This document shows positions 1-64,000 of a DNA stretch of 64,000 nt, piece by piece (position 1 is the stretch's first letter; each line of letters opens with the position of its first letter). The notes under the pieces are model-generated. The model saw only the letters and a list, made by a program, of their open reading frames with translations, ran no database searches and was not told the DNA's origin. Source of the stretch: an uncultured Caldisericales bacterium (GTDB lineage Bacteria > Caldisericota > Caldisericia > JAAYUI01); NCBI GenBank assembly GCA_964639885.1, contig CAZXEH010000005.1:16278-80277 (forward strand). The letters run 5' to 3'. Both the position numbers and the translations under genes were made by a program.

Positions 1-948
1 TTTGACCGAAATGAAATCGGCATCCGGAATGAGAACCCAGTCAAGATTGCCGGCTTTGTACTCAAGTATCCTTGCGTTGTCTTCCTTGATTACCGGGAAC
101 TGGACTTCGTCAACCTTGCTGTAGCCTTCGTCGATAACCTGGTCTTTGTATCCCCACCAGCTGTCATTTCTGACCATGACAACCTTCTGATCGCGTTTCC
201 ACTCGACCATCTTGAAGGCGCCGGTTCCGACCGGTTCGGTTTCAAACCACTGACCTGGTTTCTTTCCGGTTGCAGTTTTTTCTTCTTTTTTCTCTTCTGA
301 CTTTTCCTCAGTCTTCTTCTCTGTCGTCTTGTCGTCTTCGATGATCATCGGGTTTTCGTAGGCTTCAACGACATTTTTGTCCACAACGTAAGCGGTGCTG
401 TAAGTCATTTTGTGGAGGAAGATGCCTGACGGTGCCTTGATTGTGATCTGGAGGAGTTTCTGATCCAGAGCCTTGATACCTGCAAGATCAGTTGTCTTTC
501 CTGCTGTCACATCTTCAAAGCCGACGATTTCATCAAAAATCCATGTTCTTTCAGACTTTGTCTCTGGCTTGAGAACCCTTTCATAGCTCCACTTGAAGTC
601 GGATGCTGTGAGCGGGTCGCCGTTTGAGAACTGTGTGTCACGGATTGTGAAAGTGTAGACTTTTCCATCTTCGCTGACTGACCACTTTTCGGCAAGGCAC
701 GGGATGATGTTCAAATCCTTGTCGTATGTGACCAAACCCTCGAAGATCTGGAGTCCGACGTTGTGTGAGGTATCGTCTGTAATCCTTGCAGGATCAAGAG
801 TAGGGACATCCGATGCTATCGGGAATCTGAAAACAACCTTTTCACCGGTCGGTTTTGCACCGCCATTATCGGTCGGCTGTTCACCGCAACCGGCGAACAC
901 ACCGGCAACAACCAGAACACATGCAACCACTGCCAACAGTTTCTTCAT
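1..948 (-). CDS. Family-5 solute-binding lipoprotein (OppA-like), 3' end truncated by the window edge
   Basis: Reverse-strand ATG at 946-948. Translation MKKLLAVVACVLVVAGVFAGCGEQ... is a lipoprotein signal with a lipobox Cys. Spot translations at three places in this frame show no stops. A K/E-rich linker is followed by SBP-like sequence. Its stop lies outside the window, so it is missing from the ORF track. Confidence 0.6.
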   Translation of the reverse strand, partial: MKKLLAVVACVLVVAGVFAGCGEQPTDNGGAKPTGEKVVFRFPIASDVPTLDPARITDDTSHNVGLQIFEGLVTYDKDLNIIPCLAEKWSVSEDGKVYTFTIRDTQFSNGDPLTASDFKWSYERVLKPETKSERTWIFDEIVGFEDVTAGKTTDLAGIKALDQKLLQITIKAPSGIFLHKMTYSTAYVVDKNVVEAYENPMIIEDDKTTEKKTEEKSEEKKEEKTATGKKPGQWFETEPVGTGAFKMVEWKRDQKVVMVRNDSWWGYKDQVIDEGYSKVDEVQFPVIKEDNARILEYKAGNLDWVLIPDADFISVK

Positions 949-971
949 GCTTCCTCCAGTCAATTGTCTAA

Positions 972-1994
972 TCAGTCACGAACGTACGGGCAGGCGGTGA
1001 AGTGGCCGTTGCCTATGTCGACAAGCGGATAATCTCCGACCCTGCACGGGAATTTGTTTTTTGCGTAGAACTCGCACCTGGTGTTGAATCTGCATCCGGG
1101 CGGCGGGTTGATCGGTGAAGGAATGTCACCCTGGAGAAGCTGCCTGTCCTTCTTGAGGTTTGGATCAGGGATAGGAACTGCAGACAGAAGGGCTTTGGTG
1201 TATGGATGCTGTGGGTGCTTGAACAGCTCTTCTGAAGGTGCAAGCTCGACAATTTTGCCAAGGTACATGACTGCGACTCTGTTGCTGATGTGACGGACAA
1301 CGGCCATGTCATGGGCGATGAACAGGTATGTTAGTTTGAACTTGTCCTGGAGCTCTTCGAGCAGGTTGATGACCTGTGATTGGATCGAAACGTCAAGAGC
1401 CGAGATCGGTTCGTCGGCAACGATGAACTTTGGGTTGAGAATGAGTGATCTTGCGATACCAATTCTCTGCCTCTGTCCACCTGAGAACTCGTGTGGATAC
1501 CTGTGGAGGTATTCCGGACGGAGACCTACGGTTTCCATGATCTCCATGACAAGCTCTTCGCCGTCCCTCTTGCTTTTGCTGAGATTGTGGACGATGAGCG
1601 GTTCACGGATTGTCTCGCCAACCGGGAGCTTTGGGTTGAGCGATCCAGCTGGGTCCTGGAAGATGATGCTCATATTGCGCCTCATCTTGCGAAGTTCATC
1701 GCCGCGAAGCATCATGACATCATCGCCATTGAAGAACACTTCACCCGATGTCGGCTTGTGAAGCCTGATCATTGTTTTGCCGACGGTTGTTTTTCCTGAA
1801 CCGGATTCACCGACAAGCGAAAGTGTTTCGCCATCCATGATTTCGAATGAAACATCGTCGACTGCCTTTACATGGCCAATCGTCTTCTGGACGACTCCAC
1901 CCTTGATCGGGAACCATTTCTTGAGGTTTTTAACTTGGATGAGCGGTTGCATGATCACAGCTCTCCTTTCGTTATCTTGTGCCAGCACCTGCAC
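972..1994 (-). CDS. oppF: Oligopeptide/dipeptide ABC transporter ATP-binding protein OppF
   Basis: Walker A GESGSGKTT, LSGGQRQR signature, and the OppF-type C-terminal Cys-rich tail. Confidence 0.85.
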   Translation of the reverse strand: MQVLAQDNERRAVIMQPLIQVKNLKKWFPIKGGVVQKTIGHVKAVDDVSFEIMDGETLSLVGESGSGKTTVGKTMIRLHKPTSGEVFFNGDDVMMLRGDELRKMRRNMSIIFQDPAGSLNPKLPVGETIREPLIVHNLSKSKRDGEELVMEIMETVGLRPEYLHRYPHEFSGGQRQRIGIARSLILNPKFIVADEPISALDVSIQSQVINLLEELQDKFKLTYLFIAHDMAVVRHISNRVAVMYLGKIVELAPSEELFKHPQHPYTKALLSAVPIPDPNLKKDRQLLQGDIPSPINPPPGCRFNTRCEFYAKNKFPCRVGDYPLVDIGNGHFTACPYVRD

Positions 1995-3460
1995 TGCCTG
2001 CCATCTGCAAACTCTTCAAGCGGTGGCTCAAGTTCTTTGCACTTCTGGTCTGCCCTTGGGCATCTCGGGTGGAATTTACATCCAACAGGAAGCCTGTACG
2101 GGTTTGGAACAAGACCTTCGATGGTCGGAAGTTTTTCTTCAGTCTTGGGCTGGTCGACCCTCGGGATCGAATGGAGGAGTCCCCAGGTGTACGGGTGCAT
2201 CGGGCCTTCGAATATGTCCTTGCAGGTTCCGTATTCAACAATCTTTCCAGCGTACATGACGATGATGTTTTCAGCCATTTCAGCCACGACAGCCAGGTTA
2301 TGGGTGATGAGCATGACAGCTGTTCCGAATTTCTTCTTGAGATCCTTCATCAGTTCAAGAATCTGCGCCTGGATTGTAACATCGAGAGCTGTTGTGGCCT
2401 CATCAGCGATGAGGATTTCTGGGTTGCAGGCCATTGCAAGGGCGATCATGACCCTCTGCTTCATACCACCTGACATTTCGTGCGGGTAGTTGAGAATTCT
2501 GCGCTCTGGGTCAGGAATTCCAACCAGTCTGAGCATCTCGATTGATCTCTGCCATGCCGGCGTTCTGAGCCTGAGACTCTGGAGCTCTTTTTTGATTTTT
2601 ATGGCAAGGGCATATCTTGAGGCAAGCCTGTTTGTTACCTTTGTTTTTCTCTCTTCGTCAGCCTGGCAGAACAAACGGTTGTACTCGGCATCAGCATCGA
2701 GCTTTGCCTTGGCAATGTCAGTTTTTTCTTTTATGCCAAGCTTGTCATGCTCTCTCATCAGCCTGTTGAGCTTTATTGCATGCTCTTCTTTTTTCTGCTG
2801 GGTTGCATTGTCATGCTCTTTCTTGGCAAACTGGATTTCCTGGAACTTCTTTTCTTTCAGGTTTGTGTAGTTCGCCTTGATGTTTGCAATCTTCTCTTTT
2901 GCAGCAGCTGCAAGCTTCGCCTTTGTGTCTTTGAGTGAAGCTCTTTCTTTGCCAATTGATGCGTTTGTAATCATGTTCGGGATCATGTCAGCAAACAGAT
3001 AGACAATTGATGAACCGAGCCAGACAAACCACCACTTCCAGAAGATGCCCCACGAGACAACCCTCATGCTGAAGTTGAAGTTGCCAAGTCCCTGGTGAAG
3101 GGTGAGGGTTTCCGATATCTGGTCACCGATTTGGAATACCGGATTGAGGGATGTCATCGGTTCCTGGAAGATCATCGAGATTGCTGCGCCTCTGAGCTGT
3201 CTGATGCGCTGGATGCGAGCTTTTACGAGGTCTTCGTTGTGGAACAGAATCTGTCCACCTTCAATATTGCCAGGGACATCGATGAGTCTCATGATCGAAA
3301 GCGAAGTGACCGATTTACCGCAGCCTGATTCGCCAACGATTCCGAGTGTTTCGCCCTTTCTGAGTTTGAAGCTTACATCATCAACGGCAGCTACGATTCC
3401 GTCGGAGGTATGGAAATACGTCCGAAGGTTCTTTACATCCAATATGACTTCGTTTTCCAT
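1955..3460 (-). CDS. oppD: Oligopeptide ABC transporter ATP-binding protein OppD with a roughly 180-aa insertion in the nucleotide-binding domain
   Basis: Walker A GESGCGKS, signature MSGGMKQR and Walker B ILIADEATTALD are present. OppD is typically about 330 aa. Residues about 126-305 are extra: a Trp-rich hydrophobic stretch followed by a K/E-rich coiled-coil-like segment. Confidence 0.85.
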   Translation of the reverse strand: MENEVILDVKNLRTYFHTSDGIVAAVDDVSFKLRKGETLGIVGESGCGKSVTSLSIMRLIDVPGNIEGGQILFHNEDLVKARIQRIRQLRGAAISMIFQEPMTSLNPVFQIGDQISETLTLHQGLGNFNFSMRVVSWGIFWKWWFVWLGSSIVYLFADMIPNMITNASIGKERASLKDTKAKLAAAAKEKIANIKANYTNLKEKKFQEIQFAKKEHDNATQQKKEEHAIKLNRLMREHDKLGIKEKTDIAKAKLDADAEYNRLFCQADEERKTKVTNRLASRYALAIKIKKELQSLRLRTPAWQRSIEMLRLVGIPDPERRILNYPHEMSGGMKQRVMIALAMACNPEILIADEATTALDVTIQAQILELMKDLKKKFGTAVMLITHNLAVVAEMAENIIVMYAGKIVEYGTCKDIFEGPMHPYTWGLLHSIPRVDQPKTEEKLPTIEGLVPNPYRLPVGCKFHPRCPRADQKCKELEPPLEEFADGRQCRCWHKITKGEL

Positions 3461-3469
3461 TCTTCCTCC

Positions 3470-4903
3470 TTAGATTTTGAGCCTTGGGTCAATGGCGTCC
3501 CTGAGTCCGTCACCCATGAAGTTCGATGAGAGGGTGACAAGGAAGATCAGGAGGCCTGAGAAAATCGACGGCCACGGCTGTGATAGGAAGTATGCCCTGG
3601 CTTCATTGATGATGCCACCCCATGTCGGTGTTTCAATCACGTTGACACCGAGACCGAGGAATGACATTGATGATTCTGTCATTATGACTCCACCGATTCC
3701 AATGGTCATGGAGACAATGATTGGGGCAAGTGCATTGGGGAGCATGTGGCGGAACATGACGCGCCAGTCTGATGAACCAATTGCCTTTGCAGCTTCTACG
3801 TATTCAGTTTCCCTGATTGAGAAGAACTGGCCTCTGATCATTCTTGAGGTTCCAGACCAGCCGAACACCGTGAGGATGATAATGATGACAAGCGGTGATC
3901 CACCGAGGAATGCCGATAGCAGAATGAGGATCGGAAGCTGTGGGACAGCAAGTTCGATCTCTATAATCCTCTGGAGGGTTGCATCGACGAATCCGCCATA
4001 GAAACCAGCCATTGCACCTAGAATGATGCCAATCAAGGTTGACAGCAAAACGACTGTCAACGATACGAACAGTGAAATCCTTGCACCGTATGCGAGCCTG
4101 ACAAGCATGTCATGGCCTGAACCATCGGTACCGAGAACGTGAATCGGAGCCGGACCCAGGTCTTCATCCTGTGGGCCTTCATAAATCACATTGCCCTGTT
4201 CGTCCTTGAGGGTGATGACGGTCTGATCGGGGGTTGTAAACATTGGTTTGTAAAGGTCAATCTGCTGGTTGATCGATTTGTGGTATTTGACGAGTCTCGC
4301 CCTTGAAACAAAGAACTCGATAAGGTCGCCTTTTTTGTTTATTGGTTTATTGTCTTTCCCATAGACGATTTTGCCTTTTTCATCTTTTTCCAATTCGATC
4401 TTTGTATCGAGTGAGGAGACCCTGCCATATTCCTTCAGGCTTGTGTTATACAGGTCTTTGTAATTCTTGATCTGGCCTGTGATTTTGTCCTTGTAGGAAG
4501 CATTGAAGGTTTCTTCATTGATGGTTGCCATTCCGGTTTGAAGGGCTGTTTTGTAGTCTTCATCTGTTTTGAAGTTGAACCAGAACGCAGGCCCACCAGG
4601 ATAAACATCTTTGTTGTCCCAGTCTGGGACGCTGATTTTTACTGCAACTCCCGGGTATGAGAACGGGAGCATCTTCTGTTCACCGCCCGCATACTTGACC
4701 GGATAGCCAGTGAACACTTCAAACAACGGCGCAATGATGGCGAGTAGTACCATTGCAAGCAGGATATAGAATCCAAAGACCGCCATCTTGTGCCTTTTGA
4801 AGCGGCCCCAGACCATGCCAGAGAATGAATAGGATGAAGCTGACAGGATTTCCTGCTCGTTCGGATTTTCGATGACTGTAAGTTTTTTCTTTTTAGTAGC
4901 CAT
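3470..4903 (-). CDS. oppC: Oligopeptide ABC transporter permease OppC with a long N-terminal extracytoplasmic extension
   Basis: C-terminal BPD-transporter core with EAA-like motif EAAKAIGSSDWRVMFRHMLP. One N-terminal TM helix precedes a roughly 200-aa extension. Confidence 0.8.
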   Translation of the reverse strand: MATKKKKLTVIENPNEQEILSASSYSFSGMVWGRFKRHKMAVFGFYILLAMVLLAIIAPLFEVFTGYPVKYAGGEQKMLPFSYPGVAVKISVPDWDNKDVYPGGPAFWFNFKTDEDYKTALQTGMATINEETFNASYKDKITGQIKNYKDLYNTSLKEYGRVSSLDTKIELEKDEKGKIVYGKDNKPINKKGDLIEFFVSRARLVKYHKSINQQIDLYKPMFTTPDQTVITLKDEQGNVIYEGPQDEDLGPAPIHVLGTDGSGHDMLVRLAYGARISLFVSLTVVLLSTLIGIILGAMAGFYGGFVDATLQRIIEIELAVPQLPILILLSAFLGGSPLVIIIILTVFGWSGTSRMIRGQFFSIRETEYVEAAKAIGSSDWRVMFRHMLPNALAPIIVSMTIGIGGVIMTESSMSFLGLGVNVIETPTWGGIINEARAYFLSQPWPSIFSGLLIFLVTLSSNFMGDGLRDAIDPRLKI

Positions 4904-4911
4904 CAGTCACC

Positions 4912-5880
4912 TCACGAAAGAGAAATCTTCGGATCAACAAGCGCATACACCACGTCAGTGATGATCAGCGAGATCAGCGACAGGAATACGAACAGCGTGA
5001 AGTCACTCATCGCAACCGGTATGTCTTTGGAGATCAAAGCGTTGTACATCATCTTGCCCATACCATTGATATTGAATATCTGCTCGGAAATAACAGAACC
5101 ACCGAACAAGCCGGGGAGAATGAATGTGAAAATTGTGATGACTGGTATAAGCGCGTTTCTTAGAGCGTGTTTGTAGAACACAACATTTTCGGCCAGACCT
5201 TTGGCTCTTGCCGTCCTGATGTAGTCCATCTTGATAACCTCAAGGATGGATGATCGCATGTAACGTGAAAGTGTTGCAGCGCCACCGAGCAATCCCATGA
5301 ATATCGGCAGTGAGTAGTTTCTTGCATAATCGATGAAACGCATGAACCAGTTGAGCTGATCATGATTTTGCCACAACTGGAAACCTGCAGGAATGATTTT
5401 CAGTGTCACCGAGAAGAACATCATCAGCAACAAGGCAAACCAGAATCCCGGCATGGAGATTCCAATGTAGCTGATGAACGTCACAATATAATCAACCCCG
5501 GAGTTGTGCCTCCTTGCTGCAAATATTCCCAAAGGAATACCCACAAGGACATTCAGCAGGAGGGTTGAGATTGTGAGGGTCAATGTAACGGGCAGTTTGG
5601 TGGCTATCAACCCCCAGACGGGAACCTTCTCAAATATTGATTTGCCCCAGTCCCACTTGAAGAGGATGTTTCTTGCCCATTTGAAATAACCAACATACCA
5701 CGGATCGTTGAATCCGGCCCATTCTCTCTGCTTCATGATTTCTGTCTTCAATTGAGGTTGCAGGATCATCAGCTCTTCAAAGGGATCGCCTTTGAGTGAG
5801 AGAACGAAATAGATCAGGCCGGTAAGAAGGATGAACATGAAGAAGAAAATAATCAATCTTCTGACAATATAATTGCCCAT
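4912..5880 (-). CDS. oppB: Oligopeptide ABC transporter permease OppB
   Basis: Six-TM BPD-transporter permease, EAA-loop region ARAKGL, about 320 aa. Adjacent to oppC. Confidence 0.85.
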   Translation of the reverse strand: MGNYIVRRLIIFFFMFILLTGLIYFVLSLKGDPFEELMILQPQLKTEIMKQREWAGFNDPWYVGYFKWARNILFKWDWGKSIFEKVPVWGLIATKLPVTLTLTISTLLLNVLVGIPLGIFAARRHNSGVDYIVTFISYIGISMPGFWFALLLMMFFSVTLKIIPAGFQLWQNHDQLNWFMRFIDYARNYSLPIFMGLLGGAATLSRYMRSSILEVIKMDYIRTARAKGLAENVVFYKHALRNALIPVITIFTFILPGLFGGSVISEQIFNINGMGKMMYNALISKDIPVAMSDFTLFVFLSLISLIITDVVYALVDPKISLS

Positions 5881-5945
5881 TTCTTAGCCTTTCTATTAAC
5901 GCAAAATGCGCCCCGGTTTTGCCGGGGCGCCATATCAGTCGTTAA

Positions 5946-8111
5946 TTACTGGATTATTTCCCTGTACCACCATGCGGCGTTCCAGTTCGGAGTGACCTGT
6001 GTGCCTGTCGGCTTGAAGTTTTCAAGATCGAACGGGCAGACATCGACATCATATCTGTTGAACAGCGGAAGTGCCGGGAGCTCTTCTGTCCAGATCTTGG
6101 ACTGCCTGTTGTAGACATCCTGGAGTTTTGCATCCGGGAGTTCCATTGTCATGTCTGTGCAAAGCTGGTCGTGTTCCTTTGATGATGGCCAGCCGCCGAC
6201 GTTCTGTCCCTGCCAGTAGTTATCCTTGGTTGGAACCTGGTTTGCCATGAACAGGTTTGCGTTTGGTCTGATCGGGTTTGAAACCCATGCGAATTCAACA
6301 ATCGACCACTCGTGACGAGTGAGGGACTGACCAAAGAGTTCCTTTGCCGGTACCGGCTTGGTGATGATCTTGAGTCCGACCCTGCCCCACATCTTCTGGA
6401 GCTGTTCGATGTTTTTTACACGGAATTCCTGTTCGGAGGTTGTCTTGATCTCGAACATGAACGGCTTCTTCGGGTCGCCGTCCTTGCATCTGATCATTTC
6501 GCCACCGACTTTTGTAAGTTTCCATCCGGCCTCGTCGAGGAGTTTTTCAGCCATCTTCGGGTCGTACGGATACTTCTTGATCATCTCTTCATTGTAATAC
6601 TTTGAGCGTGCCGGCATCCAGCTGTGTGACGGTGTGAAAATGCCGTTTGAAACGATTTTGCAAAGCTCGTCCCTGTCAAGGGCATAGAGCATGGCCTGTC
6701 TGACTCTCTTGTCACCAAAGACCCACTTGAGACCCGGGGTATTCGGTGATGATGGGTCAATATCGTGCTGGTTGAGGTCGAGGTGTTCCCATGAGGTGCC
6801 TTCAGTGAAGACAAACCTGTACTGCGGGAGCTGCTGCGCAAGACCCGATGCTTCGATAGGCGTGAATGCGTTAGAAACAACGTCAACTGCGTTTGACTGC
6901 AGATTGAGTCTGATCGTGTTTGTGTCCATCATGAACTTGACAATAATCTTGTCAATAAGTGGCTGTGCGTAGCTTGCGTATGGGTTTGGTGCAAATTCAA
7001 TATGATCGCCTCTGTCCCACTTGACCATCTTGTATGGCCCAGTGGTGAAATCAATGAAATCCTGTCTTACGTTGAAATCTGCTGGATCAGTGTAGAGATC
7101 CTGCTCATATTTTGCCTTATAGCTATAGCCTGCGCCCCATGTTGCATAGGCATAGACTTCGTTCCAGTCAACCTCGACTGTATACTTGTCAATTTTCCTC
7201 ATACCATCGATCTTCCAGGTACCTGACTTTGAGGTGTTCTGGACTCTTGGGCAGAGACCTTCCCTGAAGGCATAAACATAATCATCGGCGGTAATTTCAT
7301 GTGACTTTTCCGGTTCGCCTTCATACATCGGATGCTGATAGAGGCCCGGTCTGATGTGATAGACGACTGTCTCTTTCATCCTGCCTGAAACTGGATCCTT
7401 GAAGACTTTTACATCGCCGTTGTCTACCGATGGAACCCTTGTAAGGGTGACTGGGTAAAGAGTTGCATCGTCACCATAAGTTACATCTCCACCAAAGCTC
7501 ATGAAAGTGACAAGCATCGTCCTGGAGAGGGCGTTTGATGTCGGGTTCATGGTGTCCGGTTCCTGGGCGGTAACCACAACAACCTGCTGACCCTTTTCTG
7601 TGTTTGGCGGATACTTGAAGCGGTAGCATACAAATGCCACTTCGGCATAGGTTGGAGCCTTGTCCCATGCGGTGAGTCTTCCCTTCCTGTAGGTAAGGAA
7701 GTCGTACTTTGGCCTGTAAGCCATGTTGAAGTACGGAACGAAATCTGCCGGGATGGTCAGTTCGTCATTGCTCATGCACCATGCAGGGAACTTGTGCTGT
7801 TCGATTTCTGCCGCCCACTTGCTGTTGTCAACAGCGAGCTTTGCAAAATCTGCCCTGGTGAATGCCTTTGCGGCATCCGGTGCTGGAAGTGACTTGCCAA
7901 GGGCTTTCCCAAGCGCCTCAACCGCTGTTGCGGGAGCCATCTCTTTGTCCCACTGGGCAATGTCAGCCTGAGGCATGACGGTGTCCTTCACCATCTTCTC
8001 CACGTACTTGGTTGCCCAGTGTGTGGATTCGGCGGCCATAATGCGGCCTGCACCTGAGACAACAAGTACAAATGCGCCAACAATCAATAAAATAACTAGG
8101 ATTTTTTTCAT
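5946..8111 (-). CDS. oppA: ABC transporter substrate-binding protein, family 5 (OppA-like), N-terminally extended paralogue 1
   Basis: Start moved to the internal ATG at 8109-8111 (MKKILVILLIVGAFVLVVSGAG signal peptide), preceded by an AGGAG RBS. Long stretches are near-identical to the ORF at 8455..10611. Confidence 0.8.
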   Translation of the reverse strand: MKKILVILLIVGAFVLVVSGAGRIMAAESTHWATKYVEKMVKDTVMPQADIAQWDKEMAPATAVEALGKALGKSLPAPDAAKAFTRADFAKLAVDNSKWAAEIEQHKFPAWCMSNDELTIPADFVPYFNMAYRPKYDFLTYRKGRLTAWDKAPTYAEVAFVCYRFKYPPNTEKGQQVVVVTAQEPDTMNPTSNALSRTMLVTFMSFGGDVTYGDDATLYPVTLTRVPSVDNGDVKVFKDPVSGRMKETVVYHIRPGLYQHPMYEGEPEKSHEITADDYVYAFREGLCPRVQNTSKSGTWKIDGMRKIDKYTVEVDWNEVYAYATWGAGYSYKAKYEQDLYTDPADFNVRQDFIDFTTGPYKMVKWDRGDHIEFAPNPYASYAQPLIDKIIVKFMMDTNTIRLNLQSNAVDVVSNAFTPIEASGLAQQLPQYRFVFTEGTSWEHLDLNQHDIDPSSPNTPGLKWVFGDKRVRQAMLYALDRDELCKIVSNGIFTPSHSWMPARSKYYNEEMIKKYPYDPKMAEKLLDEAGWKLTKVGGEMIRCKDGDPKKPFMFEIKTTSEQEFRVKNIEQLQKMWGRVGLKIITKPVPAKELFGQSLTRHEWSIVEFAWVSNPIRPNANLFMANQVPTKDNYWQGQNVGGWPSSKEHDQLCTDMTMELPDAKLQDVYNRQSKIWTEELPALPLFNRYDVDVCPFDLENFKPTGTQVTPNWNAAWWYREIIQ

Positions 8112-8354
8112 CGCACTCCTTTCGCTTAGCGGCATTGACAAAATTACTGTCAAGCCAATGGAAGAACATATGTTGTCAACAGAATTTGTGAAATAAATGA
8201 ATCGTTTTTCACTAAACAAACATGAGACACTGTATGGAGTCTCGAATGTTATCATACAGTGTTCGCTTAAAACTGCAAGTGTCTGCGAACTGATGGCGCC
8301 TGCATCTCTTGTTCCAAAACGACTGGAAGGGTTTCATATTTTCGGCCAAATTTC

Positions 8355-8400
8355 GGTAACAAACAAATAAAGCCTGCAATTTTAGTTATTGCAGGCTTTA
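8355..8400 (-). terminator. Rho-independent terminator downstream of oppA paralogue 2
   Basis: Inverted repeat aaagcctgcaat / attgcaggcttt. On the minus strand it is followed by TTTGTTTGTT. Confidence 0.5.
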
Positions 8401-8454
8401 TTTGACAATAATTGTGTTTTAAAAGTGGGAAATAATTTCCCGTCCAGTTTCTTA

Positions 8455-10611
8455 TCAATATGCTTCTTTGTACCAGTAGGCAGCGTTCCAACTTGTAGGC
8501 TTATTGGAACCGGTTGGCTTGTAGTTCTCAAGGTCGAGTGGGCAAACCGTTATAGCCACTGGATTGTACATTGGAAGATGCGGAAGTTCTTCGCACCATA
8601 TTTCAAGTTCGCGATCAATCAGGTCCTGGAGTTTTGCATCTGGGATTTCCTTGTCCATCTCCATGCAAATCTTCTCATGTTCTACTCCACCCTTCCAACC
8701 AACAAGGTTTTGTCCTGCCCAGTTATTGTCGGCAGTAGGAATCTGCTTTTCCATGAACAGGTCAGCCGAAGGTCTGATCGGATTAGAAACCCAGGCGAAT
8801 GTTATCATCTCCCACTCATGCCTTACAAGGCTCTGCCCAAGAAGCTCCTTGCTTGTAACAGGTGTTGGGATTATTTTGAGGCCGATACGGCTGTACATGA
8901 TCTTCATCTGCTCAGCCATTTGTATGGCCGATGGATTCTCTGATGATGTTTTGAACTTGAAGCTGAATGGCTTGCCCGGATCGCCGTTAAGGCACCTGAT
9001 CATCTCGCCACCAACCTTGGTAAGCTTCCAGCCCGCCTCTTCAAGCAACTGTTCAGCTTTTTTCGGGTTGTACTCATATCTTTTGATTTTGTCGGGATTG
9101 TAGAACTTTGACTTTGGAGACATCCAGCTGTCGGCTACCGTATAGAGACCCTGGTTTACAACCTTGTTCATCTCTTCCCTGTCCAGGGCGTAAAGCATAG
9201 CCTGCCTGACCCTCTTGTCACCAAAAACCCACTTGAGTCCTGGCTTGTCTGGTTCTTTTGGGTCCTTGTCAAACAGGTTGAGATCAACGTGACTCCACTG
9301 TGTGGCATCAACAATAACGATCTTGTAGTCAGGGAGTTTGTCTTTCAGGTCTTTGTAGTCGTTTGGAGTAATGCCGGCACAATCGACCGATCTCGCTTCA
9401 AGATTGAGTCTGACGGTATTCTGATCTGACATGAAACGGACGATAATCTTTCCGATCAACGGTTGTGAATAGATTGCATATGGATTTGGCGTAAATTCGA
9501 GGTGATCGCCCCTGTCCCATTTTGCAAGTCTGTATGGGCCATTGTTGAAATTGATGAAGTCTTCCCTCGTGTTGAAATCCTGCGGAGCCGTAAACAAATC
9601 CTGTTCAAAAACGGACTTGTAGGTATCGCCCCATCCCCATGACGCATAAGTGTAGACTTCGTTATATGTGATTTCAACCGTGTATCTGTCAATCTTTTTG
9701 ATGTTGTCAACTTTCCAGATGCCTGATTTCGAGATTGCCTGGATGCGTGGTACAACTGAAACTCTCATGGAGAAAAGGTAATCATCAGCAGTCACTTCGT
9801 GAAGTTTTTGAGCTTCACCGTCATACATTGGACAATTGTAGAGACCTTTTCTGATGTGGTATGTGACAACTTCCTTGTCGCGACCAGAGGCTGGGTCTTT
9901 GATTATCTTTATGTCACCATTATCAACTGAGGGAACCCTTGTCAGCTGGAACGGGTAAAGTGTTGCGTCATCTCCAAACGAAACGTCTCCTCCCCAGGAT
10001 GCGAAAGTGTTGATGTATGAGGTAGCCATGGCTGAGGTTGTATAAGGGTTAAGGGTTTCCGGTTCGTTTGTTGTAACGATTGTCAGCTGCTGGTTCGGGT
10101 CGGTGTTGGGCGGATATTTGACGTGATAGGCAAGGTAGGCCAGTTCGGCATAAGTCATTGGCTTGTCCCATGCCGTAAGTCTGCCTTTCTTGTACGTGAG
10201 CAGGTTGTATTTGGGCCTGTAGGCAAGGTTGAAGTAGGGGACGTATTCTTTTGGAATGGTCAGTTCGTCATTGCTCATACACCAGGCAACATCGTCAAAC
10301 TGTTTGACATCTTCAGCCCATTTGCCATTGTCAATGACAGCCTTGATGATTGCTGCCCTGGCAAGTGGTTTTGTTGCATCAAGCGTCGAACTTTTGCCAA
10401 GAACATTGTCTAGAGTGCTCACAATTGTTGCACCGTCGACATCCTTGTCCCAGAGACCCTTGTCGGCTTCAGGCATCACCTTCTCAGAAACCAGCTTCTC
10501 AATGTATTTCTGTGCCCAGTGAGGTCTGTCCAGAGCTGAGACGGACTGGCAAACGATGGCAAAAATGGCCACAATTGCCAAAATTGTAAGTGTCAATGAA
10601 ATTTTTCTCAT
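8455..10611 (-). CDS. oppA: ABC transporter substrate-binding protein, family 5 (OppA-like), N-terminally extended paralogue 2
   Basis: Start moved to the ATG at 10609-10611 (MRKISLTLTILAIVAIFA signal), preceded by a GGAGG RBS. Shares motifs with paralogue 1: RVPSVDNGD, GGEMIRC, AWVSNPIRP. Confidence 0.8.
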   Translation of the reverse strand: MRKISLTLTILAIVAIFAIVCQSVSALDRPHWAQKYIEKLVSEKVMPEADKGLWDKDVDGATIVSTLDNVLGKSSTLDATKPLARAAIIKAVIDNGKWAEDVKQFDDVAWCMSNDELTIPKEYVPYFNLAYRPKYNLLTYKKGRLTAWDKPMTYAELAYLAYHVKYPPNTDPNQQLTIVTTNEPETLNPYTTSAMATSYINTFASWGGDVSFGDDATLYPFQLTRVPSVDNGDIKIIKDPASGRDKEVVTYHIRKGLYNCPMYDGEAQKLHEVTADDYLFSMRVSVVPRIQAISKSGIWKVDNIKKIDRYTVEITYNEVYTYASWGWGDTYKSVFEQDLFTAPQDFNTREDFINFNNGPYRLAKWDRGDHLEFTPNPYAIYSQPLIGKIIVRFMSDQNTVRLNLEARSVDCAGITPNDYKDLKDKLPDYKIVIVDATQWSHVDLNLFDKDPKEPDKPGLKWVFGDKRVRQAMLYALDREEMNKVVNQGLYTVADSWMSPKSKFYNPDKIKRYEYNPKKAEQLLEEAGWKLTKVGGEMIRCLNGDPGKPFSFKFKTSSENPSAIQMAEQMKIMYSRIGLKIIPTPVTSKELLGQSLVRHEWEMITFAWVSNPIRPSADLFMEKQIPTADNNWAGQNLVGWKGGVEHEKICMEMDKEIPDAKLQDLIDRELEIWCEELPHLPMYNPVAITVCPLDLENYKPTGSNKPTSWNAAYWYKEAY

Positions 10612-10700
10612 GAAACTCCTTCCATTTGTCAAAGTGTATTTGTGCCCTTTTGATTTACAGGAAGGATAATAAACCGTTTAATATTAAAATGGAATAGCCT

Positions 10701-11633
10701 CTACCAGACCGGAACAGGGATGCTCCAGTGTCCGGCAATGCGGATCTCCGGTGACAACCTGACATTGAACCTGTCGTAGACAGTGTCTGCAACCATTTTC
10801 ATAAGCATCAGTGCCTCTTTTGAATCATTTGAGCCAAGGTTTACCAGAAAATTAGCGTGGAGTTTTGAAATTTCGATCCCACCAACACCCTTGCCCTTCA
10901 GGCCAGCATCTTCGATGAGCTTTCCTGCGAAGCCAGCAGGAGGATTTCTGAAGGCGCATCCTGCATTCGGCAGGTTGTAAGGTTGTGACCCTGTACGGTA
11001 GCCCTTGAGGATGTTGACTCTGGAAACCAGTTTTTCATACTCGGTTTTAGCCAGCCTGAATCTTACCTGGTCGATCATTCCGCCTGACTGGAGAGCGATT
11101 GAAGTCCTGTAGTCAAATCTCATCTGGTCATGATCCAGAACGTGTTTTTCACCTGTGGGCGAGATGTAGCCTACCTCAAAAACCGCACGGCTGATGTAGT
11201 TGTTGTGGGTGCCGGTGTTCATTGCCACAGCACCGCCAACTGTCCCAGGAATCCTTGTCAAAAATTCAATTCCTTCAAGGCTTCTTGCAATCGAGAGGTC
11301 GACGGCTTCATCAAGCAAAAAACCTGAACCACACCTGACAGAATCATCATCTGCCTCGACCCACCTGAACTTTTCTCCGATGCAGGCAACCACTCCACGA
11401 ACGCCAAGATCGCCAACGAGCAGGTTTGTGCCTGAACCTATTGTCAGAACCGGTATGCCGTTTCTGGAACAGAACCTGAAAATTTCGGCAACATCATCGG
11501 AATCTTCAGGAAAAACCAAGGCATCTGCCGGGCCACCGAGTCTGAATGATGTGTGCAGATGCATCGGTTCGCCAAAGAGAACCTTACCCCTGATTATCGA
11601 AGTGATCGAAGACAGGGTCTGATTGATGATCAT
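10701..11633 (-). CDS. murB: UDP-N-acetylenolpyruvoylglucosamine reductase MurB
   Basis: FAD-binding N-terminal motifs (GGPADALVFPED...IPVLTIGSGTNLLV) and a MurB C-terminal domain. Sits in dcw context. Confidence 0.85.
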   Translation of the reverse strand: MIINQTLSSITSIIRGKVLFGEPMHLHTSFRLGGPADALVFPEDSDDVAEIFRFCSRNGIPVLTIGSGTNLLVGDLGVRGVVACIGEKFRWVEADDDSVRCGSGFLLDEAVDLSIARSLEGIEFLTRIPGTVGGAVAMNTGTHNNYISRAVFEVGYISPTGEKHVLDHDQMRFDYRTSIALQSGGMIDQVRFRLAKTEYEKLVSRVNILKGYRTGSQPYNLPNAGCAFRNPPAGFAGKLIEDAGLKGKGVGGIEISKLHANFLVNLGSNDSKEALMLMKMVADTVYDRFNVRLSPEIRIAGHWSIPVPVW

Positions 11634-11649
11634 ATGAAATGAATGCTGC

Positions 11650-13059
11650 TCAGGCCAGGAGATCGAGAATCGGTTGCGCCAGTTCTCTCACGGTTTGTGG
11701 GCCAGAGAAGTAGATGATCTCGTCTTTTTTTATGCCAGCTTTTACCTGTGCAGGGACATCGCCGATCTTTGGAACCAGAACAATGTCCATGTCAGGGTTT
11801 GCTTCCTTTATTGTCTTTGCCAGCACGTTGATGTCTGAACCCCAAAGGTTGTCCTCGCCCGACGGATTGATCTCGGTTATGATCACTCTGTTGGCATAAC
11901 GCACGGCTGCGCTGTATTCCTTCGGAAGATAGAACACCCTTGAGTATCTCATCGGCTGAAGCACAAGGCAGATCGGGTTTTCCGGGTAGTAAGACCTGAT
12001 GGTTTCAAGCCCTCTGATCATTGCAGTTGGATGGTGCGAGTAATCATCGTATACAGGATGCCCGCCTGAAACGCCCATGAGTTCGATTCTCCTCTGTGTT
12101 CCAGGAAAATTAGCAAGCTCAGGTATTGCATCCTTCGGCTCGATTCCAACCTTGACCAGCGAGGCGATAGAGGCAAGCGCATTGATAACATTGTGTGCAC
12201 CTGGAACCTGTAGCTTCATCTTGCCGGCAAGCTCGCCTTTCCAAAAAACGTCAGTCTCAGAGCAGAGATTGTAGCCATCACGGAAAAATTTCGTCTCTCC
12301 AGCTCTCAGATGCGCCTGAACCGATCTTCCAAAGGTGATGACATTTTTGAAGTGCGTGAGGTTGATTGAAAGCACGTTCTTGTCGTCAGCATTCAGGATT
12401 TGCCATCCACCCCTGTCAAGCGACTGCTGTGCATACTTTTCCATGTCAGCTACAAGGTTCTTGATGTCGAAATTGAAGTTTTCCATGTGGTCGTTGTCGA
12501 TGTTGCCAACAATTGCAATGTCGACATCGAAGTGAAGGAAGCTGTGGTCGTGTTCATCTGTTTCGATGATGAAGACCTTGCCGTCTGTCCATTCGGCCTG
12601 GTCTTTGTTTGCAAGGTAGGGTGAGCCGAAATAGTAAGTTGGGTTCAGACCCTTCTTCATGCAGATGTGGGTTGCCATGGCTGTCGACGTGGTTTTTCCA
12701 TGTGTTCCAGCAACGCCGATTACAGTTTTCCCCCTTGTGAGCATCTTGAATGCGTCTGCCCTGTGATATATCGGGATTCCGCGTCTTCTCGCCTCTTCAA
12801 GCTCAGGGTTGTTCTGCCTGATCGCCGTTGAATAGACAATCATGACTGGATTTTTCAAATGTTTTGGATCGTTTCCATTTCCAACAACCATGCCCTTGTT
12901 TATCAAGTCCTTGATTGCAGGCCTGTCAAAATCAGTGTCGGAGCCGGTAACCTTGAAGCCTTTGCCCCAATAGAGCAAGGCCAGTCCACGCATTCCGGCA
13001 CCACCAATGCCGACCAGATGAATCTCTGATCCGGCAGGAAGCGAATTGATGTCGTTCAT
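11650..13059 (-). CDS. murC: UDP-N-acetylmuramate--L-alanine ligase MurC
   Basis: HLVGIGGAGMRGLA N-terminal motif and Mur ligase ATP-binding GTHGKTTST. Start set to the ATG at 13057-13059 with a GGAGG RBS. The ORF-track start further upstream would overlap murG. Confidence 0.85.
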   Translation of the reverse strand: MNDINSLPAGSEIHLVGIGGAGMRGLALLYWGKGFKVTGSDTDFDRPAIKDLINKGMVVGNGNDPKHLKNPVMIVYSTAIRQNNPELEEARRRGIPIYHRADAFKMLTRGKTVIGVAGTHGKTTSTAMATHICMKKGLNPTYYFGSPYLANKDQAEWTDGKVFIIETDEHDHSFLHFDVDIAIVGNIDNDHMENFNFDIKNLVADMEKYAQQSLDRGGWQILNADDKNVLSINLTHFKNVITFGRSVQAHLRAGETKFFRDGYNLCSETDVFWKGELAGKMKLQVPGAHNVINALASIASLVKVGIEPKDAIPELANFPGTQRRIELMGVSGGHPVYDDYSHHPTAMIRGLETIRSYYPENPICLVLQPMRYSRVFYLPKEYSAAVRYANRVIITEINPSGEDNLWGSDINVLAKTIKEANPDMDIVLVPKIGDVPAQVKAGIKKDEIIYFSGPQTVRELAQPILDLLA

Positions 13060-14111
13060 AGCAACACCTCCACTATGTTTGCGATGTTTTTTGCAGCTTT
13101 TGAATGCAGGCAATCCTGAGGTTTTCTAGCAATCTTCAAGCTTTCCTCAATTGCGCCCTGAAGCATCAGTAGCGCCTCAGATTCAGTCAAAACCCTGCAC
13201 GAACGTTTCTTTCTCAGGTACATGGCATTGAGCCACTGGTGATTCCCGATCGATTCACGCTTTGGTATCAGAACCGATGGGATGCCGAAACATTCAAGCT
13301 CGGAAACGGTCATCGCACCTGACCTGTTGATAGAAACATCAGTCACAGCATAAGCTTTATCCATCTGGGTCAAATAGTCAATAACTTGCACATTATGCAA
13401 ATTTAACTCACTGACACTTTTCTGCACACTTTCATACATCAGTTTACCTGTGATGATCAGCCACTGACGATCAGAATTGGCAATAAATTCAACTGGAAGC
13501 GATAGAAAAGCCTGGTAAACAGATCTGGCTCCTCTTGAACCACCAAACACAAGGATCGTTATTTTGTTCGGATCAAGGCCGAAAAACTTGTAGTCGTCAT
13601 CCGTTTTTGGTTGCAGCTCACACCATCTGATCGGGTTTCCAACAACCTCGATTTTTGTTTTTCGCTTGAAACCAATTGTCCCTTCAAAACCTGTCATGAT
13701 AACATCTGCAAACCGTTCGAGCAACTTGTTGGCTTTGCCGGCCACAGCGTTCTGTTCGTGAATGAGAACAGGGATGTGTCTCTTTCTGGCGGTCACAACC
13801 AGCGGTACTGAAGCATAGCTGCCCATGCCGATAACAACCTTTGGCTTCAGCTCTTTTATAAGGGCATCGGCCTGTCTCGAACCCTTCATGTAATTGCTCA
13901 GGAATTTGATGAATTTAACTGGATTTGCGCCTGGTGGAGAAGCTGTTACCTGCCTGACCTCAAAGCCAAGCTCTTTCGATCTTTCAAGCTCCTGTCCGTC
14001 TCCTACGAGCACCGGTCGGTGTCCCCTGTTTAAAAGTTCTCTGGCAATCTGCGTTGCCGGAAGGACATGCCCGCCGGTTCCGCCAGCGCCGATAAAAATC
14101 ACATCAGCCAT
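13056..14111 (-). CDS. murG: UDP-N-acetylglucosamine--N-acetylmuramyl-(pentapeptide) pyrophosphoryl-undecaprenol GlcNAc transferase MurG
   Basis: GGTGGHVLPA motif, GT28 family. Overlaps the murC start by 4 nt. Confidence 0.85.
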   Translation of the reverse strand: MADVIFIGAGGTGGHVLPATQIARELLNRGHRPVLVGDGQELERSKELGFEVRQVTASPPGANPVKFIKFLSNYMKGSRQADALIKELKPKVVIGMGSYASVPLVVTARKRHIPVLIHEQNAVAGKANKLLERFADVIMTGFEGTIGFKRKTKIEVVGNPIRWCELQPKTDDDYKFFGLDPNKITILVFGGSRGARSVYQAFLSLPVEFIANSDRQWLIITGKLMYESVQKSVSELNLHNVQVIDYLTQMDKAYAVTDVSINRSGAMTVSELECFGIPSVLIPKRESIGNHQWLNAMYLRKKRSCRVLTESEALLMLQGAIEESLKIARKPQDCLHSKAAKNIANIVEVLL

Positions 14112-15282
14112 TTTGAATCTCCAAATTGCGTTCTTTCCATGAAATCTTGTCTATGGCAAGCAGTATACCCACTTCAGCCAGTGAAACAATGAGCGATGAG
14201 CCACCGGATGAGATAAACGGCAGCGTGAGTCCGGTTGTTGGCAGCAGGCCAACGACAACACCGGTGTTTATGAATGCCTGGAAGCCGATATGGATGGCAA
14301 TTCCAAGTGCAACCAGATAGTTGAACATGTTTGTTGTTCTGGCAGCAATCTTTACAGCCTGGAACACAAAAATGCCAAATAGAATCAGCACAAGGATGGC
14401 GCCAAGCAATCCCAGCTCCTCTACCACAAGCGAATAAATGAAGTCGTTGCTCATTTCCGGCAGCTGGTTTGTGAATTTCATCTGGCCGTTGAACAGCCCT
14501 TTTCCAAAGAAACCACCGTAGCTTATCGCCACAAGGGATTGGTAAAGCTGCCAGCCCGAAGTCTGCCAGTTACCGATTGGATCAAGGAATCCCTTGAACC
14601 TGTCGATGATGTACGAGCCTTTTCCGAGCACCAGGAGCAATGTGCCAAGCCCAAGCGACACCGAAGAAATGGCTATCAGTCCAAACACTGGCGCACCTGA
14701 GAGGAAGAACTGGACAACAAAGATGGCCAGCATGACCATTATCGCTCCCATGTCAGGCTCAAGGAATATCAGCAGGAGCGGGATTCCAAACATGAAGAAC
14801 AGTTGGAAGGTGTCAGCGAATTTTATGGATTTTGCATCCCTTGTAGAAAAATAATTTGCAACGATGAGGATTGTTGCCAACTTTGCAAGCTCGGACGGCT
14901 GGAACGTGAACGAACCGATCCTGATCCATTGATGTGAAACAAAGGCCTGAACACCCATTCCAGGCACAAAAACCAGCATGAGCAGGATGATTGCGACCAG
15001 ATACAACGGGTAGACCATGTTCTTGATGAAACCGGTTCCAAGCCTGAACAGGATGTATCCAGCACCGGCTCCAATGAAGAAGCTGATTAACTGCCTTAAA
15101 AACATTGAACCAGGCGACGGAATTTTGCCAAGATAGGCTTCGCCCATCGCTGCCGAATAGATCATCAGGAGACCGATTGCCACCAACGCAGCCACAACCG
15201 TCAACAGGCGGCTGTCAGGAACCCAGTTTCTCCGGGGCTTCCTTTCTGACCTGACTGGTGAAGCAATCTCCGCGCTCTTCAT
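14104..15282 (-). CDS. ftsW: Peptidoglycan glycosyltransferase FtsW (SEDS family)
   Basis: Polytopic SEDS protein between murD and murG. Start is uncertain. The ATG at 15280-15282 gives a 27-aa cytoplasmic N-terminus. The ORF-track start at 15414 would overlap murD by 200 nt. Confidence 0.7.
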   Translation of the reverse strand: MKSAEIASPVRSERKPRRNWVPDSRLLTVVAALVAIGLLMIYSAAMGEAYLGKIPSPGSMFLRQLISFFIGAGAGYILFRLGTGFIKNMVYPLYLVAIILLMLVFVPGMGVQAFVSHQWIRIGSFTFQPSELAKLATILIVANYFSTRDAKSIKFADTFQLFFMFGIPLLLIFLEPDMGAIMVMLAIFVVQFFLSGAPVFGLIAISSVSLGLGTLLLVLGKGSYIIDRFKGFLDPIGNWQTSGWQLYQSLVAISYGGFFGKGLFNGQMKFTNQLPEMSNDFIYSLVVEELGLLGAILVLILFGIFVFQAVKIAARTTNMFNYLVALGIAIHIGFQAFINTGVVVGLLPTTGLTLPFISSGGSSLIVSLAEVGILLAIDKISWKERNLEIQNG

Positions 15283-16564
15283 ATCCGCTGAACTGGTCGA
15301 AGCTTGCGCAGGCTGGGGAGAGGAGGACGGCTTCGCCGGCTTTCGCTTCAGTGATAGCCAGGGAAATCGCCTCTTTTTGGTTTTTGACTGTGACAAATCT
15401 TGTAAATCCGCCATTTTTTAAGGCTTCCTCGATTCTTGGGGCTGTCTGGCCGTGAACAATGGCCAGCCTTACGTCGCCCATATCCTTTGGAAGTACTGTG
15501 AAATCAGAACCTTTTTCCGATCCACCAAGAATCAGTACGAATGGCCCAGGAAGTGCGTGAAGGGCGAGGATTGTTGCCGAAGGCTTGGTGGCTTTTGAAT
15601 CGTTGATGAATCTTACGCCATTCCACACACCGACGAGTTCAAGACGGTTGTGGAGTGGCACAAAATCTGTTGCAGATTGGATTGCTAGTATGGGATCAAG
15701 TCCAAATGCTGTAACGGCAAGGCTTGCAGCCATGAGGTTCATGGCGTTGAACCAGCCGAAAACCTTGTAATCCTTCATGTCAGCTGACTTTATGCCAAAC
15801 AGATGGATTGACTGGCCATCAAAGAAGGCGTCGGTTTTGGGATGACTCATTGAGAAGTAGAGAGGCTTTGCGGTGGTTTTCTCGGATAATGCACCGCTCC
15901 ATTCATCATCCCTGTTTAGCACTACCAGGTCATCCTTACCCATGTAAACCATCATCTTCTCTTTGAGCCTGGAATACTCGATCATGGTTCCATGCCTGTT
16001 GAGGTGGTCTTCTGCAAGGTTTGTGAACACTGCTGATTTGGGTTTGAAGGTGTCCATCAGCTCGCACTGGAACGATGAAACCTCTATCGAAAGCACGTCT
16101 TCCGGCTTGCTGTCAAAAACGTAGTTGCTCAACGGGTCGCCGATGTTGCCAACCGCCTTTGATCTGATGCCAGCCTTGTTCAGCATATAGGCAATCAAAC
16201 CTGTAGTGGTCGACTTTCCAGAGGTTCCAGTGACGGCGGCGTAAGGGCAGGACAGCATTTCAGCAGCCATGTCAAGTTCGCCCCTGACACCGATTCCTTT
16301 CATCCTGGCTTTCATCACAACAGGATTGTCGTGGGGAATTCCTGGAGAAACGACCATGAAATCAGCATCATAAACCCTGTCAGAGTGACCGCCCAGTTCA
16401 AAGGGCAAACCCAAAGACTCGATGCCTTCAGGATTTCCGGAGTCAGAGCAGAAAACCTGTGCGCCAATTGCTGACATGAGTTTTGCTACAGCCTGACCTG
16501 ATTTGGCCATTCCAAGAACAGTGACCTTCTTGCCTGAGAAAATCTTTGCCTTGTCTTGATTCAC
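15215..16564 (-). CDS. murD: UDP-N-acetylmuramoylalanine--D-glutamate ligase MurD
   Basis: Mur ligase motifs GTSGKSTTTG and a MurD-like C-terminus ...CASFDQFSGYEERG. Confidence 0.85.
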   Translation of the reverse strand: MNQDKAKIFSGKKVTVLGMAKSGQAVAKLMSAIGAQVFCSDSGNPEGIESLGLPFELGGHSDRVYDADFMVVSPGIPHDNPVVMKARMKGIGVRGELDMAAEMLSCPYAAVTGTSGKSTTTGLIAYMLNKAGIRSKAVGNIGDPLSNYVFDSKPEDVLSIEVSSFQCELMDTFKPKSAVFTNLAEDHLNRHGTMIEYSRLKEKMMVYMGKDDLVVLNRDDEWSGALSEKTTAKPLYFSMSHPKTDAFFDGQSIHLFGIKSADMKDYKVFGWFNAMNLMAASLAVTAFGLDPILAIQSATDFVPLHNRLELVGVWNGVRFINDSKATKPSATILALHALPGPFVLILGGSEKGSDFTVLPKDMGDVRLAIVHGQTAPRIEEALKNGGFTRFVTVKNQKEAISLAITEAKAGEAVLLSPACASFDQFSGYEERGDCFTSQVRKEAPEKLGS

Positions 16565-16701
16565 GCTTTAAACTTACAGCCAATGCACAGCTTTTTCAAC
16601 CCCCCGCCAGGTCGCAGGAGAACAAACCTTGTCTGTTGTTGGCACTTGTCCGCTTGAATTGACAACAATGAAACAAAACCTAAAATCTAAAAACCGTAAC
16701 C

Positions 16702-17229
16702 ATGATTGAAACCTTTGAGGGCAAAAGCCCGACAATAGATAAAGAGTCATTCATCCACCCATCATCAACAATAATCGGCCATGCCACCCTTGCATCCAAG
16801 GTTTCCGTCTGGCCCGGAGCAGTTGTCAGAGCCGACGTGAGCACAGCGACGATAGGCGAGCTCTCCAATATTCAGGACAACGCCTGCATCCATGTTGACT
16901 CAGGATGTCCAACCACACTGGGCAAGGGCGTGACAGTCGGTCACGGTGCAATGCTCCATGCCTGCATTGTTGAAGATTTTTCACTGATCGGTATCGGTGC
17001 CATCGTGCTGGACAAGGCACAGATAGGCCACCATTCCATAATTGCAGCCGGAACGCTCATCCCACCCGGCAAAATCATTCCCCCTAATTCAATGGTGATG
17101 GGTTCCCCTGGAAAGGTAGTCAGAGAACTAACCAAGGCGGAAGCAGATCACCTGGAAGACCATGCCAGAAACTACTGGAAACTGGCGGAAAGATTTATCA
17201 CTGGAGGAGCAAATGGCAAAGAATCTTAA
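16702..17229 (+). CDS. Gamma-class carbonic anhydrase family / hexapeptide-repeat protein (YrdA/PaaY-like)
   Basis: 175 aa with left-handed beta-helix hexapeptide repeats and His ligand positions typical of gamma-CA-like proteins. Confidence 0.7.
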   Translation: MIETFEGKSPTIDKESFIHPSSTIIGHATLASKVSVWPGAVVRADVSTATIGELSNIQDNACIHVDSGCPTTLGKGVTVGHGAMLHACIVEDFSLIGIGAIVLDKAQIGHHSIIAAGTLIPPGKIIPPNSMVMGSPGKVVRELTKAEADHLEDHARNYWKLAERFITGGANGKES

Positions 17230-18727
17230 GAAAACGCAGGCGGCAGTCAAAACACACGAAGAAGTCAGAACCAAATCGTTCTTCGAGAAGCTTTTCGGCA
17301 TGCCGGCAACAGCAGTCGACTGGAAAAAAGAGATCATTGCAGGTCTCTCGGGTTTGATCGGAACAGCATTTGTTCTGTTCGCTTTCCAAAGGGTGCTCGG
17401 AACCCAATATGGATTCACAAACGGCGTCGAAAACATTCTCATCGTCGGAACCCTCATTGCAATGATCCTCTCAAACCTCGCCCAATCAATCTGGGCAAGA
17501 CTCCCCTACATCGTCACACCATCCCTTGGAACGCTCGTCATCCTCATGCCGGCTCTCTCCATCGGATCATTCAACGTTTTCATGACCATCATGCTTGTCG
17601 AGGGAATCATCTTCCTCACACTCTCCTACCTCCCGTTTGCAAAGAAGCTTATCGCCTCGATTCCGGCATCGATCAAGAACGCGATCGTGGTTTCAATCGG
17701 TCTCGTTCTGATTTTCATGGCTCTCTCGATGTCAGGCATCTTCGGTGACCACGCAATTATCGGCGGAAACCTGAATGCGGAAAAGCTCAAAGCGCTCACA
17801 TTCACAAACGGCATTCCGACCCTCACTGTCAGATGGCTTCTCGACGCAAGAACACTGGTCATGGTGTTTGGCCTCATCCTCGTAGGCTATTTCTCATACA
17901 CCAAAAATAAATACACAATTCTGATCACCATCCTCCTCACGGCTGCAGCCGGTGTAGTGTTCACATCATTCCATCAGACAGGAACAGATCTCAGCAGGAT
18001 CACGCCGATTGCATTGCTTGAATTCCCTGCAGATCACTCGATCTTCCTCCCGTTTGGCAACTGGTCGAGTGTCTTGTTTGCAAAAACAGAGTTCCTGCCA
18101 TTCCTCACCGATCTTGGCACCAAATTCATGGCCTTCCTTTCGACATTCCTCATTCTCCTTGCCAAGGACACCATCGGAACCAGCGCTTCACTGGTTGCTC
18201 TTGGCAGGCAGTCCGGCCACATGGGTGAAAACGACGAAACCCTCCACAACAGCCAGAAAGCCATGCAGGTTATCGGCTTTAACAGGATCGTTTCCGGTAT
18301 TGTCGGTGGTATGCCTGCCGACATCGGCCCAGAATCAGCAATTGCCGTGGAAGCTGACGGAAAGACCTCAATCACTCCGCTCATCTATGCTGCAGGTTGC
18401 GCCCTTCTCCTGATTGGATACAACTTCTTCGTGATGATCCCGGCAATCGCCGTTGCACCGGTTCTCGTAATGATCGGCGCCGGAATGCTCAGGAACATCG
18501 GCAAGATCCACTGGAAAGACGCCCTCGAAGTGATTCCGGCTGTGACGATGATGGTTATCGCGGCACTCACACTCAACATTTTCCTTGCAGTCACGCTTGG
18601 CGTTGCAATGTTCATGATCCTCAGAATCGCTGTCTGGAAGTTTGACGACACACAGGGTGGTTTCTGGGTTCTCGGACTGGCCTCGCTTGCCTGCGCAATC
18701 CTCTACATCACGACGTTCATGAGGTAA
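17213..18727 (+). CDS. NCS2-family permease (AzgA/PbuG-like purine permease)
   Basis: ATG at 17213 with a GGAGGAG RBS. About 12 TM helices. N-terminal EKLFGMPATAVDWKKEIIAGLSG resembles AzgA-type guanine/hypoxanthine permeases. Confidence 0.65.
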   Translation: MAKNLKKTQAAVKTHEEVRTKSFFEKLFGMPATAVDWKKEIIAGLSGLIGTAFVLFAFQRVLGTQYGFTNGVENILIVGTLIAMILSNLAQSIWARLPYIVTPSLGTLVILMPALSIGSFNVFMTIMLVEGIIFLTLSYLPFAKKLIASIPASIKNAIVVSIGLVLIFMALSMSGIFGDHAIIGGNLNAEKLKALTFTNGIPTLTVRWLLDARTLVMVFGLILVGYFSYTKNKYTILITILLTAAAGVVFTSFHQTGTDLSRITPIALLEFPADHSIFLPFGNWSSVLFAKTEFLPFLTDLGTKFMAFLSTFLILLAKDTIGTSASLVALGRQSGHMGENDETLHNSQKAMQVIGFNRIVSGIVGGMPADIGPESAIAVEADGKTSITPLIYAAGCALLLIGYNFFVMIPAIAVAPVLVMIGAGMLRNIGKIHWKDALEVIPAVTMMVIAALTLNIFLAVTLGVAMFMILRIAVWKFDDTQGGFWVLGLASLACAILYITTFMR

Positions 18728-18729
18728 TA

Positions 18730-19416
18730 ATGGTCAGAGTGACCTATCTGGGGCACAGCTGTATCCTGATCCAGAGCAATGGAACCCAGGTGCTGGTTGA
18801 CCCCTTCATCGAAGGCAATCCGGCAGCAGCACCGCTGCCAAAGAACTTTTCACCAAAACTCATCCTGGTTACCCACGCACACCACGATCATCTTGGCGAC
18901 ACCGTCAAACTTGCAAAGAAATTCAAGTGCAAAGTGCTTGTGACCACTGAATTTGCAAAGTGGCTTGCCAATGAAGGCGTTGAAGCTATCTCCGCCCATA
19001 TCGGTGGCAAAATACCGTTCGACTTCGGGTGGGTCAAACTCTGGCCGGCAATGCACACATCGACTGCACCGGACAGCACAAGTCTTGGCATCGCTGCAAG
19101 TTTTGTGGTCTCCATAGGCGGCAAGTGCATCTATCACGCCGGAGACACGGCTCTGACAAGCGACATGGCTCTGATTGGCGACGACAAATCCATTGACCTG
19201 GCGTGTGTCCCAATCGGTGGTCAGTTCACAATGGGCATAGATGACGCAGTCAAGGCATTGTCAATGCTGAAGCCAAAAGTGGTCGTCCCCATTCACTATA
19301 ACACCTGGGACATCATAAAGGTTGACCCCGAGGAGTTTGCCAGCAAGGTTGACAAGGCTGACGTGCGAACAAAAGCCGTAATCCTGACTCCTGGCGAACA
19401 GCTTGAATTGCCCTGA
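18730..19416 (+). CDS. UPF0173 metal-dependent hydrolase (metallo-beta-lactamase fold)
   Basis: MVRVTYLGHSCILI...VTHAHHDHLGD motif, 228 aa. Confidence 0.7.
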   Translation: MVRVTYLGHSCILIQSNGTQVLVDPFIEGNPAAAPLPKNFSPKLILVTHAHHDHLGDTVKLAKKFKCKVLVTTEFAKWLANEGVEAISAHIGGKIPFDFGWVKLWPAMHTSTAPDSTSLGIAASFVVSIGGKCIYHAGDTALTSDMALIGDDKSIDLACVPIGGQFTMGIDDAVKALSMLKPKVVVPIHYNTWDIIKVDPEEFASKVDKADVRTKAVILTPGEQLELP

Positions 19417-19435
19417 CTTTTTCACGGAACCGACA

Positions 19436-19465
19436 AAACCCGATGCTTCAAGCATCGGGTTTTTC
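19436..19465 (+). terminator. Rho-independent terminator
   Basis: Perfect palindrome cccgatgcttcaagcatcggg followed by ttttt, directly after the UPF0173 gene. Confidence 0.6.
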
Positions 19466-19561
19466 ATTTTCCGGCCATTTCAACCATATTGGCCTAATAC
19501 CCATATTTAATGTTTGAACGGATGACATTGACATAAAATTTTTTGATTGGAGGTTTTGTAA

Positions 19562-22500
19562 ATGAAAAAACTTGCTTTGCTGATCGCCCTGTGCCTGAGC
19601 TGGCCAACATTGTCGCACGCAGCTGACATTGTTGACATCAGCCTTTCAAACCCGGGAACCGACAAAACAACCTCAGTTAACATCGTCTTCCCGAAAGGAA
19701 CAGCCTGGGATGCCGGCGATATCGTCACGGTCACATTTGATGCGACCGAATCGGCAAAGATTGACAAACCTCTTCCGGATTGCGGGTATTCGCCCGACCT
19801 CAATCGCAGATTCAATCCTGGACCGGATTTCTGGGTAAAGTGCAAGGACAATCCGTTTGAAGGCAAGTTTGCAAAAATGTACACGGCAACCATTGGAGAC
19901 ACGGTGTCCATTGACTGGTCAAAAGACCTCGCGCAGTCGTGGATTCCAGGCTTCCTCATGCCTCTCATCCCGGGGAACCAGGAAGCTGCCGCTGAAAAGA
20001 TCGAGAATCTTTTCAAATCGGTTGCAGTCAACGGGGTTCCGTGTAAACCGGAAAAGGGATGTCAAATAGTTTCGACGGCCAACGAAAGAAAAATATCCTT
20101 CCCACTCCCTGAACAGGTGGCCATGATGAAGGATCTCACAATATCAATACCGACATTCTTTGGAATCGTGTGCCCGATGGGCAGTGGCAGCTATTCAGTC
20201 AAGATCGAATCAAGGGTTTCCAATTCAGCAAAAGTAGAAGTGGTCGAACCGATGGTTGCCAATCCATCGCTTGAAATCAACCCAAAGTTCCCGGGCGAAA
20301 AAGCAACATGGAACTTCAGCTTTCAGCTTAGCAAAGCAGGAAAACTGGAACTTGGATCGATAATCGTCCTAAGGCTGCCGGTGGGGTTTGCAAAGCTTCA
20401 GTCGACCTATCCAGGCTTTTTCATTGAGATGAATGGGCTGCTCATCGACAAAAACGCAATAAGGATCGGGCAGGGCGAGAGCTTTGACCAGATATTGATC
20501 CCATGCACAGGCGGAATGGATGCCGGAACACCGGTCAATATTGATCTTAGTGTCAAAAACCCTGGTGAAGGCAACGTTATGTGCTATGTCTACACCACCA
20601 CGGACTCAACTCCTGCAACATTTGGCCCTGAAAAAATCGAGTTTTCCCAAGTTACGACCGCAAGCGAGACGACAGCCGGATTACCGGCATCAATTGCAAC
20701 GAGGTTCAAATCCAAAGGGCACAAGGCAGGCGACAATCTTCTAGCCATTCTGCCATCAGAAATCAACAAGGGCTGCAGAATAACCTTCAACGGACAGGCG
20801 ATTGTCAATCCAACAATGGGTCTCAAAAACGTCCAGTTCGAACTCCCAACCGATCTTGAAGTTGGCGCTTTCTGTCTCCTCCAGTTCTCAGACGTCCTCA
20901 ACCCACTGGAAAGCTCGGTGATCAAAGTATCGATTACGAACTCGAGCTTCGAGATTCCATGGAACGTCACACCCTACCAATCAAGACTCTCTGTTGCAAC
21001 CATACCGCCGGTTGCAAACAAGCCTTGCGCCTACACCTTCCACATCACACCACCACCTGACCTGCTCGATGTCGAAAGAAAGCAGATCACAATCGTTGGC
21101 CCCTGGAACAGAATCCTCAGGCCTCAGGAACCAATGTTCCCGATCATGTCTGGCTCGACCAAAGGCACTGGTGAGTTCGATTCGGCAAATAACCTTGTTG
21201 TTATAAAGCTTGAAGAGGAATTCCCCAATATGAAGCCAATCACAATCGAGATTCCATCATCGGCTGGTTTTGGCTCTCCTGACCAGACTTCAGACTTCAC
21301 AGTCAAAATCTCAAGCACTGAGCTTAAGGCAACCTGTAAGGTGATGCCTGCTCCTCCAGCATATACTTACACAATCAGGACAAAATCCGGTATAGACATT
21401 TCGGAAATCGAAGGCGGATGGTCTAATGAACCAGTGGTAGTAAATATCATTTCATCGTCAGGCAAGTCGGACATCACTGTTTTTGGGCTTGGAGAATCAA
21501 TCAAATCAATGAAGAGCGACCTAACATTAACCATCGACAAAACCATGATCACAGACGAACTGCCGGTATCGGTCAGCGATGTAGGCGGAACAACACGCTT
21601 CACCCTCCCCCAGATTAAGGTCGACCTGGATGAACTGAAACTCAGCCTCACAAACCCGTTTGAAAAAACCGGCGTTTCGCCAACCACAAACCTCATCATA
21701 GGCGTTGAGACCAATAGGAAGATCATCCAGACCGGCAAGGAATTCATGGTTGTCGAACCGGAGATTGACGTATTGCTCAACGATCTTCCGGAGTCATCCA
21801 CAAAACTGAACTCAAGGATTGAAAACACCAGACCGGATGCAAAACTGAGTTTTGACCTTCAGGTTGCTCTGAAATACCAGGTCAATTCAGTGAAAGTAAT
21901 TGTCACCGACCAGACCGGGCGCTCTGTCTCATCTTCTTTCTCCGTAAAGCTCGACGTCAAAACTGTCACCCTCGAATTTGATACAAAACTGGGGCAGGTC
22001 GTCGAACCCGGAAACAATAGAGAAATTCAATTCAAAACTGACCCCGAGACCACAGTCTACATCGGCGAGAAAACCTACAAGGCTGACATGGCCGGCAAGG
22101 TGAAGGCAAAGCTCGACATTACTCCTGGCTACAATGTGTTTTTCACCCAGCTCATCTCGAAAGAAAACGTCAGCTATGAATACCAGGTCTTCATCTTCGG
22201 CAAGAGAACGATAAGGATGAAATCGGAACAGAAGTTTGTCTTCGTTGACGGAAACAGGGTTGACATCAAGGTTCCCCCAACCACCATCACCTACAAGTTC
22301 CAGGCAGGCAAGGATAAAGTCATTCAGGTTCCGGTTGCTTACGCGCCTCTCCGTGTGCTGGCCGAAAACCTGTTTGCAACAGTTGCTTATGATGCAGCAA
22401 CAAAACAGATTACAATCGTCCAGAAGAGACCGGATAGAGACAGAAAGCTGATTTTCACTGTCGATAGTCCTGTTGCCCTTGTCGATGGTCAGCCATATCC

Positions 22501-22687
22501 GATAAACAACGAGTACAACATCCCTGCAATCAACAAGAACGGATCAGTGATGATCCCGACAAGGTTTGCAGCAACATATCTCGGTGCCAAGGTTGGCTTT
22601 GACAACACGACCAAGGAAATCCTCATCGACTGGCCGGATCCCAACGAACCTGCAGCTCCAAAACAAGGTACAACCAAGAATCCGTGA
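19562..22687 (+). CDS. Large secreted cell-surface protein (1041 aa) with two C-terminal copper-amine-oxidase N-terminal-like (CAO-N) domains
   Basis: Signal peptide MKKLALLIALCLSWPTLSHA. Long beta-rich, Ig-like body. The C-terminus has two tandem repeats with V-x-V-A-Y-A-P-L-R-V and I-P-T-R-F-A-A-T-Y-L-G-A-K-V motifs matching the V-P-L-R-F-[VI]-S-E consensus of the other surface proteins here. Confidence 0.65.
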   Translation: MKKLALLIALCLSWPTLSHAADIVDISLSNPGTDKTTSVNIVFPKGTAWDAGDIVTVTFDATESAKIDKPLPDCGYSPDLNRRFNPGPDFWVKCKDNPFEGKFAKMYTATIGDTVSIDWSKDLAQSWIPGFLMPLIPGNQEAAAEKIENLFKSVAVNGVPCKPEKGCQIVSTANERKISFPLPEQVAMMKDLTISIPTFFGIVCPMGSGSYSVKIESRVSNSAKVEVVEPMVANPSLEINPKFPGEKATWNFSFQLSKAGKLELGSIIVLRLPVGFAKLQSTYPGFFIEMNGLLIDKNAIRIGQGESFDQILIPCTGGMDAGTPVNIDLSVKNPGEGNVMCYVYTTTDSTPATFGPEKIEFSQVTTASETTAGLPASIATRFKSKGHKAGDNLLAILPSEINKGCRITFNGQAIVNPTMGLKNVQFELPTDLEVGAFCLLQFSDVLNPLESSVIKVSITNSSFEIPWNVTPYQSRLSVATIPPVANKPCAYTFHITPPPDLLDVERKQITIVGPWNRILRPQEPMFPIMSGSTKGTGEFDSANNLVVIKLEEEFPNMKPITIEIPSSAGFGSPDQTSDFTVKISSTELKATCKVMPAPPAYTYTIRTKSGIDISEIEGGWSNEPVVVNIISSSGKSDITVFGLGESIKSMKSDLTLTIDKTMITDELPVSVSDVGGTTRFTLPQIKVDLDELKLSLTNPFEKTGVSPTTNLIIGVETNRKIIQTGKEFMVVEPEIDVLLNDLPESSTKLNSRIENTRPDAKLSFDLQVALKYQVNSVKVIVTDQTGRSVSSSFSVKLDVKTVTLEFDTKLGQVVEPGNNREIQFKTDPETTVYIGEKTYKADMAGKVKAKLDITPGYNVFFTQLISKENVSYEYQVFIFGKRTIRMKSEQKFVFVDGNRVDIKVPPTTITYKFQAGKDKVIQVPVAYAPLRVLAENLFATVAYDAATKQITIVQKRPDRDRKLIFTVDSPVALVDGQPYPINNEYNIPAINKNGSVMIPTRFAATYLGAKVGFDNTTKEILIDWPDPNEPAAPKQGTTKNP

Positions 22688-22729
22688 GAATGTTTACAAA
22701 AATGCAATTGTGGAAATAATAGCAGACAG

Positions 22730-24286
22730 ATGACACATGACTACGAACTTGACAGTTTCCTGTCGATAATCCCGGACGGCATCAGGCAGAAGCTCATTGA
22801 CCGCGATGCCTTTGAAGATCTTTACGAGGTGGTCATCGACCTTGGGCGCCCACCCGAGGCTCGATACAAGAATGAGACAGTTTTCCTCTCTGAAAACCCC
22901 GTAACCTTCTTCGACATTGAATCAATTGTCACCCGAATTGGCGAATTCGACAGGGACAACCGTTCAGGCATTGAACGCACCCTCCACCGAATCTCCGCCA
23001 TCCTCAACAGGGGCGGAAGGGTTGTTGGACTCACTCTCCGCTACGGTCGCGCAATCCAGGGAGTTATAAGCGTCATAAAGGATTTCTTTGAATCAGGCAA
23101 ATCAGTTCTGCTGGTTGGCAGACCCGGTGTCGGCAAAACAACAATCATGCGTGAAGCAGCGAGGGTTTTGTCAACAGAACTGAACAAACGCGTGATCATC
23201 GTTGACACCAGCAACGAAATCGCAGGAGACGGCGACATCCCGCACCCTGGTATCGGAAGAGCAAGAAGGATGCAGGTTCCAAAGCATGTCGAACAGCACA
23301 CGGTCATGATTCAGGCTGTCGAAAACCACATGCCAGAAGTCATCGTCATCGACGAGATCGGAACCGAGGAAGAGGCGCAGGCTTGCAGGACAATCGCAGA
23401 ACGTGGAGTCCAGCTCGTTGGAACCGCCCACGGAAACAGCATCTCAAACCTCCTGATGAACCCAACGCTTTCCGACCTTCTCGGAGGAATAAATTCAGTA
23501 GTGCTCAGCGATGAAGAGGCTTACAGGCGCGGAACCCAGAAGACCGTGCTCGAACGAACACAACCACCAACCTTCGATGTGCTCATTGAGATAAGGGAAC
23601 GTGGCAAATTCGCAATCTATCCTGACATCGCCGAGTCCGTCGACCGCTACCTCAGGGACACAACTCTCAAACCTGAGATCAGAACCCAGAAAGACGACGG
23701 CACCTACGAAACAAGGATCGAAGAGTACAAAACTACTCACGACAGCTACGAGGAAGTCTTCCTGGCCCACGAGCCCAAGGAGTCACCGAAAGACCGTTAC
23801 CAGCAGGACGCTGTCGACATCTTCCCGTTTGGAATCTCGAGGGACTACATCGAACGTGCCGCCAGATCACTCAGGGTATCGGTCAACATCTCAAGAAGGC
23901 TGTCCGAATCAGACCTTGTACTCACAACCCTCAATTACGAGCAGAAGAGACCGCAGGCACTCCTTGAGGCAAAAACGCTTGAAATTCCAATCTACGCCAT
24001 TGCCCAGAACTCACTGTCGCAGGTCAAGCGCTTCATCAGGGGCATCCAGTCAAATTCTCCCGACCAGGCTGAAGTCCAGGTCATTTTAAATAACGCAATA
24101 GAAACGGTGCTTCGGGAAAACCAAACGGTCAGACTCCCTCCGGCACCGCCAAAAGTAAGGCGATTCCAGCACAAGACAGCTGAAAGGTTTGGTCTTGTGA
24201 CATCGAGCATAGGCGAGGAGCCAAACCGCTCCGTGGTCATCCACCCGCCAAAATTCCAGGAGGTTACAGAAGATGAGAATCAGTAA
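22730..24286 (+). CDS. SpoIIIAA-like AAA ATPase with C-terminal R3H domain (Ycf45-like family)
   Basis: Walker A GRPGVGKTT and Walker B VIVIDEIGT. C-terminal RRFQHKTAERFGLVTSSIGEEPNRSVVI matches the R3H single-stranded nucleic-acid-binding motif. Confidence 0.6.
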   Translation: MTHDYELDSFLSIIPDGIRQKLIDRDAFEDLYEVVIDLGRPPEARYKNETVFLSENPVTFFDIESIVTRIGEFDRDNRSGIERTLHRISAILNRGGRVVGLTLRYGRAIQGVISVIKDFFESGKSVLLVGRPGVGKTTIMREAARVLSTELNKRVIIVDTSNEIAGDGDIPHPGIGRARRMQVPKHVEQHTVMIQAVENHMPEVIVIDEIGTEEEAQACRTIAERGVQLVGTAHGNSISNLLMNPTLSDLLGGINSVVLSDEEAYRRGTQKTVLERTQPPTFDVLIEIRERGKFAIYPDIAESVDRYLRDTTLKPEIRTQKDDGTYETRIEEYKTTHDSYEEVFLAHEPKESPKDRYQQDAVDIFPFGISRDYIERAARSLRVSVNISRRLSESDLVLTTLNYEQKRPQALLEAKTLEIPIYAIAQNSLSQVKRFIRGIQSNSPDQAEVQVILNNAIETVLRENQTVRLPPAPPKVRRFQHKTAERFGLVTSSIGEEPNRSVVIHPPKFQEVTEDENQ

Positions 24287-25979
24287 GTATCTTGCACCCA
24301 CGCTCAGGGAAGACCCGGTCGAAGCAGAAGCCCCAAGCCACAAGCTCATGCTCAGGGCAGGCTACATCAGAAAGCTAGCCGCAGGCATGTACACCATGCT
24401 CCCACTCGGTCTGAGGGTGCAGGAAAAGATCAAAAGGATAGTCAGGGAGGAGATGGACAGGATCGGTTGCCAGGAAGTCGTTTTCCCGGTCATCCTCCCG
24501 TCAGAGCCGTGGATGGAGTCAGGCAGATGGTTCCAGTACGGCGACGAGATGTTCAGGCTCAAGGATCGCAAGGGACGCGATTTCTGCCTTGGTCCGACAC
24601 ACGAAGAGATCGTCACCTACCACATGAAAAATGAAGTCAAATCCTACCGCCAGCTCCCGATGATGATCTACCAGATCCAGCTCAAATACAGGGACGAAAC
24701 CAGACCAAGATACGGCGTCATCCGTGCCAGGGAATTCCTCATGAAGGACATGTACAGCTTCGACAAGGACGAGGAGATGCTCAACACATCCTACAAACTC
24801 GCCTTCGGAGCCTACTGCAGAATCCTTGAGAGACTCTCGGTTGATTACGTTCCGGTTGAAGCAGATACAGGTCTGATTGGTGGTTCAAGCTCGCACGAAT
24901 TCGTTGTTGACGCTGAAAACGGCGAGTGCAGGTATGCAAAGTGCCCGAAGTGCGGCTATGCAGCAAACGTCGAAGTGGCCAAAGCTGGAAAGAGAAATCT
25001 TCCAACAGGCGCCGATTCAGAGATGAAACTGGTCGACACACCAAACCAGAAAACAATCGAAGAAGTGGCTGCATTCCTGAAACTTCCGGCTCATCAGCTC
25101 ATCAAGTCGATGATCTACAAGGCCGATGACCGTTTCGTCATGGTTTGCGTCAGAGGCGACGACGAGATTGCAGAACCCAAGCTCCAAAAGGCTCTTGGTG
25201 CCAAGAATGTAGAGATGGCATCACCGGAAGACACCGAGAAAGTTACCGGCACAGTCGTCGGTTTTGCAGGCCCGGTTGGCTTCAACGGTTTTATCCTTGC
25301 AGACTCTGAACTGCTTGGAACAAAGGACATGGTCTGTGGTGGACTGTCCAAGGACAAGCACTACACTGGCGTTTCACACGAGCGTGACTGGAAGCAGTCG
25401 GCATACGGGGACGTAAGGGAAGTCAAATCAGGCGACCCATGCCCCAAGTGCAACGAGACCATGACAGTGAAAACCGGTCTTGAAGTGGGTCACTGCTTCA
25501 GGCTCGGAACAAAGTATTCAGCAGCAATGAACGCCACCTTCCTCGACGAGGAGGGCAAGGAGAAGCCCTTTATCATGGGTTGCTACGGATTCGGCGTTTC
25601 AAGGGCGATAGCATCCATCATCGAACAGCACAACGATGATGACGGCATTTGCTGGCCGACTCAGATCGCCCCCTTTACGGCCATTGTCATTCCGACAAAC
25701 GTCACCGACCAGACAGTATCGGAAAATGCCGAAAGGATCTATAAAGACCTGCTTGACGCAGGCATCGAGACTTTGATCGACGACCGGGACGACAGACCGG
25801 GTGTAAAGTTCAAAGATGCCGATTTGATGGGATTTCCGCTCAAGATAACCGTGGGAAAGAAGATCACGGAAGGATTGGTCGAGATTAAGACCAGAAGAAC
25901 GAAAGAGATGTCGCTTGTGCCAGTCGGCGACGTGGTCGGATTTGTCAGGAACTTCCTGGCTGCTGAGATGGCAAAATAA
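24273..25979 (+). CDS. proS: Prolyl-tRNA synthetase (bacterial type with editing domain)
   Basis: N-terminal MRISKYLAPTLREDP...HKLMLRAGYIRKLAAGMYTMLPLG is canonical ProRS. 568 aa with class II motifs and an insertion domain. Confidence 0.9.
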   Translation: MRISKYLAPTLREDPVEAEAPSHKLMLRAGYIRKLAAGMYTMLPLGLRVQEKIKRIVREEMDRIGCQEVVFPVILPSEPWMESGRWFQYGDEMFRLKDRKGRDFCLGPTHEEIVTYHMKNEVKSYRQLPMMIYQIQLKYRDETRPRYGVIRAREFLMKDMYSFDKDEEMLNTSYKLAFGAYCRILERLSVDYVPVEADTGLIGGSSSHEFVVDAENGECRYAKCPKCGYAANVEVAKAGKRNLPTGADSEMKLVDTPNQKTIEEVAAFLKLPAHQLIKSMIYKADDRFVMVCVRGDDEIAEPKLQKALGAKNVEMASPEDTEKVTGTVVGFAGPVGFNGFILADSELLGTKDMVCGGLSKDKHYTGVSHERDWKQSAYGDVREVKSGDPCPKCNETMTVKTGLEVGHCFRLGTKYSAAMNATFLDEEGKEKPFIMGCYGFGVSRAIASIIEQHNDDDGICWPTQIAPFTAIVIPTNVTDQTVSENAERIYKDLLDAGIETLIDDRDDRPGVKFKDADLMGFPLKITVGKKITEGLVEIKTRRTKEMSLVPVGDVVGFVRNFLAAEMAK

Positions 25980-26071
25980 AAGGGCTTTCAAGGGAAAGCT
26001 CAAAGAAAGAGGACAGGCACATGGATGCCTGCAACGCCCCATTGAAAATAAATGCAGGGCAGAGGAGAAAA

Positions 26072-27274
26072 ATGAAAACAACGGCAATCATGCCGGCCTA
26101 CAACGAAGAAGTGGGCATAGCGGAAGTCATCAAGGCGGTCAAGGCTGCAAAACTTGTTGACGAAATCATCGTCGTCTCGGACGGCTCAACAGACAAGACT
26201 GTTGAAATAGCCAAGACTTTTGACGGCGTAAATGTTATCGAGCAGAACCCGAACAAGGGCAAGGCTGCCGCGATGCACCTTGGTGTCTCAAACACAGACG
26301 CCGACGTGCTCCTTTTCATCGACTGCGACCTGATCAGCCTCACACCGGAAATGGTTGACGGACTGGTGAAGCCAATTCTTGACGATGTTGCTGATGTCAC
26401 AATGGGCATCTTCCAGGGTGGAAAGTTCTCCACCGACTGGGCGCAGAAAACCTTCCCGTTCCTCACAGGCCAGAGAGGCATGAAGAAATCCGTCTGGGAC
26501 GGCGCTGACATCGACGTCAAGAGCGGTTACGCAGTTGAAGTCCACCTTACCAAGTACATGGCCAAGGAAAATCTCAGGGTTGAAAACGTAATCCTTGCCG
26601 GTTGCTCACAGTACCTCAAGGAACAGAAGACCAAGGGCAAGGTGCTTGAAGGCTTCGGCAGAAGGCTCAAGATGACCTGGGAAATCGCAAAAGCACTTTT
26701 TATGCCGGACTTCGACGACATAGCCGAGATCTTCGCACCAAAGAGAAGGAGTGAAGATTCAGGCTCAGGCGAGGACAGGGAAAGAAGACCGCGCTACAAT
26801 CGCGACCGTGATGGTGGCGGAGACCGTTTCAGAAAGCCGAGAGGCAATTTCGACAGGAAACCGTGGGTTGCCGATGGCGAATTCAACAAGTCATGGCGCG
26901 ACAAACGTGATGATGAAAGACGCGAAAGAAGACCCAGAAGGGATGACGCCGAAGGTTCAACTCCATCTGAAGGCGGAGAAGGCGGAGAAGAGAGAAGACC
27001 AGCAAGACGCGAGGGTTTCTTCCCAAGGCGTGACGACTCGGGTGAAGGTTTCAGAAGAGGCCCAGGCAGACCAAGGAAGAACTTTGGCGACAGCGAAGGC
27101 GGAGACAGACCACCAAGAAGAGAAGGCGGATTCTTCAAGAGCCGTGATGGCGGAGACCGCAAGCCGTTCTTTGGCAACCGCGACGGTGGCGAGCGCAGGG
27201 GTCCAGGCAGACCGAGAAAATACGGCGACGACAGACCTTTTGGCGACAGACCACCAAGAAGACCAAGAGACTAA
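26072..27274 (+). CDS. Family 2 glycosyltransferase fused to a roughly 180-aa Arg/Asp/Gly/Glu-rich low-complexity C-terminal tail
   Basis: Start set to the ATG at 26072 (AGAGGAG RBS), giving MKTTAIMPAYNEE. The GT-A fold has a DxD-type motif (FIDCDL). From about residue 223 the sequence turns into repeated RD, RG and FG units including two RGPGRPRK repeats. Confidence 0.75.
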   Translation: MKTTAIMPAYNEEVGIAEVIKAVKAAKLVDEIIVVSDGSTDKTVEIAKTFDGVNVIEQNPNKGKAAAMHLGVSNTDADVLLFIDCDLISLTPEMVDGLVKPILDDVADVTMGIFQGGKFSTDWAQKTFPFLTGQRGMKKSVWDGADIDVKSGYAVEVHLTKYMAKENLRVENVILAGCSQYLKEQKTKGKVLEGFGRRLKMTWEIAKALFMPDFDDIAEIFAPKRRSEDSGSGEDRERRPRYNRDRDGGGDRFRKPRGNFDRKPWVADGEFNKSWRDKRDDERRERRPRRDDAEGSTPSEGGEGGEERRPARREGFFPRRDDSGEGFRRGPGRPRKNFGDSEGGDRPPRREGGFFKSRDGGDRKPFFGNRDGGERRGPGRPRKYGDDRPFGDRPPRRPRD

Positions 27275-27290
27275 CAAAACTTTAAACACT

Positions 27291-27330
27291 TACAGCCGGT
27301 TGGTTTAACCTGACCGGCTAGAATGTTTTT
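27291..27330 (+). terminator. Candidate intrinsic terminator after the GT2 gene
   Basis: Stem agccggt/accggct with a long loop, then agaatgttttt. Non-canonical spacing, so weak. Confidence 0.3.
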
Positions 27331-27360
27331 CCGGTAAAAGAAAGTCAAGGAGACAAGGCA

Positions 27361-28728
27361 ATGAGGATTGGAATTATTGGAGCAGGATCAGGCGGATATG
27401 TTGCAGCTTTGAGGGCGGCACAGCTTGGAGCATCGGTCACACTTTTCGAGGAAAAGTGGATCGGCGGAACCTGTCTTAATGTGGGTTGCATCCCGACCAA
27501 AGCCCTCATTGCCGGACTCCACAACGCAAGGATCGCAAAAGAATCGAGCGTTCTCGGCGTTGAGATAGACAACATCAGGGTTAATCTCGCAACTCTCCAG
27601 AAGCACAAATCAACCGTCGTTTCCCAGAATGTCAAGGGAATCGAGTATCTGCTTAACAAACGCGGTGTGAAGGTTGTCGCCGAACGAGGAAAGCTCATGC
27701 CGGGCAAAAAGATCGCCACGGCCACAGAAGAGTTCGAATTTGACAAGATCATCATAGCAACTGGCTCAAAGGTGGCCTGCATCCCGGGCATCAAAATCGA
27801 CGGCGAATACATCATGTCATCAGACGAAATCCTGAATGTCACAAACCCTCCAAAAACCATGCTCATCGTTGGCGGCGGCGTAATCGGTCTCGAATTCGCT
27901 GGCATAATGAGCGAACTTGGCACCAAGGTGACCGTTGTTGAGCTTCTGGACAGGCTTCTTCCGCAGGACGACACCGAATGCTCAAGAGCAGCCCAGAAAT
28001 TCGTCTCAAAGCACGACATAGAAACCATGACCCAGACAAAGCTCACCTCTCTTTTCCGCGACGGAACCGATGTCGAGGCAACGTTTGAACACGGTGCAGA
28101 CAAGGAAATCAGAAGGTTTGCAAAAGCCCTCATGGCTGTCGGACGCTCGCCAAACCTTGACGAAAACGCGCTTGCAATGAGCGGGGTCAATTTCGACCGC
28201 AGAGGCATCAAAGTCGACCAGTTCATGCAAACAAACGTCGAAGGCATCTATGCAATCGGCGACTGCACCGGTGGCTACATGCTGGCCCACGTTGCATACG
28301 CCCACGCAAAAGTCGCTGTCTGCCACGCTCTCGGCGTTGAAGACTGCCTTCCGATGAACTACGACGCAATTCCAAGGGTCACTTTCATCGATCCAGAAAT
28401 TGCAGCCGTCGGCCCCACCGACATCCAGCTTGAAGAAAAGGGAATAAACGTGACCTGGTCAAAGTTCTCCTACATGGCTTCCGGTCGTGCCAAAGCCCAG
28501 GGGATAAAAGACGGATACTTCAAGATCGGCGTTGATGACGAAGGAATCATCCATTCAGCCATCATCATCGGTGAAGGCGCCGGAGAAATGATCGCTTTCT
28601 TCTCCCAGGCGATCACGTTCCAGACTTCGGTTTACGACCTTGAGGAAGTCATCATCGCCCACCCGACCATGTCAGAGATGTGCATCGAGGTCGTCGAAAC
28701 CGCTGCCGGCCATCCGTTGCACAGCTAG
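27361..28728 (+). CDS. lpdA: Dihydrolipoyl dehydrogenase (E3 component)
   Basis: FAD-binding GAGSGGYVAA, redox-active disulfide GGTCLNVGCIPTK, and a C-terminal dimerisation domain carrying His-Pro. Confidence 0.85.
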   Translation: MRIGIIGAGSGGYVAALRAAQLGASVTLFEEKWIGGTCLNVGCIPTKALIAGLHNARIAKESSVLGVEIDNIRVNLATLQKHKSTVVSQNVKGIEYLLNKRGVKVVAERGKLMPGKKIATATEEFEFDKIIIATGSKVACIPGIKIDGEYIMSSDEILNVTNPPKTMLIVGGGVIGLEFAGIMSELGTKVTVVELLDRLLPQDDTECSRAAQKFVSKHDIETMTQTKLTSLFRDGTDVEATFEHGADKEIRRFAKALMAVGRSPNLDENALAMSGVNFDRRGIKVDQFMQTNVEGIYAIGDCTGGYMLAHVAYAHAKVAVCHALGVEDCLPMNYDAIPRVTFIDPEIAAVGPTDIQLEEKGINVTWSKFSYMASGRAKAQGIKDGYFKIGVDDEGIIHSAIIIGEGAGEMIAFFSQAITFQTSVYDLEEVIIAHPTMSEMCIEVVETAAGHPLHS

Positions 28729-28746
28729 CCTCGGTTTCTTGTCCGC

Positions 28747-28775
28747 TTGACATTTGCAACGTTTGGGGATAACAT
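28747..28775 (+). promoter_or_regulatory. Candidate sigma70-type promoter (TTGACA-17-TAACAT)
   Basis: Sequence read directly. Lies 18 nt upstream of the GGAGG RBS and ATG at 28794. Confidence 0.35.
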
Positions 28776-28793
28776 CCGACTGTGGAGGTTTCC

Positions 28794-28928
28794 ATGGACA
28801 AGGACAAACCAGCTGCCTCAAAAGAAGAGAAGGAAATAGCCGTCGAGTTCAAGACCGACAAGGCCATCGCCGAAAAAATCTTTTACAACAACTATGAGAT
28901 TTTCATGATGACACGTGGGCATTGGTAG
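28794..28928 (+). CDS. Hypothetical 44-aa small protein (MDKDKPAASKEEKEIAVEFKTDKAIAEKIFYNNYEIFMMTRGHW)
   Basis: ATG with GGAGG RBS at 5-nt spacing and its own -35/-10. Too short for the ORF track. Its 3' end runs into the AT-rich island. Confidence 0.25.
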   Translation: MDKDKPAASKEEKEIAVEFKTDKAIAEKIFYNNYEIFMMTRGHW

Positions 28929-28978
28929 AATTATTTATGTATTCTGTTGTTAATGGCTCTCCAAGTTAGTTTATGAGA

Positions 28979-30622
28979 TCAAAGATCGTTAAGTAACTCT
29001 TCAATATCTTTTCTATGTTGTTGCGTAATTTTTTTATTATTTTTTGCGTTTGCGATTCCTTCAACAATAGCTTTGTGATTTAGTTGAAATTTATTACAGT
29101 ACATGCTTAATTTCTTTGAGATAAATTCTTCTTCAGTGTAATATTCATTATTAATTAAAGCATACAAATACCTTAATTCATTAATTGGAAATCGCTCACC
29201 GTAGTCAATATATCCATTATGAGTATCATCAAATATTATTGGTTTAATATCAGCAAAGAAACATAATATAACTACTGGTTTGTAAAACGGCAATTGTAAT
29301 ATATTGTGAATATAATTATAATTGATGTTATATTTATATATATAAGTTCGAGATAAACTAAAATTGATTTTAGTATATTCATCTAGATGTAATAAATCAA
29401 TATATTCACGCCTATAAAACAAAACTTCTAAGAAGCGCAATTCATCGTAAATATAGATATATTTGAAATTTGTTATAATATCATTTATTATGGGATCAGT
29501 AACTTTATCGACGGACACATTCATTAATGATCCCTCTAGAAATCGAAATAATGAAGATTCAAACCCCAAATTATTAACAATCAATAATACAGTTGTCTCT
29601 CTAACAATGTTTCTAGCCCACTGCAATATTCTGGACGTTAAAATATTCCCATATTTATCATTTAGCAAGTAATTTGATTGAATGTGGACGTTGTATCCAA
29701 TCTTTCTTATAACTTGTCTACATAAATCAGAATTAAACCTTAATTGATTTGATTCGAGTGAAAATTTTGATGAGATAATAATTGATTCTGATTTATTCAA
29801 TATTACATCAAGCAAATCCGTATTAGTGACATCGTTGATGTTAATATAATCAATAATTTCATCTATCAATGTGCCTAAAACCTTATAGTATGTGATTAGA
29901 CTACCATCATCTTTATTAATCTTAATATCTTTATCAATTCTTTGTAATAAATTAATACAATAAGTAACTATCTTATTATATTCTATCATATTAAAATATT
30001 TTTGAATATTTATTTTAATGCCAGATGTAATAAATATTAATGCTAATTCCATTATATCAATATAGTTCTTATTTACATCTATAGTATTCACTTCAAATAT
30101 TAGTATTGGTGATACATAGATTCTAAGTCGGTATATTATAAAAAAAGTTATTGTCCCAAGTGCAAATAAAGAGAAAAGAACTGCCACTGTGCATATAAGA
30201 TTAATAATTACTCGTAAGAAATAATAACCGTTTGGCATGAATACAATAAATAACAAGCCGGTTATAGCCAGAAAAATCGAAATTACGCCCAGAAGTATAA
30301 ATCTATTAATTAGTTCGTCGCTATACATCATTCTTTTAAGCGGTTCATTTACTCCTAATAATTCTGAAACTTTTAAATTAGGAACAACTGTATACAACAA
30401 CGCCAAACCTATCCCCAACAAAGCCCCCATCGTTTGTGCTATCGTCGAGAAAAGATAAAGCGCAGGCGTGTAAAGATCATTGAATTTGTCCTGGTAGAAT
30501 CTTGCAACGACGCTGATGACCACAAAAATGGCTATGACGAAAAAGATTACGAAAGGCCACTTGATTTTGTTGTTCAGTCTGTCGCTGTTCTCTTTTGCCT
30601 TTGGATTGGTCTTGTCTCCCAT
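28979..30622 (-). CDS. Hypothetical membrane protein (547 aa): four N-terminal TM helices plus a roughly 380-aa cytoplasmic domain; encoded in an AT-rich island
   Basis: Uninterrupted ORF inside a segment whose base composition is visibly much more AT-rich than the roughly 50% GC flanks. Codon usage is rich in N, I, K and Y. No recognisable catalytic motif. Confidence 0.6.
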   Translation of the reverse strand: MGDKTNPKAKENSDRLNNKIKWPFVIFFVIAIFVVISVVARFYQDKFNDLYTPALYLFSTIAQTMGALLGIGLALLYTVVPNLKVSELLGVNEPLKRMMYSDELINRFILLGVISIFLAITGLLFIVFMPNGYYFLRVIINLICTVAVLFSLFALGTITFFIIYRLRIYVSPILIFEVNTIDVNKNYIDIMELALIFITSGIKINIQKYFNMIEYNKIVTYCINLLQRIDKDIKINKDDGSLITYYKVLGTLIDEIIDYININDVTNTDLLDVILNKSESIIISSKFSLESNQLRFNSDLCRQVIRKIGYNVHIQSNYLLNDKYGNILTSRILQWARNIVRETTVLLIVNNLGFESSLFRFLEGSLMNVSVDKVTDPIINDIITNFKYIYIYDELRFLEVLFYRREYIDLLHLDEYTKINFSLSRTYIYKYNINYNYIHNILQLPFYKPVVILCFFADIKPIIFDDTHNGYIDYGERFPINELRYLYALINNEYYTEEEFISKKLSMYCNKFQLNHKAIVEGIANAKNNKKITQQHRKDIEELLNDL

Positions 30623-30874
30623 GCACCCATTCTACAAACACTCTTCTTCTTGTCAAATCCGACAGTTTCACCATAACTATTTATAAGTATTCGTAGCATC
30701 TTTAAATATTATTCTTATACTTATTGCTTTCTATTTTGAATTTATAGTCATTCTTACTTTCTTATTATCATTATAAATTATCATAATATGCTTTTTAGTA
30801 TTTAATGGAAACTTTAATTTACTTTTAGTGATACTGTTGACAAAAAGCCAGACTTGCCCATTATTTAGATTGGA

Positions 30875-33178
30875 ATGAACCGCATTTTACAGCTTGCAAC
30901 CGTTGTGGCAATCCTGGCTTCAGGGGCATGGGTGGACAGGGGAAATCCTGGCCGTTCCGGCACCTTCCCGGACAATGTCAGCCCGAAGTTCTACGACACG
31001 CCGCGATTTGCAAGAAAACTTCTCCCAATCGAAGGAAACGACCAGGTGACCGTCGACGTGAGCCCGGCTGTGGCAAACGGCACCATGGTGATCGTGAGCA
31101 AGGAAGGCAGGATTTATGCGCTTTCCACAGCCGACCTCTCGATGAAGTGGTCGAACGACCTCAAGGTTGTCGGCACCAGCGCCAGCTTTGTGGCCAGCCC
31201 GGCAATTGATGAAGGAAAAATCTACGTTCCCTACTACTGGATCAGCCCCGAACCCTCGTCGACAAGCAAACCAATCGCCGGAATCTGCTGCTACAACCTC
31301 GAAGACGGCAAGCTGGACTGGCGCACCGGCGACAGCAAATCCCTGATCGAATCAACCCCTTTGATCGACGGCAACAAGATTGTTTACGGCTCAAGCGACC
31401 GTCACGTTTATGCAATCGACAAGACCAGCAAAGGCGCACCTTTTGAGGGATGGAACCCAATCGAGCTGACAGGCCAGGTCAAGGCTGGAGTTGCAAAGCT
31501 CGATGACGGCAGATACGTCGTCGCCTGCCAGGGTCAACCGCACACCGACTCGGAATACACCAAAAACCTCTACTGTCTCAACCCAAACGACGGCAGCATC
31601 AGCTGGGGCCCGCTCCAAACCAAGGGTTCAATCGATTACACACCTGCAACTTCGGGCGACTACATTTTTGTCACTTCCTATGGCTACATAATCGGCAGCA
31701 ACACTGACGCAACCGGCACCCTTTACTGCTTTGACCGCGACCGCAACCCAAACGAGATGTGGAATTTCCCGTTCAAGGGCAGAATGACCGGTAGTCCGGT
31801 GACAAACGGAAAATACGTGGTTGCTGCAGACACCGCCCAGGAGATGAGGGTTTTTGCCCTCGATGGAGATAATTTTTCACTCCAGGCAGAATACGTAACA
31901 GATAACATCGTCATGAACTCGCCAGTCATCATTGACCACTACGTCTACGTTGGAACCAGATCAGGCAATCTGTCGATCTACGATCTCGACGCAAAAAAAG
32001 TGGTTGGCCACGACAACGAAACCGGAATCGTCCAAAACCTGAACGTCGGTGGAAATGAAGCATATCTGATGGGTTCGCCAATTGTCTGGAATGATGCTCT
32101 TTTTGCTGTCAACAACATCGGCCATGTTTTCAAATTCGAGATGAAACCAAATATATCGGTGACCTTTGAAAAAACTGAACAGACAGTGAAAAAGGGCGAG
32201 CAGTTCAGGTTCAGGGCGGTTGTCAAGAATGAACGTGAGCAGAAACTTCCAAAATCAGTAAAAATAACACTTCGCACCGATGCTGACTGGCTCTCAGCCG
32301 ACACAGACACAACCGTTTCGATCATCGACGCCGGGCAACAGGCCATCATTGAATTTTCTGGCACCGCAGAAAAGGCAACCTACGATCATCTCATAGCAAA
32401 AGTCATCATCTCCAGTGACAACCCGGAAATAACCTTTGAACCGGTAAACCTCATCCTGTTTGTAACCGAGAAAAATCTTCAGATAACCTACATCGGTGGC
32501 TCATCAACAATCTGGGATGACGAGCTTGTCAGGACGATGAACATCACAAACACCGGCAACACACAGATTTTGTTTGATGTCATAACGGATATCGGCGTTA
32601 CAATGATCTCCCCGAGCAGATCCATCTTGCTCAACCCTGACGCCTCCATTGAACTAAAATTTGAAATTGATCCAAAAGCGTGTGGCTTTGACAAGCCTGT
32701 CGAGCTCAAGTTCAGCTTCAGGAGCGACGGTGAGGACCTGGCCAATTACATCCTCAAATGCACCCTCAAACGCTCAATGAAGATAATAAAGCTGGCAATC
32801 GGCAAGCCAAAGGCAACCGTTGACGACACTGAAATCAATGTTGACCCGCCACCGTTCATAAGCAAAAACATCACTATGGTTCCACTCAGATTTGTGTCGG
32901 AAGGTCTTGGGCTAAAGATTGAATGGGTGGCGGACATCAAAACCATCATCGTTGATCTCGGCAACGAGAACTACCTGAGGCTGCTTATCAACTCGCTGAA
33001 AGCCTACATTGACATGCCTGATGGCTCGATCAGGGAAGTTCCGCTTGCTTCAGCACCACAGATCGTGAAAGGGAGAACGTTCGTCCCGCTTCGCATCATC
33101 TCCGAAATGTTCAACTGTGATGTGGCCTGGGATGCCAAGACAAAGGGGATAACGATCACAAAGAAGTTGAAACCTTAA
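30875..33178 (+). CDS. Secreted PQQ-like beta-propeller protein with Ig-like domain and two C-terminal CAO-N-like domains
   Basis: Signal peptide MNRILQLATVVAILASGAWV. Repeated propeller blades such as GRIYALS and KLDWRTGD. C-terminal motifs ITMVPLRFVSEGLGLKIEW and GRTFVPLRIISEMFNCDVAWD. Confidence 0.7.
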   Translation: MNRILQLATVVAILASGAWVDRGNPGRSGTFPDNVSPKFYDTPRFARKLLPIEGNDQVTVDVSPAVANGTMVIVSKEGRIYALSTADLSMKWSNDLKVVGTSASFVASPAIDEGKIYVPYYWISPEPSSTSKPIAGICCYNLEDGKLDWRTGDSKSLIESTPLIDGNKIVYGSSDRHVYAIDKTSKGAPFEGWNPIELTGQVKAGVAKLDDGRYVVACQGQPHTDSEYTKNLYCLNPNDGSISWGPLQTKGSIDYTPATSGDYIFVTSYGYIIGSNTDATGTLYCFDRDRNPNEMWNFPFKGRMTGSPVTNGKYVVAADTAQEMRVFALDGDNFSLQAEYVTDNIVMNSPVIIDHYVYVGTRSGNLSIYDLDAKKVVGHDNETGIVQNLNVGGNEAYLMGSPIVWNDALFAVNNIGHVFKFEMKPNISVTFEKTEQTVKKGEQFRFRAVVKNEREQKLPKSVKITLRTDADWLSADTDTTVSIIDAGQQAIIEFSGTAEKATYDHLIAKVIISSDNPEITFEPVNLILFVTEKNLQITYIGGSSTIWDDELVRTMNITNTGNTQILFDVITDIGVTMISPSRSILLNPDASIELKFEIDPKACGFDKPVELKFSFRSDGEDLANYILKCTLKRSMKIIKLAIGKPKATVDDTEINVDPPPFISKNITMVPLRFVSEGLGLKIEWVADIKTIIVDLGNENYLRLLINSLKAYIDMPDGSIREVPLASAPQIVKGRTFVPLRIISEMFNCDVAWDAKTKGITITKKLKP

Positions 33179-33181
33179 AAC

Positions 33182-34207
33182 TCAGGCTTCTACAACAATC
33201 TTTGTTTCACCTTCCAGTGTCTGACCAATCCACTCGGCATTGACGCCTGCTTTTTTGAGCTTGAACACGCACTCCTCTGCTTTGTCCATATTTATGAAAG
33301 CGAGCAGCCCACCGGAAGTTTGTGCGTCTCCAAGCAGATTTGTCCACTCGGCAGAAACATTTTCCCCAATCTGAAGACGATGCTCGACCGATGAGATGTT
33401 TTCCATCAGAAGTGGGCAGGTATAGTTTTTTGCTGCCTCAAAGGCGTCTTTGAACAGTGGAATTTTTGAAACATTGATTTTTGCGCCAATTTTTGATTCC
33501 TCAAGCAGCTCGTAAAGCGAAACGGCAAAGCCAAAGCCTGTGACATCGGTTGCACACCGGCAGTCGTACTGGGCAAGGATTCGTGAAGCTCTGCAGTTTA
33601 TTTGAGTCATCGACTGAATACACTGGTTGAAATCGTATTTCTCGCGGGCTGCGTAGAGGATGCCGGTTCCAAGGGGCTTTGTCAGAATAATAGCCTGTCC
33701 TGGTCTGCCTGCGTTTGACATCCTGATGTCACCGGGTTTTGCAGTCCCAAAAACTGAAAGGCCAAACTTTACTTCCTGATCCTTTGCCGTGTGACCGCCG
33801 ACGATGAGCACGTTGTGTTCGATGGCAGCCAGAGCACATCCGCGAAGGATTTCGGCAAGTTTTGGCGTTTCAATTTCTCTGGGGAAAAGGGCAATGTTGA
33901 GCGCAAGCAAAGGCTGGCCACCCATTGCACAGATGTCTGAAACCGAGTTTGCAAAAACGATTCTGCCAAATGTTTCAGGATCATCGACTATGGGGGCAAA
34001 TACATCAACCGTGAAAATCCCCAGCAGGTCGTCAGTGAGTTTGTAGACAGCAGCATCGGATTTTGAAAGGTCGCCGGTCAGCAGCCGTTCATCAGTCATT
34101 TTTGGCAGGTTGGACAAAAGGTCGGCGAGGTCACCCGGACCCCATTTGCTTGCTCAGCCGGCACATCCAGCCCATTTTGTGAGTTTGAAGACTTCGTCTC
34201 TCTCCAT
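33182..34207 (-). CDS. selD: Selenide, water dikinase SelD; selenocysteine-containing form with in-frame TGA (Sec) at 34154-34156
   Basis: The track ORF (33182..34117) begins at a TTG. Reading upstream in the same frame gives ...KMTDERLL preceded by ASKWGPGDLADLLSNLP, then TGA, then MERDEVFKLTKWAGCAG. The assembled N-terminus L-T-K-W-A-G-C-A-G-U-A-S-K aligns with E. coli SelD L-T-Q-Y-S-H-G-A-G-C-G-C-K, so the TGA sits at the catalytic Cys/Sec position. Downstream, DAAVYKL...FAPIVDDPETFGRIVFANSVSDICAMGG is typical SelD. Confidence 0.75.
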
Positions 34208-34212
34208 CTTAT

Positions 34213-36144
34213 TTATGGCAGGATAACACAAGAGGCTTCATCATTCAAGACGATCCTCAGGGCGTTCCCTCTCTGCGAGACTGTGCCTGATCCCTCAAAA
34301 ATCCTGTTCGGGCCTGACCATATTCCTTCCGTGAACATAACGGCTCCGTTTTCAAAAAACTGAAGAGGCTGGCTCTCAGAGAGGAGGTTTATTGATCCGC
34401 TGGAAGGGTCAACAACGTAACAGCCATTGGTTTTCTTTATGATTATCTGGCCAAGGTCGAGCAGGGGGTTGAAGGCTTTTGTCGAGTAAACCTGCTCGCA
34501 GTTGAGCGACCAGAGTTCCACTCCGTCGACGAAACACTTCAGGATGCCTGAAGGATTGTAGAAAATCTGGCACATCTTGTCCTGGGTTGAAATAAATCCA
34601 AGTCCCCTGAAGCCCGGATTTGGGTTTGGCTGGACAAAGGTGTTGTTTTTATCGAGAGGGGTCGATGTGCCCGAATTTGGATCGATGAGATAATGGTTTT
34701 CGGAGTTAAGGGATTCTGCAATCCAGACCTGTTCGTTCTCGTTCCACGAGATCGAGAGCGGTTCTTCGGCAATTTTTGTCTGCCATTCGGCCTCGCCTGA
34801 ACCGGTGTTGAATCCAACAATGTCAGTGCCTTTGAAAAAACAGATGATTGCCGGCTGGACATTCTTCACCCCGCCGACCTGCCACGAACCATCGAGATTC
34901 CAGGCATAACGCCTGCCGTAGACACCGACACAGGTTCCATCTGCATTGAAAAGGCCAACGCCAAAATCGCTGGTTTCACCCATGCGTCTGAAATGGAGTC
35001 CCTGCTGAGCCTTGCCCAGCTTGAAAACCTTCATGTTTTCAGTGTCGAATTCACACAGGGTGTTGTCGACGATTGAGAAGTAGCGGGTGGTTGATCCGTC
35101 CTGGGACTGGATTTGTCTGGCAAATTCAGCGACAAACATCCTGGGATCCTTGACTTCCACCTGCTTGAGAGACTGGGCATCATATCCGGCTATTATCAGG
35201 GCATCCTTTTTCATACCTGAAAATACCAGCGTTCCACCGTAGAGTGAAAGGTCAAGAATGGTGTCATGGGGAGGCAGTTTTGCCTGAATGGTGTGGCCTG
35301 AATTGTCAGTGACCTTCAGGAACCCGTCCTGTATGTAGGAGTTGAAATAACCTCCGTTTGCAAACCACTCATGAGCCGATGATTCAATGTTTGAAGCGGT
35401 GACAATCATTGACAACTTTGCACCGGGATGGAGCCAGACATTCTGACGCTTGAAAAGGAGTGGGATGGAAACCATGTCTCCGCCAACCTTTGCTGTCAGA
35501 TTTTTTGCGTCTGCAAACGAGACCGGCGTGACGCCAACGAGTTCGTCACCCCTGTAAATCTGGATGCCTTCGGGGATCGAGGTGATGTTGATTGAATCGC
35601 CCTGGCTCGAGCCTGTTTTTGGGGTTTTCCCAAAGAACACTTCAACCTTTTTCTTCTCGTCAAATTCAAGGTCAATTGGGCCGTATTTTTTGGCCTGACC
35701 GTCAAGGTTGAGGATAAACGTATATACACCTGGAGGCAGGTGAACATCCACAGGCGTTTTGCCAAGTGGCTGCGAAATATCAGATGCAACGCTGACCTGT
35801 GCGCCTTGCGGATTCGAGGTGAAACTGACAACCGGTTCTGTTCCGCAAACCACCTTTGTCACTTCACCCTTTGAAATGGAAAAGGTGCCTTTGAGTTCCA
35901 TTTTTGAATCGGCAACTCCTTGCATCAGACCCTTGTATTCATGGCTACCTGTGGTCAAAGGAATTGAAAATTCTGTGCCATTGCCATAGCTGATGCCGTC
36001 TATCTCAAGATCAATGGCTTTTTTGCATTCAAGGCTTAGGGTTCCCTTATCTGGAGCGAGCATGACAACACTGGCAACCACGAGTGCTGCTGCAACCAGC
36101 ACAACAACAATGGCTGGAACTACCCATTTCAGTTTTGCGGCCAC
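34213..36144 (-). CDS. Membrane-anchored protein with PEGA-like domains and a C-terminal beta-rich domain
   Basis: N-terminal TM helix WVVPAIVVVLVAAALVVASVV. PEGA-like segments such as GVTPVSFADAKNLTAKVGGD and PLGKTPVDVHLPPGVYTF. 643 aa. Stop lies 5 nt before the selD ATG. Confidence 0.55.
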   Translation of the reverse strand: MAAKLKWVVPAIVVVLVAAALVVASVVMLAPDKGTLSLECKKAIDLEIDGISYGNGTEFSIPLTTGSHEYKGLMQGVADSKMELKGTFSISKGEVTKVVCGTEPVVSFTSNPQGAQVSVASDISQPLGKTPVDVHLPPGVYTFILNLDGQAKKYGPIDLEFDEKKKVEVFFGKTPKTGSSQGDSINITSIPEGIQIYRGDELVGVTPVSFADAKNLTAKVGGDMVSIPLLFKRQNVWLHPGAKLSMIVTASNIESSAHEWFANGGYFNSYIQDGFLKVTDNSGHTIQAKLPPHDTILDLSLYGGTLVFSGMKKDALIIAGYDAQSLKQVEVKDPRMFVAEFARQIQSQDGSTTRYFSIVDNTLCEFDTENMKVFKLGKAQQGLHFRRMGETSDFGVGLFNADGTCVGVYGRRYAWNLDGSWQVGGVKNVQPAIICFFKGTDIVGFNTGSGEAEWQTKIAEEPLSISWNENEQVWIAESLNSENHYLIDPNSGTSTPLDKNNTFVQPNPNPGFRGLGFISTQDKMCQIFYNPSGILKCFVDGVELWSLNCEQVYSTKAFNPLLDLGQIIIKKTNGCYVVDPSSGSINLLSESQPLQFFENGAVMFTEGIWSGPNRIFEGSGTVSQRGNALRIVLNDEASCVILP

Positions 36145-38426
36145 GGAATAACCACCTTCTTCCCGCCCATATCTGCAAGCATGGCCCTGTGACCCGATGA
36201 TTCCAAAGGTTCAAGACCGTCGATGCCGGTGAAATAGCCACGATTGAGACCGTCCCTGTCGATAATCCAGATTCGCTTGTCAAAGTACAGGGCTAGGAAA
36301 CGTTTGTCGCCAAGGATCAATCCATTTTTTGGTGATCCGAGTCCAGGAAGTGTTAGTTCGAGAATGGGTCTGAGCATGTGGGAACCGAGGATGGTGACCT
36401 TGTTCGATTCGATTTGGACAGGCCCCCATGGAGACGGTAGAAGTAGACCGGTTTTGAAGGTTCTCTCCCATGTGGGTTTGAATTTACCGTTCTCGTCCAG
36501 CTTCACACCTGAAACTGCCTTGTTGCCTGACAGCACAAACGATCCACCTGGACAGGCCGAACCCTGAATTGCTTCCTCAGCTGACTGTGGCTTCACACGC
36601 CTTTCGATCTGTTCGCCGGTTTTCAGGTCAAGCTGGTATTCGAACGGTGAGGTTGGGAAATTTATTAGCACAACATCTTTGCCCTTTGACCTTGAGATTG
36701 TCGGATCGGACTTTCTGGGTTTGTCGACATACCTGCTCCATTTGTAGCGACCTTGAGGATACATGACTGCTGCAACTGTGAAATCAGAGTAGACGATAAA
36801 AGTCTTTCCGGTGTCAAAGCCTGCATCAAAACATGCTCCCTGAGGATCAATCGTCAGTGGCATCCATGTCCAGCCCTTGTCGGCGTCAGCTCCCTGAGGA
36901 CCTTCAAGCAATGCGGAGTACTTTTCCCTGTTGTTGACTTTGTATTCAGTGAGTTTGTGTGGAACTGCAACTGTGGGGTCGAGAACCATCATGCCGGTCG
37001 CCTTGCCCCTTTTCAGAGAGAAGATGAAAATCGGGTGTCCGTCATCGGTTGCCGAAAAACTTACACCAAGGAATTTTGCCGTCTCGTCGTTGTTAACCCT
37101 TTTGATAAACCTGAAGGTTTCAAGGTTTTTTACAACAACGGCTTCGATTGCTGCAATCCTGCCTTCACCATTGACCACGGTTTCCCAGACATTGCCATAG
37201 CAATTCCAGCTGCCTGATTTGAACGGTTGTGTGGCAAGAGGGAGTATCGAGCCTTCGAACTTCTTTTGAACGTCAATCTCCTTGCCGGTTTTTATCTCAA
37301 TGCAAAACGGGGTTGAACGGGGATCAGACGGGATGCCAGCCATGCCATAAATATTGTTGGTATCAGTTTTGTAAATAATCACCGGTCGAAGGTCAAACGC
37401 CCTGTCGATCTTCTGCGTCCAGACCCTCTGACCCGATTCAAGATCAATACAGTCAACGAAAGGATAGCCGGTAGCATAAAGCAGCGATGATCCATCCTGT
37501 GCGACGGTTGCGCCTCTTGCATCACCTGGCAGTGTGAACAAATCCCTGCCAAAGTACATGCACGGATTGTAAATGGTTTCCGGCCATGAGATTTCGATGG
37601 GCTTGCCAACCGATGGAAACATGACCTGCGTGCAAAGAATCTGCTGGCCATAATAGTTCATGCAGACCTTGTGGAATCCGCTTGGAAGCAACGTCTGCGA
37701 ACCCTTGGCATATTCCTTTCCGTCAACAGTCAGTTCTGCGCCTTCGATCAACTTTGGAACTGAGAAGTTGGTTGTGAGCTTTCTGGAACCTGGCTGATTG
37801 AGCGCCAGTTCGTCGAAATCGGCTGAGATATTGATTATTTCGGCACCAGAGGAGAGAAAACTCTTCTGATACTCAGGAAAACCAGGGAGCCTCATCACAA
37901 CATCGTATTGCCCATAAGGAAGTTTGGTTCTCAGGGGAGTGGTTCCTAGGCTTGCATCGCCTTCGAGCGAACTCAGGACAATGGCTGCCTTTTGAGGCTT
38001 TGTGTCGAACACAACGTCTGAAACGTTGATCAATTCAATGGTTTCACTTCTTCCAGGGGATATGTCGACCTTCTGGACATCCATGTCCATGAAAGGGATC
38101 GTTTCAAGAGGGACAGCCTTGACCACATGTCTGCCAGGGTCGATTGTCCTGATGAAAACCGTTGAGCCTTTGCCTAAAGGTTTGTCGTCGACAAAGATTT
38201 CAGCAGGCACCTTGCACTCGATTGTCAGGGACGGTGTTTTGGGCCAGACGGTTACGGTGAGCCACACGAGCAGGACAAAACCTATTCCTATCGCTGTGTA
38301 AACAAGGTACTGCCTCAATTTGGCAATTGTCTGTGCGGAAACATCCCTCTTAATCTTCGGAGTTTTGGGATCATATAGGTTGAAGGCCATGCAAACTAAG
38401 ATAAGGCTTGCAGTTTTGGCGGTCAA
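36129..38426 (-). CDS. Membrane-anchored protein with PEGA-like domains (paralogue of 34213..36144)
   Basis: TM helix YTAIGIGFVLLVWLTVTVW. PEGA-like GTTPLRTKLPYGQYDVVMRLPGF. Start is either the TTG at 38426 or the ATG at 38390. Overlaps the next gene by 16 nt. Confidence 0.55.
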   Translation of the reverse strand: MTAKTASLILVCMAFNLYDPKTPKIKRDVSAQTIAKLRQYLVYTAIGIGFVLLVWLTVTVWPKTPSLTIECKVPAEIFVDDKPLGKGSTVFIRTIDPGRHVVKAVPLETIPFMDMDVQKVDISPGRSETIELINVSDVVFDTKPQKAAIVLSSLEGDASLGTTPLRTKLPYGQYDVVMRLPGFPEYQKSFLSSGAEIINISADFDELALNQPGSRKLTTNFSVPKLIEGAELTVDGKEYAKGSQTLLPSGFHKVCMNYYGQQILCTQVMFPSVGKPIEISWPETIYNPCMYFGRDLFTLPGDARGATVAQDGSSLLYATGYPFVDCIDLESGQRVWTQKIDRAFDLRPVIIYKTDTNNIYGMAGIPSDPRSTPFCIEIKTGKEIDVQKKFEGSILPLATQPFKSGSWNCYGNVWETVVNGEGRIAAIEAVVVKNLETFRFIKRVNNDETAKFLGVSFSATDDGHPIFIFSLKRGKATGMMVLDPTVAVPHKLTEYKVNNREKYSALLEGPQGADADKGWTWMPLTIDPQGACFDAGFDTGKTFIVYSDFTVAAVMYPQGRYKWSRYVDKPRKSDPTISRSKGKDVVLINFPTSPFEYQLDLKTGEQIERRVKPQSAEEAIQGSACPGGSFVLSGNKAVSGVKLDENGKFKPTWERTFKTGLLLPSPWGPVQIESNKVTILGSHMLRPILELTLPGLGSPKNGLILGDKRFLALYFDKRIWIIDRDGLNRGYFTGIDGLEPLESSGHRAMLADMGGKKVVIPWPQN

Positions 38427-38444
38427 GTCCTATAATGGGCAGAC

Positions 38445-38981
38445 GTGGAAGAACAATACCTGACAAAACCAAACGGACACAGGATCAGCCTTTTTTATAC
38501 GATAATCATCCTCTCGGCTTTCGGTTTTCTTATCATCCCGCTCGATGCTTTCGGCAAGAGTCTGATCTGGTTGACAATCGTTCTCATTCCTGCTGCTGCA
38601 ACCGGCTTCACCTTCCTTACAAGGCTCATGATGCGTCAGGGTGTCATCCGTTGCAGAATCTGGACTGATGAGGAAACGAAGAGAGTCAATTTCAACATTT
38701 CTTTGATCCAGATTCCGACAGATGAAATAACAAAAATCATTCGTGTCTCAAGGCCGGGTCTGTTCGGTTCAGAGCTTCAGGTTTACACCGACAAGATAAA
38801 TCCTTCTGCAGTCATCGTTTTGGAGGAACTGGCAAACCCGGGCGGTTTGATTGAATCGCTCCGAACAAACGCACCAAGGGCGATCTTCAAAGAAACTTAT
38901 TCCGGACTTCATTTCCTCGATTGGGGGCTCTGGATCTCACTGGCAGCCCTTGCCGTAATCGTCGTGTCAAAGGTGTTGTGA
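38445..38981 (+). CDS. Small membrane protein: two N-terminal TM helices, a roughly 90-aa domain and a C-terminal hydrophobic helix
   Basis: GTG start. Architecture resembles bacterial PH-domain (DUF304-like) membrane proteins. No strong motif. Confidence 0.4.
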   Translation: MEEQYLTKPNGHRISLFYTIIILSAFGFLIIPLDAFGKSLIWLTIVLIPAAATGFTFLTRLMMRQGVIRCRIWTDEETKRVNFNISLIQIPTDEITKIIRVSRPGLFGSELQVYTDKINPSAVIVLEELANPGGLIESLRTNAPRAIFKETYSGLHFLDWGLWISLAALAVIVVSKVL

Positions 38982-39502
38982 AGGTTTTCAGGTCACGCCT
39001 GGGTCTCTCCAGCGGGTGGCTGGTCTTCCTCACAATTCTGCCGGCTCTGTTGATTGTCTGGCTCCCATTGGAGCTAACTTCAAAAACATCGGTCTCTTTG
39101 CTTATTTCGGCCATTCTTTCAAGTTTGGCAATATATTTCGCCCTCAGAATCTTTCCGAAGCAGTCAATCCTTGTCTGTTGTGACGATTTCGTAATCATCA
39201 ACCGGTTTTCCACCAGAATATATGAGGAGATCACCGACATCCAGCTTGTCGACACAGGCAGCATCTCCGGCTGGATGATGATCCTCTCAAACCCTAATTT
39301 GAGAACCGAGCCAGTCAGGGTGCCATTTTCTCAGATACACCTGTCGGAAAACCTGCTTGCACACATCAAGACAAACGCCGAGAAAGCAAGCGTTTCATAC
39401 CACACAAAACTCTTCGGCTCGCTCTCCGAGTGGATAATCGCTCTCGAAGCCTCACTTTTTGTGGTTGGCGCCTTCAGGCTGGTTTTGGCTGCAGTCGCTT
39501 GA
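38978..39502 (+). CDS. Small membrane protein, tandem paralogue of the previous gene
   Basis: Same TM-TM-domain-TM architecture. The likely GTG start at 38978 overlaps the upstream TGA as GTGA, suggesting translational coupling. Confidence 0.4.
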   Translation: MKVFRSRLGLSSGWLVFLTILPALLIVWLPLELTSKTSVSLLISAILSSLAIYFALRIFPKQSILVCCDDFVIINRFSTRIYEEITDIQLVDTGSISGWMMILSNPNLRTEPVRVPFSQIHLSENLLAHIKTNAEKASVSYHTKLFGSLSEWIIALEASLFVVGAFRLVLAAVA

Positions 39503-39527
39503 ACAATTGCGGAACTTGCTTTATAAT
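39499..39527 (+). promoter_or_regulatory. Near-consensus sigma70 promoter (TTGAAC-17 nt-TATAAT)
   Basis: Read directly from the sequence. About 200 nt of untranslated leader follow before the DUF948 ATG at 39732. Confidence 0.5.
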
Positions 39528-39731
39528 TTTGTTTACCCTGTGGTGTGCGTGATCGCTGACATTTACTGCCTATAAGTGAATGTAGGGGCGGAATGGCCAT
39601 CGCTGATGAGCGCTCCGGCAACGGTTCGTTCACTGATACATGATGAGCCTGAATAATGGCCCCACCTGCGATTAGGTGCAGGAAATTAAGGTTGACACGG
39701 CATTTGCGGGGATTGAAAGAAACTCGGAGGC

Positions 39732-40148
39732 TTGATGAGCTCTGATTTGACGTACGTTCTCCAAAGGATGCAGAGTCTGGAAATAGCCCTTTGGATTCTG
39801 ATTGGAATTCTTTTTGTTGCAGCGCTGATGATCGTTATCTTCGTGGTTCCGGCCCTCATTCAGGCAAAAAAGACGTTAAATGAGGCCGAGAAGTCAATGA
39901 AGACTGTAAACACCGAGATTCTCCCCAAGGTAAACACCATCCTTGACGACACGGGACCGGTGCTCAAGAACGCATTGACAACCATAACAAGCGCTGTTCA
40001 AACCGTGCAAACTGTCATTTCGGGAGTGGCTGCGATAAGCAAGTACATCCCAGTCCTGTTCCAACCGGTATTTAGATCGGTTTTTGGAACATTCTTCAAG
40101 CTTGGAGGATTTCTCTTCAAGCGTAACAAAAAAGGAGGAAAAGAATGA
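39732..40148 (+). CDS. DUF948-family membrane protein (YtxG-like)
   Basis: Single N-terminal TM helix followed by a coiled-coil-like region. 138 aa. Confidence 0.55.
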   Translation: MMSSDLTYVLQRMQSLEIALWILIGILFVAALMIVIFVVPALIQAKKTLNEAEKSMKTVNTEILPKVNTILDDTGPVLKNALTTITSAVQTVQTVISGVAAISKYIPVLFQPVFRSVFGTFFKLGGFLFKRNKKGGKE

Positions 40149-40378
40149 GCGACCGTGACAGCGGATTTTTTACAGGAGTGCTCTTCGGAGCGGCAGTCGG
40201 TTTTCTTCTTGGTGTGCTCTTTGCACCTGCAAAAGGTGATGAAACCAGAAAAGTAATCGCTGACAAGTCGAAGGAAGTCGCCGATGACATCAAGGTCAGA
40301 ACCGAAGAAGTCATTGAGAGACTCAAGGCAAAGATCAACGCAAAGGGCGAGCTTGCTGAGGATTCTGAGCTCCACTAG
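40145..40378 (+). CDS. YtxH-like small protein
   Basis: GxxxGxxxG-type N-terminal helix GVLFGAAVGFLLGVLFAP followed by a charged helix. ATGA overlap with the upstream gene. Confidence 0.55.
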   Translation: MSDRDSGFFTGVLFGAAVGFLLGVLFAPAKGDETRKVIADKSKEVADDIKVRTEEVIERLKAKINAKGELAEDSELH

Positions 40379-41574
40379 TGCTTAAGATCTCAAAGGGGGA
40401 CTTTGAAGTCTTCCTCAAAATTGTAGTAATGATTGCGGTAATCGTTGGAGCCGCTTTTTTGCTCTATGTCCTGTGGCTCCTTCGATCCGTTGTCGTTTTG
40501 TTTCTCATCTCCCTGGTGCTGGTTTTCATTCTGCGACCTGCAGTTGACTGGTTTTCAAAAGGATCGGTCAAGTTTAAAAACGGAAAAACCATCAACATCA
40601 GGATTCCAAGAATATTATCAATTTTTCTTGTTTTTGCGCTTGTTTTCCTTTTGCTTTTCTTCATCGTGACACCAATCATCAACCTGATGATTGCCCAGGC
40701 AAATTCACTATTTCAAAATCTTGACAAAATTACCGGCTCCATTTCGGAATGGGCTGAAAAAATCCTCAAGGTCAAGGATGCCCAGATTCAAAGCTACATC
40801 AACACAATCCAAAACAATCTCCAGGAATTCCTTGTCAGCACCATCAAAAGTCTTCCAGGACTGCTTCAGAGCATCTTCACAACCTTTGCCGGTTACATTT
40901 TCAACGCCTTCATCATATTGATCATCACAATCTTTTTCCTCCTTGACTGGGACAAGATCAATCTCGTCATTTTCTCGCTCATTCCGCAAAAAACATCAGA
41001 TACGGCCAAAGGGCTTCTTGGTGCCGTTTACAAACAGATCTGGGGCTACATCAAGGCTCAGGCATCACTGTCATTCATGATCGGTACTCTCATCGCCATT
41101 CTTTCATTCATCCTTGGCTCGGAAGCGTTCCTCATCATTGGAATCGTCGTTGCCCTCGGAGAAATGGTTCCCTATATCGGCCCGATTGTCTCCTTCTCTG
41201 TTGGTTTCCTTCTCGTGCTATTCACGGCAATTTCCCGTGCTGATTTCTCCCTGCTTCTCTGGTATTCAGTAGGATTCCTTGTAATCGAGCAGATTCTGGC
41301 TCAGGCCATTGCAGCCCCTCTGATAGCCAAGAAAGCAAACACCCACCCTCTACTTGTAATTCTGGTCATGTTCAGCTTCACCACTCTGTTCTCCCCGTAT
41401 GCCGTGCTTCTGGCTGTGCCATTCCTGGTTTTTGCCAGAGCCATATTCTCATATCTTATCTCTGAAAAAAAGGTGCTTGAAAAGCTTGGAATCGCTCTTG
41501 AACCGACAACACCGCCACTCTCACCGCTCATCTCAAAACTTCGAAAGCCATTCGGCAAGACTGACAGGAAATGA
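40378..41574 (+). CDS. AI-2E family transporter (PerM/UPF0118)
   Basis: About eight TM helices with typical AI-2E topology. GTG start overlaps the ytxH-like TAG. Confidence 0.7.
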   Translation: MLKISKGDFEVFLKIVVMIAVIVGAAFLLYVLWLLRSVVVLFLISLVLVFILRPAVDWFSKGSVKFKNGKTINIRIPRILSIFLVFALVFLLLFFIVTPIINLMIAQANSLFQNLDKITGSISEWAEKILKVKDAQIQSYINTIQNNLQEFLVSTIKSLPGLLQSIFTTFAGYIFNAFIILIITIFFLLDWDKINLVIFSLIPQKTSDTAKGLLGAVYKQIWGYIKAQASLSFMIGTLIAILSFILGSEAFLIIGIVVALGEMVPYIGPIVSFSVGFLLVLFTAISRADFSLLLWYSVGFLVIEQILAQAIAAPLIAKKANTHPLLVILVMFSFTTLFSPYAVLLAVPFLVFARAIFSYLISEKKVLEKLGIALEPTTPPLSPLISKLRKPFGKTDRK

Positions 41575-42371
41575 TTCAGGCCATCATCACCGATCTGGAC
41601 GGAACACTGCTGACTCCGGACGGAACCATATCTCCTGCAAACAGGGAAATCCTTAAACATGCAATGTCTCATGGTATCAGAGTCATCCTCGCCTCAGGAA
41701 GACGTTACCTCTCCACTGAGAAATTTGCCAGAGAACTCGATCTGGACGAATTTATCATCGCCTATTCCGGTGCATGGGTGAAAAAAACTTCGGCTCCTGT
41801 TCCAATCATTCAATACGAAATGCCCTATGATGCTTCGGTTGAGTACATGCGAGAAGTAAGGGGGAAAGTCGATTTGTGCGGTGTTTATCTGGATGACACT
41901 TTTTATGTGGAACAGAAAAATGATTGCCTTGAACGTTATGAAACCAAATCACACCTAAAAGCTATTGAAGTAAACGATGTTTGTGAGTTCCTGATGGGTG
42001 AAAAGCGCAACCCAACCAAGATTTTCACCCTTGCCAAACCGGAGATTCTTGAGATAATCACAACAGAGATGCGTGAAAGGTTTGAAGGGATTCTCGACTT
42101 TGTAAAATCATGGGAGACCTATCTTGAGGTTGGCCCGATCGGCGTTTCAAAGGGCTCTTCGCTCCTTGAGCTTGCCAGACGTGAAAACCTCAACCTCTCA
42201 AACTGTGTGTTTTTTGGAGATCAGGAAAATGACATCTCCGCCATGGAAGTGGTGGGCATCTCCGTGGCAATGGGCAACGCCACTCAGGAAGTCAAACAAA
42301 AGGCGACAATGATTGCACCTCCGAACTTTGAGGACGGTGTGGCCAAAGTCCTCGAAAGGATAATGGGATGA
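41571..42371 (+). CDS. Cof-type HAD-IIB family phosphatase
   Basis: Motif I ITDLDGTLL, a cap domain, and C-terminal FGDQENDISAM. ATGA overlap upstream. Confidence 0.8.
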   Translation: MIQAIITDLDGTLLTPDGTISPANREILKHAMSHGIRVILASGRRYLSTEKFARELDLDEFIIAYSGAWVKKTSAPVPIIQYEMPYDASVEYMREVRGKVDLCGVYLDDTFYVEQKNDCLERYETKSHLKAIEVNDVCEFLMGEKRNPTKIFTLAKPEILEIITTEMRERFEGILDFVKSWETYLEVGPIGVSKGSSLLELARRENLNLSNCVFFGDQENDISAMEVVGISVAMGNATQEVKQKATMIAPPNFEDGVAKVLERIMG

Positions 42372-44062
42372 GAAAACTGATGCTTCTCCTGTGCCTGTGT
42401 CTTCTTCCGCTGCCGGCACTGGCTGCTGACGGTACAGTTTCCGTAAAGCCAATAGAAAAGTCTGTTCAAGTGGGCGACATCGTAAAAGTCGACATCAGGG
42501 CGGCAGGGCTTGCCAATCTCTACTCTGTCAAATACGAGGTTGTTTATGAAAACAGGATCATCACCTTCAAAGAACTCGAACTTGGCAGTCTTCTTGCCAA
42601 CGACCCAAAACCAATAGCAAACTACACCGTCAAAAAAGACGGAGACAAATCGAGAATAATTTTTGGTGCATCATTTACCAACATAAAAAACAAATTTCCC
42701 GAATCAGGCACATTTTTCACCATCCAGTTCAAGGCAATCGACTCATCCAAGGCATCACCGATAAAAATTGAAAAGATTGAAGGCAGGGACTATCGTTTTG
42801 ACATTGTCAAACTGAACGTTGAGAACTCGGAAATCGCCGTAACCGCACTACCGACAAAGCCAAATCTTGTGATTGACCCTAAAGAGCTCGATTTTGGAAC
42901 TCTCAGATCAGGCGAATCCAAAACGCTCAAATCGCACATCAGCAACGACGCAAAGGCTGGACTCAAGGGCTCAATTGAGCCTGACAACACATGGATTGAG
43001 GTTGATCCGGCAAAGTTCGACAAGGACGAATTCGATGTAACAATCACGGTCAAACCGGTTGACGGCCTGCTCCTGAATAAACAGCACATCGGCTATGTCC
43101 AGGTGGTTACAAACGGCGGTTCCCAGTCAATCAGATGCCGTTTTTACTATCAGGAGACCGCAATCGACGACCTCCCGCCAGACCTGACCATCACTGAGCC
43201 GGCCGATAAGGCGCTCCTCAACAAGTCGGCAATCCGCATAAAGGGAAGAACAAACCCGGGTGTGGCAATCTTCGTCGGCAACAACGCCAAGGAAGTGGGT
43301 GAAGACGGATCTTTTGATTTCCCGTACGACCTCCACGAAGGCGACAACACAATCACGGTCACAGCCAAAAAGGATACCGGAAAAACGACAGACAAAACCA
43401 TTGTCATCACCCTCGACTCAATGCCCCCGCCACTCAACGTGAAAGACCCAGGCGAAACAGTTCACACCAGCCCGATATGGATTGAAGGCGCAACAGAAAA
43501 AACAGCAACCATCAAAGCCGGTGGAAAACCGATCAAACCGGACAGCAACGGTAATTTCAGAATTTCGTTTGACCTGAAGGCAGGTGAGAACAAGCTGGAA
43601 ATAATTGCTGTCGATCAGGCAGGAAACTCGACACCGTGGGGTAAAGTGGTCAAGTTCGTTCCACAGGAAACCATCAGCATAAAAATGTGGGTTGGCAAAC
43701 CTGAAGCATACATCAATGGCGAACTCAGATATCTTGAAGTTCCGCCAACGGTTGTGGGCGGCAGAACCTTCGTTCCGCTCCGCTTCGTTTCTGAAAACTT
43801 CAGGGCCGACGTGAAATGGGATCCAGACACCAGATCAGTCACCGTTCACGGGCAGAACCACTCTTGTACTGTTTTCATTGATTCCAAGAACGCATTCCTG
43901 GACGGCATACCAAAGCTGCTCGAAGCTGCACCGTTCATCAAGAATGGAAAATCCATGGTTCCACTCAGATTCATCTCTCAAGACACGCTCTCGGCAGCCA
44001 TCCTCTGGGACAACAACGAAAAAAGGATAGACCTGACTCTGGTCATCGACATAAAACCGTGA
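42368..44062 (+). CDS. Secreted surface protein with Ig/CARDB-like domains and two C-terminal CAO-N-like domains
   Basis: Signal peptide MRKLMLLLCLCLLPLPALA. C-terminal GRTFVPLRFVSENFRADVKWD and GKSMVPLRFISQDTLSAAILWD. ATGA overlap with the Cof gene. Confidence 0.65.
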   Translation: MRKLMLLLCLCLLPLPALAADGTVSVKPIEKSVQVGDIVKVDIRAAGLANLYSVKYEVVYENRIITFKELELGSLLANDPKPIANYTVKKDGDKSRIIFGASFTNIKNKFPESGTFFTIQFKAIDSSKASPIKIEKIEGRDYRFDIVKLNVENSEIAVTALPTKPNLVIDPKELDFGTLRSGESKTLKSHISNDAKAGLKGSIEPDNTWIEVDPAKFDKDEFDVTITVKPVDGLLLNKQHIGYVQVVTNGGSQSIRCRFYYQETAIDDLPPDLTITEPADKALLNKSAIRIKGRTNPGVAIFVGNNAKEVGEDGSFDFPYDLHEGDNTITVTAKKDTGKTTDKTIVITLDSMPPPLNVKDPGETVHTSPIWIEGATEKTATIKAGGKPIKPDSNGNFRISFDLKAGENKLEIIAVDQAGNSTPWGKVVKFVPQETISIKMWVGKPEAYINGELRYLEVPPTVVGGRTFVPLRFVSENFRADVKWDPDTRSVTVHGQNHSCTVFIDSKNAFLDGIPKLLEAAPFIKNGKSMVPLRFISQDTLSAAILWDNNEKRIDLTLVIDIKP

Positions 44063-44952
44063 GGGCTTCATACGGTTCACTTCAACTGCTGGGTCTGAAG
44101 CCCGGCGGGTACCCGTTTTCACCACGGGCAGTCTTCCTGCTCATCGGAGACGCCTGTGAAGGTGGATGCCTTTTTTGCCCGCAATCATCAGGCAGTCCCG
44201 AAAAGCTTTCAAGGGTCACCTGGCCTGAGGTTGAGGAAGCAGATGTTATTGGTGCAATCCTGAAAACCAAAATTGACCGCGTCTGCATCCAGGCCACAAG
44301 ATCGCCTGCTACGAAACATGAAGTTTTGAGACTCCTGAAAAAGATTGGCGAAGCAACCATCGCCCCAATCTCGGTCTCGATGCACATTGAAACCTTCGAG
44401 GATGCACGTGAACTTCTGGAGGCTGGTGCAGCAAACGTAAGCATGGCACTTGACACGGCAACCGAGGAGCTGAGTCAGCAGATCAAACACAAACCGATAC
44501 TGCAAACCATTGACCTCCTCATCAAAACCGCTTCACATTACCCTGGGCAGGTCACAACACACCTCATCGCCGGACTTGGAGAAACTCAGGAAGAGCTTGT
44601 TGAGCTTGCCAGAGTGCTGATAAGGGCAAACGTCTGTGTCTCGCTTTTCGCCTTCACACCCATTCCGGGAACACAGCTTGAAAATATTCAACAACCTGAG
44701 CTTTCCATCTACAGGCAGCTTCAGGCAGCACTGGCACTCATCAGAAAAGATCACGACTGGAAGATCACTTACAATCACGGATTTATCATCGATCTTGGCG
44801 ATTATAAACCCCACCTCAAACAGTCCGACTTCCAGAACCCGGGCTGCCGTGGCTGCAACAGACCTTATTACAACGAAAAACCAGGCGGGATAATATACAA
44901 CCACCCAAACCCTCCAGACATGGAACAGATCATCAAGGAGATAGGCTTATGA
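44059..44952 (+). CDS. Radical SAM protein of unknown specificity
   Basis: CEGGCLFC matches CX3CX2C about 33 aa from the N-terminus. A second CxxC (CRGC) near the C-terminus. GTG start overlaps the upstream stop as GTGA. Confidence 0.6.
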   Translation: MRASYGSLQLLGLKPGGYPFSPRAVFLLIGDACEGGCLFCPQSSGSPEKLSRVTWPEVEEADVIGAILKTKIDRVCIQATRSPATKHEVLRLLKKIGEATIAPISVSMHIETFEDARELLEAGAANVSMALDTATEELSQQIKHKPILQTIDLLIKTASHYPGQVTTHLIAGLGETQEELVELARVLIRANVCVSLFAFTPIPGTQLENIQQPELSIYRQLQAALALIRKDHDWKITYNHGFIIDLGDYKPHLKQSDFQNPGCRGCNRPYYNEKPGGIIYNHPNPPDMEQIIKEIGL

Positions 44953-46154
44953 AGAGGCTTTCAGTCGTTTTCTGCATCGTGCTTGCTTTGGCAGGTCTTG
45001 CCGGTTGTGGTCAGCAAAAAGCGGACTTACCAAAACTTTCAATTGCTGTCAACTGGAAAACCCTGAAACAGTCAATCATTTACGCCTGTGTAAAGCCGCA
45101 GGCATGGAACATGCCACAAAAGCCTGGTCTTCCAAACCCTGAAATCAACATAAAAGAGATGTTCCCACCACTTTCAACCATCGATGCTCTGGCAGTTTCC
45201 GAAGGAACAGCCGGAAAAATCAAGTCAGTTTCAGACATCATCGAAAAGAGGAAGGATGAGTTCACAAACCTGGTCTTGGGGAGCCTTAAGTCCTGGGATC
45301 TGGCCAAACTTGCCGTCAGAGCCGACAACATCGCAAACATCATGCACGTTGACCAGCCATTCAGGGAAATCGTCATCCAGCCTGACCCAGTAATGCTCTG
45401 GGGGCTCAACCGTGTTTCAATTGACGGTGACAAGGCAACAATCATAGTACCAACCTACATCGGCGATGACAATTTCGATTCAGCCTTCACAAACGCCCTC
45501 ATTAATTTCGGAATGAAGGACAAAAACCCTGATACATCAAGGATTGATGAATTCTGCAAACGAAACAGTGCGTTCCTGCCAGCATGGGAGCAGTTCACCT
45601 GTGACCTCGCTTTTGCAATGTCCACCTGGCTTTCCGGTACGGTTGAACCGGATTATCGTTCATTCATCCTCAAATCGTCACTCGAATTCGGTCACATCTT
45701 TACACCGCAAACCTCGCAGTGGGCAGGCAATTTTTACCAGTTCCTCGGAAACACAAACCTTCAGGAAGTCGTGGAAAACGCTCTCATCGACTGCGAAAAC
45801 CCGCTCTACCAGAAGCTCTACGACAGGCTCAAAAACTCTGCATGGATGGGGCTGACGGTAACCGACACAAAAGAAGGTGTGGCTGTAAACGTTTTTGGAT
45901 CAGAAGAGGCCACAAACTCTGGATTGCTCAAGGGTGACATCATCTTTGACATCGACTCCATGCCGATAAAAGCAGTCTGGAATGTACAAAACATCATGTA
46001 CGACAAGGCACCGGGCGACGAAATCATCATTAAAATAACCAGAGACGAAGATAAGGGCGATGCAAAATCGCTGACAAAACTGGGCTCCGAAAACGGAAAG
46101 ATAATGCTTGCCTACAAACTCAAACTTGTGGCAAAGCACAAACCTGCAATCTAG
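44949..46154 (+). CDS. Lipoprotein with C-terminal PDZ domain
   Basis: Lipobox LAGLAGCG. The C-terminal GLTVTD...GLLKGDIIFDIDSMPI segment looks like a PDZ domain. ATGA overlap with the radical SAM gene. Confidence 0.5.
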   Translation: MKRLSVVFCIVLALAGLAGCGQQKADLPKLSIAVNWKTLKQSIIYACVKPQAWNMPQKPGLPNPEINIKEMFPPLSTIDALAVSEGTAGKIKSVSDIIEKRKDEFTNLVLGSLKSWDLAKLAVRADNIANIMHVDQPFREIVIQPDPVMLWGLNRVSIDGDKATIIVPTYIGDDNFDSAFTNALINFGMKDKNPDTSRIDEFCKRNSAFLPAWEQFTCDLAFAMSTWLSGTVEPDYRSFILKSSLEFGHIFTPQTSQWAGNFYQFLGNTNLQEVVENALIDCENPLYQKLYDRLKNSAWMGLTVTDTKEGVAVNVFGSEEATNSGLLKGDIIFDIDSMPIKAVWNVQNIMYDKAPGDEIIIKITRDEDKGDAKSLTKLGSENGKIMLAYKLKLVAKHKPAI

Positions 46155-46897
46155 AACTTCACTTCCTCTGCAGTTTGAATTGTTGGAACTGAAAGACCAA
46201 GGAAATTCCTCATGATCACTTCACCAAACCAGAAACCTGGCACAGGAAGTTCAGGGTGGAATTGTAAACCATAGATCGGTTTGGTCTTGTGACGGATGCC
46301 TGCAATTATCTCGTAAGATGTTCTGGTTTCGCCAAGCTTTACAAATCCTTCAGGCACCTTTGATATCGACCAGCTGTGTCGCACTGCAACGAGGAAGCCG
46401 GCCATTGGAACCGCTTTGAAAACCGGATCCTGAGCGCTTGAAATAATTGGCAGAAATGTTGCGTTGCCTTGACCACCCTTGAAATCCATCCTTATCGTCT
46501 TGTCCCAGACGGTTGAAATCAATTGATGGCCGTAGCAGATACCAAGCATTGGAATGTCCGATTCCTCGAGTACCTGTCTTGAAAGCGTTCTGAATCCTGC
46601 CGGGTCGCCAACATGATCGGGCGAACCAGAGAAAATTATTGTTTTATCGGTTTTTAGTACCTGATCGGCAGAAAAAACAGACTCACATGTTGTTGTCGGA
46701 ATTTCTGAAAATTTGAACGGATGAAGCGGAATTCCCTGTCTTGTAACCCTTACCATCCTTATGGTTTCGGGATCGACAAGGTTTCTGACCGCAGAAACCA
46801 GAGAATTCAGATGACGAGTGCCAAAATCAACAATCAAAACTTTCTGTGAACCCATGTTTAAAATTATCGGCGCTTTTAAAACCTGTTCAAGTGGCAA
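46151..46897 (-). CDS. Class I glutamine amidotransferase-like protein
   Basis: GATase1 catalytic region ILGICYGHQL with a downstream His. The likely true start is the internal ATG at about 46853-46855 (MGSQKVLIVDFG). Confidence 0.6.
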   Translation of the reverse strand: MPLEQVLKAPIILNMGSQKVLIVDFGTRHLNSLVSAVRNLVDPETIRMVRVTRQGIPLHPFKFSEIPTTTCESVFSADQVLKTDKTIIFSGSPDHVGDPAGFRTLSRQVLEESDIPMLGICYGHQLISTVWDKTIRMDFKGGQGNATFLPIISSAQDPVFKAVPMAGFLVAVRHSWSISKVPEGFVKLGETRTSYEIIAGIRHKTKPIYGLQFHPELPVPGFWFGEVIMRNFLGLSVPTIQTAEEVKF

Positions 46898-46949
46898 AAA
46901 TTAAGATATGGTCAATGATTGAAAAGGTTTTAAATTGTTTGATTTTATT

Positions 46950-46998
46950 ACTTGTAAACAATAAGCCCCGACCATCGGTCGGGGCTATGTTTTGTTTG
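46950..46998 (-). terminator. Bidirectional intrinsic terminator
   Basis: Stem agccccgacc / ggtcggggct with T-rich tracts on both strands. Lies between the lipoprotein gene and the GATase gene. Confidence 0.5.
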
Positions 46999-47006
46999 AA
47001 TACTTT

Positions 47007-47537
47007 TTAAAGAATGAACTCTGCTTTGGTGTTTCCGAGGAAATCAAGTGAGTTGATCTCCATCTTCAATCCAGTGATGCTGAACTTTTCGTCACCGTCA
47101 ACCTTGAAGAAGAACTCGCCCTTTAGTTCTTTGCCAGGTGCAAGTTTTTCGTTGAGCACACCATCGGCAAGCAGTTCGTTGTCGACCGTTTTGTCTGGTG
47201 CAATGTAGAGTTTTCCACCAGCAAGAACAGAGTTGTAATCAACTTCAGCAGTACCGTTGTTCTTTACCGTGTAGGTAACATGGACATAAACCTTGCCGGC
47301 TTCTTCGCCCATGGCAATTCCACCAAGTGTCAGCTGTGGTTTAACCTCAGCTTTTGTGATCAGGTACTCAAGTTCACCAAACTTAACCGGCTGGTAGGCT
47401 GTCGGTTCTGTTTTCACCTCGCCACCGGTTGTTGTTGTTCCACCGTCATCCTTTTTCGGCTCTTCCTTCTCACCGCAGGCAGCGACCATAAATGATACTG
47501 CAAGCACCAGAACAATCATCCAAACAAATTTCTTCAT
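47007..47537 (-). CDS. Small lipoprotein (DUF4352-like)
   Basis: MKKFVWMIVLVLAVSFMVAACG lipobox. 176 aa, beta-rich. Confidence 0.5.
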   Translation of the reverse strand: MKKFVWMIVLVLAVSFMVAACGEKEEPKKDDGGTTTTGGEVKTEPTAYQPVKFGELEYLITKAEVKPQLTLGGIAMGEEAGKVYVHVTYTVKNNGTAEVDYNSVLAGGKLYIAPDKTVDNELLADGVLNEKLAPGKELKGEFFFKVDGDEKFSITGLKMEINSLDFLGNTKAEFIL

Positions 47538-47554
47538 CCAGTCCTCCTTGGAAT

Positions 47555-48049
47555 TTATTTCAAATCTATTGTGACCTTTGGCTGTTCCCTTACGCCAAGG
47601 TTCTCCAGAACCAGCTTCATTCCTTCAAACTTTAGGGTCATGTCACCGGTAACCTTGAAAAACACGTCGCCAGTCACTGTTTCATTCTTCTTTGCATCAA
47701 CCTTATCCAATGCTCCTTCAACAAAGAGCTCATATGGCGACACGGTTCCGGTTGCATCAACAAGGCTCGGGTTGAGCATTCCAAGCATGAAAATCCTGTC
47801 GTCGCCGGAATCGTTTCTGAATGTCAGGTTTACTTTTACAAAAACCTTGCCATCTTCCGTTACCTTTGATCCATTGACCATGATCGAATCGACAACCGTC
47901 TGGCCATTTACCAGCGCAGACCAATCGCCGACAGCAACAAATTCTTTTGGTGGAAGCGAATTTTCATCCGAACCCGGTGGTTCGGCACCACATCCAGCAA
48001 ACCCAGCAACCAAAACAACAAGCACCATGATGGCGGCTATTCTTTTCAA
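47555..48049 (-). CDS. Small lipoprotein, paralogue of 47007..47537
   Basis: Start moved to the TTG at 48047-48049 (GGAGG RBS 6 nt upstream), giving (M)KRIAAIMVLVVLVAGFAGCG. The track's longer N-terminus has no RBS. Confidence 0.5.
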   Translation of the reverse strand: MKRIAAIMVLVVLVAGFAGCGAEPPGSDENSLPPKEFVAVGDWSALVNGQTVVDSIMVNGSKVTEDGKVFVKVNLTFRNDSGDDRIFMLGMLNPSLVDATGTVSPYELFVEGALDKVDAKKNETVTGDVFFKVTGDMTLKFEGMKLVLENLGVREQPKVTIDLK

Positions 48050-48105
48050 AGCATACCTCCTTGATGAATAAAATGTTAATTTATTTAACAAAAATAAGCA
48101 AACGG

Positions 48106-48134
48106 TTGACAAGTCTACAATTGCAAATTACTAT
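48106..48134 (+). promoter_or_regulatory. Sigma70-like promoter TTGACA-17-TACTAT
   Basis: Read directly. Lies 20 nt upstream of the GGAGG RBS and ATG at 48155. Confidence 0.5.
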
Positions 48135-48154
48135 CATTTACAAATGGAGGAGCA

Positions 48155-48607
48155 ATGACAGACGAAGAAAAAAAGATGCACCACACGATGGGTGTCGACT
48201 ATTTCAACACCACATGGACATTTATCGACAAAACCGACAGAACAGCCGATGACGACTACCAGATGATCCTCTATGCCCAGGCATCGCGTTTTCACTGGGG
48301 ATTCGTTGGCACACCGGTTGAATTTCAGGCAGGCGACTGGCTCATCTCCAAGGTCTACTACATCCTTGGCCACAAGGAGGAGTGCATGTACGCTGCAAAG
48401 CGTTGCCTCGATATCTGCGAGAAAGAAAATATCGGTGGATTCAACATTGCATTCGCACACGAGAGCATGGCACGAGCATGCAAGCTAAACGGCGATAATG
48501 AAGTCTTCAAGAAACACCAGGCAATCGCAATGGAAAAAGCAAAACTTGTTGAGGACAAGGACGACAGGGAGTACACAATCTCGGAGATTGAAAAGAACAA
48601 CGGCTGA
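48155..48607 (+). CDS. Hypothetical cytoplasmic protein (150 aa)
   Basis: Has a strong promoter and RBS. No motif recognised. Confidence 0.45.
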   Translation: MTDEEKKMHHTMGVDYFNTTWTFIDKTDRTADDDYQMILYAQASRFHWGFVGTPVEFQAGDWLISKVYYILGHKEECMYAAKRCLDICEKENIGGFNIAFAHESMARACKLNGDNEVFKKHQAIAMEKAKLVEDKDDREYTISEIEKNNG

Positions 48608-48609
48608 GG

Positions 48610-49728
48610 TCAGTCGCCCAACACCTTCACAGTCAGGCTGAATTTTCCAAACCTTGAGGTCAGGAAAGCTGCAGTGGCCGATTTGTAATCAAGAAGATGC
48701 TGATCGCCAGGGTCGAGGCTAATCGGGAATGACCAGCCTCTGGAGAAATCGTAAGCCCAGATGTCGACTCCCTTGTCGTAGTAGTCACGCTTGTCGCTCC
48801 AGATGGCAATCGGCCAGTGAAGTTCAAGATTTTCCTTTTCAGTCAGCGGAATCCTCGATACCAGTTCAGGCTTCATGTCAACACCGGAAAGGGTTACAAG
48901 CATTATCTTGCAATCGATTGTCCAGGACAGCGGCTCAAGCAGATAGGCGAGATGCCCGTCAGAAATTGATGCGCCTGTCACATCCTCGGTCGAAGTGTCA
49001 ACAGGTATTTCCAGTTTTTCGACGATGTCGTAAACAAAAAGATCACGGTCTGGCCTGAATCCGTATCTTCCAATAATTGAAACAAACCTGCCATCGATGG
49101 CTGTGCAATACTGGTCACCTGGCTCAACGCAGATTCCTTCGGACTTTCCGGAGGGAAAATCGTACATCCACACGTCCAGATCGGTCTGGTCATCCTGCTG
49201 TGTCCAGAAAACCTTTGTGCTGTTTGCAAGAATGTGGGTCGGCTTCTCAAAAGACTCGGCCCTGACCAATGTTTTCTTGCCTGTTGTCAGATTGTGGCAC
49301 CAGATTGTGAACCTGCCCGAATCTTCACAAACCCAGACCACAATGTCACCGTAAACCCAAAATCTGCTTTCGTCACCAGGAAGGTTTGAGATGACGGACT
49401 TGTTGCCTTCGAGGTCGGTCATCGCAAGATCGGCCTGCGTTTCCCAGCCATTCTTGACACAATATATGATTTTGCCACCGGCAAAGACTGGAGAGGTCTC
49501 AACCGTGCTTGTGTCGGTAATCCTTTTTTCATCACCTGTAGATGTGTCCAGCATCCAAAGGTCTGCCTGACCATCGATGGGTCTGCCAAAAACGACCGTG
49601 GAGCCAGAGATTGAAGCATGTACCGGTCTTGGAAAATCGCCGTAGGTGGTGACGGGATCGACAGCATTTACACCAGAAAGACCGGCTATAACAACGATAA
49701 AAACTGCGGCAAGAAATATCTTCTTCAT
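48610..49728 (-). CDS. Secreted TolB-like (PD40/WD40-type) beta-propeller protein
   Basis: Signal peptide MKKIFLAAVFIVVIAGLSG from the internal ATG. Repeated D-x-W blades. Confidence 0.5.
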   Translation of the reverse strand: MKKIFLAAVFIVVIAGLSGVNAVDPVTTYGDFPRPVHASISGSTVVFGRPIDGQADLWMLDTSTGDEKRITDTSTVETSPVFAGGKIIYCVKNGWETQADLAMTDLEGNKSVISNLPGDESRFWVYGDIVVWVCEDSGRFTIWCHNLTTGKKTLVRAESFEKPTHILANSTKVFWTQQDDQTDLDVWMYDFPSGKSEGICVEPGDQYCTAIDGRFVSIIGRYGFRPDRDLFVYDIVEKLEIPVDTSTEDVTGASISDGHLAYLLEPLSWTIDCKIMLVTLSGVDMKPELVSRIPLTEKENLELHWPIAIWSDKRDYYDKGVDIWAYDFSRGWSFPISLDPGDQHLLDYKSATAAFLTSRFGKFSLTVKVLGD

Positions 49729-49753
49729 TCGTTCCTCCATTGCCAATGCTGGT

Positions 49754-52231
49754 TCAAAGCGGATCCCAGATGATGGTTATTTTCTTCAAAACCTTGTCCC
49801 AATTTACCTTTGCACCGAACGGCTCCGAGATAAACCTGAGCGGAACATAGGTTCTTCCTTTAATGATGATCGGCGGCGAATCAAGCGTTTTCTCATCATC
49901 ATTGACCTTGGCAATATTTTTGCCCTTCCAAAGCCTGATCGTGATGTCGTTTCTTATGATTGTGACCTTGCCTTCTTTTGCATCCCAGTCGACTTTGCAG
50001 CCAAACGATTCAGAAACAAAACGAATCGGCACCATTGTTCGTCCATTTATTATCCGAGCAGGTGCATCCATTTTCACCGGCATTTTGTTAAGCAGCGCCA
50101 AATCGGAATCAATCGTCAACTCAAGCACAATCCCACTTTGAGTCTCTATGAAGACAGGAACAGATGTATACGTACAATATCCTTTGTCATCAGCAATCAC
50201 AATTGCACCGGTGAAATTCTCGCCTTTTGGAAGCGAGGAGGAGGCAATGGTAACAAAGATTTCTTTTGAACCAATCCCAGTTTCAAACTCGTTTTCCGAC
50301 AACTGCATCCAGGCATTGCTTGGCACAAGCTTCAATTTTGTTTTCCTGGTCGTATTGATGACGAACTTCATCTGCTTTGAAGTTCCACGGTCGACAAAAC
50401 CAAAATCGAGCTTTGCCGGTTCAGCTGAGAAGCAATCGAACCTTTCTACTGAAACTGTGACATTTACGGGAATTTCAAGGGTGCCACTCTCGTATGTAGC
50501 GGTTATCGACGTAGTGAAAACATCGCCTGGGTCAAGATTTTCTGTTGCCAGCACCACATCAATATCATCATTGTCGCCAGCATTCATCTGGATCGTCTGC
50601 TTCGAAACCGTTATCCTTGGATCGTTTGATCTCAGCTCAACCTTGAGATTTTTTACAGTTGAACAGGTCAGACGAACAGCCTGCTTTTGCTTTGAACCAA
50701 CCGCCACGTTCCTGAATTCGACAGGAGAAGGTTTTGCTTTCAAGAACTTCATGATGTTTATCTCAGCCTTTGCCGTCAACTCGCCAATCATGCACTTGAG
50801 ATTGCACTGACCTTCCTTTATTGCAGTGAATGCTCCTTTTGTGTCAATTTCACCAAGATCGCAATCGGTTTCCCAGACGATGTTTTCCGTTTCAAGAGGG
50901 TTTCCGTTTGCGTCAAACACTTTTGCTTCAAACTTCTGAACCTGGCCTGGTTCGAGGTAGACAACCTGAGGAGTGACCGTTATCCTTGCTGGTTTAACGA
51001 TGCCTGATCCAGGGGTACCTGCATCACCAAGGTCGGTCAGTTCTGGATATGTTGGTTTTATCAGCTTGAAGCAGTAGATTGTGTTGTCTCCCATCAGATA
51101 AATCCTGTCTCGGTCGATTGTTGTTGGCAATGTAGGTGACTTTACGGGGTAACTCCATAGTTTTTTTCCGGTTGCAAGGTCGGCGCATGCAACTTCAGTG
51201 TTGTTGACGGTAAACACATAATCATCTGTCATTGTTGCTGAGAAACCAAGCTCATCGCTTGACCACACCACCTTACCCGTTTCAACATCCAGACATTTGA
51301 AGCCAGCCAGAGTGTCGCAAACCCAGTATTTATCATTAACTGTCACATAGTCGTAGTACTCACCTCTTTTTTGGGTTGAATACTTCCAGATAATTTCGCC
51401 AGTCTGAAGATTGAGGCAGACAAGATCAAAGTTGTTGTCCTTCACTTGCGCAATTGCGTAGACTTTTCCGTTCCTGATTGCCGGCGTGTACACTTTGTCG
51501 CCAAGATTGGCAGTCCAGAGGATGTTTTCAGGAGAAGAGGTCTTAGTGATGTCAAAACAGTAGAGTTTTCCTGAATCGGCGCCAATGCACATGTAATTAT
51601 CTGAAAACACCGGTGCGCCAAACATTCTGCCAATCCGATCGTACGTCCAGATAATTTTGCTGGTGTAAGAATCGATGCAGGTGAAAAAACATTTCTTGGA
51701 GTTCAAAATATTTGGGGAGTCGCTGAAATTAAGATACAGACGGTTTCGGTAGACAATTGGATGACTGTCGATGAATCCTGTAAGTTTTTTCGACCATATA
51801 AGGTTTTTTGTGTTGAAGTCGATGCACTCTACGCTGCCTGACTCGAGGCTGACATAGAGCCTGCCATTGTCATAACAGGGTGTTTTCATAGGACTCTTCA
51901 GGTCGTATGTCCAAAGGAGCTTGCCGTTTTTGTCAGGCGGATTGGCAAGAAAACTGTAGAGTTTGCCAGAATAACCATAGGCAATGATTCTGTTGCCAAT
52001 CAGGAGGATTTTTCTCAAAAGCAGATAGTCATTGAGGTCATAAGTCCATTCAAGCTCATACTGGCTTGATTTTGGCGAACATTCAGGTGGAACCCAGTGG
52101 CAAGAATCAGGCGTTCTTCCCCACATCGGCCAACCAATACAGCTTTCTTCGGACTTCATCGGCACCGGCATCCCCAGACCGGCAAAGGATAATGTACAAA
52201 CGAGCATCAGCAGTGCTAGACGTTTTCCCAT
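49754..52231 (-). CDS. Secreted PQQ-repeat beta-propeller protein with Ig-like domains and two C-terminal CAO-N-like domains
   Basis: Signal peptide. Multiple GKVYA, GKLYCF and IIWTY propeller repeats. C-terminal GRTMVPIRFVSESFGCKVDWD and GRTYVPLRFISEPFGAKVNWD. Confidence 0.7.
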   Translation of the reverse strand: MGKRLALLMLVCTLSFAGLGMPVPMKSEESCIGWPMWGRTPDSCHWVPPECSPKSSQYELEWTYDLNDYLLLRKILLIGNRIIAYGYSGKLYSFLANPPDKNGKLLWTYDLKSPMKTPCYDNGRLYVSLESGSVECIDFNTKNLIWSKKLTGFIDSHPIVYRNRLYLNFSDSPNILNSKKCFFTCIDSYTSKIIWTYDRIGRMFGAPVFSDNYMCIGADSGKLYCFDITKTSSPENILWTANLGDKVYTPAIRNGKVYAIAQVKDNNFDLVCLNLQTGEIIWKYSTQKRGEYYDYVTVNDKYWVCDTLAGFKCLDVETGKVVWSSDELGFSATMTDDYVFTVNNTEVACADLATGKKLWSYPVKSPTLPTTIDRDRIYLMGDNTIYCFKLIKPTYPELTDLGDAGTPGSGIVKPARITVTPQVVYLEPGQVQKFEAKVFDANGNPLETENIVWETDCDLGEIDTKGAFTAIKEGQCNLKCMIGELTAKAEINIMKFLKAKPSPVEFRNVAVGSKQKQAVRLTCSTVKNLKVELRSNDPRITVSKQTIQMNAGDNDDIDVVLATENLDPGDVFTTSITATYESGTLEIPVNVTVSVERFDCFSAEPAKLDFGFVDRGTSKQMKFVINTTRKTKLKLVPSNAWMQLSENEFETGIGSKEIFVTIASSSLPKGENFTGAIVIADDKGYCTYTSVPVFIETQSGIVLELTIDSDLALLNKMPVKMDAPARIINGRTMVPIRFVSESFGCKVDWDAKEGKVTIIRNDITIRLWKGKNIAKVNDDEKTLDSPPIIIKGRTYVPLRFISEPFGAKVNWDKVLKKITIIWDPL

Positions 52232-52390
52232 AGTGTGAGATTATACCAAAAAACAAACTGATTCAAAGCTTCCGTGTTATCTTGGCGCTTCAGCCTTCTT
52301 ATATTTAACCTCATGCCCGTTTACATAAACCACGCATAAATCTTGTTCAGTCAGATCGTTGTTTCAATCTATTACACATATATTGTGCCT

Positions 52391-54079
52391 TCATTCCTTG
52401 AGAATGGGGAGAACAATGCATGAAAGGGTGTCCTTTCCGTATTTGACGGTGTTTGTGGCAACCAGAACCGTTTTGTCGGAATAGAGCTTGTCGCCATTGT
52501 TGAGATTTTTTTCAAAAATCGGGTAGCTGGCTGAACTGACTAAAACTCGAATTTTATGACCCTTTTTTATTGTCAAAGCAATGTTTTGAAGCTTGACATC
52601 GATCTGATAGGCAACATCGGGAGTCAACAGCTCTTCTTTTTCCAGAGAGTCCCGAAATCTTGCCCTTTGGATTCCCTCAGCCATCAGTACAGATTTTCCA
52701 TCTGGATAGACATCGCAGAATTTTACGGAAATGTCAGTGTCTTTCCGGTTTGAGGAGAAAAAAAGCCTTGCTTTGATCAGACCGTTGATCTTCAGATCAC
52801 CAGACAATGCCTGCGATGTGAAAACAAGCACGTCTTTCCTGGATTCAAGGGTTCTCTGATCCTGGGGTCCGGCAACAAGGTTTGGTTTGGATGGATCAAA
52901 ACGCTTTCCACCTCTCGATGGGGTGGGATCGCCGGGATCATAGGCGTATGAAATCGGTTTTGTGTCTGCTGTCGGCTTGTCAGCAGTAAGTGAATTGTTT
53001 GCATTTAAATAATACGAAACATCACTTCTTGGGATGCTGTCCCAGGATTTTGCATTTTCCCATGTCTCGTCACCCATCTGGTAGTATTGAACTGTCGGTG
53101 TTTCCTCCCACTTGTTCTTTTTGCCAAGCAGATAAAAGTCCATGAATTTAATTACCTGAGCGTCACCAAATCCTTCGGCGTTGGCAAAATTAAGGATTCC
53201 TTGCTCCTTCTCATTAAGATGGCCATGCTGCCATGGCCCAAAAACCAGCTTGTGCAGCCTCTTGACCTTGGCATCGCTCCTGGTCTGGATGTCGGCAAAA
53301 GCCCTTAGCACAAGATCTGGATAAAGATCAAACCACCCGCTTATCATGAGCATGGGCACTTTTACTTTTGAAGATATGTCGGATTTGTTTTCGACAGTTT
53401 TCCAGAATTGGTTGTAAATCGGTTGTGCAAGAATGTCGGAAACCTTGAAGAAATCGAGTTTCTGCAAGCTTTCGGTCTGTTCCTTGCGGAACTCTCCGCC
53501 AAAATAAAACTCTTCGTATGCCACCTTGAAATCCTTGACCATGGGCACAGCACACACTAGATGTGGAGGGTTGTATGACGCAGTCTTGAATTGGACATCA
53601 CCGAGGGCTGAACCTCCATACGTTCCGATCTTTGCGTTTGACCAGGATTGCTTGGCAATCCATTCAACGGCATCATATCCATCCTTACCTGTGTTTGATT
53701 TAGCAGACTGTGCCGGTTTCGAGGCAAACCTGCCCCTCCAATCCAGAATTACGACGTTATAATCAGAGACACTGAACGGAATTCTCATCTTGAATTGCGT
53801 CCAGTACATGCTTTTGTCGTATGGTGTCTGAATAAGGATTGTTGGCTTTTTGGTTTTTGTGTCGGTTGAGTAAAGGTCGGCTGCAAGCTTCTTGCCATCC
53901 CTCATCTGTATGTCAATGGCCAACCTTTGATATGTCTCGACTTGTGCACTTTCCAAAACATTATGCTTATTCAGAAACTCCATAGATGCATTAGTGGCAT
54001 TGACGCCGGCTCCAGAAGCCGGAAACGAAATAACAAATGTCAGAAATAACATCAACAACTTGCCAAGTCGAGCCATCAT
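52391..54079 (-). CDS. CocE/NonD-family hydrolase (S15 X-Pro dipeptidyl-peptidase-like)
   Basis: Signal peptide. Alpha/beta-hydrolase region with IGTYGGSALG in the nucleophile-elbow position. About 560 aa, typical size. Confidence 0.65.
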   Translation of the reverse strand: MMARLGKLLMLFLTFVISFPASGAGVNATNASMEFLNKHNVLESAQVETYQRLAIDIQMRDGKKLAADLYSTDTKTKKPTILIQTPYDKSMYWTQFKMRIPFSVSDYNVVILDWRGRFASKPAQSAKSNTGKDGYDAVEWIAKQSWSNAKIGTYGGSALGDVQFKTASYNPPHLVCAVPMVKDFKVAYEEFYFGGEFRKEQTESLQKLDFFKVSDILAQPIYNQFWKTVENKSDISSKVKVPMLMISGWFDLYPDLVLRAFADIQTRSDAKVKRLHKLVFGPWQHGHLNEKEQGILNFANAEGFGDAQVIKFMDFYLLGKKNKWEETPTVQYYQMGDETWENAKSWDSIPRSDVSYYLNANNSLTADKPTADTKPISYAYDPGDPTPSRGGKRFDPSKPNLVAGPQDQRTLESRKDVLVFTSQALSGDLKINGLIKARLFFSSNRKDTDISVKFCDVYPDGKSVLMAEGIQRARFRDSLEKEELLTPDVAYQIDVKLQNIALTIKKGHKIRVLVSSASYPIFEKNLNNGDKLYSDKTVLVATNTVKYGKDTLSCIVLPILKE

Positions 54080-54225
54080 ATAAGACCTCCTGATTTAAAA
54101 TATAAGTACGCATAAAGATTTGCTTTTGTCAGCTTCGGACTGATAAATTGCACTGACACAATAAAACATTGGTTTCCTGAAAAATGTATGCTCCAAAATA
54201 GATTTGTGTCATTACATGAGTAAAA

Positions 54226-54262
54226 TTAAAACCCCCGATGCTAAGCACCGGGGGTTTGTGGG
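54226..54262 (-). terminator. Rho-independent terminator after rplL
   Basis: Stem aaacccccg / cgggggttt with a T-run on the minus strand. Confidence 0.55.
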
Positions 54263-54285
54263 TACAAAAGTTGATTTGGGTTTGC

Positions 54286-54663
54286 TTACTTAATATCGAC
54301 GGTTGCGCCGACTGCAACGAGCTTACCCTTGATTTCTTCAGCTTCGTCCTTGGAAACTTTTGTCTTGACTGGCTTCGGGGCTGCATCAACGAGCGCCTTT
54401 GCTTCTGAGAGACCAAGGCCTGAGATGTCCTTGACGACCTTGATGACCTGGACCTTCTGCTGTCCAACTTCGGTAATGATTACGTCGAACTCAGTCTGTT
54501 CCTTTTCTTCTGCCGGTGCTGCTCCGCCCATTGGCATCATGCCGCCCATCATAACCGGGGCTGCTGCTGAAACGTCGAACTTCTCTTCGATCATCTTGAC
54601 CAGCTGGGAGAGTTCGAGCACTGTCATCTTTTCAATTGCTTCAAGAATTTCTTCTTTTGTCAT
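54286..54663 (-). CDS. rplL: 50S ribosomal protein L7/L12
   Basis: [23 protein letters not shown]... plus a conserved C-terminal domain. Confidence 0.9.
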
Positions 54664-54693
54664 TTTATTTGTTTCTCCTTTTTAGTTTTTGCT

Positions 54694-55284
54694 TCATGCT
54701 GCTTCAGCTGGCGTTTCAGCTGGCTGTTCCGGTGTAGATTCCGGTGCTGGCGGCGGTGTGCCTTCGCCCTTCTTGTCTGCATAAGCCTTGACCACTCTGG
54801 CAAATCCTACGATTGTACCATTGAGTGCACGTGCAAAGCTTGAGATTGGTGCCTGGAATGTTGCTGCAACCATGCCAAGCATCTCCTGGCGGGTTGGCAG
54901 TGTTGCAAGAGCCTTTGCTCCAGCCTCGTTAAGCACCTGTCCTTCTGAGTAAGCTGCCTTGATCTTGAAGAACTTCGAGTACTTCTTTGCAATCTCCTGA
55001 ATGGTTTTTGCTGCCACCGGAGCTTCTGTTGCGAAAGCAAATGCTGACGGCCCTTTGAGGAACTTCTTCAGATCGTTTTCAACTCCGTTTTCACGGGCGA
55101 TGATCTGCATGAGTGTGTTCTTGTAGACTGTAAGTGTGACGCCTGCTTTTCTGCACTGTCTTCTGGCATCGGTGATCGGTGCCGCCGGCATGAGCTGAGT
55201 GTCAACAATTACGAATCCACCGGACTGCTTCCAGAGATTCCTGATTTCTTCAAGCTGCTGTGTCTTTTCTGCTTTTGTTTTCAA
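54694..55284 (-). CDS. rplJ: 50S ribosomal protein L10
   Basis: Start moved to the TTG at 55282-55284 (AAGGAGG RBS 6 nt upstream), giving (M)KTKAEKTQQLEEIR. The ORF track's GTG at 55320 lies upstream of the RBS. The C-terminus has an unusual P/E/T-rich tail. Confidence 0.85.
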   Translation of the reverse strand: MKTKAEKTQQLEEIRNLWKQSGGFVIVDTQLMPAAPITDARRQCRKAGVTLTVYKNTLMQIIARENGVENDLKKFLKGPSAFAFATEAPVAAKTIQEIAKKYSKFFKIKAAYSEGQVLNEAGAKALATLPTRQEMLGMVAATFQAPISSFARALNGTIVGFARVVKAYADKKGEGTPPPAPESTPEQPAETPAEAA

Positions 55285-55470
55285 ATGAATCCTCCTTTCC
55301 AATAAAAATGGCCCCACCACAAAACAAAGGCAGGGCCAAAGATTTTTCTATCTGTCCATATCCTTTGCCTGGGCGGGCGGTTCGACCTTTAAAGTCTCAC
55401 GGTTTCCCGTGATTTACCTGCTGTCTGTGGCAACGATTCAATTCAAGGTTCGGTTGCTTGTGATTTTGGT

Positions 55471-56181
55471 TTACGAAAGTTTTGAAATCTGCGATGAGAC
55501 CTTGTTTACATCCATCGGGATGCCAGGGCTCATTGTAAGGCTCATGCTCATTGATTCGATGTATGTACCCTTCAGTGATGCCGGTCTGGCCTTGAGAACT
55601 GCCTGCATGTAGGCAACGAAGTTCTTCTTGAGGGCTTCCTTGTCAAATCCGATCTTGCCGATTGGAACGTTCATGTCTGCGAACTTGCTGACACGGTATT
55701 CGATCTTACCGGCCTTGAACTCGGCAATGGCGTTTGCAAGATCCATTGTGACTGTTCCGGTCTTCGGGTTTGGCATGAGGCCTTTTGGACCAAGGACTTT
55801 ACCGAGCTTTGAAACGGTGCCCATCATGTCCGGGGTGGCCATTGCAAGATCAAACTCAAACCATCCACCCGCGATCTTGTCAACAAGATCCTGGTCACCG
55901 ACAGCATCTGCACCTGCAGCTCTTGCTTCCTGAGCTTTTTCGCCTTTTGCAAATACTGCGATTCTTACAGTCTTTCCTGTTCCTGACGGAAGTGCGACTG
56001 AGCCACGGATGTACTGGTCAGCCTGCTTCGGATCGACTCCGAGCTTGAGGGTGACTTCGACAGTCTCTTCAAACTTTGCCGACTTCATCTTGTAGATGAG
56101 GTCGAGGGCTTCGTCCATGTCGTACTTTTTGTCTTTGACAAGGTTCTTTGCGAGCTTCTGGTAACGTTTGCTGATTCTCAT
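55471..56181 (-). CDS. rplA: 50S ribosomal protein L1
   Basis: Start at the ATG 56179-56181 (GGAGG RBS), giving [10 protein letters not shown]... Confidence 0.9.
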
Positions 56182-56259
56182 GTTTCCTCCTTGCGGTGCT
56201 GGCGGATTCCCTGATTTTCCAGGCAATCCTTCCGCATTAGCGCCATTGCTGGCGTTTTA

Positions 56260-56691
56260 TCAATTGCCTTCGACGTCAACGCCCATTGAGCGGGCTGTAC
56301 CTGCAACCATCGACTTTGCTGCTTCGAGGGTGTCGCAGTTGATGTCCGGCATTTTGATCTTTGCAATCTCTTCAACCTGTGAGGCTGAGAGCTTTCCGAC
56401 CTTCTTCTTGTTCGGTTCGCCTGATCCTGACGGGATCTTGATGGCTTTCTTGATGAGGTCGGAGACTGGCGGTGTCTTGAGGACGAAATCAAACGATCTG
56501 TCCGAGTAAACGTTGATGATTACCGGAATGATTGAATCGCCTTTGTCTTTTGTCTTGTCGTTGAACTCCTTGCAAAACTGCATGATGTTGACGCCACGCT
56601 GACCTAGTGCCGGGCCAACCGGTGGTGCCGGGTTTGCTTTGCCGGCAAGTATCTGAAGTTTTACCTGAGCTTCCACTTTTTTTGCTGCCAT
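56260..56691 (-). CDS. rplK: 50S ribosomal protein L11
   Basis: [31 protein letters not shown]. Confidence 0.9.
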
Positions 56692-56702
56692 GTTGTTGCT
56701 CC

Positions 56703-57236
56703 TTAAATGAGTTCTATGTTGACGAAGTCAAGCTCAACTGGCATTTCACGGCCAAACATTGAAAGCCTGACTTTTGTCTTCTCTTTTTCTTCGTTGATTG
56801 ACTCGACGACACCGATCATTTCATTGAACGGGCCACCGACAACCCTGATGCTGTCGCCAACGTGGAAGTTGAGCGAGGCTTTTGCCTCTTCAAGTCCTAC
56901 GCGCTTGAGCATCTGCTTGACTTCATCCTCGTCCAACGGGAGCGGTTTTCCGCCCGAACCGACGAAACCTATTACACCGGGTGTGTTCCTGACAACGTAC
57001 CATGACTGGTCGGTCATGATCATTTCAACAAGAACATAACCAGGATAGACTTTTTCAGGAAGAACCTGCCGCTTGCCGTCTTTGAGCTTTACCTGGTAGT
57101 CAACCGGCACTTCAACCCTGAATATGAGGTCTTCCATGTTCATCGACTGAATGCGCTGAAGCAGGTTGATCTTTACCTTGTTCTCATATCCGGAGTAGGT
57201 GTGGAGGACATACCACTTTGGTTCTGGAAGCGACAT
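56703..57236 (-). CDS. nusG: Transcription termination/antitermination factor NusG
   Basis: NGN domain [11 protein letters not shown] plus a KOW domain. Conserved secE-nusG-rplK context. Confidence 0.9.
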
Positions 57237-57253
57237 ATTTCCTTGCCTTTACC

Positions 57254-57727
57254 TCACGGGTTGCTCGGGGTGGCTGGAGGAGTGGTTGTTCCGCCGCCCG
57301 GCTGGGTTGTTGTTCCGCCCGGAATTGTAATCGGGGTGCCTGTTGCGCCAGGCGTGATTGGAATCGAGGACTCACCGTTCTGGTTTGTTGTTGTGTCGGT
57401 TGTGTCCGGATTCTTTCCGTATCCCGGTGTACCCTTGGCTTCTTCATCTGCCATGTACTTGTTGCGTTCTGCGGCAGTGTTGAACCTCTTGACCTGGTCA
57501 ATAGTGATCTTGCCGTCAGAGGCCTTCTTCAGAGCGACTGTGTCATAGTAGTCGTTGATGATGAAACTCTGGGCCGAGATGAAAACTGAGTCGAAGGCGT
57601 AAATGATCAATGCCCAAACCATGACAAAAACCAGAATGATGGTCACGGCTGTAACAAGCCTCTTGGCTGTCGGCCAGGTGACCTTCTGGGTCATTTCATA
57701 CCATACGTCCTTGAAAAATTTCATCAT
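57254..57727 (-). CDS. secE: Preprotein translocase subunit SecE with a roughly 90-aa Thr/Pro/Gly-rich C-terminal extension
   Basis: N-terminal MMKFFKDVWYEMTQKVTWP plus a single TM helix is typical SecE. The remainder is low-complexity T/P/G. Confidence 0.8.
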   Translation of the reverse strand: MMKFFKDVWYEMTQKVTWPTAKRLVTAVTIILVFVMVWALIIYAFDSVFISAQSFIINDYYDTVALKKASDGKITIDQVKRFNTAAERNKYMADEEAKGTPGYGKNPDTTDTTTNQNGESSIPITPGATGTPITIPGGTTTQPGGGTTTPPATPSNP

Positions 57728-57744
57728 GTCAATTCCTCTTTAAA

Positions 57745-57820
57745 TGGCAGGCCCAGAGGGACTTGAACCCCCAACAACTGGTTTTGGAGACCAGTGCTCT
57801 ACCAATTGAGCTATGGACCT
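57745..57820 (-). tRNA. tRNA-Trp (anticodon CCA)
   Basis: Reverse complement AGGTCCATAGCTCAATTGGTAGAGCACTGGTCTCCAAAACCAGTTGTTGGGGGTTCAAGTCCCTCTGGGCCTGCCA. The acceptor stem pairs and the anticodon loop is CUCCAAA. Canonical position upstream of secE. Confidence 0.85.
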
Positions 57821-57930
57821 GCGCCAAATACTATACCGAAGGATAGAGTTTATTCATGGTTCTGGCTCAGTCAAGGCGCACTTTTAAACAAAACTTGAAA
57901 TGTGAATCTGATTCTTGTAAGATATTTGCA

Positions 57931-58974
57931 ATGGATCGAGAGAAGATGTTTCTGGATGTAAAACGCATCAAGCGGGAGAGGGCTGCCGAGGGAAGAAGGA
58001 ATTTGCACGCTTTTTCGATTTTTGCAGTGCTTGCCGCTGCTCTTCTGTTCACAGTTGCAGCAATGATTGCTTTCCCTGGATTGATGCCAAAAACAACTGC
58101 ATCCACCGCCACTTTGATCAAGCAAGCAGACATGACCCAGACCAGGGTTCTCGACACCATAGACAGACTTGAACATCCATTCACAATTGTGCAAATTTCG
58201 ACACAATTGAGAAATTTATTTACAGTGGAACCAAACAAACAAATTGTGGCTCAAAAGGCACCAGAACCTGCAAAAACCGAAGCTCCGAAGGTTCAGGCAC
58301 CCCCACCCAAGCCAGCAAATACTCCAGCACCAGAAAAACAACCTACAACGACGACAAAACAAACTAACCCCAAAACCACTGTTGCATCGAAACCAACGAT
58401 TCAGGCTAAACCAAAACAAACGACGACAAAACCTGTACAAAAACCGTCTCAGGCAGTAGCAAAAACACCTGCTCCAACAAAGAAAAACGAGAAGAAAACG
58501 ATACTCAATCAGGTTGATGAATCAATACCAATCGCCGCCCTACCATCCAGACCTCCAGATGCCAACTACGGAATCCCTGAAAACTGGCCAATGGATTCAC
58601 CAGTCTCGGCACCGTACGGCTACCTTCCAGAACGCGGAAGATTCCATGCCGGCGTTGATCTCGAAGCACCACTCGGAACCCCGATTGAAGCAGCAGGTGC
58701 GGGGAAAGTCATCAGAGCTGAATGGTACGCCGGTTATGGCATGTGCGTTGACATTGAACATGCAAACGGCTACGTCACAAGATATGGCCACTTCTCAGAA
58801 ATATATGTGAAAAAAGGCCAGTGGGTCTCTGCCGGCGACTGGATTGGCGCTTGTGGCTCAACAGGCAACTCTACCTGTCCCCACCTTCATTTTGAGGTTT
58901 ACAAAAACGGCAGCTCCACTGATCCTGAGAGAATCAACTGGACAATGCGGAAGATGCCCCCAAAGGCATACTAG
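57931..58974 (+). CDS. M23-family (LytM-like) peptidase with a Pro/Thr/Lys-rich linker
   Basis: N-terminal TM helix and C-terminal HxxxD...HLHFE M23 motifs (GRFHAGVDL...CPHLHFEV). Start set to the ATG at 57931. Confidence 0.8.
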   Translation: MDREKMFLDVKRIKRERAAEGRRNLHAFSIFAVLAAALLFTVAAMIAFPGLMPKTTASTATLIKQADMTQTRVLDTIDRLEHPFTIVQISTQLRNLFTVEPNKQIVAQKAPEPAKTEAPKVQAPPPKPANTPAPEKQPTTTTKQTNPKTTVASKPTIQAKPKQTTTKPVQKPSQAVAKTPAPTKKNEKKTILNQVDESIPIAALPSRPPDANYGIPENWPMDSPVSAPYGYLPERGRFHAGVDLEAPLGTPIEAAGAGKVIRAEWYAGYGMCVDIEHANGYVTRYGHFSEIYVKKGQWVSAGDWIGACGSTGNSTCPHLHFEVYKNGSSTDPERINWTMRKMPPKAY

Positions 58975-59083
58975 ATATATCAGCTTTTACCTATAAAATA
59001 CCAATTTCAAAGGTTTGTTAAGAAGTTCCTCTTTTAAAGACCGCCCATCGGACAATAATGGGGTTTTGGAAAAAGAGGAAATC

Positions 59084-59860
59084 ATGAAAAGAAAAGAATA
59101 CTCCTGGATTAGTTTTGCCACTGTCATCGTTGCTGTTGTGACGTTTGCCCTTGCATTTGCCGGCACGCCCAAAAATGTTTTGGTTTGGGGCCAGTTCCCA
59201 TTGCTTCTGCTGATGATGCTTGCATCCTCCAGAACATTCTCAATTCTCAGGCTGGAAGGTCTTGTTGAAGGAAAAGTATGGCTCTGGCTGCTGTTTGCCA
59301 GCATCTTCACCTTTGCCGGAAACGTTCTTTTTGCAACCGGAAATCTTATGAATCCAATTTCAATCCCGGTCATAACGGTCAGCTCCGGACTCATGTTTTG
59401 CGCCTACGGATGCTTTATTATTGGCTTGATCCTTATGGGCAGATACGTCAGATCGGATGACAAAAAGTCTAGTCTACTCATTCCAGTGCTTGTTGTGATC
59501 GGTTTCATTGCTGTTGCTGGATTTTTCATGGTCAGGTCTTTTATTGGCTCAGAACTTGACGGCATCTTGAAAATCACTTTTTTTGTCTACCTTCTCGCCG
59601 ACGCCTTCCTGATTTTGGCCAACATCATAGTTGTCATGAGAACATTGGGCGGAACTCTTGGAAAACCATACCTCATATTGGCTGTTGGGTGTCTGTCCCT
59701 TGTTGCCTACCAGATGACTTCGTTGTTCATCCTCTCGGCTGGCGGTGACATCTTCAACAGCTGGATTCAAACTCTCTTCGTCATCGCCCTCACCATTCTC
59801 GCAATCGGTGCTGACGCAAGATACCAGCTCCAGAAAAACCTCAGCCTGAACGTAAAGTAA
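59084..59860 (+). CDS. Hypothetical polytopic membrane protein (about seven TM helices)
   Basis: ATG at 59084 with an AAGAGGAA RBS. Confidence 0.5.
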   Translation: MKRKEYSWISFATVIVAVVTFALAFAGTPKNVLVWGQFPLLLLMMLASSRTFSILRLEGLVEGKVWLWLLFASIFTFAGNVLFATGNLMNPISIPVITVSSGLMFCAYGCFIIGLILMGRYVRSDDKKSSLLIPVLVVIGFIAVAGFFMVRSFIGSELDGILKITFFVYLLADAFLILANIIVVMRTLGGTLGKPYLILAVGCLSLVAYQMTSLFILSAGGDIFNSWIQTLFVIALTILAIGADARYQLQKNLSLNVK

Positions 59861-59871
59861 TTCCCACCCAA

Positions 59872-59912
59872 CAATAACAAAAGCCCCCGAAAATTTCGGG
59901 GGCTTTTTATTT
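59872..59912. terminator. Bidirectional intrinsic terminator between convergent genes
   Basis: Stem gcccccg / cgggggc, loop aaaattt, then ttttt. An A-run upstream serves the opposite strand. Confidence 0.6.
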
Positions 59913-59923
59913 ATGAAATCAGA

Positions 59924-62563
59924 TTACCATTCGGCTTCAGGAACAATTCCAACATCACAATCGAGACCAAAACCAAGAGAGAGTTTGTGGTTGCCTGGTT
60001 CCTGGACTTCCTTCCACATGGCATTGTTTTTGAGCTTTGGCCAGCCTTCACCAATATTTGGCTCTTCCTTGCGAAGGTAGGTGTCGTTTCCGCCACGGTT
60101 GATGTAGATGCCGGCCGTCCATTCCTCATAACGATAATTGTCTGGTACCGGGCCGGTTCTCTGCATGCAGTAGCCGCATGTTGAGGAGGTCACAAAGTCA
60201 TAGGTGTCGTCGCCGGCGTAGTCGATGTGAACAGCAATCGAGTTTGTGATGGCCGAACCTACGAGGACACCGCCGCTCTGACGTTCCATTCCACCATCTT
60301 TTGTTGGCATCGGTTCGCCGAAGTAGTACTTGTCGTCGCCCTTCTTGTCGATGAACCAAGAGACCGAGAAGTCATGTGCTCCACCCTGCGAAATGGCTTT
60401 CCAGACTGTGTATGAGTCGTTGCCTGCATCATCAAGGAATGCCGTCAGACCCATGTGTGCTGTTCCTGACTGGACAAAGAAGCTTCCCTCGTAATGATCG
60501 TCGCCTTCGCAATCGTTTAGGATTCCGGTTCCGAACCAGTAGCCTGTCGCCTGGCCATAAACACCGCACTCGTACCAGTCATTGCCCTTGAGATCCTGAA
60601 GGATTCCAGTTCCGCCACCCATGCCGTGGCCGTCACCCATGTCCGAGCGTCTGCCCCAGCCTGCACCCTGGACAAAACAGTAGTTTCTGTCATTATCGTG
60701 TCCGCCGGTGCCCGGAGTGGTGAGGTTTTCCTTCGGGTTGCTCTTGCCGGTTTCACCGACATACTTGTCGTCGCCTTCGGTATCCAGAAGGGTTCCGCAA
60801 CCACCCTGGAAACCAAAGCCCTGAGCGCACATGAAGGCGTAATATGAGTCGTTTCCGCCGATGTTTACAAGCTGTCCGATGCCAAAACATGCAGCGCCCT
60901 GTGCCATGTTGCGCGCCTTGAAGGTGTCGTTTCCGCCTTCATCCCAGACCACACCAACGCCAAAGAAGCAGTGTCCCTGAGCGTTGTCGTAGGCGATGTA
61001 CGTATCGTTGCCTGCGTGATCCCAGAGGATGCCTGAACCGAGAATGCCTGAACCTTGTGAGCAGACGTCGTCTTTTGTCGATGTGTACTTGTCGTTTCCA
61101 GCCCAGTCCATGAGGATCGAAACCGGTCTTCTTGTTGTCCATGAAGCAGCGGCAGGGCCTGTGTAGGTGTCATCGCCGGCAAAGTCGATGATGCAGTAAT
61201 AATCCTTGCCGTTGTAGACGTTGTTTTCATTCTTACCATTGAATGCGAATTTTCCAAACGGAAGGGTGAGTTCAAACTTTACTCCTGAGATGTCGAGTTT
61301 TGCCCCTGGAATCGGCTGACCCTTTGCGTCGTTTCCGGTTGAGAAGTCTCGTGGGTCATTGAGGAAATCCTTGACCTCGCACATCTTCACAAGCAGCGGT
61401 GCGGTTCCGTAGTAAAGGTTGTTGAAATCATAGTCGGTCGCCATGTCAAACATGAGTTCGGCATCATCCTGAGGCATGACACTGATGAGGTACTTGTAGA
61501 ATTCAGGATCCTGGTAATCCCTGTCAGAGAGCTGGAGGTAACGGCCAACCTTTATGAGGTCTTCCCATCTGAACTGGGCGAGTTTTCTGAGCGCTCTCCT
61601 GTTGTACTTTGCTGTCCTGTCGATGTGGAGAAGAAGGTCTGCCATAAGTGACTGGACTTTCTTTGGAACTCCCCTGACAGCTTCGAAGTTTGCTTTCTTT
61701 ATTGTCTCAAGGTCTGGCGGAAGTTCAAAGGTGAATTTGTCTTTTGCATCCACGAGGCTCACACCAACGCCAAGGAGCTTGACAACTTCAAAGATCGGGA
61801 CAAGCAGTCTGCCTTCCTTTGAAATGAACGGTTTCGGAATGGTGTACGATTTTCCATTGACTACAGCTTTATCTGAGCCAACAGTCAGCTCAATATTCTT
61901 TTTGTCGGTGATTATCGTGTATTTCTTCTTGCCGACCTCCCACTTGGTTTCGACTTTTGCAAACAAGGGGACATATTTTGGCGTTACAAAGAGCACATTG
62001 TTGAGAACCTGCCCCTTGATCGAGTCCGCAACGGTTCCGTTGATTGTGATGTTTTCGGCGGTTATGACAATCTTTGTGTTCTCCTGGAAGCCCCAATCGT
62101 TTTTGTAGAGTTCATCGAGTGCTTTGGCAAGCGGTGCATTCTGGTCTACGTCCATAACCGGCATGTAGTTGGGGAAAGAAATCGTGAGGTAACCGGTTCT
62201 GACCTGGCCGAAGATGTTCATCTGGTAGATGCCATCTGGATAGTTCCATGAGGCCTTTGTACCATTGAGAACCCTGCGTGCCCATCTTGGGAAGTAGTAA
62301 GGCTTTTCCCAGCATTCCTTGAAGTGTGGAGCAAGCGCCACTGGTGTTGATCTTGCACAGATGTTGTCGATGGTGTAACGGGTGATGTGTGTGTCTTCAC
62401 GGGTGACATTCTGCTTTGCCAGAACGTACTGGATCAAATCAGTGTTTTCGTTCACTTCTTTTGCGATGTCGGCTTCAACATCGCCCCAGAGTTTGTCATC
62501 GCCCCTTGCAACGAAGGGGAGGCATAAAACCAAAGCTACAAGCACAATAAGCAACTTTCTCAT
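59924..62563 (-). CDS. Large secreted protein with a CAO-N-like domain and a C-terminal array of about 11 D-x-x-G-N-D-x-Y repeats
   Basis: Start at the ATG 62561-62563 (GGAGG RBS) with signal peptide MRKLLIVLVALVLCLPFVARG. Repeat units include DWAGNDKY, DHAGNDTY, DEGGNDTF, NIGGNDSY, DTEGDDKY, DLKGNDWY, DCEGDDHY, DDAGNDSY, DKKGDDKY, DYAGDDTY and NRGGNDTY, spaced about 28 aa apart. Confidence 0.65.
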   Translation of the reverse strand: MRKLLIVLVALVLCLPFVARGDDKLWGDVEADIAKEVNENTDLIQYVLAKQNVTREDTHITRYTIDNICARSTPVALAPHFKECWEKPYYFPRWARRVLNGTKASWNYPDGIYQMNIFGQVRTGYLTISFPNYMPVMDVDQNAPLAKALDELYKNDWGFQENTKIVITAENITINGTVADSIKGQVLNNVLFVTPKYVPLFAKVETKWEVGKKKYTIITDKKNIELTVGSDKAVVNGKSYTIPKPFISKEGRLLVPIFEVVKLLGVGVSLVDAKDKFTFELPPDLETIKKANFEAVRGVPKKVQSLMADLLLHIDRTAKYNRRALRKLAQFRWEDLIKVGRYLQLSDRDYQDPEFYKYLISVMPQDDAELMFDMATDYDFNNLYYGTAPLLVKMCEVKDFLNDPRDFSTGNDAKGQPIPGAKLDISGVKFELTLPFGKFAFNGKNENNVYNGKDYYCIIDFAGDDTYTGPAAASWTTRRPVSILMDWAGNDKYTSTKDDVCSQGSGILGSGILWDHAGNDTYIAYDNAQGHCFFGVGVVWDEGGNDTFKARNMAQGAACFGIGQLVNIGGNDSYYAFMCAQGFGFQGGCGTLLDTEGDDKYVGETGKSNPKENLTTPGTGGHDNDRNYCFVQGAGWGRRSDMGDGHGMGGGTGILQDLKGNDWYECGVYGQATGYWFGTGILNDCEGDDHYEGSFFVQSGTAHMGLTAFLDDAGNDSYTVWKAISQGGAHDFSVSWFIDKKGDDKYYFGEPMPTKDGGMERQSGGVLVGSAITNSIAVHIDYAGDDTYDFVTSSTCGYCMQRTGPVPDNYRYEEWTAGIYINRGGNDTYLRKEEPNIGEGWPKLKNNAMWKEVQEPGNHKLSLGFGLDCDVGIVPEAEW

Positions 62564-62706
62564 CAAACCTCCGAAAAAATGTTTCTTTATGAAAAAGATA
62601 TTAGGACTTTGACAAAGCAAATGCAAACACCAGAAAAAGGCGGTCATCACTGAATCGAACGAACAAGAGTTGCAAATTCTTGTAAAAATCGGTAACATTG
62701 CCACAA

Positions 62707-63108
62707 ATGGAAGTAATTGTACCCAACCAGGACGAGTTGATTGCCTTGGGCAGATGGTGGGGTGAAAGCCTGACCGGAAACGAGGTCATAGCACTCTCCG
62801 GCCCTCTTGGAGCCGGCAAGACAACCTTTGTCAAAGGGGTTGCAGCAGGCCTTGGCATCCCTGAAACCATTCTCAGCCCAACGTTTGTCCTTGTGTTTGA
62901 ATACAGTGGCAAGTTCAACCTCTTCCACTTCGACTGGTACAGGATCGACACGCAGAACGAAGTTGAGGAGCTTGGATTCTGGGACTACATTGAAAAACCT
63001 GGCATTAAGATCATTGAGTGGCCGGAGAAATTCATAAAACTGGTACCAAGTGATGCAAAATGGATAAGGATATCAATCGAGGGATCGGCCAGGAAAGTGA
63101 CCTGGTGA
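62707..63108 (+). CDS. tsaE: tRNA threonylcarbamoyladenosine biosynthesis protein TsaE
   Basis: P-loop LSGPLGAGKTTFVKG and PTFVLVFEY motifs. About 134 aa. Confidence 0.8.
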   Translation: MEVIVPNQDELIALGRWWGESLTGNEVIALSGPLGAGKTTFVKGVAAGLGIPETILSPTFVLVFEYSGKFNLFHFDWYRIDTQNEVEELGFWDYIEKPGIKIIEWPEKFIKLVPSDAKWIRISIEGSARKVTW

Positions 63109-63317
63109 CATACATTCTTGACATCGGCGAATCCGACATCTGGTTCATCCAGGGCGTGCTCGACACAGACGACAACCTCTGTCTGATCGACAAGACCACT
63201 ATGAACGGAAACCGAGGATCGATGAAGGTTCATCTGGACAAAAGGGTTGAGGCACAGTTCATCGAACTCCTTGAAACACTGAAGGGATCGTGCGATTTCA
63301 CCTATGCCCCTGCTTGA
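63060..63317 (+). CDS. Hypothetical small protein (70-85 aa)
   Basis: An alternative GTG start at 63105 overlaps the tsaE TGA as GTGA. No motif recognised. Confidence 0.3.
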   Translation: MDKDINRGIGQESDLVTYILDIGESDIWFIQGVLDTDDNLCLIDKTTMNGNRGSMKVHLDKRVEAQFIELLETLKGSCDFTYAPA

Positions 63318-63786
63318 ACCAAACTGGCACTTTCAAAAAGTCGCCGACATCCCAGTCGAACTAATAAAAAAACTCGCAATAAAGCTGGTTTTCATTGATG
63401 TGGACAACACCATTGCCCCCCGCGATTCAGATGATTTTGTAAAATCGGCAGTCGAGTGGATCGAAACGGTCAAAAAACTCGGAGTCACTTTTGCCTTCGT
63501 ATCAAACGGAATGCCAAAGCGTGTTGTCAGGGCATGCAAAATCCTGAAGATAAAAAATGTCTACCCCGGGCTTAAACCGTTTCCGTTTTCCTGGTGGATC
63601 GGGTTGCTCAGGTTTGGATGCAAACCATCAAGAGCAATTATGATCGGCGATCAGCTTCCAACCGACATCCTTGGCGCTCATCTGGCCGGAATCAGGGCAA
63701 TACTCGTCGATCCGGTGGATGCAAAGTCCGACGTGAAATGGACAAGGTTTACAAGGAAGTTCTTTGGTGACAGACGCAACGCTTAA
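63304..63786 (+). CDS. YqeG-like HAD-IIIA family phosphatase
   Basis: Motif I VFIDVDNTIAP. 160 aa. Motif IV at the C-terminus is GDQLPTDILGA. Confidence 0.7.
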   Translation: MPLLEPNWHFQKVADIPVELIKKLAIKLVFIDVDNTIAPRDSDDFVKSAVEWIETVKKLGVTFAFVSNGMPKRVVRACKILKIKNVYPGLKPFPFSWWIGLLRFGCKPSRAIMIGDQLPTDILGAHLAGIRAILVDPVDAKSDVKWTRFTRKFFGDRRNA

Positions 63787-64000
63787 ATATTGTGCCTGAC
63801 GATTTTTCCTTCAACCATGTAGATCACGTCTTCAGCAATGTTTGTCGTCTGATCAGCCACTCGTTCAAGGTAACGGCTGATGCTGATTGCATTGATGAGG
63901 CAATCATACTTGTCCGGGTATTTTTTCATGAGGTTTGAAACAAGCTGATAGACATACCTGTTGGTTTTGTCAATCTCCTCGTCCGAGTTGCACACTTCTC
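63783..64000 (-). CDS. phoU: Phosphate-transport regulator PhoU, C-terminal part only
   Basis: ERVADQTTNIAEDVIYMVEGKIVRH matches the PhoU C-terminal repeat. The N-terminus lies outside the window. Confidence 0.65.
   Translation of the reverse strand, partial: EVCNSDEEIDKTNRYVYQLVSNLMKKYPDKYDCLINAISISRYLERVADQTTNIAEDVIYMVEGKIVRHNI

Follow-up and report, generated by a model that had tools for sequence, protein, structure and literature searches.

An in-frame UGA at the catalytic codon of selD in an uncultured Caldisericales bacterium almost certainly encodes selenocysteine

Introduction

The locus described here raises a simple question: does the TGA that lies in frame ahead of the called start of selD end an open frame, or is it a codon for selenocysteine (Sec) inside a longer gene? 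The original prediction, made on the window (the whole 64-kb stretch of DNA analysed here, from an uncultured Caldisericales bacterium), took the second view, holding that selD encodes a selenoprotein in which Sec replaces the catalytic cysteine and that the 5′ end of the gene had been cut off by ORF calling. The SelD proteins of Haemophilus influenzae and Aquifex contain Sec. Among the selenoprotein families of prokaryotes only one is more widespread than Sec-containing SelD, whose mis-annotation has been documented (PMC13188914, PMC13326102, PMC1794560).

Results

The selD reading frame

The ORF lister gives selD as 33182..34117, a product of 311 aa opening at TTG 34117, and these coordinates check on the minus strand. 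The predicted upstream extension of the frame was confirmed. It opens at ATG 34207-34205, contains one internal TGA (34156-34154) and ends with the stop codon 33184-33182; the gap between the ATG and the preceding stop is 5 nt, and the frame translates as MERDEVFKLTKWAGCAG, the internal stop and then ASKWGPGDLADLL... (341 codons, one internal stop). The features of the gene and its surroundings are as follows.

33182..34207, minus strand: full-length selD coding sequence, 341 codons plus stop, with putative Sec at codon 18
34205..34207, minus strand: likely true selD start, ATG, 5 nt past the TAA of the upstream gene
34154..34156, minus strand: in-frame TGA, putative Sec codon (residue 18), equivalent to E. 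coli SelD Cys17 in the phmmer alignment
34097..34117, minus strand: downstream starts in the calls of ORF and gene finders, TTG 34117-34115 and ATG 34099-34097 (MTDERLL...)
34213..36144, minus strand: upstream co-oriented gene, 643 aa, TAA at 34215-34213, a conserved neighbour of selD in the lineage

Relatives carry a Met in the selD frame 2–3 residues ahead of a conserved [DE][EDK][VIAE]F[KRQ]L motif, examples of the start region being MNSDEVFKL, MDRDEVFKL, MTSEEVFKL and MDKEDVFRL. No strong Shine-Dalgarno sequence is visible at ATG 34207-34205. The 643-aa upstream gene had no NCBIfam match and its orthologues show a faint match to the PEGA domain; at loci L084–L087 a 753-aa gene, the 643-aa gene and selD lie together with a convergent PQQ-propeller/Cu_amine_oxidN1 gene.

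Identity as selenophosphate synthetase

The product of this locus is a complete selenophosphate synthetase (SelD; selenide,water dikinase). Searched with C in place of U, the extended protein scored 280.6 bits against the selD equivalog model TIGR00476.1 (cut-off 125), matching profile positions 1–309 of 311, and fell below cut-off for the other SelD equivalog models (NF002098, 222.7 against 299; NF010705, 122.7 against 291). The best PDB matches were Aquifex aeolicus SelD, 2yye (E 2.6e-55, residues 6–332 aligned), and E. coli SelD, 3u0o (E 8.6e-43, residues 6–329). The Pfam domains PF00586 and PF02769 (AIRS and AIRS_C) are precomputed for a 99%-identical database protein, P0001. In the clade alignment, which contains no E. 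coli sequence, D68, D91 and D221 do not vary and D51 hardly does; the conserved Asp residues of SelD serve as ATP/metal ligands.

The expectation that the TGA would fall on the catalytic Cys in an alignment with E. coli SelD was borne out, phmmer matching residue 18, encoded by the TGA, with Cys17 of 3u0o and Lys21 with Lys20. The loop AGCAG-U-ASK aligns to GAG-C17-GC-K20 in E. coli and SSG-C-AAK in Aquifex; the glycine-rich N-terminal loop of SelD, with its catalytic Cys/Sec position and a Lys three residues on, is thus present.

Conservation on both sides of the TGA

Fourteen distinct relatives (48–96% identical) have TGA at the same selD codon, and all 14 keep the pattern [DE]x[FV]F[KRQ]L[TS]xxxxCAG-TGA-[AE]SKWGP. 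The original prediction was to be given up if homologues had no conserved sequence upstream of the TGA; such sequence is present in every relative. The 15 codons 5′ of the TGA are conserved at the protein level, with synonymous variation, across relatives only ∼50% identical overall. Normalised synonymous entropy is 0.68 in the codons upstream of the TGA against 0.78 in the remaining gene, showing that the upstream codons vary synonymously while the protein is conserved. Comparison of the aligned coding sequences establishes that purifying selection acts on both sides of the UGA. An in-frame UGA opposite the Cys of homologues, with conserved protein on both flanks, is one mark of a bacterial selenoprotein gene, and selD bears it.

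The same selD coding sequence, TGA included, was found in four independent assemblies (0–4 mismatches in 1026 nt). JGI 3300022666 contig Ga0248168_1000729 carries an identical selD. A pattern scan of metagenomes for CAG-TGA-[AE]SKWGP returned six loci, some of them duplicates. Of the window's 44 open frames with 200 codons or more, 26 are closed by TGA; it is thus the most frequent ordinary stop, which indicates that the genetic code has not been reassigned.

A conserved hairpin downstream of the UGA

RNA structure downstream of the UGA was analysed in the window sequence and in its relatives, and two mutually exclusive hairpins can be drawn.

34127..34143, minus strand: conserved hairpin GGGGUC-CGGGU-GACCUC, 6 bp, RNAalifold consensus, candidate bacterial SECIS core
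34133..34137, minus strand: its apical loop CGGGU, in which the second base, G (column 21, position 34136), is the wobble base of an invariant CCG Pro codon
34119..34142, minus strand: alternative, species-specific hairpin drawn in the original prediction, the MFE structure, which excludes the conserved hairpin

Numbered from the U of the UGA, the stem of the conserved hairpin occupies columns 14–19/25–30; the stem starts 10 nt and the loop 16 nt past the UGA, and the energy of the hairpin is −8.1 kcal/mol. Across relatives 97.6% of cells are paired, compared with 46–77% for slid controls. Pair 18/26 is compensatory, 11 sequences having G-C and three U-A, where the U-A form combines a synonymous change (Gly GGG to GGU) with Ala GCC to Asp GAC; this sole compensatory pair probably reflects a single evolutionary event. 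In the hairpin codons the wobble positions admit only bases compatible with pairing, and synonymous entropy there is 0.35, compared with 0.78 (p = 0.001, based on just four codons). The Pro codon in the loop is CCG in 14 of 14 sequences; at a second conserved Pro, 11 codons further on, all four codons occur. Taken together, these substitution patterns demonstrate constraint on the selD hairpin at the RNA level, and the hairpin presumably binds SelB.

The published bSECIS model specifies a loop of 3–9 nt, an upper stem of 4–16 bp, a G in loop position 1–2, a distance of 16–37 nt from the UGA and an MFE ≤ −7.5 kcal/mol (PMC13188914). The conserved hairpin fits each of these (loop of 5 nt, 6 bp, G at position 2, spacing of 16 nt, −8.1 kcal/mol), lying at the lower limits for spacing (16 nt) and for energy (−8.1 against the threshold of −7.5 kcal/mol). 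In most relatives the loop reads C-GUC-G or C-GUU-G, matching N1-G-[G/U]-N-N2. A strict bSECIS enumerator, applied to the bare 17-mer with no dangling ends, failed the window sequence and passed 10 of the 14 clade members. An Rfam covariance-model scan of 34040-34240 yielded nothing relevant at a threshold as loose as E ≤ 10, a result that carries little weight.

The hairpin of the original prediction, said to begin eleven nucleotides after the UGA at a spacing matching that of a bacterial SECIS, is the longer one. Its string starts 10 nt after the UGA, with the first paired base at 11 nt, and it is indeed the MFE fold, with pair probabilities of 0.8–0.98 in an isolated 60-mer; in isolated mRNA of the window's species it (34142-34119) occludes the conserved hairpin. 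It is not conserved, with 65% of cells paired in relatives, and was rejected as the SECIS core. The conserved element is the shorter hairpin, nested in the 5′ part of the same string. The 71-nt segment around the UGA folds no better than shuffled sequences (z = −0.21), so that single-sequence thermodynamics is uninformative.

Sec-type and Cys-type SelD in other phyla

A comparison set of 80 loci was compiled from the SelDs of other phyla listed by a profile search of genome contigs with the clade alignment; the SelDs listed are distant, with identities of 43% or less, and 68 of the loci could be classified. Among the matches listed, 51 of the 68 classifiable genes have TGA at the catalytic codon and the other 17 have a TGY Cys codon. 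Folding of the downstream 45 nt is more stable, among these matches, for the Sec-type genes than for the Cys-type (−16.9 vs −10.4 kcal/mol, p = 5e-6; folding z −1.56 vs −0.27, p = 3e-4), and the bSECIS model was passed by 43/51 Sec-type and 3/17 Cys-type genes among the matches listed (p = 1e-6). A hairpin in the same register as that of the Caldisericales gene was not significantly commoner in the listed Sec-type genes (9/51 vs 0/17, p = 0.10), and the idea that this register is a Sec-specific feature of all phyla was rejected. Many of the other-phyla Sec-type genes among the matches listed bear a stronger hairpin at +28–48. Motifs of the SelA type (FSGDKLLGGPQ) and the SelB type occur together at 10 of the 80 listed loci, and that of the SelB type alone at three more.

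Sec machinery and other candidate selenoprotein genes

No selA, selB or tRNA-Sec was found within the 64-kb window or the clade loci examined. Pfam scans of 40 window ORFs, together with motif scans, gave no selA or selB; ARAGORN and Rfam detected only a tRNA-Trp in the window and no tRNA-Sec, and ARAGORN found no tRNA-Sec in 16 clade loci. We infer, as the original prediction did and with good reason, that the genome encodes selA, selB and selC. Joining frames across TGA in the window yielded 105 mechanical candidates, none of which besides selD looked plausible as a split gene, as judged from coordinates and lengths only; the remainder were rejected as same-frame neighbour genes, overlaps with stronger ORFs or segments of 10–12 codons. 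In the literature search on Caldisericota plus selenocysteine, neither term appeared in any title or abstract found.

Discussion

The UGA at the catalytic residue of selD almost certainly encodes selenocysteine. That selD is a selenoprotein gene truncated by ORF calling, as originally proposed, is supported by the TIGR00476 score, the conserved N-terminus, the TGY codon of Cys-type homologues and the hairpin. The full reading that we favour, and hold with high confidence, is that the gene encodes a complete Sec18-SelD whose UGA is decoded via SelB and a short downstream stem-loop, the shorter products of gene callers being artefacts of annotation. Under this scheme ATG 34207 would be the start of translation, which is probably coupled to that of the upstream gene. 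At the UGA, a stem-loop just downstream in the mRNA (6 bp, with the loop CGGGU beginning 16 nt past the UGA) would recruit SelB-GTP-Sec-tRNA(Sec), and Sec would be inserted in place of termination.

Could the TGA be a real stop instead, the product being a truncated protein from TTG 34117 or ATG 34099 and the 17 codons upstream a spacer or remnant? In-frame start codons are available downstream, the Sec machinery was not seen in the window, and 19 of the 19 nearest entries among 5.8 billion proteins are truncated calls that begin at these starts or close to them (281–314 aa, 80–91% query coverage). These calls, however, start at non-homologous codons (M, L or V, in varying columns), as is typical of caller artefacts, and a genuine stop is hard to reconcile with 15 preceding codons whose protein is conserved, with synonymous variation, in relatives ∼50% identical, or with the position of the TGA exactly on the catalytic Cys/Sec codon. 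The loop Cys/Sec and Lys are essential in E. coli SelD, and the truncated product would lack both these residues of the glycine-rich loop. Termination at this codon is accordingly highly improbable. Scarcely more credible is readthrough of the UGA with Trp, Cys or Gly inserted, whether through suppressor or near-cognate decoding or because UGA has been reassigned lineage-wide. In favour of this, SelD would remain active with Cys at this position, as it is in E. coli, and the Sec machinery of this genome is itself deduced. Reassignment is countered by the use of TGA as the most frequent ordinary stop of the window (26/44 long frames), and simple leaky readthrough would have no need of a conserved, SECIS-fitting hairpin after the UGA; the same arrangement, moreover, adjoins selA/selB in other phyla.

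That the TGA arose in this one contig through faulty sequencing or assembly, or through a recent mutation that inactivated selD and left a pseudogene, has next to no probability. Damaged copies or assembly errors do occur in the family, a related locus (L089) having a frameshift further into selD, but the same sequence in four independent assemblies and the matching TGA codon of 14 diverged lineages effectively refute this explanation, and the remainder of selD is intact and constrained. An extended version of the Sec reading is itself unlikely, namely that the gene belongs to a deep-branching, wholly mis-annotated Caldisericota Sec-SelD clade with SelD as its main or only selenoprotein, and that in the window's species the hairpin 34142-34119 acts as a switch for UGA recoding. 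This competing hairpin is thermodynamically dominant there and masks the 3′ arm of the minimal SECIS; as a switch it would tune UGA recoding and hence the supply of selenophosphate. The autoregulation supposed in the original prediction has long been hypothesised for Sec-SelD, and any selenium-dependent feedback on SelD synthesis is speculation in the present case.

With decoding of the UGA as Sec, the significance of the locus is mainly that of an annotation correction: the true SelD has 341 residues with Sec18, as opposed to database products of 305–311 residues. These products of gene callers, which lack the Sec/Cys-x-x-Lys catalytic loop, are annotation artefacts. The finding also predicts that an uncultured Caldisericota lineage decodes UGA as Sec, in which case other selenoprotein genes of the genome may be split or truncated in annotations. 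Sec-SelD and its frequent mis-annotation are already well known in bacteria, and conceptually nothing new is added (PMC1794560, PMC13188914, PMC13326102).

Among known systems, the closest are the Sec-SelDs of other bacteria (Acetomicrobium mobile, Haemophilus influenzae, Aquifex aeolicus 2yye/2zod), which belong to the same family (TIGR00476, AIRS + AIRS_C), have the UGA at the same place in an N-terminal G-x-G-U-x-x-K loop, and show the same tendency to truncated mis-annotation (PMC13326102). The canonical SECIS predicted for A. mobile SelD in BSepDB, UGAGCAGCCAAAUUGGGUCCGGCGGACCU (PMC13326102), forms a similar GGGUCC...GGACC hairpin, 11 nt past the UGA as against 10 nt here. The Caldisericales gene differs from other Sec-SelDs in its host, an uncultured lineage assigned to Caldisericota from ProRS, in its motif CAG-U-ASKWGP, with Trp after the Lys, and in its minimal hairpin of 6 bp with a spacing at the 16-nt lower bound; the second conserved hairpin at +28–48 found in many other phyla is absent here, and amino-acid identity to SelDs outside its own clade is ≤ 44% among the matches listed.

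E. coli SelD (3u0o) shares the AIR-synthase-like core and the loop Lys (K20; K21 here) but has Cys17, encoded by TGC, in place of the TGA and needs no SECIS, and its second Cys, at position 19, is replaced here by Ser20. In the experimentally defined paradigm, the E. coli fdhF SECIS, the upper stem begins ∼10–11 nt past the UGA and the loop carries G followed by G/U. The hairpin described here likewise lies inside the coding sequence and directly follows the UGA; it has no sequence homology to the fdhF element, no conserved bulged U can be assigned, and a conserved lower stem enclosing the UGA is lacking, the possible lower-stem registers differing among relatives.

The selD reading frame

The complete selD frame (34207..33182, minus strand) comprises 341 codons and a stop, and is translated as MERDEVFKLTKWAGCAG*ASKWGPGDLADLLSNLPKMTDERLL... 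The ORF lister recovered only the part downstream of the internal TGA.

34213..36144, minus strand: upstream gene, ending in TAA at 34215-34213, five nucleotides from the selD ATG
34207-34205, minus strand: selD start ATG, from sequence reading
34156-34154, minus strand: internal TGA, the only one in the frame, from translation
33182..34117, minus strand: selD as called by the ORF lister (TTG start, 311 aa)

With U written as C, the product scored 280.6 bits on NCBIfam TIGR00476 (selD; cut-off 125), and its closest solved structures were those of selenide,water dikinase from Aquifex aeolicus (2yye, E 2.6e-55) and from E. coli (3u0o, E 8.6e-43). The N-terminal loop is covered in each alignment; E. 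coli Cys17 lies on the TGA codon (residue 18) and Lys20 on Lys21.

Conservation and translation across the TGA

A search of 5.8 billion proteins returned 19 close SelD relatives (48-99% identical), all of them shortened calls of 281-314 residues with 80-91% query coverage; distant SelDs (≤44% identity) were mostly full length. DNA was fetched for eleven of the 19 close proteins, and six further loci came from a metagenome pattern scan. The TGA occupied the same codon in 14 of 14 distinct sequences, within the motif [DE]x[VIAE]F[KRQ]L[TS]xxxxCAG-TGA-[AE]SKWGP.

Codons 5′ of the TGA keep their amino acids while changing synonymously (for example Cys, TGT in 10 and TGC in 4; Ala, GCC in 5, GCA in 3 and GCT in 6), with a mean normalised synonymous entropy of 0.68, compared with 0.78 in the bulk of the gene. 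Such synonymous variation with conserved amino acids marks this stretch as translated. A sequencing error or private mutation is ruled out, since the same CDS was found in four independent assemblies with 0-4 mismatches in 1026 nt. Likewise, reassignment of UGA is excluded because TGA is the most frequent ordinary stop in the window, ending 26 of 44 long frames.

These data support the interpretation that selD is of the Sec type (TGA at the catalytic codon) and was shortened by ORF calling. The original prediction had the frame, TGA, ATG and upstream stop correctly placed, and its proposals of a selenoprotein gene with TGA at the catalytic Cys position, and of an N-terminus lost in ORF calling, are supported by the E. 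coli alignment, the 14 relatives and the 19 shortened database proteins.

In one relative, locus L089 (about 2870-3010), selD retains the TGA and N-terminus, and the frame is lost about 30 codons on (...LLTRNLKKGRCRNI*); P0018, the database protein called from it, restarts further in. Either the assembly contains a frameshift here or this copy is a pseudogene.

A conserved hairpin downstream of the UGA

The window's mRNA after the UGA, taken alone, folded no better than shuffled sequences (z = -0.21). Across the 14 sequences, RNAalifold predicted one helix, in which columns 14-19 pair with columns 25-30 (numbered from the first base of the UGA).

34143-34127, minus strand: conserved hairpin GGGGUC-CGGGU-GACCUC, RNAalifold consensus checked against the window sequence
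34142-34119, minus strand: longer hairpin of the original prediction, columns 15-25 with 30-38

In the conserved hairpin 97.6% of cells are paired; shifting the 3′ arm by 1-3 columns lowers this to 46-77%. At pair 18/26, 11 sequences have G-C and 3 have U-A, and the U-A form combines a synonymous Gly GGG to GGU change with Ala GCC to Asp GAC. Wobble positions of the hairpin codons are limited to pair-preserving bases, and these codons have a synonymous entropy of 0.35, compared with 0.78 in other codons (p = 0.001; only four codons). In 14/14 sequences the second loop base comes from a CCG Pro codon; at another conserved Pro, eleven codons further on, all four Pro codons occur.

Conserved hairpin and the published bacterial SECIS (bSECIS) model (PMC13188914)
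Apical loop: model 3-9 nt; hairpin 5 nt
Upper stem: model 4-16 bp; hairpin 6 bp
G in loop positions 1-2: model, required; hairpin, G at position 2
UGA-to-loop spacing: model 16-37 nt; hairpin 16 nt
MFE: model ≤ -7.5 kcal/mol; hairpin -8.1 kcal/mol

The hairpin agrees with every constraint of the model, with spacing at the lower limit and energy near the limit, and most relatives carry C-GUC-G or C-GUU-G loops, matching the common N1-G-[G|U]-N-N2 pattern.

Folding the sequence of this species gives the longer hairpin as its minimum-energy structure (pair probabilities 0.8-0.98; -10.5 kcal/mol alone, against -8.1 for the conserved hairpin), and in this species and the near-identical loci L100-L103 the two are mutually exclusive. 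With only 65% of cells paired in relatives, and a loop without the G required by the bSECIS model, it was rejected as the SECIS core and is taken to be species-specific. A SECIS-like hairpin does follow the UGA, as originally proposed, and the minimum-energy fold was correct, but the element drawn is unconserved and the conserved one is shorter. Judged from the alignment, the SECIS assignment is refined to this shorter hairpin as the candidate bSECIS core.

Sec-type SelD in other phyla

A genome scan gave at least 80 SelD loci from other phyla, 68 of them classifiable at the catalytic codon: TGA in 51/68 and TGY (Cys type) in 17/68. Among the matches listed, the 45 nt downstream folded more stably in Sec than in Cys types (-16.9 vs -10.4 kcal/mol, p = 5e-6; z-score -1.56 vs -0.27, p = 3e-4), and 43/51 against 3/17 passed the bSECIS model (p = 1e-6); the clade's exact hairpin register showed no significant Sec specificity among them (9/51 vs 0/17, p = 0.10). 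Many of these genes have a stronger second hairpin, located +28 to +48 relative to the UGA and capped by a GUN triloop (GCGCAG-GUN-CUGCGC); this hairpin overlaps a conserved A-Q-V-L peptide and is missing from the Caldisericota clade.

Gene neighbourhoods and the remainder of the window

Caldisericota-lineage selD lies in a conserved block (window 30875-38426; also loci L084, L085, L086 and L087), not beside selenium genes. The block opens with two large proteins (one of about 750 aa, one of 643 aa), whose orthologues show no more than faint PEGA matches and which have none in NCBIfam; next come selD and, convergently oriented, a PQQ-like beta-propeller protein of 743-768 aa that ends in a Cu_amine_oxidN1 domain. 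In a sister sub-clade (SelD about 53% identical, also Sec-type), selD is last in an apparent selenium-handling operon, after YedE-like Sulf_transp, TusA/YedF-like, Aminotran_5 (cysteine desulfurase or Sec lyase-like) and Se_S_carrier (PF11823) genes.

L089 153-3846; L098 1-2427; L099 1-2397: apparent selenium-handling operon of the sister sub-clade

The window's ProRS shares 90% identity with proteins labelled Caldiserica/Caldisericota bacterium and 71% with one from a Caldisericales MAG. Pfam scans covered 40 ORFs; the window contains an Opp-type ABC transporter, a mur/ftsW cell-wall cluster and many Cu_amine_oxidN1-domain proteins. Large examples of the latter are unusually dense (19562-22687, 42368-44062, 49754-52231, 59924-62704 and 30875-33178), with Ig-like, cohesin, glucodextranase-B or PQQ-propeller partner domains, combinations that suggest a putative lineage-specific cell-surface anchoring module. 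Four large ORFs (378-765 aa) are unannotated: 17162-18727 (+), 28979-30622 (-) and 48610-49746 (-) gave no Pfam match at E ≤ 1e-5, and 36129-38426 (-), scanned with NCBIfam only, gave none there.

57745-57820, minus strand: tRNA-Trp(CCA), then secE and nusG (block 56703-57820)

Past nusG lie four ORFs (54286-56691) that would fit rplK, rplA, rplJ and rplL, judged by size only. No rpoB-sized ORF follows them within the window; genes for an S15 X-Pro dipeptidyl-peptidase (52391-54079) and for a surface protein with Cu_amine_oxidN1 lie there instead.

Sec machinery and comparison with known SelD genes

Scans for tRNAs, Pfam domains (40 ORFs) and motifs detected no selA, selB or selC in the 64-kb window, which is uninformative because the window covers just a small fraction of the genome; we infer that the Sec machinery is encoded in this genome. 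SelA and SelB signature motifs occurred together in ten of the at least 80 listed loci from other phyla, and a SelB-type motif alone in three more.

Sec in SelD as a possible means of autoregulation is an old hypothesis. The window's selD is a new, formerly mis-called example of the well-known Sec-SelD kind. The canonical SECIS predicted for Acetomicrobium mobile SelD in the BSepDB paper (UGAGCAGCCAAAUUGGGUCCGGCGGACCU...) forms a comparable GGGUCC...GGACC hairpin that begins one nucleotide farther from the UGA than here (PMC13326102).
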